Assembly (NCBI GenBank): GCA_965235115.1
Contig: OZ249436.1
Span: 25,608,001 to 25,672,000 of the forward strand
DNA from: Laetmonice hystrix
Lineage: Eukaryota
Direction: 5' to 3'
Length of the DNA stretch: 64,000 bases
Below, one piece after another: positions 1 to 64,000 of the stretch; within the stretch, counting starts at the first letter, position 1, and each line of letters begins with the position of its first letter. Both the position numbers and the translations under genes were made by a program. The notes under the pieces were generated by a model, which was not told the DNA's origin, ran no database searches, and saw nothing but the letters and a program-made list of their open reading frames with translations.

Positions 1-3000
1 GCAACCCACTCTGGTCTTTGCAATCTTTTTCAATATGCGTTAACATTTGTGACCAGCTCAACGCGCCTTGTAAAATTTTTCAAAGTGCGTAAAAGTGTGT
101 GTCCACCCCGACACGCTTTCCAAACCACTATACCCACCGAGCGACATCCACTCAAATACAGGCTTCGACCGATCCTCACTGTGCCAATAATCCGCCACAA
201 GGCAAATTCAGTCAATGCAAGCTGGAAAATCGAATGTCAAACCTAATGCTCCCGCCCCCAGCACGTTAACTGAAAATAATCAACTAGCTTGAAAACTAGA
301 ATATAGCTTTGTTTAGCTAACAATCTACTCTCCCAGCGCCATCAACTCGCATACAGGCGTAAAAGCAAACGCACTGCCCCATATAATGCTCCCAGCCTAA
401 AACGATGTTGCAATTAATTTAAAATTAACAAGATGCACTAGTAATCCGATCCAAGCCTAATTACGTCATTGCTAGTTTCATAACCAAATCTCACAGAAAA
501 TACCCCACCCGGGCACATAACCTGAAAATATTCAACTTTTATCTCCAATGTATCCCTGTGCACCTAGTAGCACCCAAGCGGGCCCAATTTTGACATTCCA
601 ACACAAATACCGCAAATACCCGCCTAATGGCACAAAAAACTTTCTACCCCGTTGCAAGTCACATTAGCTTGCTGCTTGCCGTAAAAAATGGTGCAGACCA
701 TTTCTAAAGTCACAGTACCCCACTCCCGGCCTAATATTACGTTTCAGTATCCATATACGCTGCAAGCGGCAGGAACTCGAATACAGGCCTAAAAGTAACC
801 CCTGTCTAGCAATATCATACTCCTATGCCATATACGAGCTTGTAATTATCTTTAATTAATGGGCTCCGCAGCACCAACCCACTGCATTAACATTTGTTTA
901 CCAGCTTAACGCACCTTGTAAAATTTTTTCAAGTGCGTAAAAATGCGTGTCCACCTCCACATACTTTAAAAATCACTATACCCACCCAGCGACATCCACT
1001 CTAATACACGCCTAAAAGGAACTTCACTGTCCCATTTGATTCTCCAGCACGTATAGGATGTTTCAAGTAACATTCATCCACGGTCTGGCCCAATAACGTG
1101 CAACAAGGCATAGTAAGTCAATGCGAGCTCGCATGTCAAACCTAACCCGCCCCCCAGCACATGAGCTGAAAATATTCAAATAGCTTGAAAACTAGAATAT
1201 AGCTTTGCTTAATACCATTATACCATCAACTCGCATTACAGGCCTAATGCGAAGCTCCCAGCCTAAAACGAGTTTCCAATTAATTTAGAGTTAACAAGAT
1301 GCACTAATAATCGATTCCAAGCCTAATTAGGCCATTGCTAGTTGGATAACCAAATCTCATGGACTTCTCCAGCACGTATAGGATGTTTCAAGTAACATTC
1401 ATCCACGGTCTGGCCCAATAACGTGCAACAAGGCATAGTAAGTCAATGCGAGCTCGCATGTCAAACCTAACCCGCCCCCCAGCACATGAGCTGAAAATAT
1501 TCAAATAGCTTGAAAACTAGAATATAGCTTTGCTTAATACCATTATACCATCAACTCGCATTACAGGCCTAATGCGAAGGTCCCAGCCTAAAACGAGTTT
1601 CCAATTAATTTAAAGTTAACAAGATGCACTAATAATCGATTCCAAGCCTAATTAGGCCATTGCTAGTTGGATAACCAAATCTCATACAAAATACACCCTC
1701 CCGGCAGATGACCTGAGAATATTCAACTCTTATGTCCGATATATCCCTGTCCGCTTAGTAGCACCCAGCCGTGCCCCCATTTTGACATTGAAACACCAAT
1801 ACAGCAAGTGCCCAGCTAACAGCACAAATAACAGGATTCAGGGCTTCCTACCACGTTACAAGTCACAATAGATTGCTGCCTGTCGTAAAAATATACCAGA
1901 CCATTTTAAAAAGTCACAGAACCCCAATCCGGCCCTAATATGTCACTCCCAGTACCAATACACGCTGGAAGCACCATCAACTGAAATTCACACCTAGAAC
2001 CCACCTCTCTCTACCAATATCATGCACCTAGTCCGTATACGAGGTTGTAATTTACTTTAATCAACGGGCTGCGCCGCAGCAACCCACTCTGGTCTTTGCA
2101 ATCTTTTTCAATATGCGTTAACATTTGTGACCAGCTCAACGCGCCTTGTAAAATTTTTCAAAGTGCGTAAAAGTGTGTGTCCACCCCGACACGCTTTCCA
2201 AACCACTATACCCACCGAGCGACATCCACTCAAATACAGGCTTCGACCGATCCTCACTGTGCCAATAATCCGCCACAAGGCAAATTCAGTCAATGCAAGC
2301 TGGAAAATCGAATGTCAAACCTAATGCTCCCGCCCCCAGCACGTTAACTGAAAATAATCAACTAGCTTGAAAACTAGAATATAGCTTTGTTTAGCTAACA
2401 ATCTACTCTCCCAGCGCCATCAACTCGCATACAGGCGTAAAAGCAAACGCACTGCCCCATATAATGCTCCCAGCCTAAAACGATGTTGCAATTAATTTAA
2501 AATTAACAAGATGCACTAGTAATCCGATCCAAGCCTAATTACGTCATTGCTAGTTTCATAACCAAATCTCACAGAAAATACCCCACCCGGGCACATAACC
2601 TGAAAATATTCAACTTTTATCTCCAATGTATCCCTGTGCACCTAGTAGCACCCAAGCGGGCCCAATTTTGACATTCCAACACAAATACCGCAAATACCCG
2701 CCTAATGGCACAAAAAACTTTCTACCCCGTTGCAAGTCACATTAGCTTGCTGCTTGTCGTAAAAAATGGTGCAGACCATTTCTAAAGTCACAGTACCCCA
2801 CTCCCGGCCTAATATTACGTTTCAGTATCCATATACGCTGCAAGCGGCAGGAACTCGAATACAGGCCTAAAAGTAACCCCAGTCTAGCAATATCATACTC
2901 CCATGCCATATACGAGCTTGTAATTATCTTTAATTAATGGGCTCCGCAGCACCAACCCACTGCATTAACATTTGTTTACCAGCTTAACGCACCTTGTAAA

Positions 3001-4686
3001 ATTTTTTCAAGTGCGTAAAAATGCGTGTCCACCTCCACATACTTTAAAAATCACTATACCCACCCAGCGACATCCACTCTAATACACGCCTAAAAGGAAC
3101 TTCACTGTCCCATTTGATTCTCCAGCACGTATAGGATGTTTCAAGTAACATTCATCCACGGTCTGGCCCAATAACGTGCAACAAGGCATAGTAAGTCAAT
3201 GCGAGCTCGCATGTCAAACCTAACCCGCCCCCCAGCACATGAGCTGAAAATATTCAAATAGCTTGAAAACTAGAATATAGCTTTGCTTAATACCATTATA
3301 CCATCAACTCGCATTACAGGCCTAATGCGAAGCTCCCAGCCTAAAACGAGTTTCCAATTAATTTAGAGTTAACAAGATGCACTAATAATCGATTCCAAGC
3401 CTAATTAGGCCATTGCTAGTTGGATAACCAAATCTCATACAAAATACACCCTCCCGGCAGATGACCTGAGAATATTCAACTCTTATGTCCGATATATCCC
3501 TGTCCGCTTAGTAGCACCCAGCCGGGCCCCCATTTTGACATTGCAACACCAATACAGCAAGTGCCCAGCTAACAGCACAAATAACAGGATTCAGGGCTTC
3601 CTACCACGTTACAAGTCACAATAGATTGCTGCCTGTCGTAAAAATATACCAGACCATTTTAAAAAGTCACAGAACCCCAATCCGGCCCTAATATGTCACT
3701 CCCAGTACCAATACACGCTGGAAGCACCATCAACTGAAATTCAGGCCTAGAACCCACCTCTCTCTACCAATATCATGCACCTAGTCCGTATACGAGGTTG
3801 TAATTTACTTTAATCAACGGGCTGTGCCGCAGCAACCCACTCTGGTCTTTGCAATCTTTTTCAATATGCGTTAACATTTGTGACCAGCTCAACGCGCCTT
3901 GTAAAATTTTTCAAAGTGCGTAAAAGTGTGTGTCCACCCCGACACGCTTTCCAAACCACTATACCCACCGAGCGACATCCACTCAAATACAGGCTTCGAC
4001 CGATCCTCACTGTGCCAATAATCCGCCACAAGGCAAATTCAGTCAATGCAAGCTGGAAAATCGAATGTCAAACCTAATGCTCCCCCCCCCCAGCACGTTA
4101 ACTGAAAATAATCAACTAGCTTGAAAACTAGAATATAGCTTTGTTTAGCTAACAATCTACTCTCCCAGCGCCATCAACTCGCATACAGGCGTAAAAGCAA
4201 ACGCACTGCCCCATATAATGCTCCCAGCCTAAAACGATGTTGCAATTAATTTAAAATTAACAAGATGCACTAGTAATCCGATCCAAGCCTAATTACGTCA
4301 TTGCTAGTTTCATAACCAAATCTCACAGAAAATACCCCACCCGGGCACATAACCTGAAAATATTCAACTTTTATCTCCAATGTATCCCTGTGCACCTAGT
4401 AGCACCCAAGCGGGCCCAATTTTGACATTCCAACACAAATACCGCAAATACCCGCCTAATGGCACAAAAAACGTTCTACCCCGTTGCAAGTCACATTAGC
4501 TTGCTGCTTGTCGTAAAAAATGGTGCAGACCATTTCTAAAGTCACAGTACCCCACTCCCGGCCTAATATTACGTTTCAGTATCCATATACGCTGCAAGCG
4601 GCAGGAACTCGAATACAGGCCTAAAAGTAACCCCAGTCTAGCAATATCATACTCCCATGCCATATACCAGCTTGTAATTATCTTTA
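1..4686. repeat. 1753-bp satellite array, block 1 (unit = dimer of diverged monomers A and B)
   Basis: The unit start GCAACCCACTCTGG recurs at 1, 2079 and 3832 (periods 2078 and 1753). Monomer A (1-870) and monomer B (from 871) align with each other, e.g. TTAACATTTGT..ACCAGCT.AACGC.CCTTGTAAAATTTTT. Confidence 0.97.
1040..1685. repeat. 321-bp tandem duplication inside the first satellite unit
   Basis: 1040-1360 is repeated at 1365-1685 with a 4-bp filler GGAC, which accounts for the 2078 vs 1753 period. Confidence 0.92.
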
Positions 4687-4922
4687 TCACACTTTGTCCG
4701 GTGAGAGAAGAACCTAGCTAGTTTGGTAAATGGTGGTAAAAATACAAATGCGTGATGTGTAGTAAAAGGTCATTTAATAACGACTTCAAACATATATACA
4801 ATAGTGACTGGGGTTGCCAACCAAAAGTCAAGTATGACTGTACAATATAGGACTGGCAACCCCCCCGAGTAGGCACAACTTTTGCCATACATTTAGCAAA
4901 GATGGGGTCTAAAAAACCACCC
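4687..4922 (-). repeat. Ngaro split direct repeat B2 (3' terminus)
   Basis: 236 bp matching 5196-5431 (offset 509). Confidence 0.93.
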
Positions 4923-4992
4923 CATCGAAGGTACAGTATAACCACAATAAATGACACACTTAGTAAGATGGTGGCAAGGGAGGTGGGTGGGT

Positions 4993-5191
4993 ATGGACTT
5001 GTTAGAAGTAGTTGTTTCGCGTACGGTTGACTTGAAACAAAGGGATCGTGACCTCTGCTGATTGGCTAATCAGGGGGTCAACGTAAAAAAGGCACCAGGG
5101 GGCGATGGTGTGTGTTGTAGGTAACCGTAAGGAGTCGCCACCTTGTCCACCTCCCAAGTTTGATAAATTGCATTATGGCTATAATGTTGTA
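4993..5191 (-). repeat. Ngaro split direct repeat A2
   Basis: 199 bp matching 11590-11788; one substitution seen (AAAGGGATC vs AAAGAGATC). Confidence 0.93.
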
Positions 5192-5195
5192 TTTA

Positions 5196-5431
5196 TCACA
5201 CTTTGTCCGGTGAGAGAAGAACCTAGCTAGTTTGGTAAATGGTGGTAAAAATACAAATGCGTGATGTGTAGTAAAAGGTCATTTAATAACGACTTCAAAC
5301 ATATATACAATAGTGACTGGGGTTGCCAACCAAAAGTCAAGTATGACTGTACAATATAGGACTGGCAACCCCCCCGAGTAGGCACAACTTTTGCCATACA
5401 TTTAGCAAAGATGGGGTCTAAAAAACCACCC
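5196..5431 (-). repeat. Ngaro split direct repeat B1
   Basis: Copy of 4687-4922, abutting A2 through TTTA. Confidence 0.93.
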
Positions 5432-5621
5432 AGTCTGACAGACTACCCCATCCAGGAAATTTCTCTCACCGTTACATGGAAACATCTAGCGACTAGACGG
5501 AAAAAATTACGAACAAGTAATAGCTGTTGTGGGTGGAAAAAGGGGGTGCCTGACCACCCTAACCTACAAAAAGGGGTAGATGGGGGGGCTCTGGCTCCTC
5601 TAAAAAGTTGTGGGTTTTTAC

Positions 5622-6080
5622 GATGGGGAAAGACTCTGCTTGAACCCCTAAAACTTTACTGAGGTTGAGGGTATTTACCAGGAGTAGGTAGATGGGGGAA
5701 GACTCTGCTTGACCCCCCTAAGCTAATTTGCTAAGGTTGAGGGTTTTTACAGGAGTAGGTAGATGGGGGAAGACTCTGCTTGACCCCCCTAAGCTAATTT
5801 GCTAAGGTTGAGGGTTTTTACAAGGGGTAGGTAGATGGGGGAAGACTCTGCTTGACTCCCCTAAGCTAATTTGCTAAGGTTGAGGGTTTTATTTACATTA
5901 TTTACAGAAGGTAGGTGAATGGGAGAAGACTCCGGTTGGCCCCCCTTAAAAAACTTTCTTAAGGTGAGGGTTTTGGAAAGGCCGGGTAACCAGGGGAAGA
6001 CTCTGCTTGACCCCCCTAACTCAGAAAAATCGGGGTCCCTACCTGGGATAGATACCTGGGGAGAAGACTAGTGGACCCCC
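5622..6080. repeat. ~71-bp minisatellite in the Ngaro 3' region
   Basis: GATGGGGGAAGACTCTGCTTGACCCCC at 5691, 5762 and 5834, with degenerate flanking copies. Confidence 0.85.
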
Positions 6081-6083
6081 AGT

Positions 6084-6995
6084 CTATCGGACAGTTAAAG
6101 ATGGGATCCTTATGTATTTCCTATAGGCTGAACTAGACCAGCGACCCATGGCCTGAATCTGGGCATCTGACGCCCCCAAGATAGCGGCATGGGTAGCAGC
6201 CCCAATCCTGAACGAATGGGTTTTATAATGGCGAGGATCGAGACCCACCCAGGCCAGAGATCGCTGAAAAATGGAGTCAAACCAGGAGCGGGTGATTGGT
6301 TCCCCCCGGGAAAAAACAAATAGGGGGCCCCTGGAGGGACCCCTGGTCTGGCAATACGAGTAGAGGGCCTGGACAGGGCAGTGGGGGGTAGACGTGGATT
6401 GAATGGATATAGAGGTAGGGTGAGTGGTCTTTTTGTGTTTGTACTGACGGATGACTACCACCATGCCCGACAACACCCCGTCTGTGGACTGGAAAGTTAC
6501 ATCCTCGAACTGGATTGAATGATTTGGGGTAGATGGGGAATAAGTGACCTCCCCAATACGTAGACATGCGTTGAAAAGGAGAAGGTACATGGCCGACATG
6601 ATAGACCGGGAGTATCGGGAAGACTCTATGTGGGGAAGTGAATCGACCAGGGAGTGGAGGGTGCGGATCTGGATCGGTTTTCTGTTGTCAGGAGCAGCGG
6701 CCATATTGCGCGCGCCCCCCAGGAGTTTTTTAATGATGAATGACTCTGTTGGATCTGGGGACTGGATAAGTTTATGGATAAAGGATATGGCAGATACATG
6801 GGAGGTGATTGAGCTCGGTGCATATCCCTGGGCAAATAGGTAAGCAATATAAGTGGATACCGTCTGAGTGTTGGCAGGGATGGGTGACAAATTGGTGGGA
6901 AAGAATGACTGGGAGAAACTTGCGAATCGTGTTATAGATGACTGGTAGGCTGTCCGAGTATTTGGAGCCACAGAAGCCAGGAGGAGTTGCCTCAC
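6084..6995 (-). CDS. Tyrosine recombinase of the Ngaro element
   Basis: 303 aa with catalytic motifs LRIGE, HSFRIGAAT and GRWSSSAY. The true start is uncertain because it overlaps the end of RT/RH. Confidence 0.93.
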   Translation of the reverse strand: MRQLLLASVAPNTRTAYQSSITRFASFSQSFFPTNLSPIPANTQTVSTYIAYLFAQGYAPSSITSHVSAISFIHKLIQSPDPTESFIIKKLLGGARNMAAAPDNRKPIQIRTLHSLVDSLPHIESSRYSRSIMSAMYLLLFNACLRIGEVTYSPSTPNHSIQFEDVTFQSTDGVLSGMVVVIRQYKHKKTTHPTSISIQSTSTPHCPVQALYSYCQTRGPSRGPLFVFSRGEPITRSWFDSIFQRSLAWVGLDPRHYKTHSFRIGAATHAAILGASDAQIQAMGRWSSSAYRKYIRIPSLTVR

Positions 6996-8737
6996 AATAT
7001 GTTGGAGGGAAGCAGGTGTTGTGGGAGCACGGTTGGGTCCCTTGCAAGCCCCGGGGCTGCCGACCTGGCTTCTGGAATCTGAAACCGTGACAGTCTATCA
7101 GCAATGACATTAATGTGGCCAGGAACATGTTTAGCCTTAAAAAGAATGTTGAACTTGAGTGAAGATAAAACTAGTCTCCGTACCAAGACCATAATGTTTG
7201 GCTGTCTGCTAGATTGTTTGTTCAGTATTTCGACGACCCCCATATTGTCTGAGAATAAAAGAACACAATGATTGGCCAGTTTTGATCCCCAAAGTTCCAG
7301 GGCCAGCATCACTGGATAGAGTTCCAACATGGTAATACTAAAATGTGCCCATGATGGTGGCCAACGACCGTTCACCCAGGCAGAGCCGTAGACTGCTGCA
7401 AAGCCAATAGACCCTGACGAATCCGTGTACAGGTGGATCTTCTCTGATTTCAGCCAGTGTTGGTCCAAAAACATGTAGGAACCATTAAAAGAGGATAAAA
7501 ATGACAACCAAGCTTTAAGGTCAGCCCTTGCTTCCTTAGTTATGCGCACATGGTGGGATGGTTTAGTGACCCCTTTGGTTAGGTCCATGAGGCGGCGACT
7601 GAATGCCCGTCCAGGGATGATCGCTTTACAGGCAAAGTTCAAGGAACCGACAATAGATTGGATATCCTTGAGTGTTAGTGACTTACGTCTATGGGCTTCA
7701 GTAATTGAGTTCCGTAGTGGTAAAACCTTGTCCTGGGGAATAGAGATCCTCAGCTGTAGGGTGTCGACTTCGATGCCATGCAAAATGACTTTGGCAGAAG
7801 GGAAAACTGTTTTTGACTGTTTCAAAGGAATGGCGAGGCGTTTGCATAGTTGAAAAAATCGTGCCAGGTTATCCGCACATTGATTTGACCGAGGCGGGCC
7901 AAAAAACATGAAATCGTCCAATATGTGTGACATGGGTGAAATAGCAAATTTGTTCATGGCTATCCATTGTACAGCACAGCTAAACGACTCAAAGATACTG
8001 CATGACGAAGAACACCCCATTGGTAGACATCTGTCAAAATAATACTTGCCATTCCATTTGAAACCAAGGAGTTCATAGTCTGTAGGATGTATGGGTATAA
8101 TCCTGTATGCTGATTCTATATCGGCTTTCGCCACCAAGCACCCCCGGCCATATTGATGTATGGTAGCGATTGCGTAATCTAGATCGTCATAGGAGACAGC
8201 TGAGGCTTCTTGTGGAATATTAGAGTTAATGGACAGACCTGGTCTGAATTTTGGGTGCGACAGGTCATGGATCAAACGGAACTCACCTGGCTCCTTTTTC
8301 GGAACCAGGCCTAGTGGCGAGACTTGCAAATTGGGGAATGGCGGGGCATCAAACGGGCCCGCTATCCTGCCCAGAGAAAGTTCGGAAGATAATTTTCTTG
8401 CCACCAGGTCGGGTTGTCCCATCGCGGAAGGGTGGTTTTTGTAGGTGTGGGGAGCCCTGGGTCCCACGAACTCCAAGCGGAAACCATGTCTGAAACCCTC
8501 TGTGAGGTAGGAAGTTTCTGAGGGGTCGTAACCCTGAAGGAGGGACTGGAGCGCAGTCACATTGATGGGGGTTGGAAGGGGGCCCCACCTCTCATTGGCG
8601 AGGTTTTTGTTGGCGGGCCGATGACTGGTGTGTAGCCCTAGTGCACCTGACACCTGGGTGGGCCCCCTCACACTTGTAGCATCGGTGCTTATGGGGGCAT
8701 TTGGGCCTGTCACACTTTCTGCCCCCCTGATATGCAA
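6992..8737 (-). CDS. Reverse transcriptase / RNase H (DIRS/Ngaro type)
   Basis: RT motifs SPLGLVPKK, FRLIHDLS, KADIESAY, LPMG and ILDDF. RNase H motifs YTDSS, LELYP, SDN and HVPGHINVIADRLSR. Confidence 0.95.
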   Translation of the reverse strand: MHIRGAESVTGPNAPISTDATSVRGPTQVSGALGLHTSHRPANKNLANERWGPLPTPINVTALQSLLQGYDPSETSYLTEGFRHGFRLEFVGPRAPHTYKNHPSAMGQPDLVARKLSSELSLGRIAGPFDAPPFPNLQVSPLGLVPKKEPGEFRLIHDLSHPKFRPGLSINSNIPQEASAVSYDDLDYAIATIHQYGRGCLVAKADIESAYRIIPIHPTDYELLGFKWNGKYYFDRCLPMGCSSSCSIFESFSCAVQWIAMNKFAISPMSHILDDFMFFGPPRSNQCADNLARFFQLCKRLAIPLKQSKTVFPSAKVILHGIEVDTLQLRISIPQDKVLPLRNSITEAHRRKSLTLKDIQSIVGSLNFACKAIIPGRAFSRRLMDLTKGVTKPSHHVRITKEARADLKAWLSFLSSFNGSYMFLDQHWLKSEKIHLYTDSSGSIGFAAVYGSAWVNGRWPPSWAHFSITMLELYPVMLALELWGSKLANHCVLLFSDNMGVVEILNKQSSRQPNIMVLVRRLVLSSLKFNILFKAKHVPGHINVIADRLSRFQIPEARSAAPGLARDPTVLPQHLLPSNIL

Positions 8738-9656
8738 AGCAGTACCCGGTTGGATATCGTGGCTCCCTCGTAGAGCCTTGCAAATGAGTGGGGCGCTGGG
8801 CAGAGGATGGCCCGCGAAAAGGCTGTCTCTGAGGTGGTTGCTGGGTTGATGTCACCATGCACCTCAGGTACAGATATCCCAGGGGGCTGCCCCATGGGAC
8901 TGGCTGGCTTGCCCGTGTTCGGCGAAACTGTTCGTCATAATAGCGCCAAGCCAGTGGGGGGCCCCGCCGGGACATGTCTCTAATAGTCTCGGCGTACCTC
9001 AAAAGATCCACAGCCCGGTCTGGATGGCGGGCCAGGTAAATGCTGGCGAAGACCAGCCAGGCATCTGTCCATCGCTCGATGGACGCGATCTTTTTCTGAC
9101 CGCCGCTTGACGTGATGGATGCCACTGAACCGGAAATGGAGATCGCCAGATCAGGGGACGTCTGCCCGGCTGATGTGGCGAGGAGTTCGTAGAACTCCAC
9201 AAACTGATCACTGACAATCATCGACTTCAGTTTGTCCGGCACATGAACCCCAAGGGGGGAGTGGGGCAAATCAGGCAGTGGTTGGGATACCGGTGACTCA
9301 CCTGGCAAATTGCCCGCCAAGAAATCACTGAGCACTGTTGATATGGGGGACGTGACCCATGAGTCGCCTGACGTCGTAGGGGGCTGGTCTTGCGTTCGAG
9401 TGGCGTTCGATGTGGACGGTGTTACTGCAGGTGGAGGTCTTGCTGGGTTGGCATCGATGGTATGGGCGGCTGGTTTGGCAGGTGATGAACGAATCTCATC
9501 CATGGCAGCCCTGACCTCCTGGCGGATGGCTTCGGCCATTGCCGGATCCAGACACGCTGATGACGAAGTCGCCCTGGTGTTCCGGGCAGCAGCCACACCC
9601 TTGGATGACTTCGTCTTGGTGCCCTTCTTCGGCTGTGGTGGCCGCTTAGGGGGCAT
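8592..9656 (-). CDS. Gag-like ORF of the Ngaro element with C-terminal Cys/His finger
   Basis: Helical core (WTDAW..F..IY, W..YDEQFR) and CFAYQGGRKCDRPKCPHKHRCYKCEGAH. ATG at 9656 (CACCATG) preferred over the track start at 9671. Confidence 0.88.
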   Translation of the reverse strand: MPPKRPPQPKKGTKTKSSKGVAAARNTRATSSSACLDPAMAEAIRQEVRAAMDEIRSSPAKPAAHTIDANPARPPPAVTPSTSNATRTQDQPPTTSGDSWVTSPISTVLSDFLAGNLPGESPVSQPLPDLPHSPLGVHVPDKLKSMIVSDQFVEFYELLATSAGQTSPDLAISISGSVASITSSGGQKKIASIERWTDAWLVFASIYLARHPDRAVDLLRYAETIRDMSRRGPPLAWRYYDEQFRRTRASQPVPWGSPLGYLYLRCMVTSTQQPPQRQPFRGPSSAQRPTHLQGSTREPRYPTGYCFAYQGGRKCDRPKCPHKHRCYKCEGAHPGVRCTRATHQSSARQQKPRQ

Positions 9657-10106
9657 GGTGCCTAGAAACAAACCAAAGGCGAACAGCAGGAGACTCTATG
9701 TGGCATGTAGGCACTAGGTAAAGGTGTTAAAATTGATGTGACGCAACTGAATCAATCAGCCAGATAAATAATGATAGAAACCCAACATTGGCATGAAAAT
9801 GAATAACATAATCCAACATTGCCACGAAATTGGACAATAAAATCTGAGAAATCCGAGCATGTGACTGGGCATAATAAAAAACGACTGACAATCGAGACAA
9901 GAACAATCAAGATAAAATCACTACAAAAGACAATAAATACTTGTCGAGTATGAGGTAGTGACACGAGTATATATGTATATAGCATGAGTGGTGACTTGGG
10001 ATTGTAAACTGAAATAGGAACACACATAGAATTAGTTTGGTGGGAACAAAATATGGTTATCCAGTTGCAGCAGGGAGAGGGCTGACCAACCGCACGGTGA
10101 CAGATG

Positions 10107-10450
10107 ATAGCAGCTATGTGGGGCTGCAAGGCTAACAAGCCTGTTGACAGGTGACAAGGAACTATGTGGGGTTGCAGTAGGTTATAACAAGCATGGTGAC
10201 AGGTGACAAGCAGCTATGTGGGGCTGCAGTAGGCTATAACAAGCCTGTTGACAAGTGACAAGCAGCTATGTGGGGCTGCAGTAGGCTATAACAAGCCTGT
10301 TGACAAGTGACAAGCAGCTATGGGGGGCTGCAGTAGGCTATAACAAGCCTGTTGACAAGTGACAAGCAGCTATGGGGGGCTGCAGTAGGCTATAACAAGC
10401 CTGTTGACAAGTGACAAGCAGCTATGTGGGGCTGCAGTAGGCTAACACGC
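10107..10450. repeat. 52-bp minisatellite in the Ngaro 5' region
   Basis: AGCAGCTATGTGGGGCTGCAGTAGGCTATAACAAGCCTGTTGACAAGTGACA at 10261, 10313 and neighbouring positions; about 6 copies. Confidence 0.9.
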
Positions 10451-10796
10451 CTATTGACATAAATTAGATAGGCAGGTATCAGGAGCTGAAAATGGGATAG
10501 CGACCTGTTGAGAGGTATTATAACTTATAAACAGGTATGTGGGGCTGCGGTAGGGTAATAAGCCTGTTGGGATGGCGGACCAGGCGAGTGGCGTGGAAAT
10601 GGGTGGAAGCCTGTTGGAGCGGAACTCTGGGGCTCCGAACTACACATTATCTCCAGTGAGTACAGTCTTGGTGGAGTGACCCCCCCCCCTCGCTGAAATG
10701 CAAAACATGTAATTGGGTCCCGCTACCTGAAAATTATCCAGTACTTATTAAAAAGGCTTCGGGCAGAGGAGACACAAAAAAAGGGGGGGGGGGTGA

Positions 10797-11411
10797 TTAA
10801 CACTCCAAGCATTTAATAATGGCACTCTTGACATTCCTGGTATATTTCCTCATTCCGTCGGAGTTGAGATGGGTGCCGTCCGGACACAGGAACGAACTCG
10901 GGTCCGAGTAGAGGCCACGCTGTGGGCAGAAGACGAGAGAATCGGATACTTGGGAAGCATCCCTGAGTTTATCATTCGCCTGTTGAAAAACAGCATTAAA
11001 ATCAGATCGGGTACGTCGTTTGCCCCCCCGTGTGTTGGGGATAAGGCGGGGAATGATGCCGAACATAATTACTAAGCGGACATCTGGTAAATCAGCGATT
11101 TCTCTTGCCAAAGAAACAATGGCGGACCCCACCGAATCTGGGTCAGCGTCCCGCAGAGCTAGGTCGTTGGTGCCTATATCGAGCAGAATGTGGGTCGCCT
11201 GCAAATCCCACAGAAAAGGGATTAACTCGGCCCTCAAAGCCGCAACGTTGGCGCCCGGGTATCCCTGTAAGAAGAAGGAGAAATCTTTTCTGAGATTGAA
11301 CCGTAGATCGCAAGCGTGGTTCTCCCGCCTATCCTTCAGCAGGCGAGATACGAACGAATGGCCCGCCAAGACGATGGTTGGGGGGGCCGTCATAGCGGCC
11401 ATTGCATGCAT
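10797..11411 (-). CDS. SGNH/GDSL hydrolase (esterase) carried by the Ngaro element
   Basis: All four SGNH blocks: IVLAGHSF (I), GYPGA (II), IGTNDL (III), DGTHLN (V). Confidence 0.9.
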   Translation of the reverse strand: MHAMAAMTAPPTIVLAGHSFVSRLLKDRRENHACDLRFNLRKDFSFFLQGYPGANVAALRAELIPFLWDLQATHILLDIGTNDLALRDADPDSVGSAIVSLAREIADLPDVRLVIMFGIIPRLIPNTRGGKRRTRSDFNAVFQQANDKLRDASQVSDSLVFCPQRGLYSDPSSFLCPDGTHLNSDGMRKYTRNVKSAIIKCLEC

Positions 11412-11589
11412 TGCAGGAAATTAGCTCGAAGTTTGAGGAGAGCTGTATATGTGAGCAAAAAACACCCAAACAGGGGCAGCACTTACGTTGGCAAAGGGTG
11501 TCCCCGCTCGGTGCTGTTGGGTCCGATGAAGGATGTCAAACTTGATGAGGTGTGGCGATGCCAGGGGCGGCAAAAAACGCACAAAAAAG

Positions 11590-11788
11590 ATGGACTTGTT
11601 AGAAGTAGTTGTTTCGCGTACGGTTGACTTGAAACAAAGAGATCGTGACCTCTGCTGATTGGCTAATCAGGGGGTCAACGTAAAAAAGGCACCAGGGGGC
11701 GATGGTGTGTGTTGTAGGTAACCGTAAGGAGTCGCCACCTTGTCCACCTCCCAAGTTTGATAAATTGCATTATGGCTATAATGTTGTA
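11590..11788 (-). repeat. Ngaro split direct repeat A1 (5' terminus)
   Basis: Copy of 4993-5191; contains CTGATTGGCTAATCAG (CCAAT on the minus strand). Confidence 0.93.
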
Positions 11789-14700
11789 TTTAATTAATGG
11801 GCTCCGCAGCACCAACCCACTGCATTAACATTTGTTTACCAGCTTAGCGCACCTTGTAAAATTTTTTCAAGTGCGTAAAAATGCGTGTCCACCTCCACAT
11901 ACTTTAAAAATCACTATACCCACCCAGCGACATCCACTCTAATACACGCCTAAAAGGAACTTCACTGTCCCATTTGATTCTCCAGCACGTATAGGATGTT
12001 TCAAGTAACATTCATCCACGGTCTGGCCCAATAACGTGCAACAAGGCATAGTAAGTCAATGCGAGCTCGCATGTCAAACCTAACCCGCCCCCCAGCACAT
12101 GAGCTGAAAATATTCAAATAGCTTGAAAACTAGAATATAGCTTTGCTTAATACCATTATACCATCAACTCGCATTACAGGCCTAATGCGAAGCTCCCAGC
12201 CTAAAACGAGTTTCCAATTAATTTAAAGTTAACAAGATGCACTAATAATCGATTCCAAGCCTAATTAGGCCATTGCTAGTTGGATAACCAAATCTCATAC
12301 AAAATACACCCTCCCGGCAGATGACCTGAGAATATTCAACTCTTATGTCCGATATATCCCTGTCCGCTTAGTAGCACCCAGCCGTGCCCCCATTTTGACA
12401 TTGAAACACCAATACAGCAAGTGCCCAGCTAACAGCACAAATAACAGGATTCAGGGCTTCCTACCACGTTACAAGTCACAATAGATTGCTGCCTGTCGTA
12501 AAAATATACCAGACCATTTTAAAAAGTCACAGAACCCCAATCCGGCCCTAATATGTCACTCCCAGTACCAATACACGCTGGAAGCACCATCAACTGAAAT
12601 TCACACCTAGAACCCACCTCTCTCTACCAATATCATGCACCTAGTCCGTATACGAGGTTGTAATTTACTTTAATCAACGGGCTGCGCCGCAGCAACCCAC
12701 TCTGGTCTTTGCAATCTTTTTCAATATGCGTTAACATTTGTGACCAGCTCAACGCGCCTTGTAAAATTTTTCAAAGTGCGTAAAAGTGTGTGTCCACCCC
12801 GACACGCTTTCCAAACCACTATACCCACCGAGCGACATCCACTCAAATACAGGCTTCGACCGATCCTCACTGTGCCAATAATCCGCCACAAGGCAAATTC
12901 AGTCAATGCAAGCTGGAAAATCGAATGTCAAACCTAATGCTCCCGCCCCCAGCACGTTAACTGAAAATAATCAACTAGCTTGAAAACTAGAATATAGCTT
13001 TGTTTAGCTAACAATCTACTCTCCCAGCGCCATCAACTCGCATACAGGCGTAAAAGCAAACGCACTGCCCCATATAATGCTCCCAGCCTAAAACGATGTT
13101 GCAATTAATTTAAAATTAACAAGATGCACTAGTAATCCGATCCAAGCCTAATTACGTCATTGCTAGTTTCATAACCAAATCTCACAGAAAATACCCCACC
13201 CGGGCACATAACCTGAAAATATTCAACTTTTATCTCCAATGTATCCCTGTGCACCTAGTAGCACCCAAGCGGGCCCAATTTTGACATTCCAACACAAATA
13301 CCGCAAATACCCGCACAAAAAACTTTCTACCCCGTTGCAAGTCACATTAGCTTGCTGCTTGTCGTAAAAAAATGGTGCAGACCATTTCTAAAGTCACAGT
13401 ACCCCACTCCCGGCCTAATATTACGTTTGAGTATCCATATACGCTGCAAGCGGCAGGAACTCGAATACAGGCCTAAAAGTAACCCCAGTCTAGCAATATC
13501 ATACTCCCATGCCATATACGAGCTTGTAATTATCTTTAATTAATGGGCTCCGCAGCACCAACCCACTGCATTAACATTTGTTTACCAGCTCAACGCACCT
13601 TGTAAAATTTTTTCAAGTGCGTAAAAATGCGTGTCCACCTCCACATACTTTAAAAATCACTATACCCACCCAGCGACATCCACTCTAATACACGCCTAAA
13701 AGGAACTTCACTGTCCCATTTGATTCTCCAGCACGTATAGGATGTTTCAAGTAACATTCATCCACGGTCTGGCCCAATAACGTGCAACAAGGCATAGTAA
13801 GTCAATGCGAGCTCGCATGTCAAACCTAACCCGCCCCCCAGCACATGAGCTGAAAATATTCAAATAGCTTGAAAACTAGAATATAGCTTTGCTTAATACC
13901 ATTATACCATCAACTCGCATTACAGGCCTAATGCGAAGCTCCCAGCCTAAAACGAGTTTCCAATTAATTTAAAGTTAACAAGATGCACTAATAATCGATT
14001 CCAAGCCTAATTAGGCCATTGCTAGTTGGATAACCAAATCTCATACAAAATACACCCTCCCGGCAGATGACCTGAGAATATTCAACTCTTATGTCCGATA
14101 TATCCCTGTCCGCTTAGTAGCACCCAGCCGGGCCCCCATTTTGACATTGCAACACCAATACAGCAAGTGCCCAGCTAACAGCACAAATAACAGGATTCAG
14201 GGCTTCCTACCACGTTACAAGTCACAATAGATTGCTGCCTGTCGTAAAAATATACCAGACCATTTTAAAAAGTCACAGAACCCCAATCCGGCCCTAATAT
14301 GTCACTCCCAGTACCAATAGACGCTGGAAGCACCATCAACTGAATTTCAGGCCTAGAACCCACCTCTCTCTACCAATATCATGCACCTAGTCCGTATACG
14401 AGGTTGTAATTTACTTTAATCAACGGGCTGCGCCGCAGCAACCCACTCTGGTCTTTGCAATCTTTTTCAATATGCGTTAACATTTGTGACCAGCTCAACG
14501 CGCCTTGTAAAATTTTTCAAAGTGCGTAAAAGTGTGTGTCCACCCCGACACGCTTTCCAAACCACTATACCCACCGAGCGACATCCACTCAAATACAGGC
14601 TTCGACCGATCCTCACTGTGCCAATAATCCGCCACAAGGCAAATTCAGTCAATGCAAGCTGGAAAATCGAATGTCAAACCTAATGCTCCCCCCCCCCAGC

Positions 14701-15544
14701 ACGTTAACTGAAAATAATCAACTAGCTTGAAAACTAGAATATAGCTTTGTTTAGCTAACAATCTACTCTCCCAGCGCCATCAACTCGCATACAGGCGTAA
14801 AAGCAAACGCACTGCCCCATATAATGCTCCCAGCCTAAAACGATGTTGCAATTAATTTAAAATTAACAAGATGCACTAGTAATCCGATCCAAGCCTAATT
14901 ACGTCATTGCTAGTTTCATAACCAAATCTCACAGAAAATACCCCACTCGGGCACATAACCTGAAAATATTCAACTTTTATCTCCAATGTATCCCTGTGCA
15001 CCTAGTAGCACCCAAGCGGGCCCAATTTTGACATTCCAACACAAATACCGCAAATACCCGCCTAATGGCACAAAAAACTTTCTACCCCGTTGCAAGTCAC
15101 ATTAGCTTGCTGCTTGTCGTAAAAAATGGTGCAGACCATTTCTAAAGTCACAGTACCCCACTCCCGGCCTAATATTACGTTTCAGTATCCATATACGCTG
15201 CAAGCGGCAGGAACTCGAATACAGGCCTAAAAGTAACCCCAGTTTAGCAATATCATACTCCCATGCCATATACGAGCTTGTAATTATCTTTAATTAATGG
15301 GCTCCGCAGCACCAACCCACTGCATTAACATTTGTTTACCAGCTTAACGCACCTTGTAAAATTTTTTCAAGTGCGTAAAAATGCGTGTCCACCTCCACAT
15401 ACTTTAAAAATGACTATACCCACCCAGCAACATCCACTCTAATACACGCCTAAAAGGAACTTCCCTGTCCCATTTGATTCTCCAGCACGTATAGGATGTT
15501 TCAAGTAACATTCATCCAGGGTCTGGCCCAATAACGTGCAACAA
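11789..15544. repeat. 1753-bp satellite array, block 2
   Basis: Resumes with TTTAATTAATGGGCTCC exactly where block 1 was interrupted; unit-marker ORFs at 12721 and 14467. Confidence 0.97.
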
Positions 15545-15545
15545 A

Positions 15546-16193
15546 GGGGAGCCTTCGGTTTCCCAACCATCTGCCGGTAAAACCTACTCTGATGCTGTCG
15601 GAGTAAATGTCTCGCCTTCACACGATAAATTTATTTCTCCTAAACGGCTGAACGTCATTATCGAGGGTGTCCCTGAAACTACTGGCGAAAACATCTATGA
15701 GAAGGTGATCTCCATTATTTCATCACTGGGATTTGAACTCCAACCAAGGGATTTCTCGACTATGACGCGACTAAACAGGAGAATACGTAACAACAGGCCG
15801 AAACCAATTCTTGCCTGTTTTACTCAAGTCCAAAATAGAGACTCTGTTCTGAGGGCTAAAGCCAAACTACGCCTCAATGACGACCTCAAAGCCGTGATCA
15901 TTAACCCTGACGAAACCCTGGCTGCTCGACGGCTACGTAACAAGCTCCGTCGTATGGCATTGTTTGCGCGAGAGAAAGGGGCCCGAGCTACATTCAACCA
16001 CGAAGGTATAAATATAAATGACTCCTTCTACTCGGTGGGCCAGCTCGACCAAATCCCTTCTGAATGGGTCCCACCGATCCCTCCACTTACAGCCCCTGTT
16101 GTACCAAACGATGCACCGTCCAGCCCGGCTACTGCAGCGCCCCCCCGCGACCAATCACGGAACTGCCACCTCCAAGTATACACTAACGCCTAG
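15546..16193 (+). CDS. LINE ORF1, 5'-truncated, L1-type RRM/CTD (Transposase_22-like) region
   Basis: The frame is open from the insertion junction: ..TYSDAV..KRLNVIIEGVPE..RPKPILACF..RDSVLRAKAKL..VIINPDET..RRLRNKLR, typical ORF1p RRM-CTD motifs. Confidence 0.82.
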   Translation, partial: GEPSVSQPSAGKTYSDAVGVNVSPSHDKFISPKRLNVIIEGVPETTGENIYEKVISIISSLGFELQPRDFSTMTRLNRRIRNNRPKPILACFTQVQNRDSVLRAKAKLRLNDDLKAVIINPDETLAARRLRNKLRRMALFAREKGARATFNHEGININDSFYSVGQLDQIPSEWVPPIPPLTAPVVPNDAPSSPATAAPPRDQSRNCHLQVYTNA

Positions 16194-16665
16194 TGGCATC
16201 ACCTTCTGTGGGTCTGGCTGTTTCCTCAGCAACTTTTACCCTTGCACGTTAACCTTTAACGCTGTTCAGTACTGCTCAGTTGAGCAAGGCTATCAACACC
16301 TGAAAGCTAGTGCTGAAAGGGACATGGACACCGCAAATCGTGTTATGAAACTGTCGGACCCCTTCTCTATAAAGAAACTTGGAGATGATGTTGTCACATC
16401 TGCCGCATGGATCCAGATGCGTGAACATAAGATGAGGGCTCTCACTTCTGCTAAATTCAGGCAGAACCCCAACTTGGCTAATCTGCTGCTGGCCACCAAC
16501 CCTAGCATCTTGATTGAAGCTACACGTGACCCCTACTGGGGCGGAGGCTGCGCCTTCGGTGCGAAGGAGTACTCAATTAAAGATTGGCATGGTAAAAACA
16601 TGCTAGGTAATATATTGATGGATCTACGTGAGGATTTAAAGCGTGAAAGTCCTTCAGTCAATTAG
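16018..16665 (+). CDS. NADAR (YbiA-like) domain, probable C-terminus of LINE ORF1 via a +1 shift at the C7 run 16140-16146
   Basis: FLSNFY, SVEQGYQHLKA, AKFRQNPNL..LLLAT, LIEATRDPYWGGG and GKNMLGNILMDLR match the NADAR/YbiA motif series in order. Confidence 0.88.
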   Translation: MTPSTRWASSTKSLLNGSHRSLHLQPLLYQTMHRPARLLQRPPATNHGTATSKYTLTPSGITFCGSGCFLSNFYPCTLTFNAVQYCSVEQGYQHLKASAERDMDTANRVMKLSDPFSIKKLGDDVVTSAAWIQMREHKMRALTSAKFRQNPNLANLLLATNPSILIEATRDPYWGGGCAFGAKEYSIKDWHGKNMLGNILMDLREDLKRESPSVN

Positions 16666-16721
16666 TGCTTGTAGCGCTATCTCGCGAGGAACAATTCTTC
16701 TCACCGCATGTTATGTGATTT

Positions 16722-17630
16722 AAGCTTGCCTTACCGCCCATGAGATACCGTTATATCCTTGCAATGTATATGATTTATGCTTGAACTAGCCATCCTCGGG
16801 TCCGTGTGGTCATTTGGATCCCTAGCCTTACTCACTGTATTGACTACATCGCCCATGAGATACCGTTATATCCTGTAAGATAATATTCCTCTCATCCATG
16901 TGCGAGTCCTTCAAGCTTGCCTTACCGCCCATGAGATACCGTTATATCCGTGCAATGTATATGACTTATGCTTAAACTAGGCATCCTCGGGTCCGTGTGG
17001 TCATTTGGATCCCTAGCCTTACTCATTGTATTGACTGCATCGCCCATGAGATACCGTTATTACGTGTAAGATAATATTCCTCTCATCCATGTGCGAGTCA
17101 TTTAAGCTTGCCTTACCGCCCATGAGATACCGTTATATCCTTGCAATGTATATGATTTATGCTTGAACTAGGCATCCTTGGGTCCGTGTGGTCATTTGGA
17201 TCCCTAGCCTTACTCATTGTATTGACTGCATCGCCCATGAGATACCGTTATATCCTGTAAGATAATATTCCTCTCATCCATGTGCGAGTCCTTCAAGCTT
17301 GCCTTACCGCCCATGAGATACCGTTATATCCTTGCAATGTATATGATTTATACTTGAACTAGGCATCCTTGGGTCCGTGTGGTCATTTGGATCCCTAGCC
17401 TTACTCATTGTATTGACTGCATCGCCCATGAGATACCGTTATATCCTGTAAGATAATATTCCTCTCATCCATGTGCGAGTCATTTAAGCTTGCCTTACCG
17501 CCCATGAGATACCGTTTTATCCGTGCGATGTATATGATTTATGCTTGAACTAGGCATCCTTGGGTCCGTGTGGTCATTTGGATCCCTAGCCTTACTCATT
17601 GTATTGACTGCATCGCCCATGAGATACCGT
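16722..17630. repeat. 191-bp tandem array in the LINE inter-ORF region (continues at 29628-~29680)
   Basis: AAGCTTGCC at 16722, 16913, 17104, 17295 and 17486. Each unit holds two copies of CGCCCATGAGATACCGTTAT. Confidence 0.93.
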
Positions 17631-18546
17631 TGTGTTGGAGTACACCACTAGTAACTTTTAACAAATACGGTTTTATACATCAGTTTTAGCTAGTCACACA
17701 ATTTCCTATGTTAGAGTATCCAAACCAACAGCAAGCCTTAGCCAGAAGGGCAACAGGTACAACTACAGAGTCATAAATCATTCGCCTACAGGAGGAAGGT
17801 TCAGCAGGTACAGCAGAAAAGCAATAACTCATCCACCTTACCAGCCCAAACCCCTCCACAGGTTCAGGTAGTGCAGGCTTAGTCACGAACCAAGAAAATC
17901 CCCCGAAAAGCTGGTAGATATATATAGACGCGCAACCTTGCAGTAGTCGTATGTGGTTTTAACTTGGAGATGAGCAGACGTGGAGTTCTCTCGCTCAGCA
18001 CTTAGCTTTCTCATCATCCCGCACTTGGGAGGTTTTCGGCATTCAGCCTTTGCAATAGGAGATCAGTACGGAAACAAGACTTTGCAGATTCTTCGGAATT
18101 ACTGAGAAACGTTTAGGATTCAGACTTTCGGACATTACGCATCACAGCTACTAGGGGAGTTCAGAGAAAGGGAGGTGAGAGTCAAAACTTGTAGCGTATG
18201 TGAATACCACACTTGTACTTTACTTCAACTTCAGAGGAGACACTTGTACTTTACTTCAACCTCAGAGGAGACACTTGTACTTTACATCTACCGCGAGGAG
18301 ATATCTGTACTCTACACACGGACGAACTCTACATCCGGATTGTCTTAATAAATGATTGAACCTTCGACCGCTAGTCATCCCTCAGTCTGAGTTGGACCCC
18401 ATCTCACGAAGCCATACGATCAGAGCCTAGCTTACCCCTACGCTTAGAAGACATTTATCGGAAAAACCCTCTCGCAATAGCCAAAGCTCTACCCCAACTT
18501 CGAATACCCATTTAAACTGCAAAACCCTAAACAAAGGCCCGATACA
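17631..18546 (+). repeat. 5' LTR
   Basis: TGTGTTGG..GATACA; near-identical to 28708-29623 (one substitution seen); TATATA near 17918, AATAAA at 18347, internal ~31-bp repeats at 18208-18320. Confidence 0.96.
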
Positions 18547-18548
18547 CT

Positions 18549-18559
18549 TGGTGGAGAAT
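18549..18559 (+). promoter_or_regulatory. Primer-binding site, probably tRNA-Ala
   Basis: TGGTGGAGAAT, 2 nt after the LTR, is complementary to ATTCTCCACCA, a eukaryotic tRNA-Ala-type 3' end. Confidence 0.75.
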
Positions 18560-19221
18560 CCAAACGGCGGACGCTAAGGGAGGATACACTTCGTGGAGAA
18601 TCCAAACGGCGGATCACCACGGGAGGAACCACGAAATACTTAGTGGACAGCCCAACTACAGCAAACTATACGGAACACCTGTGGAAAAGCCCAACGTTGG
18701 AGATACCTTCACGGGGAGCTTGAACTACAGGATAACTACGGTGGAGAACATTACCTCATAAAACTCAAGTATGGCGAGATGTTTCTGATTGGACTACTCT
18801 ACAGAGACTGACGAAACTACTTTCGGGTACGCTTTAAAATTTATTTTACAAAGAGGGGAGCCGGTGGTGCCCGACCCCCCTCAACCGGTCCGGCCGGAGC
18901 CCGCGGCACGCGTCGCCCCCCGCGCCAAGGCTGGCGACGCCCGGCCACTCTTTCGTCTCATCGTCTCTCTGGAAGAAAAGACAACTACGGTCAGCACCTG
19001 ATTTTCAGCCGGTCGAATTACGAGGCAACAATCGCATAGTAATCGAGGGACACTCCTTCAACATAACAGATTTACAGGAAGACCATCAACTTTCTGCGAG
19101 CGGGAACTCTACAGCCGGTGATAGTGGTAAGGCGCGTTTTAATCTCTCCCAAGCACACCACATACCAGACGCGCCTCCAGATCTCCGGCAACCATTTCGG
19201 CTTCAACAACAAGACATCGAC

Positions 19222-20451
19222 ATGAACGGGGACGATGCCGCCCCGCAGCAGCCGGCTCCACAGCCACCACAGCCAGGGGCTCCACAGCCAGGGGCTCCAC
19301 AGCCACCACAGCCAGGGGCTCCACAACCACTGCAACCAGGGCCTCAGCAGCCACCACTGCCGGATGCCCAGCAAGTAGGTCCGATCCAGATTCCCCCTCC
19401 AAACCCACACCCCGACGGTGACGGACAAGGCAACAATGTGAACGGGGAAATTCAAGCCCATCGTGACGAAGATACGGCGGGAAGCTCGGTAACTAGAAGC
19501 GATGTAGGGAGGCTACCCTACCATAAACTACCCACTCTACATTTACCAACATTTTCAGGATCTGCCAATGAAAACATTCGAACATATTTTGATGAAACAG
19601 AGAGTTTGGCGCGCATCTACGGATGGCCAGATGATCACACCCTAGCAATGGCACTGCATGGTCTCAAAGACAGAGCAGCTGACTGGATGAGAGCATTGGA
19701 CGCCACGGCAACGGCATCTTATTCAGCTTTCAAGTCCCATATGATTGACATTTTCAGAGACAAACGGCCCACTTGGCAAAAGCACAGGGATCTTTTCGGC
19801 TTAAAGCAACAGAAAGGTCAGACAGCTCTCGATTTCGCGGGAACGCTCCGACACAAACAGCGCAACTATGACGTCACTGATCAAATTCTTACATCGGTCT
19901 TTATCGGAGGTTTGGAACCGTCTCTCAGTAACCTTTTGGCAGTACAGAACCCATCAACATTCGCCGAGGCAGTCGAGATGGCTTCCCGCCTGGAAACGGT
20001 AGGCCCGCAGACGAAGTCATGCGCCGCAACGGAGTCAGCACCACTAGGCCGTTACGATAACATTTTAGCGGCACTCGCCAGAATCGAGAGATCCCAGGCG
20101 CGAGGCTCAGGAAATCAACACCAGGGCCAACAGCAATGGGACAGACGAGGCTATAGGGGAAGGTATGGCAACGCTCCTCAGTGGAGGGAGAAGGGAAGCA
20201 GCGCGACCCAGCAAAACACCCCCCCGGAGGACGGCAGCCCATACTGCGCTTATCACAAGTCCCGCGGCCACTCCACTGACGCGTGCCGATGGTTACAGAA
20301 CACCGCCAGACGCGGCGCCCGTCACTTCACTGACCAGCCGAACCATTTAATTGGGGCCAAGGCCAGATTTCAACCTGACGACCATTCTCAACTTACATAT
20401 CAGGACCAGGGAAACGCCCAGCGTGTCCCTCGACAGTCACCAAGGTATTAG
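19222..20451 (+). CDS. gag: Gypsy Gag
   Basis: P/Q-rich N-terminus, LPTFSG capsid start, LKQQKGQ..F MHR-like region and CAYHKSRGHSTDAC knuckle. Confidence 0.92.
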   Translation: MNGDDAAPQQPAPQPPQPGAPQPGAPQPPQPGAPQPLQPGPQQPPLPDAQQVGPIQIPPPNPHPDGDGQGNNVNGEIQAHRDEDTAGSSVTRSDVGRLPYHKLPTLHLPTFSGSANENIRTYFDETESLARIYGWPDDHTLAMALHGLKDRAADWMRALDATATASYSAFKSHMIDIFRDKRPTWQKHRDLFGLKQQKGQTALDFAGTLRHKQRNYDVTDQILTSVFIGGLEPSLSNLLAVQNPSTFAEAVEMASRLETVGPQTKSCAATESAPLGRYDNILAALARIERSQARGSGNQHQGQQQWDRRGYRGRYGNAPQWREKGSSATQQNTPPEDGSPYCAYHKSRGHSTDACRWLQNTARRGARHFTDQPNHLIGAKARFQPDDHSQLTYQDQGNAQRVPRQSPRY

Positions 20452-20468
20452 CACTCTGTCAGAGGGAC
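20409..20468 (+). promoter_or_regulatory. -1 ribosomal frameshift signal (G GGA AAC plus stem-loop)
   Basis: The heptamer is in gag phase and the -1 frame is open into pol. Stem GTCCCTC-GACAG / CTGTC-A-GAGGGAC starts 9 nt downstream. Confidence 0.85.
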
Positions 20469-20483
20469 GATAATTCGATTGTA

Positions 20484-23400
20484 ATGCCATTCAAGAAACA
20501 TATATCTCTACCACCCCTTCTACAAATTCAGTTCACAGATCACCGCATGTGGGCAGCAGTCGACACGTGCGCCAGCCACACATATATCTCACATACAGCG
20601 CTCTCGCGAGTACCAGCTGATCTGGTGCTTGAAACACGATCTGTTAATGACTCTGTAACACTAGCTGACGGCAGCACAGCCATGGCAAGTACAGTAGTTT
20701 GCTTACGCTTCCAGCTTGATACATTTACCATCTGTTTCGAGTTTACGGTGATAGACAACCTCACACAGGATGTTATTTTAGGTCGAGACTTTCTAATTGC
20801 AACGAGGGCTTCAGTGGATTTCGATAGAGCACACGTGACTCTATGGGATAGCATCACAGTGCACACGGTTGGGAAAGTTCATTTGCCACCTTTTTCGGAA
20901 GTTATTATGTTTTGCTCCATTTCTCGGGACGTACCTGATGGGACGGAGGTATATATCACCCCCACACAGACGGGACCAGATGCGTTTATCGCAGGCAAGT
21001 CAGTTGACGTTGTTGGTAATGGAGGAGTTTTTGTATCTGTTCTGAACCCCACGGATGAAGTTATCACCATCACTCCATCTACAGTGACGGCATACGCGGA
21101 CAGAGATTTTGCTCCTTCACGGGACGACCCGCACCTTCCTACCAATTACAAGCAGGTATCGGCGATGGAATCTCGGGAAACGCCCAGGGAACCCATATCA
21201 TTTGATTTGGAACACTCGGATATTACCGACAGTCAAAAGGAACAATTTCGTGACATGCTGGAATCAAACAGACTAGCTTTTGCGGATTCACTCCAGGAGC
21301 TTGGCTCGTGCGACTTGGCACCTATGTCAATAGAAGTCGAGCCGAACGCCCAGCCCGTCACAACGGCACCATACAGGTACGGTCCTAATCAAATTACACG
21401 CATTCAAGAACACATTGGAGAACTTTTAAAGGCAGATGTTATCGAACCATCAGACTCAGTTTGGAGAAGTCCGCTGGTCGTTGTGAAGAAAAAGGATGGT
21501 GGACTACGCCTATGCACCGATTTTAGGCGGTTAAACAAGATAACGATGAAGCGAAAATTTCCCATGCCCGTGGCGCGCTCACTATTTTCACTAATTGCCG
21601 CGAAAAAGCCTCGTTTTCATAGCAAATTAGATCTGCGCTCGGGATTTTTTGAGTGTTCTATAGATGAATCCTCGAGAAAATACACCGCTTTCGAAGCACC
21701 GATCGAAGGAGTCTTGCAATACAAGAAAATTCCAATGGGACTCGTTGGAGCTCCATGGGCATTCTCAAAAGTAATGTCGCTAGCGCTGAAAGGCCTCGTA
21801 CCGCGAGTTTGCGTATCGTACATGGACGATCTCCTCGCGTCAGATCCGGACTTTGATACTCATTTGAGTAACGTTGACCAAATTTTGAAAGCTTTGATAC
21901 GCGCATCATTAACTCTTAAGCCTGAGAAATGCGAATGGTGTAGATCCGAAGTAGACTTCTTAGGGTTTGTTCTATCTGATAAAGGTATCTCGGCGCAACA
22001 GAGAATTTTATCGAAAGTAGATCATTTTGAGAAACCCAGAAGCGCTAGGACGGTGAGAGCATTCTTAGGACTTTGCTCCTATTACAGAATATTTATTCCG
22101 AGATTTCCGAACTTGGCAGCACCGCTTTACGAATTGCTTAAGAAAGAAGCTAAATTTCAGTGGGGCAAGCCACAACAGGACGCTTTCGAATCTTTAAAAG
22201 CAGCACTTACATCACCGCCGATTCTAGTACACCCCGATTTCAATCAGACATTTTACCTGCTGACGGACAGCTCTTCGAGTGCATGCGGCGCTGCACTTTG
22301 TCACTTATCAGGTCAAATTTACCGGCCTATCTCCTTTTGGGGATGCACAATGTCTTCCGCCGAAATGAATTATACAGTGTCTGAGAAAGAAGCACTGTCT
22401 GTAATACGTGCGCTACAACATTTTCAGGACATCCTAGATGGCATGCGCATTATAGTGGTTACCGATCATAAGCCACTACTCACCCTACTGTCGAACGCGC
22501 AGAAAGCGCCGACAAGCAGGTTGACTCGATGGGCCTTGTTCATTACGGGCTTCGACATCGATTTTCAATATGAACCAGGTAAAACTCATTACTTAGCCGA
22601 TTTCCTATCTCGAGTACAGACAGGGCCGGCCCCGTCCACGGCATGCGAACCAGAGATCGGTGATGAGTGTTACACACAGTCAGGACAAGCACGCAACGTT
22701 GCACAAATAGATTTAACTTCAGCCCTAATAGGCGAAGCACCAGCCGCCCTAACAGGCGAGGCACCTCACGCATCCACAGACGATGCCACCGCAACAGTCG
22801 GTGTTACAATTCCCGCCTTCTCAGGTGGTACCACTGCCACAGTCAGTGAGATTATTCCCGCCTTCTCAGGTGATGCCACTGCACCAGTCAGTGAGATATT
22901 AGCCACAGCACGTGGTTACACAGGCCTATTTTCGCCCTCCGCAGGCGACACTCCGCCCTCCGCAGGCGACACTCCGCCCTCCGCAGGCGACACTCCGCCC
23001 TCCGCAGGCGACACTCCGCCCTCCGCAGGCGACTCCACTGCTGCAGACAGTGCGAGGTTTCAAGCCTCTACAGGCTCATCCGCTAATGCGCATAGCGGTC
23101 CCACTGCAACAGTCAGTGGCGTACGGCTCCGCCGCCCAGGCGAGGACGCTACTCCGTGTAGCGCTCTAGACCCCATCGTAGGGGACGTTATTAATTGTAA
23201 GGCACACGCTGAACATGGGCATGACGGCGCGTCGGCCATGAGTTGTTCTATTTCTGATAAGAAACGAACGAAGGACCGGTCCCGAGAAATTGGCCAGAAA
23301 GAGACGGTGGGGGTCGCTCCCCCTAGCAACGGCCAGAAAGGCGACTCTCAAGGCACACGCATCGACCTAACAGTCGACCGTATCATGCAGGAACAACGTT

Positions 23401-24968
23401 CAGACGGTGAATGCCGAGCATTAATTGATTATATTTCGGATGGCACACTGCCAGACGATCTTCGAAAGGCGTCGAAGATAGTAGCAACAGCAGAATTCAT
23501 GGACATGGTACCTCCGGGAGTTCTATGTCATTTTCCGAAAATTAGGCATGCTAGCAAAGCAGTTACAAAAATCGAACCGAGAATCGTGGTTCCAGCTAAA
23601 TTACGAGAGTCAGTACTCTATCTATTACATAACGATGTATTGGCCGGAGGACATGTTGGACGGTCAGCCGTCATGGATAAAGTTATGTCCAAATTTTATT
23701 GGCCAGGTTATATGGCAGATATCGCTCGCTACGTTCAGCAATGTAGTGTCTGCGCGCTAAGAAAACGATCGCCGCACCCCCAGGCGCTCGCTAAATCGTG
23801 GGACAAACCACATTACCCTTTTCAATGGGTACAGACCGACTTCATCGGACCTTTAAAGGTAGTCAACGGTCTGCGTTATATAATAACCTTCATTGACCTC
23901 CATACCGGATGGCCCGAAGCCTATCCCACAGAGGATCAAACAGCAAAAACAGTCGCAGACGTTTTCTTGTCAAAAATCGTTTGTCGATATGGCAAAGTTG
24001 AGAGATTACACAGTGATAGGGGTCAATCATTTCTATCTGCTCTCCTAAGAGAGGTTACCACTCGTGTGGGTTGTCGTCAGTCGTTCACAAGCGCAAGAAA
24101 CCCGACCGGCAATGCGCGTGTAGAAAGGTTACATCGCACGCTAGAGGACGTTATGGCTTGTTACATTAACGAGACGCACACGAAATGGCCACAGCTGATA
24201 CCCATCGCGTTATGGACGGTTCGTTCAGCCATCAGCGCGAGGACAGGTTTTGCTCCGTTTACACTACTCTTCGGTAGAGACCCGATGCCGATGAATATGC
24301 CATCATTAGAGGATGGATCGCAGGAAACAAATTCCGATTTAAATACACATTTTGCCGATATTTTCGCGAGAATCGAGCTAATCAAGCAAATGGCGACCAC
24401 GGTTACAGAATCGTACGAGAAAGATATGCGCGACAAGTTGGACGTGAAAGCACGCCCAGCAGCAATTACAGTAGGCGATTGCGTCTATTTATACGACCCC
24501 ACTTGTGCAGCAAACAGGGTTTCAAAATTCAGTCCTAAATACAAAGGACCATACAGGGTGATAGACATGAAAGACGATCACATGGTAAAACTACAGTCGA
24601 TTTCAACGGGTAAGGTCTTAGATCACTATTACAATGTGAACAAAATTAAGGTAGCTCACATATCATGGGCGCCTGCACTAGGCGACCCCGCACAGGTACA
24701 TAACACAGGTGAACAACAGCCGGACAACAGTCATCACTCCGACCAGGCACCGGAGCACATCGATGATGACATAACAGTAGATAACACCGCACTCACTCCA
24801 GCAACTCAGGACACCTACTGGTCAATAGACAGAATCCTTAAGAGACGCAAACTCAAGTCAGGAGTTTGGACTTATCTAGTCCAGTGGTCTGGAGACAGGA
24901 AAATTACGTCGTGGGTCAAACGAACTGATTTTCATCCGGACTTCGACCCAGACGTGGCTTTGCAGTAA
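20484..24968 (+). CDS. pol: Gypsy Pol: protease, RT, RNase H, integrase, chromodomain (likely made as Gag-Pol from 20409)
   Basis: AVDTCA (PR); LCTDFR, LDLRSGF and YMDD (RT); TDSS, EKEAL, TDHKPL and ADFLSR (RH); H..H..C..C, TDFIGP, SDRG, VERLH and KYKGPY (IN); YWSIDRIL..YLVQWSG..SWV (chromodomain). Confidence 0.96.
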   Translation: MPFKKHISLPPLLQIQFTDHRMWAAVDTCASHTYISHTALSRVPADLVLETRSVNDSVTLADGSTAMASTVVCLRFQLDTFTICFEFTVIDNLTQDVILGRDFLIATRASVDFDRAHVTLWDSITVHTVGKVHLPPFSEVIMFCSISRDVPDGTEVYITPTQTGPDAFIAGKSVDVVGNGGVFVSVLNPTDEVITITPSTVTAYADRDFAPSRDDPHLPTNYKQVSAMESRETPREPISFDLEHSDITDSQKEQFRDMLESNRLAFADSLQELGSCDLAPMSIEVEPNAQPVTTAPYRYGPNQITRIQEHIGELLKADVIEPSDSVWRSPLVVVKKKDGGLRLCTDFRRLNKITMKRKFPMPVARSLFSLIAAKKPRFHSKLDLRSGFFECSIDESSRKYTAFEAPIEGVLQYKKIPMGLVGAPWAFSKVMSLALKGLVPRVCVSYMDDLLASDPDFDTHLSNVDQILKALIRASLTLKPEKCEWCRSEVDFLGFVLSDKGISAQQRILSKVDHFEKPRSARTVRAFLGLCSYYRIFIPRFPNLAAPLYELLKKEAKFQWGKPQQDAFESLKAALTSPPILVHPDFNQTFYLLTDSSSSACGAALCHLSGQIYRPISFWGCTMSSAEMNYTVSEKEALSVIRALQHFQDILDGMRIIVVTDHKPLLTLLSNAQKAPTSRLTRWALFITGFDIDFQYEPGKTHYLADFLSRVQTGPAPSTACEPEIGDECYTQSGQARNVAQIDLTSALIGEAPAALTGEAPHASTDDATATVGVTIPAFSGGTTATVSEIIPAFSGDATAPVSEILATARGYTGLFSPSAGDTPPSAGDTPPSAGDTPPSAGDTPPSAGDSTAADSARFQASTGSSANAHSGPTATVSGVRLRRPGEDATPCSALDPIVGDVINCKAHAEHGHDGASAMSCSISDKKRTKDRSREIGQKETVGVAPPSNGQKGDSQGTRIDLTVDRIMQEQRSDGECRALIDYISDGTLPDDLRKASKIVATAEFMDMVPPGVLCHFPKIRHASKAVTKIEPRIVVPAKLRESVLYLLHNDVLAGGHVGRSAVMDKVMSKFYWPGYMADIARYVQQCSVCALRKRSPHPQALAKSWDKPHYPFQWVQTDFIGPLKVVNGLRYIITFIDLHTGWPEAYPTEDQTAKTVADVFLSKIVCRYGKVERLHSDRGQSFLSALLREVTTRVGCRQSFTSARNPTGNARVERLHRTLEDVMACYINETHTKWPQLIPIALWTVRSAISARTGFAPFTLLFGRDPMPMNMPSLEDGSQETNSDLNTHFADIFARIELIKQMATTVTESYEKDMRDKLDVKARPAAITVGDCVYLYDPTCAANRVSKFSPKYKGPYRVIDMKDDHMVKLQSISTGKVLDHYYNVNKIKVAHISWAPALGDPAQVHNTGEQQPDNSHHSDQAPEHIDDDITVDNTALTPATQDTYWSIDRILKRRKLKSGVWTYLVQWSGDRKITSWVKRTDFHPDFDPDVALQ
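22933..23037 (+). repeat. In-frame 21-bp tandem repeat (PPSAGDT) in the RH-IN linker
   Basis: CGCCCTCCGCAGGCGACACTC about 5 times, preceded by ~45-bp degenerate repeats at 22784-22900. Confidence 0.9.
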
Positions 24969-25655
24969 CACGCTCTTGTGAATTAATTGACTTTCAATAT
25001 CTTTTCGAAATTCGGAATTTTTGTGTCGTTTTTTCCATTACACCAGACAACCGGTTTACAGTTGCTGTCCTTGAAGGGAGTGAGCCCGGTCGGAAGAAGA
25101 AGTAACACTTACCGTTACAGGTCCCCGCTGGCCCAGCGGGCCCACTTCGCTTGTTGCCCGGGACTGAGGGACAGAAGTCCCTCAAGTCCCTCCAGCCCCT
25201 CCAGAGGCCCGCCGTCGGGAGGCGACGGAGACGCCGGCGCCGCCCTCGCCTCACCGCTCTCCCCGCCCGCGCCGGGAGCCCAGAGGGGAGGGTCCTGTCC
25301 CGCCCGGGCCGGCGGCGCCCAGGGCCGCACCACCAGGGGAGAGTCGCCAGGGCCGCCCGCCGCACAGGGAGCGGCCGCCCGCTGCTGCCCTCGGCCGGCG
25401 CCTGGGAGGGGAGAAGCCTGCCTCTCGGCGGCCTCCCGCAGGCCCACGATTAGGCCCCGGGACGCCGCCTCCAGGGGCACAGCCACCGCGGCCACCTCCC
25501 CCTCCCAGGGGTAAGGGACACACATCATAACCTGAATACATCGTCCAGGCTCCGTCCCGCTGTAGCTGACGCGCAGTTCCTGGGCTACGGAGTCGTGGTG
25601 AATTTTCGGGATGCGCCCGGCCATGTTCGAGGATAATACTGGAGTGAGGGTCAAG

Positions 25656-28295
25656 ATGCGGATCTCTAACATTATATCCCTCGTTGTTTGGACACTGGTC
25701 CTAACACCCCAAAACACTATTCAACTTAATTTCTTAGATGAGACAGAGTTACGACTCAATTATGGGGTTGTGCTCCAGCCTTCAAAGTTGATCTCGACTG
25801 CTAAAGATGCTTGGATATACCAGGTTTTTCATGTCGACATACCCCCTGTCCATCTAACACCTCTGACCAGCCTGCTGGATGTTTATCCAACAGCTGCACG
25901 CGCTCCGATGCGAGCTTCACACCCGGCGACTAATGACCGTCATCTGCAGTACGACATGCTCATCATGTACATTAACACAGTTCGACGGGGTTTGAACGAA
26001 ACCTTACGCCAGGTCCGCGGTAATCTGGAAGCGGCCCTAAGCCTGCTTCCCAAAGACGAATGGTCAGCCAGACGTCACCCGCGAGCACCGTTCGAGATTG
26101 TATCAACAATCAGCTACTATTTATTTGGCACAGGCCGCAATAAGGATATCCTCAAGAACGCGAGGGCGATCGCCACCCTATCGCGCCAACTTCACAGCTT
26201 CAGCGCGAAGCAGGATGCTAAACATGTAAATACTGTACATATGGTTAACGTCACTAACGATAGGATTGATCGTGTGGTAGAAGCGCTTTTAAATAATCAC
26301 TATCGTATCAGTAACGTGACGCGCTATGTTAATCTAATGGCTCATGCTGTGAGGGGCATGCAACGCAATGAAACGATTTCACGCCATTTACAGATGTTAT
26401 TCTACACATTATCAGGCAGAGTTCAGGCTATGACACTGTCTGCTGTCGCTATGTTAACAGAATCAGTTAAATTCCTCGATGGAATTCGAGACCTAACCAG
26501 GGGCGAACTTTCATCAAACTTGGTGCCGCACCACGCGCTCGAACAAGCACTAACTAACATTTCAGTTTTCCTTCAGGAGAATTACCCGCACCACAATCTA
26601 GCGTTCACATCAACAGCTTATTACTACGATAATGCGAACCCCGTGTTTTCGAGACAGGGCAGGAGACTAGACATTCTCATACGAATACCCATCACGGCTC
26701 AGCAACATTTGTTTCGAATCTATCACGTACACGCGTTACCTATTCCGATACACGTCATTAACAAGACGCGAGTCGATGCTACGCTCATTACAGGGTTGCC
26801 GAACGAAGTCGCGGTTTCGATTGATAAACAATTTCTCATACCACTTTCCGATCACGATTGGCAAGACTGTACTGGAGACGAAATTCAAACATGCCCTAAC
26901 ATGTGGTATATGCAGTACATGTCATCGGACTCTTGCATAACAGCACTATATCGAAACGACGCTAAAGACATTTCTCGAATCTGCCGCACAACATACATTG
27001 TCAACGCTTCCTTTAAGGAACGGTTCATCTATATCGGTAAAGGACGTGCCGTCGTCAGCTCTCTCTCGACGAAAGCTGATATGATGTGCAGGGACAGGCC
27101 GGTCGAACCGAAGACTATTTCGCAATTAGCCCTTATCACACTGGGTTGCGACTGTGCGTTACGGACTCCGGACTCTTGGATACCGTACCAGTTAACCGCT
27201 TGCGCGAAGCAGCAGTTCGAAACCACTATCCGATATCCTATTAACTCTATCCTTTTGAACGCTATCGGCATACCGCTAGTTGGTTATCGCGACGATCACA
27301 TGTTACCTGAACCGTGGGTGATACCAGACCCAATCCCCCCCGACGACTCATTTAATGCGGAAAAATTCAAAAGTGACCAGTCAAATCTTAAAGTCTCTCT
27401 TCAAAAACTTCAAGAGGCCCGCCAACAGCACACTCCGCTGTTTCATGATGACCTAGGCGTTATGAAGGCGAATCAAGCGAACATCGCCACCAGATCATGG
27501 ATACCGATCGGGATTATGCCAGCTATTGCCATCGCCGTCATCGTGGTGATTATTCTGCTACGACGACACAAGGCTTCATTACTCGCTTTGGCAGCTCTGG
27601 GGACGCCGCAGCGCACGGTGGCCGAGGTTGTACTGGGCCACCCTACCCACCCACAGGCGGGACCGCCCATCATGACTGATCTACACGCACCTCTCTACGC
27701 TACGCTTGCTTTGATCATCTTACTGACGGTATTGTGTGTGTTTTCACTGGGACTCTTTGCCTATTATGTATCCAGAGACAAACCCGCTGCAGGCCTAGCA
27801 CTGCAAGTTTACACGGGCTCCGAACTTTTAACCGTTCGATTGGGAATGATGAACTTTGCCGCAGAGACATTGACGTTATCTCGTTTGCCTCTGTTAACTC
27901 ATTACGCTGTTAAACTACACCGCCTGTCAGCTACGATAACCTTGACGTGGGCATCAGCACTAATCGTTCAACACCACATGAATGTTCAGACGGAGGGCTG
28001 CACCGTTCTCTCGTTACCACGGACAGTTTCACTCCCAAGGCGCCATGCACTGGCGCTGGCTTCAGTCCACCCTACCAGGGTGCTCGTTCGACTTCTCCGT
28101 TACGATCAGGGCCTCGCCACGATCATTAACACGGATACACCAGGGCACGTGGGGACATGGTCTCACGTTCCCGTGGGGTTAAGCCAAGAGCACTCGACCC
28201 CTCTCTACCCCCGCTTGGCCGCCCAAGACGGCTACCACCCGCTTGACACTGAAGCGTATGTCCCTGCCACGGCACCGCAAGCGGCCCAGGCTTAG
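25656..28295 (+). CDS. env: Envelope glycoprotein, class I fusion (errantivirus/baculovirus F-like)
   Basis: Signal peptide MRISNIISLVVWTLVL; furin-type site RRHPR followed by hydrophobic APFEIVSTISYYLFGT; N-glycosylation sequons; Cys-rich region; two TM segments. The track start is 25611. Confidence 0.85.
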   Translation: MRISNIISLVVWTLVLTPQNTIQLNFLDETELRLNYGVVLQPSKLISTAKDAWIYQVFHVDIPPVHLTPLTSLLDVYPTAARAPMRASHPATNDRHLQYDMLIMYINTVRRGLNETLRQVRGNLEAALSLLPKDEWSARRHPRAPFEIVSTISYYLFGTGRNKDILKNARAIATLSRQLHSFSAKQDAKHVNTVHMVNVTNDRIDRVVEALLNNHYRISNVTRYVNLMAHAVRGMQRNETISRHLQMLFYTLSGRVQAMTLSAVAMLTESVKFLDGIRDLTRGELSSNLVPHHALEQALTNISVFLQENYPHHNLAFTSTAYYYDNANPVFSRQGRRLDILIRIPITAQQHLFRIYHVHALPIPIHVINKTRVDATLITGLPNEVAVSIDKQFLIPLSDHDWQDCTGDEIQTCPNMWYMQYMSSDSCITALYRNDAKDISRICRTTYIVNASFKERFIYIGKGRAVVSSLSTKADMMCRDRPVEPKTISQLALITLGCDCALRTPDSWIPYQLTACAKQQFETTIRYPINSILLNAIGIPLVGYRDDHMLPEPWVIPDPIPPDDSFNAEKFKSDQSNLKVSLQKLQEARQQHTPLFHDDLGVMKANQANIATRSWIPIGIMPAIAIAVIVVIILLRRHKASLLALAALGTPQRTVAEVVLGHPTHPQAGPPIMTDLHAPLYATLALIILLTVLCVFSLGLFAYYVSRDKPAAGLALQVYTGSELLTVRLGMMNFAAETLTLSRLPLLTHYAVKLHRLSATITLTWASALIVQHHMNVQTEGCTVLSLPRTVSLPRRHALALASVHPTRVLVRLLRYDQGLATIINTDTPGHVGTWSHVPVGLSQEHSTPLYPRLAAQDGYHPLDTEAYVPATAPQAAQA

Positions 28296-28689
28296 TGACA
28301 TACACCTTTTTTTTTTCCTTCATGGACATTTAATCTTTGCTATATAGAGACATTCGCTATGATGGCAGTCTCAGCTTTATACGCATACTGTTTCGAAGTT
28401 TCGGTGAAGGCAGAAGGACATTATTTGTACACGCCTTCTTATGAACATTTGCAACGCATCGTGGGAGATTTTCCTCCACACACGAACGTTTTACTCAGAC
28501 TATGGCATGAAGTTACGAGTATATTTATTTCTGTTGATTAGTGATGAAGGTTCTCATATATTTCATATGTAATCTATTTTGTCATGTATTTACGGTTTTA
28601 CACAATCCGGAGAGGTAGAAACATGTAAGTTTTTAATCGCCCCCGGGCATAATTTTAATATTACAAATAATTTCCTTCGAAAATTATTT

Positions 28690-28707
28690 GAAGGGGGACC
28701 GCGAGGG
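28690..28707 (+). promoter_or_regulatory. Polypurine tract
   Basis: GAAGGGGGACCGCGAGGG immediately before the 3' LTR. Confidence 0.75.
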
Positions 28708-29623
28708 TGTGTTGGAGTACACCACTAGTAACTTTTAACAAATACGGTTTTATACATCAGTTTTAGCTAGTCACACAATTTCCTATGTTAGAGTATCCAA
28801 ACCAACAGCAAGCCTTAGCCAGAAGGGCAACAGGTACAACTACAGAGTCATAAATCATTCGCCTACAGGAGGAAGGTTCAGCAGGTACAGCAGAAAAGCA
28901 ATAACTCATCCACCTTACCAGCCCAAACCCCTCCACAGGTTCAGGTAGTGCAGGCTTAGTCACGAACCAAGAAAATCCCCCGAAAAGCTGGTAGATATAT
29001 ATAGACGCGCAACCTTGCAGTAGTCGTATGTGGTTTTAACTTGGAGATGAGCAGACGTGGAGTTCTCTCGCTCAGCACTTAGCTTTCTCATCATCCCGCA
29101 CTTGGGAGGTTTTCGGCATTCAGCCTTTGCAATAGGAGATCAGTACGGAAACAAGACTTTGCAGATTCTTCGGAATTACTGAGAAACGTTTAGGATTCAG
29201 ACTTTCGGACATTACGCATCACAGCTACTAGGGGAGTTCAGAGAAAGGGAGGTGAGAGTCAAAACTTGTAGCGTATGTGAATACCACACTTGTACTTTAC
29301 TTCAACTTCAGAGGAGACACTTGTACTTTACTTCAACCTCAGAGGAGACACTTGTACTTTACATCTACCGCGAGGAGATATCTGTACTCTACACACGGAC
29401 GAACTCTACATCCGGATTGTCTTAATAAATGATTGAACCTTCGACCGCTAGTCATCCCTCAGTCTGAGTTGGACCCCATCTCACGAAGCCATACGATCAG
29501 AGCCTAGCTTACCCCTACGCTTAGAAGACATTTATCGGGAAAACCCTCTCGCAATAGCCAAAGCTCTACCCCAACTTCGAATACCCATTTAAACTGCAAA
29601 ACCCTAAACAAAGGCCCGATACA
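28708..29623 (+). repeat. 3' LTR
   Basis: Copy of 17631-18546 (offset 11077). Confidence 0.96.
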
Positions 29624-30087
29624 CCGTTATATCCCGTAAGATAATATTCCTCTCATCCATGTGCGAGTCATATGATTTATGCCTGGGTGCTTGTGAATGT
29701 ATTTGGACATAATACAATGTATATGGATCTCTAGCCTTACTCATGGGGCTATATTGCCTGAGACACTTATACTGAAAACTGTTACAGCCCCTCAGGTCTT
29801 ACCTGAAGGTCTATTTATATATTCCGGGTGGAAATCACCTATTTGTTTGTTTTTTTCTGTCACTACCCTCCCTTGCCTTTGGCACATACATGTGACCTTG
29901 TGTATAGCTGACGTCACCTGTATCGGCCACAGCCCAGATTAATATTGCGCTGTGGTGTTATTTGTATGATTTTCCGTTCTTTGCTTTGTTTGTTTGGTTT
30001 GTTTGCTTGTTTATCTGATTCTTTATTGTTATTTCATTGTTTACCTTTTGCTCCTGTTCATTATTTACCTTCTTCTCAGAGTTACTT

Positions 30088-32940
30088 ATGGTCACGAATA
30101 CCGCTGCTAATGTTGGGAGCCTTAAAGGCCTCAAACTTGCTCATATTAACTGTCGGAGTTTATTCCCGAAATGCAGCCAACTGGAACTATTGTTTGAGCA
30201 ATTCGATTTTCTAGCCTGTACTGAAACTTGGTTGAACTCGCGGTATACAAACGACATGGTCCGAATGGTCAAGAAGTCTATATTTAGACTTGATAGGCAT
30301 TCGGGATTAGATTGTGCCACCACGGGAGTGAAACACCGGGGTGGCGGAGTTGCTGTATATGTAAATAATGACTTTGCTTCATATGTTACGAAGTGTGAAA
30401 ATGCGTCCTTTGTTAACCGTAACATAGAATGCCTTACCGTTTTGGTAGATGCTCCTAATCGTAAGCGGATGGCAGTTTTGACTGTATACCGCCCTCCTTA
30501 CGGTGATGTACCCAGCTGCTTATCTGATCTAACTGACATATTGACTAACGTCGTGGGAAACCGCGAGGTTTGGATTATGGGTGATTTTAATATTGACTTC
30601 CGCTTACGTAATGCTGTTAACACCAGACATGCGATGGATTTCGCCAGACAACACTGTTTAAAACAGCTTATATGTGATATTACTAGATTAAGCCCAACCG
30701 GCGGTAGTTGCCTTGACCTGATATTCACGAACACTGATTACTTATCTGAATCTGGTACCCTGAATGAATATATAAGTGATCATATTCCTGTTTATGCCCT
30801 GAGGAAGAAACCTAAAGAAGTTAAGAAGTTTTGCAAAATCCGCGGTCGAACTTATAGGGATTATACTAAAGAGTCTCTGCATACACAACTTAGTGCATTA
30901 TCTTGGGATTACTACTTCACGATAACTGAACCATCGGCCCTCTGGCACATCCTAGAAAAAAATATTCTTGATATTGTAGACGAACTTTGTCCATATAGAG
31001 ACATCCGCATCAGAGAAGATAGGCCTCCTTGGATGACCCAAGAGGTCATCGAGGCCATCAATGACCGTCACTACTACTACAAGATAGCTAGTAGGGATCG
31101 AAACGAAACTAATATTACTAATGCACGCCGATCTCGTAATATGGTTAACTCCCTAGTTAATAATGCCAAAGGTAACTTGATCACCTCCAACCTGGAGGCA
31201 AATCAAAACAACCCCAAGATTTTCTGGAGACACCTCAATCGCCTAATTAAGGGTGACTCTAAAGTGGGTAACAATATTGTTTTTAATCATCATCTGACGG
31301 GAGAGAGGGTTCCTCCAGAGGATACCCCTGACTATCTCAATTCCTTTTTTGGCAGTATCGGCCAAGTGCTTGCCTCTAACATCAGATATGTACCAGATGA
31401 TGGCTCATTTCCGGATGTTACTTCGCCTGATGGTTATGAATTCCCTCCTGTAACTGATGCTGAGGTTACGTCATTAGTGAAGAATATTAACATTAACAAA
31501 TCCTCCGCCATTGAAGGGCTGTCGTCTCGGATTTTAAAAGACGCCTTCACTGTGTTATGCCCTCAGCTTTGTTACTTATATAACTGTTCTATCATGTCCG
31601 GAACTTTCCCAAGTGCATGGGCTATGGGCACGGTAGTGCCGATCCCTAAAGGTGGTAATTTGACTAACGTGAATAACTGGCGCCCAATTTCCTTACTACC
31701 TCTGCCTGGAAAACTCTTGGAAAAGGTCATTCATGCTAGGTTAACCTCATTTTTTGCGGATACAGGATTGCTTACTCCCTCGCAGTATGGTTTCAGAGAA
31801 GGTTGTTCCACTGGTCAGGCTTTGTTTGACTTTACTAAAATATTGTATGACAACCTAAACAATCGAAAATTTACTGGAACTGTTTTTGTCGACTTTAGGA
31901 AGGCCTTTGACACGGTACATCATGGCAGGCTCCTACGTAAAGTTAAGGCAACTGGCCTCAGTGCAAATGCTGTTGCGTGGCTACATAGCTACCTAGCTAA
32001 CCGGTCTCAGAGACTGGTAATAAATAACCAAACTTCAGAACTGGTTCGTGTGAGGTATGGTGTCCCCCAAGGATCAATATTAGGCCCCTTGTTATTTATC
32101 CTGTATGTTAATGACCTGCCCCAAATGACAGCATCTGCCATGCAGCTATATGCTGATCACACGGCGGTGCACCGTACTGATGATGACCTAACTTCTCTTG
32201 AAAGCGGCCTTCAACACGATGTAGACAAGCTGTTTGAATGGTGTAATCGCAACTACTTAACGATAAACAAAGACAAAACCAAAGTTATGGTTTTTGGTAC
32301 TAAGCATATGTTGAAGTCAAGTCGCCCACTGAACATTACACTGGATAATCAGTTGCTGGGTACAGTCCATTCGTATAACTATTTGGGTGTTCAGTTGGAT
32401 GCTCACCTAAATTTCAAAACGCATATGTCCAGCTTGCATAGGTCAATGACTCAAAAGCTATTCAAGCTTACTAAGCTTCGCAAGTTTCTAAATACTAAAT
32501 CTGCTCTAAAAGTGTATATTCATATGATCCGCCCATGTGTCGAGTACGCTGGTTTCTTACTTGACTCTGCAAGCCTGGATGATCGGCGCAAGTTACAGCG
32601 TCTACAAAACCAGGCACTACGTATTTGTTTATCTGTATATAATCAGCGTGACATGTCTGTCTATGACTTGCATACGAATGCCAATGTTGAACCGTTAGAG
32701 TCAAGACGCGAACGCCAGTTACTCACACTTATGTATAAACGTTCCCTGATTCCGTCACATATACTTTCACGGGAACGACCATCTCGGAGTAATAAAATCG
32801 TTTTCAAAATTGACCGTCCCAGATGTGAAGCTTTTAAGCGTAGCCCTCTTTACAGAGGATGTCATCTATGGAGCGCTCTTGACTCTTCTGTTCAGCATTC
32901 ACCCGACAAGCGTTCTTTCAAACTTGCTTTGCGCAAATGA
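30088..32940 (+). CDS. LINE ORF2, APE endonuclease plus RT (CR1/L2 group); catalytic motif reads YADH
   Basis: APE motifs HINCRSL, TETWL, GGGVAVY, YRPP, GDFN, LDLIF and SDH. RT motifs RPISLL, QYGFR, DFRKAFDTV, GVPQGSILGP, YADH and YLGV. ATG at 30088 chosen over the track start at 30037. Confidence 0.94.
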   Translation: MVTNTAANVGSLKGLKLAHINCRSLFPKCSQLELLFEQFDFLACTETWLNSRYTNDMVRMVKKSIFRLDRHSGLDCATTGVKHRGGGVAVYVNNDFASYVTKCENASFVNRNIECLTVLVDAPNRKRMAVLTVYRPPYGDVPSCLSDLTDILTNVVGNREVWIMGDFNIDFRLRNAVNTRHAMDFARQHCLKQLICDITRLSPTGGSCLDLIFTNTDYLSESGTLNEYISDHIPVYALRKKPKEVKKFCKIRGRTYRDYTKESLHTQLSALSWDYYFTITEPSALWHILEKNILDIVDELCPYRDIRIREDRPPWMTQEVIEAINDRHYYYKIASRDRNETNITNARRSRNMVNSLVNNAKGNLITSNLEANQNNPKIFWRHLNRLIKGDSKVGNNIVFNHHLTGERVPPEDTPDYLNSFFGSIGQVLASNIRYVPDDGSFPDVTSPDGYEFPPVTDAEVTSLVKNININKSSAIEGLSSRILKDAFTVLCPQLCYLYNCSIMSGTFPSAWAMGTVVPIPKGGNLTNVNNWRPISLLPLPGKLLEKVIHARLTSFFADTGLLTPSQYGFREGCSTGQALFDFTKILYDNLNNRKFTGTVFVDFRKAFDTVHHGRLLRKVKATGLSANAVAWLHSYLANRSQRLVINNQTSELVRVRYGVPQGSILGPLLFILYVNDLPQMTASAMQLYADHTAVHRTDDDLTSLESGLQHDVDKLFEWCNRNYLTINKDKTKVMVFGTKHMLKSSRPLNITLDNQLLGTVHSYNYLGVQLDAHLNFKTHMSSLHRSMTQKLFKLTKLRKFLNTKSALKVYIHMIRPCVEYAGFLLDSASLDDRRKLQRLQNQALRICLSVYNQRDMSVYDLHTNANVEPLESRRERQLLTLMYKRSLIPSHILSRERPSRSNKIVFKIDRPRCEAFKRSPLYRGCHLWSALDSSVQHSPDKRSFKLALRK

Positions 32941-33158
32941 ATGTTCTGTTTCGTTTCGATAGCCTGTTATAACCTAAATGTATACTAAATTATGTTCATC
33001 GCCATTATGTATAATATTGTCATTTGCCCCGCACTCGCTGCACCGATACTTTTTGTTGACTTGCACATCTGCCTGTATGTGTATATATTTGTAATTGTAT
33101 GTACCTACTTGGAAGATCAGGGTGTATCCCTGAAAGTGGTAATTGAAAATAAAAAAAA

Positions 33159-34808
33159 AACAAGGCATAGTAAGTCAATGCGAGCTCGCATGTCAAACCT
33201 AACCCGCCCCCCAGCACATGAGCTGAAAATATTCAAATAGCTTGAAAACTAGAATATAGCTTTGCTTAATACCATTATACCATCAACTCGCATAACAGGC
33301 CTAATGCGAAGCTCCCAGCCTAAAACGAGTTTCCAATTAATTTAAAGTTAACAAGATGCACTAATAATCGATTCCAAGCCTAATTAGGCCATTGCTAGTT
33401 GGATAACCAAATCTCATACAAAATACACCCTCCCGGCAGATGACCTGAGAATATTCAACTCTTATGTCCGATATATCCCTGTCCGCTTAGTAGCACCCAG
33501 CCGGGCCCCCATTTTGACATTGCAACACCAATACAGCAAGTGCCCAGCTAACAGCACAAATAACAGGATTCAGGGCTTCCTACCACGTTACAAGTCACAA
33601 TAGATTGCTGCCTGTCGTAAAAATATACCAGACCATTTTAAAAAGTCACAGAAACCCAATCCGGCCCTAATATGTCACTCCCAGTACCAATACACGCTGG
33701 AAGCACCATCAACTGAAATTCAGGCCTAGAACCCACCTCTCTCTACCAATATCATGCACCTAGTCCGTATACGAGGTTGTAATTTACTTTAATCAACGGG
33801 CTGCGCCGCAGCAACCCACTCTGGTCTTTGCAATCTTTTTCAATATGCGTTAACATTTGTGACTAGCTCAACGCGCCTTGTAAAATTTTTCAAAGTGCGT
33901 AAAAGTGTGTGTCCACCCCGACACGCTTTCCTAACCACCATACCCACCGAGCGACATCCACTCAAATACAGGCTTCGACCGATCCTCACTGTGCCAATAA
34001 TCCGCCACAAGGCAAATTCAGTCAATGCAAGGTGGAAAATCGAATGTCAAACCTAATGCTTCCCCCCCCCCCCCAGCACGTTTACTGAAAATAATCAACT
34101 AGCTTGAAAACAATCTACTTTCCCAGCGCCATCAACTCGCATACAGGCGTAAAAGCAAACGCACTGCCCCATATAATGCTCCCAGCCTAAAACTAGGTTG
34201 CAATTAATTTAAAATTAACAAGATGCACTAGTAATCCGATCCAAGCCTAATTACGTCATTGCTAGTTTCATAACCAAATCTCAGAGAAAATACCCCACCC
34301 CGGGCACATAACCTGAAAATATTCAACTTTTATCTCCAATATATCCCTGTTTGCCTATTACCACCCAACCGGGCCGAATTTTGACATTGCAACACAAATA
34401 CTGGAAATACCCGCCTAATGGCGCAAATAACTTTCTACCCTGTTGCAAGTCACATTAGCTTGCTGCCTGTCGTAAAAATGGTGCAGACCATTTCTAACGT
34501 CACAGGACCCCCACTCCCGGCCTAATATTACGTTTTCAGTATCCATTATGCTGCAAGCAGCAGGAACTCGAATACAGGCCTAAAAGTAACCCCAGTCTAG
34601 CAATATCATACTCCCATGCCGTATACGAGCTTGTAATTATCTTTAATTAATGGGCTCCGCGGCACCAACCCACTGCATTAACATTTGTTTACCAGCTTAA
34701 CGCATCTTGTAAAAAATTTTCAAGTGCGTAAAAATGCGTCTCCACCTCCACCCACTCTAAAAATCACTATACCCACCCAGCGACATCCACTCTAATACAC
34801 GCCTAAAA
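33159..34808. repeat. 1753-bp satellite array, block 3
   Basis: Resumes in register after the LINE; the A monomer here carries the right-arm variant alleles. Confidence 0.96.
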
Positions 34809-36202
34809 ACGGCGGAAAATTAGTATTATTACTAATTAGGAAATTCTTAAGAAGTCGTAGTTGCCCAGACGTCGGTTTCACAGGGGCGTGTATGCGGGAC
34901 GAAATGTGGCTAAGTATCAGTTCCCTTGTTTTCCGCCTATAAATAATGGTGTCGTTGTGTGCATGGTTTGGTGCACGCGGAGAAGCGTTGTTTACTAGCA
35001 ACGCCTGGTTGTTAGGGTCGCGTTCAGTATGGCCGCCATGTTGTGAGTCTTGAGGATTCGGTCAACTGTGAAAGGGCAACATAATTTAACAAAGGACTCG
35101 GAAAGGTTTCTTCATGAACTATAGTGTCTTACAGCTTTACCAGTTACTGCAATTTTGGCGACTTGCGGCTCTTTTCATATGTGATGGTTGTTGGCCACGC
35201 TTGACTAGGTTCGGCCGGGTGTCCCCGGTTGAGGCGACCACATAGCCTATCATAGGCCTACATGTGTGACATTGGTTTAGCACCACGACTCCATGAGAGT
35301 CAATCCAGTCGGTAGTCAGAATTGGTGTTCATGCTCCTACTTACTGCTTACAGATGATAGTTCTCTACTAAATTTGAAGTTGTATAGCGTTGTTATAGCC
35401 TGCTGTCCCCAACAGTGAGTAGGCCTAGTGCTCAGTAGTTAGGCATTCAGGGTCTCGTTTTAGGAAAACTTTGCAGCATTATATTAAATATGTTTCAACT
35501 GGGAATGCGTATTTACACTGTTATACCATGTTACTATTGTTAGTGCGCTTATGGTCAGTAAATCTATGACATACCTTGGGGATACTTTAATAATCTAAAT
35601 TAGAAATACTTTGGGTCTCTTGTTATTTGAGTGAGTAGTCCTTACAAATGTAAGGATTCTCAGTTAGTAATATACCTCTCAGCCTGATTCACGCTAAAAA
35701 TAATTTGTTTCATGTTCATTATCCGCGCGCCAAATTTCCTAGGTTAGGACTTCTTTGTTACTAATGGTGCTTGTCTTTTAATGTTATAAATCATTGTTTT
35801 TCATCTGATACATGTATAAAAGAGACTGCCATTTCAGATTATGATAGAAGTATTAGAACAGTCTCCCAATGGAAATCGACTTTGGCATTTGTGAAGAGGA
35901 GCTCTTACATGTGAACTCAGATTCCTCGTTCTATATTAACGGGTAGGCCTACTTGGGTGGAATCTTCAAAATTTCTTCGTGAATATACCTTCCCTCTGTA
36001 CGTTCTGGCCTTTCAGAGTTGATGTTGTTATAATGCCTTCACATCCCACTTACATAATATAACCTAGATAGTACTTTCACCAGCTTTACGTAATGATAAC
36101 GAAGATCCCCGCCGCCAGTGGTTCAGCAGTTAATGGTCCCTTATTATTGTGAATTTGCAGGAGGCCACTAGTGGTAAGGGCATTTTGGTTGCGGTCGGTT
36201 AA

Positions 36203-36680
36203 AGGTAATATGGCACGAATTTCAAATAATACGTCGTGTTTCAGCAAAAATATGTCTGCAATACGGTTCTCCTATATATGTTCTAAAGGTCCCCTACCTG
36301 TTTATGTAGCTTTGGCCAGTAATTTTTTATCTTAATGTGGTCTCTGAAAATGACACGCTTAGATTCTGAGACCCCGGGAAGTGCAGCCATCTGGGTTTTG
36401 CACCCTTTTCACGATCGGCGGATGGGCCATTATAGTCCCACTGTTTACATCTCTAGTAATCACAGCGAGAGTCACGTGATCATGGGACCCATTTAAACGA
36501 TTCACGGCAGCCATATGGCAGATTCATAGCACTTTGCGGACAATGCAGCTAGTTTATTCATTTCTGTACAATGTTAACAGAATCAATATGAAAAACAATC
36601 CGTGCCATAAAGTACGTCATGGGTGAGCAGTTAACCAGAAAACTAAGATTTCGGTTGATACCCCCTGGGACATATTTCCT
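36203..36680. mobile_element. Kolobok-like MITE
   Basis: TTAA on both sides; termini AGGTAATATG / CATATTTCCT. Confidence 0.72.
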
Positions 36681-36729
36681 TTAAGGTGTGTGAGGACATT
36701 CGCAGCCCGACTTTGGGTTGCCGGTACTA

Positions 36730-37245
36730 ATGGTCTATGCCTGTATCCATTGTGTCCGAGAAGGGCTGTATAAAACCACACCAGTTCCTATCGTGATGGT
36801 CTATGCTTATACCCATTGTGGCCGAGGCTGACGGTCTGTATAAAATCACACCAGTTCCTATCGTGATGGTTTATGCTTATGCCCATTGTGGCCGAGGCTG
36901 ACGGTCTGTATAAAATCACACCAGTTCCTATCGTGATGGTCTATGCTTATGCCCATTGTGGCCGAGGGTGACGGTCTGTATAAAATCACACCAGTTCATA
37001 TCGTGATGGTCTATGCTTATGCCCATTGTGGCCAAGGGTGACGGTCTGTATAAAATTACACCAGTTCCTATCGTGATGGTCTATGCTTATGCCCATTGTG
37101 GCCGGGGGTGACGGTCTGTATAAAATCACACCAGTTCCTATCGTGATGGTCTATGCTTATACCCATTGTGGCCGAGGGTGACGGTCTGCATAAAACCACA
37201 CTAGTTCCTATCGCGATAGCATATGCTTTTATCCCTTGTGGCCGA
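36730..37245. repeat. 70-bp minisatellite
   Basis: CCAGTTCCTATCGTGATGG (with minor variants) at 36781, 36851, 36921, 36991, 37061 and 37131; degenerate copies again at ~38190-38410. Confidence 0.92.
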
Positions 37246-37253
37246 AACGTATA

Positions 37254-37970
37254 TATCGGGTGGATAAAAAAAAAACGCCCCGAACTTTCAACTTTAATAT
37301 TTCAAAAACTATGCATTATAATTCAATAAAATTTCTCTTAATATCACTTCATGATATTATCTCTAGTATGTTAAAGTTTTAGCTCAATAGTTGTGATATT
37401 AATTCCGTGGCGCTAAAAACAAAAATCACTGTCTAAAAACACAATGCCGGAATTAGGTCAAATATCATGCAGCTGCCAGGTGTCCAATTTGGTACCTGTT
37501 TGATGCATCGCCTTGTACCTTGGGTAAAAACATTTTCAATATTTAGTTTTTGCATGTTTTACAATATGTATAATGTTGTGGACCACTAGATATAATAAAT
37601 TATGTGCTATTCCTAGTACTTTTAGAGAAAAACAGATGTTTAATGTGCCAAACCCTACAGAGAAACTGCAACATGAGGACGATATGACTGTAACCAGAAG
37701 TTCAAGGGAAATCGTATCATTATCACGTTTAGCAACACACTCAGAACGTTGCATATTTTCCAATGTTGGGAAGATATTTTCCTATCAGAGATCAGGAAGT
37801 GCATTAATATGGAAAAAGAGACTGAGTGCAGTATGAAGTGAAAACGGGGGACCGATTGACCACCTACTCTAGTGTGAGGCCAGGCACTGCTTTTGTACAA
37901 TGAATTACAATCATTACTTTTTGAGATATTGAAGTTTAAAGTTCGGGGCGTTTTTTTTATCCACCCAATA
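37254..37970. mobile_element. Tc1/mariner-like MITE
   Basis: TIRs TATCGGGTGGATAAAAAAAAAACGCCCCGAACTTT / AAAGTTCGGGGCGTTTTTTTTATCCACCCAATA flanked by TA; related copy at 57576. Confidence 0.82.
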
Positions 37971-39304
37971 TAAGATCACACATCCTAAGAGCTTTTAGCA
38001 TGAAGAATATTCAGTATATCGGAACACCAGAGCAGAAATGTTGGGGCGACGTTACATTTTACAAGGTTACCCTAAGCTTACAGCCTCCACCCTCTCCACC
38101 ACCACCGAAGTCAACTCAGGTGGAGATCTTCCAGAGTGCAACAACTAACCGAAAAAATGTGGCGTATATCTTTTGTGACCAAAGATTACGGTATGTATAA
38201 AATTGCACCATTTCCTATTGCTTATATCCACTGTGGACGAAGGTTACGACATGTGTAGAATTGCACCATTTCCTGTCGTGATGGTCTATGCTTATATCCA
38301 TTGGGCCCGAGTTTGACGGGCTGTATAAAATCACACCAGTTCCGATCGTGATTGCATGTGCTTTTATCCATTGTGGCTGAAGGTGACAGTATGTAAAAAA
38401 TCGCACTTCCTGAAAGCTTTCAGTTTGAAGAATTTCGGAACACCGCGGCAGAAATGTCAGGACATGTAGTTGATTATTTATTCTCATGGGGGGTGTTTCA
38501 TAAACCGGTGTCGTTAGTCGCACGACTAACTACAGTGTCGCACGATGCTGTCGTGTTTCATAATATTACTTTAGTGTCGCACGATAGAAACAACTACCGA
38601 TGGGTTTACTGTAGTTACTTTCTGTTTCATAAAGAAATCGTACGACTAACTACAGGAATCGTGCGACAGTATTACTGTGGTAACCGGCGACACCCCAGGG
38701 GGGGGGGTGTCGTAGGATTTTAAAAAGAGGCGCAGGACCTCTTTTTGAAACCCAATATGTGGGTTCAAACTTCAAACTTCAACATGGCGGAAGGAGGGCA
38801 CGTGTTAGAAGTGAGAAGAGATAAGGCGCCGAAAATATACCACCCGCGTCTGGACCCAATCGGCCACTTCCCGGTCCATCAGTTTCTAAGACGGTATATA
38901 GAATTGATCGGCAATCTGCAGTGGAGCTTTGTGGTGCATATGAAAGAGGAGGGTAATGCACCACTCACTGCACAGGACCCCAGATGTGGAGGGTTAACTG
39001 CCATTCAACGAATACGTATACATGTATATTATTTAATGTGAAAGGAAAGGTATGTAATGAATTTATAACTTTAATATATCTGATAAATACCTGTAGTGTT
39101 TCCAGCTGTTTGGCATGTAAGATTTATTGAAAATTTTAACATAATTATTTCAATGTCGGATATCAGGAAAAAAATTAAATAAACTCTGGCCTCCTAAACT
39201 GTGTCACTACGCCACCCCTGCACACATATAGTTCTTGTCTTGCTGTAAAATAATGACTATAGTACTAATCAACAATGATGAACTAAATAAAAAATAAAAA
39301 GATT

Positions 39305-39377
39305 TGTATCGGCTGGGATTCGAACCCGAGACATCTGCCATGAAGGTCCTACACTCTAACACGGAGCCAACCATACA
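39305..39377 (-). pseudogene. tRNA-derived sequence (pseudogene or SINE head)
   Basis: Minus strand has an A-box-like TGGCTCCGTG, B-box GGTTCGAATCC, a partly paired acceptor stem and a downstream T run. The anticodon arm does not pair. Confidence 0.6.
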
Positions 39378-39435
39378 CGGTGATAACTTAGGCCTATGTA
39401 TTATGTCATAATTTGTGTTATAGCAGGCATACTAC

Positions 39436-40080
39436 GTCATAGGTCACGTGACCTAAAAATATGTCTATTGGTGTTGAATAGGAACTATGGGTCCAAGTTC
39501 GACCATTTACAAGTTATAGCCTTGAGAAAATATAGATTACCTCCTTATGACTTTCTACCAGTGTTTACTAGGAACTATGGTTTTATCTTCAACCATTTAC
39601 AAGTTACACCCATAAGAAAAGAAAGATCATATCCCTATAAGGTCATAGGTCATGTGACCTAAAAAATGGTGTCAAAGGAAAGAGCATATGCGACTTCCTA
39701 TTAGCATTTAATAGTAACTGTGGCTCTACGTTCAACCAGTCACAAGTTATAGCCCTGTGAATATATAGATAATCTCCTGATGATGTCATAGGTCACGTGA
39801 CCTAAAAATAATGGTGCCAAACAGAAGAGCATATGACTTCCTATTAGTGTTCAGTAGTAACTATGACCCTAAGTTCAACCATTTACAAGTTATAGACCTC
39901 TGAATATATAGATCATCTCCTGATGACGTCATAGGTCATGTGACCTAAAAAATAATGGTGTATAATGAAAGAGCATATATGACTTCCTATACATATTCCA
40001 TAGAAAGTTTGACTCTATCTTGCACCTTTGTTGAGTTATAGCCCTATATTCAGACTCATGTTCGAGGTCACGTGACTTCC
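39436..40080. repeat. Degenerate repeats containing TCATAGGTCACGTGACCTAAAAA
   Basis: The motif recurs at about 39438, 39643, 39786 and 39929. Related reverse-oriented sequence lies at 61400-62220. Confidence 0.7.
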
Positions 40081-42508
40081 TCAATACCATCGTTACGTTA
40101 CATGTCGTGGAATCGTGCGACACTACAACTATATTTTTGACGACAGCACCTACGACATTTACAAGTGTCGGACGACAAAATCTTCGATTTACTTACTAAC
40201 TACATTTGTTGTGGACGACAATTTTTATGAAACGAAATGAACGACAGGTCGGGCGAAGATCGTCCAGCCAGTGTCGTCAACGTCCGACAATGACGACTAA
40301 CGACACCAGTTTATGAAACACACCCATGGTTGTGATGAGCCCCGCCATTTGGTGGATTGGCAGTATGCTGTCCCGTTTAAGATGGTTGCCTGTTAATAAG
40401 TACGTGGTCGCGTTTATTCCTCGTCAGAAAATTTTGCAAAATGTGGTCTGTCGCCTCCTTATTTTATTCGCCAGGATGGCCTTAGGTGTGGTTGTGGCGA
40501 GATTATCAGTTGAAGATGATGTTCATGGCACAGTGGGATTGGACAGCAGATCAGTATGTCATTGGAGGTTAATCCTGAGCATACAACAGGAAGAATATAT
40601 CCGGCATAATGGAAGACACTGACATAAGAGATGAGTGGTGTATATATGGATGCAGCGTCTGCTACGTGTTTCCTGTACGGAAGACGCGAACCTATAGGAG
40701 GCTTTTGTAGGCGCTATGTATCAGGTGGTATTACCCTTGTGTCCCAAGCGACTGAGAGGGTTATGTCTAGAACAAATCTTGCAAATTACTAGTTGTCATG
40801 ATAATGTCATATATGACTTCGGCTTACTGAAAATTTTGATCTGTTGTGGAGGTCGTGAAGATTAATTGTAATTATGATTATCTCTCTGGACATGGCATGA
40901 TTCGTTGCATAATCCTATGTGTATATATATGATATATATTGTGCTTGACGCATGTTGGATGTAATATTCTGTGGTGTGCTGACGGTTTTAAAGTTTGTCT
41001 AGTTCTTGTTAATGGAACAACACTTGTTGTAGGTGTGTTTATTTCATTTCCTCAGGTGCAAGGATGAAGATAGAGGTCGTTCACGTAGCATCGAATTCGG
41101 TGATGTTCAACTAGTTTGGAATCCGAGAAAGAAATGGATGGGGTCCAGTTGGCTTAGAAATGATCAAACCAATGTTGTGCTCGGCACCTCAGGAGCCCCT
41201 GTTTAGGGCAGTTTCTCAAAGCAGTGGATATAAGGTTTAACAGTTAAGGCCCATGGTGTCGACGATGATTACAGTAAGAACCATTTGAAGTGGTCTTCCC
41301 GCAGTTGTGGGGACTACTTTTTCTCTTACCAGAGTTAGTGGTGGATTTGGTGAGCCAAAGGTGTGGCTCTGCAAAAAGGGGTCGCTTATTCTCATACCAG
41401 CAGGTGCCCAATGTACGGAGCAATGCTTCCAGTCGGTCTTGGGGCAGGTACCATCAAGTTAAGGTTGTCTTCCCGCAGCTGTGGGGGCTACTTCATCTGG
41501 TAGGAGTCTAATTGGATTGTCTGAAGCGATAACGGCAAAGTCGTGTTTCTACGGCAAAAGAGCTGCTTTTATTCATATCTTCAGGTGGCAGAATTAACAG
41601 ACCCATGGGTTCGACCGACTTACGCTGAGGATCGTCAGGCTAAGATTGTCTTCCCGCGGCTGCGGGGACTGCTTCTTTTCCCACCGGAGTTTGGATTCAA
41701 CAGGCCCTTAATTTGAGTTAGGTTGCCTGAAACACCGCAGCGCCGAGGCAAACTAGTAGTTATACAGCTGAGAGAATGGGTTCATCTCATATCATCAAGT
41801 ATTGGAGTTTGCGTGCTCTTGGGTTCAAGATGACCTACACCAAGTACTCTCGAGCAAATTGTCTTCCTACAGCTTAATTGTTAATACTTCAGCTTGTTCA
41901 TATTCACCAGGCTCTTTACTATGCTGGGACAAAGGTATGCGTCTGCAGCTGAGAGGGGGGCTGCTTCTCATATCATCGAGTATAAGGAGGATCAGTGAAC
42001 TCGTGAATTTAAGCTCACTTACGCCGGTGCCATTCAAGCTTAAGTCGTGTTGCTGCAGCTGAAGGAACGGCTTCTTCTCACATTCAGAAGGTATCTGATT
42101 AGCAGGTCCATGGGGTCCATGAACTAGCCATGCATAGTCACAACATGAGGATGCTGGGAAATTCATAAAACGTGTATTAGGTGGAGTTCCTATGCATACC
42201 AGTATAATATTAGTGAACGTTAATGTAATGACAAAATAAGAACTGGAGTTATGTTCAACTGGTGTATAAAAGGCCAGAATTCTGTTAATCTGGTTACCAG
42301 GCGGATCGTTCAGGTGTTCAGAGAATTTAGTACACCTAGAGGTCTTTATACTCCAAACAGATTTTCCCGTCTTGGTAGGGGTTTTTCGCCAGAGTATGTA
42401 CGTTCCCTTGCCAGTTGCGTTCTAGGTTAGGTTATCTGGGAGGTCAGCCATTTTACTCTCCCAGAGCTTGTGGTTGTTGGGCCCAGGTTGACCTGTGGTC
42501 ACCCGGTT

Positions 42509-43394
42509 GGCCGTTGGGCCCAACTGCTACAGGAGTCTGACGTTACTCTTCCAGTAGCCACGGGAGTAACTGGATGGGAGTTCCGCCTTCTGGACAACGA
42601 TTCCACTACGTTATGCCACTTCCCGTAGAAACGGGGTGACGGTTATTGTAATATTTAAAGACTGTCTCCGATAATAGACTCATTCATGATTGTAGAGGAC
42701 TTGTTGACATGTTGTTGTCCATGCCCGAGGCATCGGGAGGACAACCTGTACACCAAACTTCAATCTGTAACCTGGAAAAGAAAACTTTGTTGTTGAATAG
42801 TAGAAATAAATATTTCTACAAAAGGGTGTGCGCGTTTGTCTGACTGAAAACGGCATTTTGTGAGCGAAATAGCATTTCAGTCAAGACAACAAGCGCCAGA
42901 TTTGTTTGCCTATATGACGGAACTGGTTGGTCGGTGGGGCATGCTGGGAATGCCCCCTCGCGGTAGTTTTAACGTTCGCATACGTTTGAGATCAGCCACT
43001 TTGCACCAGGACGCCATTGGAACAAGTTGTTACCCGCCCCCACCCCTGGCGCCTCCTGTTCTTGGAAGGCGTCTTTTGGTCTCCAGGGGCCGTTGGGCCC
43101 AACTGCTACAGGAGTCTGACGTTACTCTTCCAGTAGCCACGGGAGTAACTGGATGGGAGTTCCGCCTTCTGGACAACGATTCCACTACGTTATGCCACTT
43201 CCCGTAGAAACGGGGTGACGGTTATTGTAATATTTAAAGACTGTCTCCGATAATAGACTCATTCATGATTGTAGAGGACTTGTTGACATGTTGTTGTCCA
43301 TGCCCGAGGCATCGGGAGGACAACCTGTACACCAAACTTCAATCTGTAAACTGGAAAAGAAAACTTTGTTGTTGAATAGTAGAAATAAATATTT
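42509..43394. repeat. 307-bp direct repeat pair (42509-42815 and 43088-43394) bracketing the internal junction copy
   Basis: Near-identical copies at offset 579, each ending in AGAAATAAATATTT. Confidence 0.93.
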
Positions 43395-45519
43395 TTATGC
43401 AGGCAACACTCGGAAACAGATAATGTTGTTATTTGGGCAACACCCGTTTATTATAATATTAAAAATATAAGTTGGACAGTGAGCCCACACTGCACGTGTC
43501 CAACATTAATTAAAGGTTTAGGACAATTAGGTTATTTCTGAACAGAAAGGGTGTCACCATCCCATTTATGACAATGAGCCCACACTGCATTGTCATGGGA
43601 ATAGATATGGTAGAAAATTACAACTAACGGTAACAATAAGTAAATGTCCATGAATTGGTATTACTCTTGACAGTGAGTCCACACTGCACCGTCTCGAAAC
43701 CATTAATGTCTATGTTCCCAAATCTAAAAATAGGAACATTATCGTTCAAAAATATGTGTTAAAGGGTTAAAAATGTGTTGAACAGTTAAATGTGAGTGGC
43801 GACGCAGGCCACTAACCTGCTTGGAACAAGCAGGTGGAGCCACCCACAACACACAGTGCAGGGATGCAGGGAAATGAAACGCCCATTCTGCAACCGATGC
43901 AAATCATCTGCTTTCCCTTGTTTCCTTGATTCTTTGAAGGTCAAGTTGAGTTAATGATTGTGTCACAAATGTTATGGTATGAAACTCAACCATGGAGTTT
44001 CAAATATATTCCCCACACAGGGCAACTGCAAAAAGAATGGAGGTATAGCTCCAATAAAAACATCTTGTCGATCCAACGAAGATGGACACCGGCTAGGCCT
44101 ATTATCTAGTCAGATCCGAAAAACCGCTCCAAATCCCACTTTAACTGAAGCGTCCATACCAAGTTTCAAGGAGACACCGCGATTGTTGGTGAAAAACATT
44201 CTTTTGCTAATATTATATGATCATACAGATCACACACGTAGATCTGCCCTTGCACCACTGCATCTGGCCACAGCAAGAATGGTCTGGAAGAGACTGGGAG
44301 TACCCAGTCAAGGCTCAGGCCGGGCCGAACTCCCATGTCCAACCTCCCTGAACAGTCGTAAATGGGAACTGTCTGGACACCAGCCGCGAATCCTTGCGAA
44401 ATAGTCGAGGCCGACCCGGTTCCGCTTGACCCATAATGAGACGCTCCCTCTTGCATGGGGGCATGGAGATCGGAGAATTCCGTGGGAGCTTGGGCTTGGA
44501 CCTCAATCGTGTAGTCGCCATCATGAACAGAAGCCGTACAAGGGAACAGGCCAGGGTAACAACCCGCTCATTGAAGTTGATTGAATTGAAGGGCTCATTG
44601 TAGAGCCAAAGTCAATGACAAAACCCCCAGATTAAATAATTCATGTTGTGTATAACATTGGCCGTATAGGGCAAGTATAATATTATACTGAATAATTCAT
44701 TTAGCATAATGTAAATCGTTACGTAATATACGATTATGAAATTGAACTGATATCTACGAATTTGATGATAGAGATAAGCCTAGATGATATGTCAATCAGT
44801 GGCGAAAAACCATGGTTTACATGTAATAATAATACATATACATGTATAATAACATAAATGTAATATAATATAAATTGAACGTAAATCAAATGTTAGGCAC
44901 ACATGTGATACTGATAGGCTGCTAATCCAGGGGAAACCCACGATCTCCCAATGGCATATACGGCCAACAAAATATTGTTAATATTATAATAATGTATCTC
45001 TGAAGCAGCAAAAAGTAAAATAAATATACATGTAAATATAAAGAGACTGAACATTTGAACTGCTGTCGCGCTGATCCAACAGAACACTCGATGGTCTCTC
45101 AATGGCTGAGCCTAACAGTGAACACAATATTTATGTCGTGAACGTATCACATCACTTGATGTAATTGCAACGTAAATAAAATGGTTAAATGTGAGCCAGA
45201 TCTTAGATGGGCTGCAAACTCAGGACAGTCGAATCCCAGCGATCTCTCATTGGCATTGGCATATATGCAGTGGCCAATATCAATTAACTATAATGTTGAA
45301 TCACTGAAGCAAAAAGTATAATAATATAAATATTAAGAGACTGAAAATTTGGGACTGGTATGTCATATGAGGCCAATATCAAGTAAATATAATATTGCAT
45401 CACTGAAGCAAAGACAAAGTATATTATATAATCTCAATAAAAAAGACTATGTATCGTGTACATGTCACATCAACAGTAATGAAGTAAAGTAATACAGTAT
45501 GAATTGAAATAAATCAGTC

Positions 45520-46380
45520 GGGTAAATGTGAGCCAGACATGAGAAGGGCTGCTAATTCAGCATAAGCCCAACGATCCCTCAATGTCATATCAGGCCAATA
45601 TCAAGTAAATATATTGCATCACTGAAGCAGAGACAAAGTATAATATCTCAATAAAAGAGTCTATGTATCGTGAATATATCACATCAACTGAGGTAATATA
45701 ATATGAATTGAAACAAATCAATTGGGTAAATGTGAGCCAGACATGAGAAGGGGCCGCTAATCCAGCATAAGCCCAACGATCTCTTAATGTCATATCAGGG
45801 CAATAGCAATAATATATTGTATCGCCGAAGCAAACACAAAGTATTGAAACAAAATCAATTGGGTAAATGTGAGCCAGACATGAGAAGGGGCTGCTAATCC
45901 AGCATAAGCTCAACGATCTCTTAATGTCATATCAGGCCAATAGCAATAATATATTGTATCGCCGAAGCAAACACAAAGTATTGAAACAAAATCAATTGGG
46001 TAAATGTGAGCCCGACATGAGAAGGGCTGCTAATCCAGGATAAGCCCAACGATCTCTTAATGTCATATCAGGGCAATAGCAATAATATATTGTATCGCCG
46101 AAGCAAACACAAAGTATTGAAACAAAAATCAATTGGGTAAATGTGAGCCAGACATGAGAAGGGCTGCTAATCTAGCATAAGCCCAACGATCTCTCAATGT
46201 CATATCAGGCCAATAGAATAATATATTGTATCATCAAAGCAAAACAAAGTATTGAAACAAAATCAATCGGGTAAACTAAATGTGAGCCAGACATGAGAAG
46301 GGGTTGATAATCCAGCATAAGCCCAACGATCTCTCAATGTCATATCAGGCCGATAGAATAATATATTGTATCGCCGAAGC
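45520..46380. repeat. ~137-bp tandem array
   Basis: AATGTGAGCC at 45729, 45866, 46003 and 46140; degenerate copies back to ~44900. Confidence 0.88.
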
Positions 46381-46389
46381 GAAGTAAAA

Positions 46390-48125
46390 TGTAGCAATAA
46401 TAAATTAATAGAGACTGAAAGAAAATTAGAACTGCTGATCAAAGAGAAAACCCAATAGTTTCCCGATGACAGAGCCCAACACAAAAATATATATACATGT
46501 ACGAGGTATAAATCCCATTAATATCAATCATAATCAAATGTGACCAATAATGAAGAGAACCAAACGGTCTCCCAATAAGGTCTAAATACAGCATTAATAA
46601 GGTGTATAATGTAGCAATAATAAAAATATAAAGACTAAAAAGAAAATTGGAACTGCTGATCAAAGAGAAAATATGATAGTCTCTCGATGACAGAGCCCAA
46701 CACAAAAATATATACGGGATATAAATCCCATTAATTCCAATCATAAAAATAAAATGTGACCAATAATGAAGAGAACCAAACGGTCTCCCAATAAGGTCTA
46801 AATATAGCAATAATAAGGTGTATAATGTAGCGATAATAAAAATATAAAGACTGAAAAGAAAACTGGAACTACTGATCAAAGAGAAAACATTATAGTCTCT
46901 CGATGACAGAGCCCAACACAAAAATATATATGCGGGATATAAATCCCATTAATATCAATCAATCATAATAAAATGTGACCAATAATGAAGAGAACCAAAC
47001 GGTCTCCCAATAAGGTCTAAATATAGCAATAATAAGGTGTATAATATAGCAATAATAAAAATATAAAGACTGAAAAGAAAATTGGAACTACTGATCAAAG
47101 AGAAAATATGATAGTCTCTCGATGACAGAGCCCAACACAAAAATATATATGCGGGATATAAATCCCATTAATATCAATCAATCATAATAAAATGTGACCA
47201 ATAATGAAGAGAACCAAACGGTCTCCCAATAGGTCTAAATATAGCAATAATAAGGTGTATAATATAGCAATAATAAAAATGTAAAGACTGAAAAGAAAAT
47301 TGGAACTACTGATCAAAGAGAAAACAGTATAGTCTCTCGATGACAGAGCCCAACGCAAAAATATATATATACGGGATATAAATCCCATTAATATCAATCA
47401 ATCATAATAAAATGTGACCAATAATGAAGAGAACCAAACGGTCTCCCAATAAGGTCTATAGCAATAATAAGGTGTATAATGTAGCAATAATAAACATATA
47501 AAGACTGGAAAGAAAATTGGAACTGCTGATCAAAGAGAAAACATGATAGTCCCTCGATGACAGAGCCCAACACAAAAATAAAGGATATAAATCCCATTAA
47601 TATCAATCATAATAAAATGTGACCAATAATGAAGAGAACCAAACGGTCTCCCAATAAGGTCTATAGCAATAATAAGGTGTATAATGTAGCAATAATAAAC
47701 ATATATAAAGACTGAAAAGAAAATTGGAACTACTGATCAAAGAGAAAACAGTATAGTCTCTCGATGACAGAGCCCAACACAAAAATATATATACGGGATA
47801 TAAATCCCATTAATATCAATTAATCATAATAAAATGTGACCAATAATGAAGAGAACCAAACGGTCTCCCAATAAGGTCTATAGCAATAATAAGGTGTATA
47901 ATGTAGCAATAATAAACATATAAAGACTGAAAAGAAAACTGGAACTACTGATCAAAGAGAAAACAGTATAGTCTCTCGATGACAGAGCCCAACACAAAAA
48001 TAAGGGATCTAAATCCCATTAATATCAATCGTAATAAAATGTGACCAATAATGAAGAGAACCAAACGGTCTCCCAATAAGGTCTAAATATAGCAATAATA
48101 ATAAGGTGTATAATGTAGCAATAAA
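46390..48125. repeat. ~210-220-bp tandem array
   Basis: AAATCCCATTAAT..GTGACCAATAATGAAGAGAACCAAACGGTCTCCC repeated about 8 times. Confidence 0.92.
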
Positions 48126-49284
48126 ATATATATATATACAACACACGTAGCCAGATTAATTAAACAGGCCCCGTAACGTACAATATACGGGATACATATC
48201 CCAATAATATCAATCATCATTCACAAATATGCTGTAAATAATGTATAAAGAAACCGTGGCCAATAGAATGAATTTAATGTAGGCCTAATAATAATATCAG
48301 GTTAAGGTAGCATTTATACAATAACTTACATGTGTAGGGAAACATTGGCAATAGGAAATAACCAATGAATGATGGATGAAAACAAAACGGTCACTCTTGT
48401 AGATCTACTCTCGCACGCCAAAATTAATTGTTCAGTAACAACATGGCATTTTAATAGACACGACACGTAGCCACCCGTCCTCAGAGCCAACGTCAAACAC
48501 TAAGTCAATAAGTGACTAACGAGGTTACTAGATTCTAAACTAGTACTAGTAGATATACAATGTAGTCATAACTAACGTCGTTAGATTAAACGCTAATGTA
48601 GGCTCAGGCTAACTATCATAAGACAAGTCGATCCAGTTAGACCGGCTAGCCTAGTGACCCAGGACTAGTGTCTATCATTATCAATCAACTAGATCTATAA
48701 CAAAACTACAGCCACATTCACTAGATCTAGATCTACCCCGATAGTAAAGAACTAACGGTGACGTTAAATTCGGATTCACTCTAGAACTAAACTCCTTGGG
48801 TATCTGTGACAGGACGACGAAGATGAATGCTAAGACGTACCCAGACGCCATTTTGCTTACCCTAATTCCTAAGAGATATAAAGATGGCTAAACCTAGGCC
48901 AACAGACTATGCCTAGAAAATGAAAGCAAGTACAAAAGACGGGTGACCATTTTATAAAGACGTGACTAGAAACCCAACCTCGGATGAACTAAAATTAAGA
49001 CGATTGAGAGTGATAAAATGCGACCGTTGACACTGAAAACCGTTACCCTGCTTGTCTTGAAGAAAGTGGGAAGATTCAAGGACAACGTCACGGTCGTCAA
49101 CCGGTTGCGGCATGATGCATGATGGGATTCGGCGTGACATAATTATTCAACACATGACCCAGAAAGTTGTTGCCATGACGGCGCTGATTCAGACAGTAGG
49201 CCTCTCGTGTTTTCCTGCATAAAATTCGTTGAACCTTCGGTTACAACGTGCCTCTACAAAAGGGTGTGCGCGTTTGTCTGACTG

Positions 49285-52200
49285 AAAGGAACTTCACTGT
49301 CCCATTTCATTCTCCAGCCCGTATAGGATGTTTCAAGTAACATTCATCCACGGTCTGAGCCGATACCCTGCAACAAGGCAGAGTAAGTCAATGCGAGCTC
49401 GCATGTCAAACCTAACCCGCCCCCCAGCACATGAGCTGAAAATATTCAAATAGCTTGAAAACTAGAATATAGCGTTGCTTAATACCATTATACCATCAAC
49501 TCGCATTACAGGCCTAATGCGAAGCTCCCAGCCTAAAACGAGGTTGCAATTAATTTAAAATTAACAAGATGCACTAGTAATCCGATCCAAGCCTAATTAC
49601 GTCATTGCTAGTTTCATAACCAAATCTCAGATAAAATACCCCACCCCGGGCACATAACCTGAAAATATTCAACTTTTATCTCCAATATATCCCTGTTTGC
49701 CTAGTACCACCCAACCAGGCCAAATTTTGACATTCCAACACAAATACTGGAAATACCCGCCTAATGGCGCAAATAACTTTCTACCCTGTTGCAAGTCACA
49801 TTAGCTTGCTGCCTGTCGTAAAAATGGTGCAGACCATTTCTAACGTCACAGGACCCCCACTCCCGGCCTAATATTACGTTTTCAGTATCCATTATGCTGC
49901 AAGCAGCAGGAACTCGAATACAGGCCTAAAAGTAACCCCAGTCTAGCAATATCATACTCCCATGCCGTATACGAGCTTGTAATTATCTTTAATTAATGGG
50001 CTCCGCGGCACCAACCCACTGCATTAACATTTGTTTACCAGCTTAACGCATCTTGTAAAATTTTTTCAAGTGCGTAAAAATGCGTCTCCACCTCCACCCA
50101 CTCTAAAAATCACTATACCCACCCAGCGACATCCACTCTAATACACGCCTAAAAGGAACTTCACTGTCCCATTTGATTCTCCAGCACGTATAGGATGTTT
50201 CAAGTAACATTCATCCACGGTCTGGCCCAATAACGTGCAACAAGGCATAGTAAGTCAATGCGAGCTCGCATGTCAAACCTAACCCACCCCCCAGCACATG
50301 AGCTGAAAATATTCAAATAGCTTGAAAACTAGAATATAGCTTTGCTTACTACCATTATACCATCAACTCGCATTACAGGCCTAAAGCGAAGCTCCCAGCC
50401 TAAAACGAGGTTCCAATTAATTTAAAATTAACAAGATGCACTAATAATCGATTCCAAGCATAATTAGGCCATTGCTAGTTGGATAACCAAATCTCATACA
50501 AAATACACCCTCCCGGCAGATGACCTGAGAATATTCAACTCTTATGTCCGATATATCCCTTTCCGCTTAGTAGCACCCAGCCGGGCCCCCATTTTGACAT
50601 TGCAACACCAATACAGCAAGTGCCCAGCTAACAGCACAAATAACAGGATTCAGGGCTTCCTACCACATTACAAGTCACAATAGATTGCTGCCTGTCGTAA
50701 AAATATACCAGACCATTTTTAAAAGTCACAGAACCCCAATCTGGCCCTAATATGTCACTCCCAGTACCAATAAACGCTGGAAGCACCATCAACTGAAATT
50801 CAGGCCTAGAACCCACCTCTCTCTACCAATATCATGCACCTAGTCCGTATACGAGGTTGTAATTTACTTTAATCAACGGGCTGCGCCGCAGCAACCCACT
50901 CTGGTCTTTGCAATCTTTTTCAATATGCGTTAACATTTGTGACCAGCTCAACGTGCCTTGTAAAATTTTTCAAAGTGCGTAAAAGTGTGTGTCCACCCCG
51001 ACACGCTTTCCAAACCACTATACCCACCGAGCGACATCAACTCAAATACCGGCTTCGACCGATCCTCACTGTGCCAATAATCCGCCACAAGGCAAATTCA
51101 GTCAATGCAAGCTGGAAAATCGAATGTCAAACCTAATACTCCCCCCCAGCACGTTAACTGAAAATAATCAACTAGCTTGAAAACTAGAATATAGCTTTGT
51201 TTAGCTAACAATCTACTCTCCCAGCGCCATCAACTCGCATACAGGCGTAAAAGCAAACGCACTGCCCCATATAATGCTCCCAGCCTAAAACGAGGTTGCA
51301 ATTAATTTAAAATTAACAAGATGCACTAGTAATCCGATCCAAGCCTAATTACGTCATTGCTAGTTTCATAACCAAATCTCACAGAAAATACCCCACCCGG
51401 GCACATAACCTGAAAATATTCAACTTTTATCTCCAATATATCCCTGTTTGCCTAGTACCACCCAACCGGGCCGAATTTTGACATTCCAACACAAATACTG
51501 GAAATACCCGCCTAATGGCGCAAATAACTTTCTACCCTGTTGCAAGTCACATTAGCTTGCTGCCTGTCGTAAAAATGGTGCAGACCATTTCTAACGTCAC
51601 AGGACCCCCACTCCCGGCCTAATATTACGTTTTCAGTATCCATTATGCTGCAAGCAGCAGGAACTCGAATACAGGCCTAAAAGTAACCCTAGTCTAGCAA
51701 TATCATACTCCCATGCCGTATACGAGCTTGTAATTATCTTTAATTAATGGGCTCTGCGGCACCAACCCACTGCATTAACCTTTGTTTAACAGCTTAACGC
51801 ACCTTGTAAAAAATTTTCAAGTGCGTAAAAATGCGTGTCCACCTCCACACACTTTAAAAATCACTATACCCACCCAGCGACATCCACTCTAATACACGCC
51901 TAAAAGGAACTTCACTGTCCCATTTGATTCTCCAGCACGTATAGGATGTTTCAAGTAACATTCATCCACAGTCTGGCCCAATAACGTGCAACAAGGCAGA
52001 GTAAGTCAATGCGAGCTCGCATGTCAAACCTAACCCGCCCCCCAGCACATGAGCTGAAAATATTCAAATAGCTTGAAAACTAGAATATAGCTTTGCTTAA
52101 TACCATTATACCATCAACTCGCATTACAGGCCTAATGCGAAGCTCCCAGCCTAAAACGAGGTTCCAATTAATTTAAAGTTAACAAGATGCACTAATAATC

Positions 52201-53071
52201 GATTCCAAGCATAATTAGGCCATTGCTAGTTGGATAACCAAATCTCATACAAAATACACCCTCCCGGCAGATGACCTGAGAATATTCAACTCTTATGTCC
52301 AATATATCCCTGTCCGCTTAGGTGCACCCAGCCGGCCCCCATTTTGACATTGCAACACCAATACAGCAAGTGCCCAGCTAACAGCACAAATAACAGGATT
52401 CAGGGCTTCCTACATCGTTACAAGTCACAATAGATTGCTGCCTGTCGTAAAAATATACCAGACCATTTTTAAAAGTCACAGAACCCCAATCCGGCCCTAA
52501 TATGTCACTCCCAGTACCAATACACGCTGGAAGCACCATCAACTGAAATTCAGGCCTAGAACCCACCTCTCTCTACCAATATCATGCACCTAGTCCGTAT
52601 ACGAGGTTGTAATTTACTTTAATTAACGGGCTGCGCCGCAGCAACCCACTCTGGTCTTTGCAATCTTTTTCAATATGCGTTAACATTTGTGACCAGCTCA
52701 ACGCGCCTTGTAAAATTTTTCAAAGTGCGTAAAAGTGTGTGTCCACCCCGACACGCTTTCCAAACCACTATACCCACCGAGCGACATCAACTCAAATACA
52801 GGCTTTGACCGATCCTCACTGTGCCAATAATCCGCCACAAGGCAAATTCAGTCAATGCAAGCTGGAAAATCGAATGTCAAACCTAATGCTGCCCCCCCCC
52901 CCCAAGCACGTTAACTGAAAATAATCAACTAGCTTGAAAACTAGAATATAGCTTTGTTTAGCTAACAATCTACTCTCCCAGCGCCATCAACTCGCATACA
53001 GGCGTAAAAGCAAATGCACTGCCCCATATAATGCTCCCAGCCTAAAACGAGGTTGCAATTAATTTAAAATT
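49285..53071. repeat. 1753-bp satellite array, block 4 (array edge)
   Basis: Resumes AAAGGAACTTCACTGTCCC; more diverged copies; ends mid-monomer A at ~53071. Confidence 0.95.
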
Positions 53072-53199
53072 TTGGCCCATTTTGGCTAAAAAATGGGCCA
53101 AAGCATTCACATCTCAATATTTGCTGAGGCATGTCCTCAGATCCCCGACCGGTCGCCCATTGGTTCTATAAGACCGAGATCGCAGCACCTACAGATGGA

Positions 53200-53614
53200 G
53201 CCACCAAATTGCAGACTGTATAAAGCACTGCTTTGTTTGGCTCAGAGCCTAATCACAAAAATAAAAGAAAAATGCATAATACTCGCGTAGTAACGTAAAA
53301 TCATCTTATAAAATTATATATAAAAGTATGTTCATATTTTTGTATTTAGCCTACTGTGTCGCTTAATGATTTTCTTTGGCCTGTAAGTGTAACTGCTAAA
53401 CGGTGCCACCAAACTGCAGACTGTATAAAGCACTGCTTTGTTTGGCTGAGAGCCTAATCACAAAAATAAAAGAAAAAATGCATAATACTCGCATAGTAAC
53501 GTAAAATCACCTTATAAAAGTATATATAAATGTATGTTCATATTTTAGTATTTAGCCTACTGTGTCGCTTAATCATTTTCTTTGGCCTGTAACTGTATTT
53601 GCTAAACGGTGCCA
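53200..53614. repeat. 205-bp tandem duplication
   Basis: GCCACCAAA.TGCAGACTGTATAAAGC at 53200 and 53405. Confidence 0.88.
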
Positions 53615-55186
53615 GATAGGCCCTCAGTTACCACTCAACACGATGGAGAGATGCTCTGTCAATTGATACCAATATTTATTATGTCGCATATCGTATGACG
53701 TCATAATGACGTCATTGGCATATTCTAAGATTTTCCAGAGGCCTGTACATGCTAAACGGTACTGAACCCTGTATCGTTGCCCCCCCCCTGGAAAAATTAT
53801 CTTCCGATGGTTATGATAATGATGGCATTGGAATTTCTTTCAATTAACACCAAGATTCATGATGTATAGTAGCGTGCTGTCTGACATTATAATGACATTA
53901 TTGGCATATACTAAAGATTATAACTTGTTAAAGGTACAAGATGGAACCATGTCTCATGCTGAGAACGAATAGAACAGAATGGGTCGGAGGGAACGCCCCA
54001 GGGGGATGGGATTCATAATGTGGCTATCGCCACATCCTATCTAGTTATTAGCCCATCCCATATCCATGGGATGGGCTCTTGAAATTGTGTGGTTTCGTCT
54101 TCCCTATTATTATTATTATTATTATTATTATCCCATCCCCTACGGAGGGGATGGGATTTTGAAATTGTGTGGTTTCGTCTTCTGTATTATATTTGGCGTA
54201 GTAGTAGTAGTAGTAGTAGTAGTTAGACAGAATGTCTAACTCAGTCAATTTTCAACATATCTCAATGAAATTTGGTACACATGTTGACAATGACAAAGTC
54301 TGGCCAGGCATCGAATCATGACATCATGTGACGTCACGTCATGACGTGATGACGTCAAACGTATTAAGAATATTGAGGCCATTTTTTAAGCTCATATTGG
54401 GATTTTTTCAAAAACGTGTTACGACTTCATAATCGGCCAAGGGTGCTGCTTTAATTTGAACCTTGATTTGAACTTTGACCTTTGACCTTGGGGAGAACTG
54501 GGTCCTAGGTCACAAATCGGTTAAACCGCTTCTTCTTCTCTATTTTTGGGTAAAATTCGACAATATTCGGCAGAAACAATCTCTAACGAAAGCTCCACAG
54601 GATTTTTGCAGGGATTAGCGATTTGACCTATTTTCGCCAAACCACGTGACTTTGAAGTTTGTCAATTTTGACATTTTTTTCTAAAACTGCTTTAGTCATA
54701 CAGGAATCGTGTATTTGGTCAGTAGATATGTGCTGCTGTTGACGATTGATCACTTTGTATAATTCTTTTAATAAATTGACCAATATATTTTTATTTATGA
54801 TGAAATATGTAATTTGACTGTTGACAGGCTCTACCTTGAAACGTGTTTAAGATAGCCATATCAAATACAACAATTACAAAGTGAATAGATTCAGGTATAC
54901 CACTGATTGTTTAGTTCGTTTTTTGGAAAGGTAATGTGGCCAGAATTGTAGGTTTTAATGGGAATAGTCTCCACAATAATATATTTTTACCCTCTGACGG
55001 TTAGCATCTCTGAATACACAAACCGCCTGCTGTGATGCCAGCCGCCTCTCCCAGCCCGGTGTTGGCAGCGTTACGTAACTGCTGCTGATAAGGTCGGGTC
55101 TACGGTGACTCCCACACTCCCCCAGTCAGCGGCGCCCTATTTTGGTTTAATGAGCCAGCAGGTTGGTGTGGATGGTTCCACAGTTG

Positions 55187-55879
55187 TGTAACAAAGTCAC
55201 CTTTTGCCGCTAGGGGGCTTAGTACAGGGTAGCCGCCAGGGGCTCTGATGCTAGGACGCCAGGGGGCTCTGTGGTCAGGAGCCATGATGTCATGGTTAAG
55301 TTAAGCCACATGTGATTCATACCCACGTGATGGCGGAGGGGAGAACCTGTTCATTATGACCACAGAGATTGGGGCATTCCACAGATAATAAGGTCCCACG
55401 GTATTGTCGTAAACATTATTAGGCAGTTGGGGTGCGTTACCATAGTTACGGCCGCCCGTACATAGTTCAGGGTTAATAGGTTATATAACATATCGTTTGC
55501 AATGATTGTGACATAGCTGAGGGCCTTAAGGTTAAGTGAAACGCCGGTCACACCGTGCAAAATGGTCCTTTCCAGACGTAGTCTAGACGCAAAATTACGT
55601 GAAAGAATGCAAACATGATAAGACGGGAACGCCCAGGGAGAGGGCCCGGGGTATAAATATAGGAGCAGTAGACAGGCTGGTCAGAACGGGACGGGACAAG
55701 CTGATAGAAGGACTGGCGAGCCGAGAAACCACTCAACCTCCACGATCGCCGCACCATGCTGTACGTCTCAAGTCAAATAGACTAAGTTGCTGAAGAACCC
55801 GGTGTTGTGTTGTCTCCTGTGACCACGAGGGTCCAATTCCATCACCCATTTATCGAAGTCCGACCCCCACTTGGTTACA
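55187..55879 (+). mobile_element. Solo LTR (Gypsy-type)
   Basis: TGTAAC..GTTACA termini, 4-bp TSD GTTG, TATAAATA near 55653. Confidence 0.78.
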
Positions 55880-56473
55880 GTTGGCTGAATCACAGGACAG
55901 TCAAATTAAAATAGAGAAAAATGTAGGTAATGATAGAAAACCATTGGGGAAATGGGATCCTACCTGTATTGCTTGGCAATCAAGAGTTCCTAGTGAATAT
56001 CTGCATGGTAATATAACCTGAGGAATGTTTACCGAAGAGGCCCCTACATATATTGTATTCCACCACTGAACAAGCCAGTCACATAACATGTCAGCCATCA
56101 GGGCGGCAGCTGTCAATCAAAGGAGCCGATCAGGGGGCGGCCACCAGACTGCGCTCTAGCTATCAGGAGCCAGGGGCATAATGCCCACCCTCGTAAGTAT
56201 TTCGGAAAAGTTTGGGGAAATTTCTGGGGGGAAATCTGCAATACCATGGTTGGGAAACTGACTTGGGGAAAAGAAGCTGAAAAACCATTCAGCAAACTCA
56301 AACTCATCAAAGGTTAGGCCTACTTGAGATCTATCATTGGTGAGACTCCTCCCTGGCCCTGAAAATATTATTAGGGAGCGCCCTATGAGGGGGTAAGATA
56401 TCATTTGGAATTTTATCCATGTAACCTGTTGTAGGGTAGCCAAAGCTTGAGTTTTCTTGTGGTATACCATCTA

Positions 56474-56709
56474 CAGGGCGGATCCAGGATTTCTTGAAAG
56501 GGGGGCGTGGCCACCATCCGAGCGCCGAAGCCCTTAGCGGGGGTCTGGGGGTCCCCCAGAAAAATTGAAAGTTAAGGTGGCAAATGTGCGTTTTCCTGGC
56601 ATCTGGGATAAAAATCAAAGGTTAATTATGTCATAGTTAGCTGAAAAAATTCTCTCTCAGGGGTCTGGAAATAGGGGTGCGACTCGTGCACTCCCTAAAT
56701 CCGCCACTG
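56474..56709. mobile_element. Short MITE
   Basis: Termini CAGGGCGGAT / ATCCGCCACTG flanked by ATCTA on both sides. Confidence 0.62.
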
Positions 56710-57575
56710 ATCTATTGTATTGCATTGTATTGTATTATATGTTTATCTCGGCTTCGACCATTATGCACCACTGAACAGGAGCAAATAACCTGCCAGCCAG
56801 CAGGGCAGCAGCTCTCAATCGAAGCCGGTCACAGGACGCCCATGCAGCTATTGGTCGTGGCCCACCCGCCAATGACCGGTGTCCATCCTTTAGACTAGGA
56901 CGGGGAAAACCGTAAAGGAGGGGATATATAGCGGCACCAAGAGAGAGACTGGGTGAGAAGAAGGAGAGAAGGACAGTGATATAGTCTAGATTTGACGATG
57001 AGGAATATAGACACTGACCGCATGGTGCCCATTCAGATACTAATGTTGAATGGCACCCATGCTTATACTGTTGCGTTACTTCGAAACCTCATTTCTGATC
57101 AAATCAACCCTCGATCATGCTCCAAAATGACTGAACACGATCCTGTCGGTTAATAATAGTAAGCTCTGACACAAAGATAACATGATATAAATGATAAATA
57201 ACTTTAAAATGACCATAACCATGAGCTCCAACACGCTTAAAAAATTACACCCATATGTCGACTTTAGGTTAAGGGTTCACATGGAGCTTTTAAGAGTCAG
57301 CAATTTCTTTTCAATCTCCTAGAATGACAAACTTAGACATTTTTTTATGCAGATTAGGCCTAGAAGGATGTTTGCAACAATATTAATTTGATCCATATAT
57401 GGACCTTTGATATAACATGTTGGAGATTACGAAAAAGTGGCTCGAAAAGTAATGGGCCATAGAAAAAAAAATGAAAAATTTAAATTTTTGTTTGGAGCCC
57501 CCATCTTCTTCTCTGCATCTTTTGGAGAATTGAACAACAGAAAAAGAGACAATTAAAAGCATTCTGAAAGCTATA

Positions 57576-57985
57576 TATCGGGTGGATAAAAAAAACGCCC
57601 CGGACTTTATCCTTCAATATCTCAAAAAGTAATGATTGTAATTCATTGAAATTCTTTTTAATATTACTTCATGATGTCACTTAGTTGTTAATGTTACAAC
57701 TCAATAACTTGGATAATATTTCCGTGGCGGTAAAAACAAAAATCATTGTACAAAAGCGCAATGCCGGCCTAAAGTGAGTTGTAGTCGCAGCCAGAGTCCC
57801 TGGCCTCACATGGGAGTAGGTGGTCAATTAGTCCCCCGTTTTCACTTCATACTGCTCTCAGTCTCCTTTTCCATGAGCCAATGCACTTCCTGATCTCTGA
57901 TAGGGAAATATCTTCGCAACATTGGGAAATACGCAACGTTCTGAACGTGTTTCTAAACGTGATAATGATACGATTTCCCTTGGCT
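57576..57985. mobile_element. Truncated copy of the Tc1/mariner-like MITE family at 37254
   Basis: Same TIR; 57800-57980 is the reverse complement of ~37700-37885. Confidence 0.75.
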
Positions 57986-60900
57986 CATCTCTTGGTTGAA
58001 GACGACAACCGTCTGCCTCAAGAATTATAGCTTCAAAACTCGCGACGGCTCTACTGAGTTATTCTCCCAACTACCAAAAACAAAATGTTAAGAAGAGTAA
58101 ATATAGCTGTTATAGCTCTTTCATTTGAGACCAAGATTTATTACGTAGCCTGAAGTGTCACCTCATAATTACGTCATTGGCATCTTCTAAAGCTTATAAG
58201 TCATTAACTGCGCAAGATTGATCCATATAGTAGTAGTAGTAGACAATGACACTGATCTTGTAATATCTTGGTCATTTTTCAACATATCTCAACCAAACTT
58301 GGCAGGCATGTAGACAATTACAAAATGTCATCTTACCAATGTCAGTGACATGACGTGACGTCATGTCATGACGTAATCACGTCATTAGTATGGTGACCTT
58401 TTACCTACTTTCCCCCCAGACACATTAGGACATTTACATTTTTTTCTTATAGTAGACATTACTCAAGCTCCTCTTTCATTTTGACCCTTTATTTGACCTT
58501 TGACCTTTGACCCTAGTGGGATATAGGTCAAAGATAAGAAATCAGTTAAATCGCTACTTTTCACTCATTTTTGGTTAAATTTTGACCATTTTGGGCAGAG
58601 ACATCCTCGGTGAAGAGCTTCACAAAGTGTAGCTTTTTATAAGCGATATGACCTAATTCCGCCGAACCACGTGACTTTGAAGTTTGTCAGTTTTGACTTT
58701 TTTTTACTAAAACTGCTTCAATCATATAGGAATCGTGTATTTGGTCACTAGATATATGCTGCTATTGACGATTGATCACTTTGCATATGTCTTTTCATAT
58801 ATTTACCAATATTTGTCTTTATTAATGATGAAATAATGTAATCTGACTTTGACAGGCTCTACCTTGAAAAGTGTTTAAGATAGCCACATATAAACACAAC
58901 AATTACAAAGTGTATAGATTTGGGTATACCGCTGATTGTTTAGTTCTTTTTTGGAAAGGTAATGTGGCCAGAATTGTAAGTTTTAATGGGTATAGTCTTC
59001 ACAATAATATTTTTACGCTCTGACAGTTGGCATCGCTGAATACACAAACTGCCCGCTGGGCGCCAGGGCCCGGATCGGCAGGGGGTTACGTAAGTGCTGT
59101 TGATAAGGGCCGGCCGGCCGGCTGGTGTGGCGGTCCCGTTGTTCCTGTGGACTCGTTGTTCCTATAGTATCCAGTGCGCATGCGCAGGATAGAAGCCACT
59201 CCCACAGGAACTTTGGGAACGCGTATAGCCATGCCCTGGGTTCCCCCGGTCTCAGAGTTACCCTACAGCGTAGTGGTGATAGTGGGTAGCACCACTTAGG
59301 CTAACTGCATGGAAAAGGCGAAGTAAAGCAAGTTGTGTTTTATTGTCCCGTCACTTGACTGGCATACATCCATGCTAATTAAAAAAAAACATAACGCAAA
59401 ACCAATCAAATTGAAAACATAATAAAATTATCGTTAGATAAGTCCAAGGCAAAGGTTCTGAAACAGCCACTACAGGATACCTTCTTTGTGAAAAAAATGG
59501 GCCTAGTACTAGATCCTTTGCTGTAACAATATAGAATTTGTCCTAAGGTTGATTTGCTTGGTAAGGTAACATGTAAAAATGCGGCCTACAGTAACTGAAA
59601 AATGAAGACACAACGTCTTACACGGCGGTGCATGAACAACTGGACTGGGGCTCTAGCTGTTGCTGTCCGAGGGACGGTTTTCACGCCTGCACGGCTGAGC
59701 GCACATGCGGTTCTGGATTTTGATTGGATATAGGAACTTTCGGACTGACAGGAACCCCGGGACCGTGACACCGGTCTGTCGGGTTGTGACTACTCCCCCA
59801 CTCAGTGTGTGGATGGAGGTTAGAACTGACATAACTGAATTAGGTGTGCCTTTGAACTGTAGGTGTAACTGGCTAATACAAATGATTTTAGACTGGGACG
59901 TGAAAAACGTGAACAAAGGGATATATTGGAGCACTATAGAGGAGAAGGAGAAGGGAAAGGACAGAGATATAGATTGGTGTAGATCACATTCGCACCTATT
60001 GGTAAAGATTCATGATGTATGACTACGTTTTGGCTAAATGGCAGGAGATAGAAGTGAGGGAACGGTGTGCTCAGTGCAGCCAGCGCCCAGCAGACAGGTA
60101 GCCATGCAGTCGTCCTGGTGAGTCCTGGAGATGCAGTCATTACTTGAGCGGGTCTGCGGAAGGGAGAAGGGGAACGCTCTGTGAGAAATACTTAAGGAGT
60201 CTTTATAGAAGAGGTACCTTCTCAGTCATATAACACGCCAGCCATCGGGCGGCAGCTGTCAATCAAAGGAGCCGGTCAGGGGGCGGTCTTGACCAATGAC
60301 CAGCGGCCATCCTTTAGACTGGGACTGGAGAAAAACGTGAACGAGGGGATATATATCACCACGAGAGAGAGACTAGGGGAGAAGGAGGAGAGAAAGGACA
60401 GAGATATGGATTTTACTATGAGGAACATATAGACACCGACTGCCTACTGACATATTGGTCGAAGCGGGACAACCTTGTGCCTCAGGAATTAAAACTTCAA
60501 AACTCAAGCGACCACTTTACTGAGTTATTCTCCCAACTACCAAAAAGAAATGTTAACAAGGGTGAATACATGTGTTATAAAATATTTCCCCGGGATGAAA
60601 AAGAGAAAATTAACACTGTACTTAGACACATTGAACTGTTAAGTTGTATGTCTGATGCTGTCATTTATGTATAATACTAAATTATATAAAAAAAAGCCCT
60701 TGTCAGTGCCAACTTGCCAGGGGCAGATGTGCCCAGAGAAAGTTGAGTGTCGGGCGGTAGTTTTGCGCTAGCAGTGAAGGCGCAAGGTTTTCAGTTGGCA
60801 AGGGGTGCAGGAGAAGTAAAAGGACAGAGATGTAGATAGGTGTGGATGGCATTCGCACTTATTTGCAAAGATTCAATAGGTGCGAATGTCACTGGGCAGC

Positions 60901-62416
60901 CCGGCGCCACCCAACGCCTCCCTGCGCCGCCCGGCGTGGGCACATCCCTCTATATCCCCACTCTTTCTTTTTGAAGAATTGAAAAAGAATTATTGTTAGG
61001 CTAGCCACGGGTCCAGGATTTTCAGCAGCGGGGTCTCGGGAATTCTCTTAAAATTAGAAGCTCTTAGAAGCGATTTCCTGCCTTTTATGGGCCATTTTAG
61101 TGCATTATATTTTGTGGACTCAACACCTGTTCCTTTGGTGTTGTTCCGTTGAATCTAAGGGAAAAAGAATCTATGCTGATGCTCTGGCGGAGCAGGGGGG
61201 TCTGCCACCCTGAACCCCTGCCGACACGCACCTGAAATAATTTAAGAAACTTCAAATCTATCTCCAGAAATAGCGTTTTTTGACCTTCTAAATTCAAGTC
61301 CCCCCCCCCCCATGTTCGCCTCGCACCTTTGGTGCCCCTCCTTTCGTGCAGTGCTGGATCTGTGCATGCCTGCATGAAAGGAGGAGCATGATGTTATCAT
61401 CATTTTCTTCAGCCTATAACTTGTAAACGGTACAAGATGGAGCCATGGTTACTCTTGAACAGGAAGAGGAAGTCATATACATTGTATGCTGTTTCAATTG
61501 ACACCAAGATTTATAATGTAGCATATCATATGATGTCATGATGATGTCATTGACATCTTTGAAAGTTTCTTAATCCTAAACCATTCAAGATAGAGAATGG
61601 TTACCACTTAACACTAATAGGAAGTCATATATGCTCTTTCCTTCGACACAATTTTTTTAGGTGACGACGTGACCTATGACGTCAGATGGAAGTCGATATT
61701 TTAGTATGGCTTAAGACAATGACACTGATCATGCAATATCTTGGTCATTTTTCAACATATCTCAACCATATTTGGCAGGCATGTAGATATCCTGTAAACA
61801 GTGAAAGATAGACACATAGTTACTATTGAACACGAATAGGAAGTCATACATCCTCTTACAATTAATACCAAGATTTATGACGTACCATGACGTGTGACGT
61901 CATAATGACGTCATTGGCATTTTCTAAGGCTTATAAGTTTTAAACCGTGACAGCTGAAGCCATGCTTACTAATGAACATGAATAGGAAGTCATATTACAT
62001 TGTATATACTCTTTCAATTGGCATCAAGATTTATGACGTAGCATGTCGTATTACGACATTGGAATATAAGCCTGAAGGCATGCAAGATAGAGTCATGGTT
62101 ACTATTGAACACGAATAGGAAATCATGCATGCTGTTTACATTGACACCAATATTTATGACATAGCCTGATGTATGACGTCACCAAGATTTATGACGTAAC
62201 GTGACGTATGATGTCATGATGATGTCTAGGACAGGTTATGCATTAGCCTTAGCCTAGCCTAATAGAAACCTGATTGGCCATTATGCTATATCAATATCAC
62301 CACACCACGGTCAAATCTCCTTCATTTTCATGATTTATCATCACATGTCACATGACATGTGACATGTAACACCAAGGGATGGGCTCCATCGTTGTCAAAA
62401 CAACGACAGGTCTAGT

Positions 62417-64000
62417 TATCCCATCCCCCATCAAGGGGATGGGATTTTGAAATTGTGTGGTTTCATCTTCCGTATTATTATCCCATCCCCCATCAAGGGG
62501 ATGGGATTTTGAAATTGTGTGGTTTCATCTTCTGTATTATTATCCCATCCCCCATCAAGGGGATGGGATTTTGAAATTGTGTGGTTTCATCTTCCGTATT
62601 ATTCCCGTAGGTGTAGTAGTTAAACTCATTCTCTTTAGCATCGTATCTCGCTCATTTTTCAAGATAGCAATACAAAACTTGGTAGGCGTATTAAGGACGC
62701 CAGAGAGAATTTGCAGTTTGACGCTTGACGTCATATGACGTCACGTCATGACGTTAATCGTGTTTTACGCATTGAGGCCATTTTCTAAAGCTCATATTGA
62801 GAATTTCAAAAACGTCTCATGCCAAGATAATCAGGCAAGGGTATTGCCTAAATCTGACCCTTGCTTTGACCTTTGACCTTTAAGCTGAGGGAGAACTGGG
62901 TCAGAGGTCACAAATCGGTTAAATTGATTCTTCTTCCCCATTTTTTGGTGAAACTTGACAATATGTGGTAGAAGCATTCTCCAATGTAAGCTCCACAAAC
63001 TGGTGCATCGGGTAAACAATTTGACGTATTTTCACTAAACCACGTGACTTTGAAGTTTTGAACTCGGGTCATTTTGAAAGGTCCTTGCTGTAACTTTTGA
63101 AAGATTTAAGACAGAGCCTTAATTGTTCATTAACTTTATAAAAGTGAATGTCTTCGTTAATAAAGTACCATAATGTTTGTATCACGAGACATGTGACGTC
63201 ATCTATGACGTCATCTTTCTGATTTATGTAACCGAACTTCTACGGGCTGTATCTTGAAAGGTATTACACATAGCCATATGAAAGTACATCTGTTGTAAAG
63301 TACATAGAGTCAGGTATACCACTGATTGTTCAATTCTTGTTCTCGAAAGGCATTATAGCCACAATCATAAGTTGTCATGTGTATTAGTCTTCACATATTA
63401 TAATGTTTGGCACTAGGATGGTTGGGGTCTCTGTATACACAGATCGCCCACTGTGCGTTCGCCGTTCGGCTCCAGCCGGGTCGGCAGAGTGTTATGTAAG
63501 TGCTACTGATAAGGCCCGCTGGTGTCGACTGCCCCAGTCCTCACAGTCAGGGTGTTGTTGGAGGAATCTGTACCCAGAACAACCCCAACTGAATGAATTA
63601 GCGGTGCTTTAGAGCTGTATGTGTAACTGTCTAATACATATTTTTTTGAATCTTATATTGGAGGAGAGCAATAAAACAAAACTCTCATGAAGGTTGTCTT
63701 CTTGAAGTTACAAAACAACTCTTGGCCAGCCAGGTTTAGTGAGCCAGCAGATTGATGTGAATAGATGTCACATTTCGGGCCGGTCGTCGGTCGTGACTAC
63801 TCCTCCTTTCCTCCAGGGTCAGGGTAGGTTTGGAGCATTAGGCCTATGTCTATTCAGAACTGACATAACTGAATTAGCTGTGATTTTGAACTGTAGGTAT
63901 AACGGTCTAATACATACATGTATATGTTTTTGAATCTGTTTTGTTTTGAATAGGAGTAGAGTTGAACTAGATATGTTGTGGAGTACTATAATGATTTTCA
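62417..64000 (+). mobile_element. Next Helentron/HINE-like copy (5' part)
   Basis: ATCCCATCCCCCATCAAGGGGATGGGATTTTGAAATTGTGTGG three times, then a body homologous to 54240-55100 and 58230-59110. Confidence 0.6.

Follow-up and report, generated by a model that had tools for sequence, protein, structure and literature searches.

The 14.5-kb insertion at positions 34805-49287 of the window (i.e. the whole 64,000-nt stretch of Laetmonice hystrix DNA that was analysed) is a non-coding, multi-copy element of ~5.6 kb plus four nested insertions, which account for ~8.9 kb of the total. The element is very probably a non-autonomous Ngaro-type retrotransposon with split repeats and borrowed enzymes, and the whole is best explained, with good probability, as a gene-less Ngaro-type element with a junction fold that would be cut by a tyrosine recombinase (YR) at the edge of box 1. 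Ngaro-like membership is likely for the family; it is not claimed for the present copy as an intact element. A preliminary description had argued for a non-autonomous, YR-mobilised element with split repeats and an Ngaro-like partner; this class is now supported more strongly than was argued, but the 14.5-kb unit is replaced by one of 5.6 kb. The element per se is one more gene-less split-repeat retroelement and it is the junction that matters: the new feature is the B-A junction, predicted to fold into a nested stem-loop of four boxes in which the crossover falls on the box-1 edge.

The repeats are arranged in the order A1-body-B1-A2-spacer-B2, as in the adjoining autonomous Ngaro, with A1 present only as a remnant (Table 1). 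Positions 42509-42814 are repeated at 43088-43393 (306 bp, one mismatch) and this repeat runs into a 35-bp stub once 43394-49252 is omitted; B is therefore 341 bp long, with B1 and the interrupted B2 (43088-43393 plus 49253-49287) identical at 340/341 bp. Both end matches reported previously are correct to the letter (42815-42849 = 49253-49287, 35/35; 34806-34813 = 42847-42854), but they are not a pair of very short split repeats, as the 35-bp repeat is the stub of the 341-bp repeat, the other copy of which is interrupted by an insertion of 5.86 kb. A single 14.5-kb element with genuine 8-bp and 35-bp repeats, as first proposed, is consistent with the 8-bp A1 of the present copy but is very improbable: it is already refuted for B, the nested parts are separable and the left end is different in family contigs. 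The A2 repeat and spacer together span 238 bp; the corresponding length is 216-479 bp in seven Ngaro copies, and two collapsed contigs give 519 and 641 bp. The motif CCC[AT]CCC occurs once in the element (both strands), 49 bp before B2, and begins 1-2 nt past A2 in five of the six Ngaro copies whose A2 end is known. A2/spacer showed no homology to the left end or to the sequence preceding B1 (102 and 57, respectively, of 300 background windows scored at least as high).

Table 1. Coordinates of the element, its flanks, its nested insertions and the neighbouring Ngaro in the window
Positions	Strand	Feature	Remarks
4683-11792	-	Neighbouring autonomous Ngaro	A 203 bp, B 240 bp; YR (6084-7094), RT and SGNH ORFs
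33159-34808	+	Left flank	1753-bp satellite unit (887+866 dimer), target half-site CACGCCTAAAA at its end
34806-34813	+	A1 remnant	Shared AAA plus ACGGC, identical to 42847-42854
34814-34846	+	Segment replacing rest of A1	8-bp hairpin; 34811-34819 inverted match (9 bp) to 34929-34937
34847-42508	+	Body, non-coding	Carries 70-bp minisatellite and three nested MITE-like elements
36203-36680		TIR element, TTAA at either side	Depth jump in family contigs
37252-37972		High-copy MITE, long TIRs	Within 70-bp minisatellite; depth 300-500k
38489-40325		1.84-kb TIR element	Missing from other family copies (joint 38484 to 40325, X1-X3, depth 580-920)
42509-42849	+	B1 repeat, 341 bp	Box 1 at its end (…CTGACTGAAA)
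42835-42890	+	B1-A2 circle-junction copy, predicted four-box nested stem-loop	Outer arm 42835-42849 with 42875-42890; inner hairpin 42855-42870
42850-43038	+	A2 repeat, ~190 bp	Probable end, placed from C-rich motif
43039-43087	+	A2-B2 spacer	CCCACCC at start
43088-43393	+	B2 5' part, 306 bp	One mismatch to B1
43394-49252		5.86-kb non-coding insertion splitting B2	137- and 219-bp arrays
49253-49287	+	B2 3' stub and right end of element	35-bp repeat of the preliminary description
49288-50176	+	Right flank	Satellite picks up again at GGAAC; monomer is a chimera of both subunits

The target reads CGCCT-AAAA-GGAAC in 7/7 intact satellite units of the same type, and the A counts are five on the left (34805-34809), three on the right (49285-49287) and four in the internal junction, GACTG-AAAA-CGGC (42842-42854), in agreement with the earlier target letters and counts. 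An AAA core is thus common to junction and target at both ends and there is no classical target duplication. The A count is compatible both with a recombinase crossover and with duplication-free insertion into an A run, and proves neither. Creation of the internal junction or of the B duplication by misassembly is hardly credible: no listed contig spans the whole stretch, but a contig of X4 runs across the internal junction (42781-43032), a single site distinguishes B1 from B2 and both ends are in register with the satellite.

The element has no coding capacity. Pfam matched 0/12 ORFs and a Ngaro YR profile found nothing in six frames, upholding the view that no ORF carries a recognisable domain; Rfam also gave no match, the longest ORF had no homologue and the gag, RT/RH, YR and SGNH ORFs of autonomous Ngaro are absent. 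Searches with the proteins of the neighbouring Ngaro (tblastn) produced only matches of E>1, and blastn and tblastx against 79 Ngaro loci produced none. One of 120 YR homologues matched the element (E 0.004) and was rejected as the YR profile finds nothing. Beyond a chance match, the element has no sequence in common with the neighbouring Ngaro, which on this comparison is therefore unlikely to be its direct parent; among the sequences compared, no autonomous partner was found. No DIRS-like features (i.e. long inverted terminal repeats and an inverted internal complementary region) were found, the junction copy being direct. Cryptons, as defined in excerpts of PMC3212892, have only 4-6-bp terminal direct repeats and no long repeats, a definition that does not fit an element with a 341-bp split repeat and an internal junction.

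Further copies were sought in contigs of one sample, among the contigs listed, for which depth is not copy number. The body (34847-42508) is multi-copy and diverges by ~2-4% from the listed family contigs, whilst A, spacer and B are covered several-fold deeper than the body (163-248 versus 28-52 in X4). One contig of 87% identity begins at the A end and has different flanking letters. Copies had been expected to share the exact ends; multiple copies do exist in this sample, but the listed contigs cease to match at 34838 (X4, 30 unaligned letters) or 34847 (X2 and X3), and an X4 bin depth of 25.3 is compatible with zero cover of 34807-34837. Such divergence is expected if A1 was damaged in the present copy, where identity between A1 and A2 is limited to 8 bp. 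A defining trait of Ngaro, A1 identical to A2 throughout, is thus missing from this copy. This left match is probably the remnant of an A1 of originally ~190 bp, and the short A is probably damage private to the present copy. Circles are therefore predicted to carry the internal junction (GACTGAAAACGGCATTTTG) and not GACTGAAAACGGCGGAAAAT. The segment 34814-34846 is probably also private to this copy and may be repair filler. A templated origin of this filler is suggested by a single observation, its 9-bp inverted match.

The 5.86-kb insertion contains a 10-bp asymmetric inverted repeat and a terminal hairpin, and its end is joined to its own start in an X4 contig (i.e. a head-to-tail form). 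Asymmetric inverted repeat, 3' hairpin, TT target and head-to-tail forms were all found, a good fit to the HINE/Helitron2 features given in excerpts of PMC4067079 and PMC5148889. The minus-strand junction of the insertion also resembles Ngaro box 1 of locus L017. The insertion is either a Helentron-type HINE (plus strand) or a second YR-type element (minus strand).

At the internal junction of the element, the final 15 nt of B pair across the junction with 42875-42890 at 14/15 positions, a level equalled in 0/5000 random windows. The reported absence of terminal inverted repeats was thus correct but incomplete. The crossover sits at the edge of box 1 in the predicted fold, and the same fold is predicted for the neighbouring Ngaro at about 5165-5205 with a similar geometry (arm gap 25 versus 24 nt for element and Ngaro, respectively; lead 5, stem 6 and loop 4 in both). 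The fold test was passed by 8/8 junctions (the element, the neighbouring Ngaro and six metagenome Ngaro loci) as compared to 1/24 other repeat boundaries and to 7-18 of up to 250 random positions; the pattern and its statistic were built on the element and neighbouring Ngaro themselves. Four of the five loci located by repeats alone passed immediately, L079 passed once its junction had been shifted by 10 nt, to where exact identity of B1 and B2 ceases, and the sixth locus, L078, was located via the pattern itself. Four loci (L057, L072, L075 and L079) have one assembly prefix in common. L075 fails the strict pattern, and L002 and L017 fail the fold test at their repeat ends. The junction of L057 is split by an insertion and was left out of this test, as were L074 and L077, which are apparent copies of the L075 family; the self-comparison of the 79 loci left out 29 of <2.5 kb. 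The strict pattern was modestly enriched across all downstream regions (13 matches in 70 kb versus 2-9 in five shuffles), with 7 antisense matches and 12 in 184 kb upstream. No description of a fold at Ngaro junctions was found in literature coverage that lay outside the founding Ngaro papers; PMC3783388 uses none of the junction or hairpin terms looked for. The search of viral contigs for Ngaro loci found none.

The four boxes could instead be recombinase binding sites on duplex DNA whose symmetry would make folding incidental, strand exchange being independent of homology. The near-periodic TTAA boxes of L072, L075, L078 and L079 fit this explanation, as do the Cre-like YR (Cre is the closest solved structure to the YR profile, with no integron integrase among 18 matches) and the description, in excerpts of PMC3212892, of YR sites as inverted repeats about a 6-8-bp spacer. 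In the family with TTAA boxes, direct repeats would suffice for folding, and in 5/9 junctions the likeness of box 1 to box 3 comes close to its likeness to box 4. We regard binding to duplex boxes as rather unlikely, since family-specific complementarity between boxes 1 and 4 (11-12/12 in the window Ngaro, L062 and L026) exceeds identity between boxes 1 and 3 (4-9/12), the fold is asymmetric between strands and the crossover edge is identical at all eight right ends.

Strand asymmetry was assessed in 12 junctions, among which L026, L007, L002 and L017, whose folds were chosen by fold, were included although they lie outside the eight tested above. The sense strand folds better in 11/12, and isolated G.T pairs number five on the sense strand and none on the antisense strand. 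This bias also fits a role in RNA, and first-strand cDNA is antisense. An Ngaro-type element in which the fold acts in RNA (i.e. in template jumping, packaging or priming) and integration proceeds via a double-stranded circle would explain both the bias and the G.T pairs and retains the standing circle model (PMC7192593). This explanation is nevertheless judged unlikely, as the stem stops at the crossover point in every junction and overlap homology beyond box 1 is absent.

An exchange of one strand on a folded single strand, instead of on a double-stranded circle, is given a little under an even chance, from the predicted fold and by analogy. This suggestion is made because the boundary between B2 and the flank coincides with the box-1 edge in 8/8 copies whilst the letters beyond are not shared, because the sense strand folds better and alone carries isolated G.T pairs, and because DIRS-1 cDNA is single-stranded (PMC7192593). 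The plus strand of the element would be transcribed and reverse transcribed by a Ngaro partner, with the internal B1-A2 copy as the template for the element ends. A tyrosine recombinase would cut the predicted stem-loop at the box-1 edge, the folded junction would exchange one strand with a target half-site that has TAAA(A) at its end, and replication or repair would complete the insertion, as for CTX-phage attP(+) and integron attC; damage to A1 of the present copy would have followed insertion. It is tentatively proposed, as possible rather than probable, that animal Ngaro-type YR retrotransposons generally integrate like CTX phage or integron cassettes via a folded B-A single strand. With the same reserve, the YR may in general swap one strand at the box-1 edge with any TAA(A)-like half-site, replication or repair completing the process. 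According to PMC7192593, the specificity of the retrotransposon YR has not been studied experimentally; the same study was unable to amplify a circle junction. If true, the proposal would describe a eukaryotic structure-specific single-strand recombinase, account for only 3-4 nt being in common with targets and provide a sequence-independent signature for detecting gene-less YR elements. For testing, a conserved fold that ends at the crossover defines the oligonucleotide to be used as substrate, the position of the cut and the compensatory mutants; it is also a structural signature for classifying non-coding YR elements.

The arm-hairpin geometry of Helentron ends is similar, and Helentrons insert into T runs (excerpts of PMC4067079 and PMC5148889). 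The insertion could comprise two non-autonomous Helentron-type units, head to tail on the minus strand, that entered a T run by rolling-circle transposition and left no duplication. One would measure 580 bp (49287 to 42847, with the insertion subtracted); the other, longer one would run from 42849 to 34805, with the first 341 bp in common. Agreement with HINE/Helitron2, as far as the same excerpts describe them, extends to the asymmetric inverted repeat and 3' hairpin at 42847-42890, the T-run target, central tandem arrays and head-to-tail junctions. Both putative 3' ends read hairpin-GCCG-T run, the A count fits, minisatellites lie inside the element and Helentron nests are common within the window; a TTTT target on the minus strand and TT insertion without duplication are also present but are not diagnostic. 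Against this, an asymmetric inverted repeat between the 5' end and a near-3' site was equalled in 0/5000 random windows for the 580-bp unit but in 3336/5000 for the longer unit, which thus lacks a matching repeat at its 3' end, and the terminal hairpin of the longer unit (34818-34837) is unmatched by the listed family contigs. Two Helentron-like ends in the window (54044 and 62415) terminate in CTAG with ~9 nt, not 4-5, past the hairpin, and the Ngaro spacer motif and 341-bp split-repeat layout are left unexplained. The two-unit arrangement is considered quite improbable. The overlap in features is a caution that Ngaro and Helentron ends may be mistaken for each other.

The insertion shares with Ngaro-like YR retrotransposons the A1-body-B1-A2-spacer-B2 order, near-identical B1 and B2 repeats of a few hundred bp and an A/T-rich core at both ends (excerpts of PMC9210276 and PMC6681497), and with the Ngaro copies compared here the predicted junction fold and the spacer motif. 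It differs in lacking gag, RT/RH, YR and SGNH, in its 8-bp A1 remnant and in its split B2. TOC1 of Chlamydomonas, the non-autonomous version of the YR retroelement TOC3 (excerpt of PMC5613634), is similarly non-autonomous and dependent on a YR retroelement, a dependence that is presumed here, whereas the present element lies in an animal-type genome and has an Ngaro-type junction. The A-spacer-B unit of ~580 bp that the deeper cover suggests has a precedent in SIRE, the solo A2+B2 of VIPER in trypanosomes (excerpt of PMC6681497); unlike SIRE, the present copy retains body and B1. CTX-phage attP(+) and integron attC differ in being bacterial and in using host XerCD or IntI, whereas the Ngaro fold is a prediction and its enzyme is Cre-like; conserved extrahelical bases, as in these systems, were not found in the Ngaro folds. 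Likeness to both systems, as portrayed in excerpts of PMC3442271 and PMC2727003, lies in two box pairs folding into two stems round an unpaired centre and, for Ngaro putatively, in little target homology and exchange of one strand. The predicted Ngaro folds show two stems, an unpaired centre and a crossover located on the outer stem's edge.

The ends of the gene-less split-repeat insertion (the element; repeats A1/A2 and B1/B2) were compared with its empty target site, CGCCT-AAAA-GGAAC in 7/7 intact units of the same satellite subunit type. The A counts of the preliminary description were borne out, with five at the left end and three at the right, and the internal junction, GACTG-AAAA-CGGC, has four. 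Its non-coding claim also held: none of 12 ORFs had a Pfam match, while the tyrosine recombinase (YR), RT and SGNH ORFs of the neighbouring autonomous Ngaro did match. The element had no Rfam match, the YR profile found no match in it and its longest ORF had no homologue. The reported 35-bp and 8-bp matches are real, but 35 bp is not the full repeat. Self-comparison of the window showed that 42509-42814 recurs at 43088-43393 with one mismatch; the first copy continues directly into the 35-bp block and the second reaches it only after a 5859-bp gap. B therefore measures 341 bp, and an insertion (43394-49252) interrupts B2. A contig of X4, one of four sequencing runs (X1-X4), joins the last 30 letters of this insertion to its first letters, confirming its limits. 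The body contains three further nested TIR elements, of which a 1.84-kb one is skipped by X1-X3 contigs (depth 580-920; body ~1200 in X2 and X3). The element as first described was real, with its repeat lengths misjudged and the nested insertions overlooked. Minus these four insertions it measures ~5.6 kb, in the order A1-body-B1-A2-spacer-B2. This is the order given for Ngaro in the portions available of PMC9210276 and PMC6681497, and is shared by the neighbouring Ngaro (A 203 bp, B 240 bp, core TTTA). Within the 1.84-kb nested element, 39300-39380 is tRNA-like and possibly a SINE remnant, with no Rfam match at gathering score. On the + strand of 34929-35045, TATAAATA (~34939) and GCCGCCATGTT (~35033) are what we take to be promoter-like motifs.

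The left end has no homology to A2 beyond the 8 bp. Among the aligned family contigs listed, the match to the element stops at 34847 (X2, X3) or 34838 (X4), the X4 contig continuing for 30 unaligned letters, and X4 bin depth was 25.3 as compared to 25.2 predicted if 34807-34837 were uncovered. From these stops and this depth we infer that A1 is damaged in the element's copy. The replacing segment forms a hairpin and matches 34929-34937 over 9 bp in inverted orientation, a slight hint of repair filler. A tract, CCC[AT]CCC, starts 1-2 nt past A2 in 5/6 of the Ngaro copies whose A2 end is known; it directly follows A2 in the window Ngaro and in metagenome loci L002, L017, L057 and L079, and is not present in L058, L062, L072 and L075. 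The only copy on either strand of the element lies at 43039, 190 nt past the junction, which predicts an A of ~190 bp. The tract possibly indicates where priming or a template jump takes place. Coverage of the A-spacer-B region exceeded that of the body (163 and 248 in X4 contigs, versus 28-52; the runs derive from one sample and depth does not equal copy number), and one diverged X2 contig starts at the A end and carries 30 letters that do not align. Both fit solo A2+B2 units, resembling SIRE as described in part of PMC6681497. In L079, a duplicated flanking segment of 96 bp borders the Ngaro copy on either side (5877-5972 and 12712-12807), and the A1 of this copy is missing its first bases.

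At the B|A junction of the element, the final 15 nt of B are predicted to pair with 42875-42890, a score equalled by 0/5000 random windows, and the arms enclose an inner 6-bp hairpin. The neighbouring Ngaro junction is unrelated in sequence and has the same predicted lead (5), stem (6) and loop (4), with a gap of 24 versus 25. A search of the 64-kb window with a strict pattern yielded three + strand sites, one of them weak and the others the two junctions; the minus strand contributed the Ngaro junction plus four weaker sites. For a test of generality, 62 YR proteins were aligned, 79 metagenome loci retrieved and 50 loci of at least 2.5 kb self-compared, nine of which had a B-like pair downstream of the YR gene. 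With BLAST-defined junctions, L058, L062, L072 and L075 passed the nested-fold test and L079 failed, passing once its junction was set 10 nt earlier, where exact identity of B1 and B2 ends. The L078 junction was located via the pattern itself; the start of its repeat at the contig end lies 3 nt further on. With these two placements, 8/8 junctions, those of the element and the neighbouring Ngaro included, passed versus 1/24 other boundaries; at random positions, 7-18 of up to 250 passed per element. As four loci have one assembly prefix in common, independent lineages number fewer than eight. L002 and L017 failed at their repeat ends; we read their repeats as collapsed B+A, given a strong fold within the repeat and the spacer motif right after its end. 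The L057 junction is interrupted by a ~1 kb insertion with both arms still visible. This insertion (L057 11292-12300) has terminal inverted repeats, with TTAA on both sides, and lies within box 2.

In each junction the orientation of the four boxes alternates, and B closes with box 1, whose last letters are AA(A). B2 joins the flank at the box 1 edge in 8/8 copies, the letters beyond differing from A, and at left ends (n=4) the target half-site is similar to the box 1 end. Across 12 junctions, four of them chosen by fold, the sense strand gave the more stable fold in 11, and isolated stem mismatches were G.T on the sense strand in 5 cases, on the antisense in 0 and other in 9.

A Helentron-type reading of the element's minus strand, as in HINE and Helitron2 elements, was considered first, as the ends show an asymmetric inverted repeat, a hairpin and a T run, end features of those elements in the text available of PMC4067079 and PMC5148889. 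It was dropped: it does not hold for the longer unit, the putative terminator has no match among the family contigs listed, and the split-repeat layout and spacer motif are left unaccounted for. The 5.86-kb insertion in B2 fits a HINE. Its junction starts, on the minus strand, with CCTGCATAAA, similar to box 1 of L017; on this likeness the insertion may instead represent a second YR family from which B1 x B2 recombination removed A2-spacer. Its head-to-tail junction has the arm-hairpin-arm geometry of Ngaro junctions, so that Helentron and Ngaro ends are confusable.

The window background is an array of a 1753-bp satellite, a dimer of 887- and 866-bp subunits, interrupted by four insertions; LINE, LTR and Helentron labels are our interpretation of ORFs and ends, not database matches.

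Coordinates of the satellite array and its insertions in the window
Feature	Position	Remarks
Dimeric satellite	1-53071	subunits ~73% alike; four large insertions, each at a different unit position
Satellite tandem duplication	1040-1685	325 bp
Ngaro retrotransposon	4683-11792 (-)	insertion in satellite array
LINE-like element with nested LTR-type element	~15545-33158	insertion in satellite array
The element	34805-49287 (+)	
Nest of Helentron-like elements	from 53072 (to 64000)	insertion in satellite array

On the element's right flank, the satellite monomer is chimeric, combining both subunits. The LINE-like element has ORFs of 232, 215 and 973 aa (the second presumably NADAR-like), an A-rich tail, an AACAA duplication and a 191-bp array; the LTR-type element within it has gag-, pol- and env-like ORFs. 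The Helentron-like nest shows 5' hairpins and CTAG-TT ends, and has MITE and 143-bp repeat segments in common with the element's nested insertions.

Given a Ngaro-type element, the mechanism was divided among three readings. The one we tentatively put at just short of an even chance is that the YR would exchange a single strand on the predicted folded junction, drawing on the box 1 edge at the flank, the strand bias, single-stranded DIRS-1 cDNA and likeness to CTX-phage attP(+) and integron attC. In the parts available of the sources, two pairs of attP(+) boxes fold back, one strand is exchanged and replication completes the process (PMC3442271); in attC, two stems flank an unpaired spacer and conservation amounts to 3 nt (PMC2727003); and DIRS-1 cDNA consists of single strands, most of them linear, attempts to amplify a circle junction having failed and the specificity of the retrotransposon YR not having been tested (PMC7192593). 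Speaking against folded-strand exchange, the YR is Cre-like, the strand that folds less stably would be the first-strand cDNA, and symmetry alone is enough for TTAA boxes to fold. That the junction is instead a double-stranded four-box site seems unlikely, and a fold acting at the RNA level slightly more so.

Among titles and abstract starts of the Ngaro/DIRS literature, no paper describing the junction fold was found; PMC3783388 makes no mention of hairpin or junction terms, and the portions available of PMC13465315 and PMC3212892 give split or short direct repeats only. As gene-less YR elements are already known (TOC1; PMC5613634, in part), the element alone is of an ordinary sort. The novelty is in the junction fold: the element reveals a conserved, testable predicted fold at Ngaro junctions.
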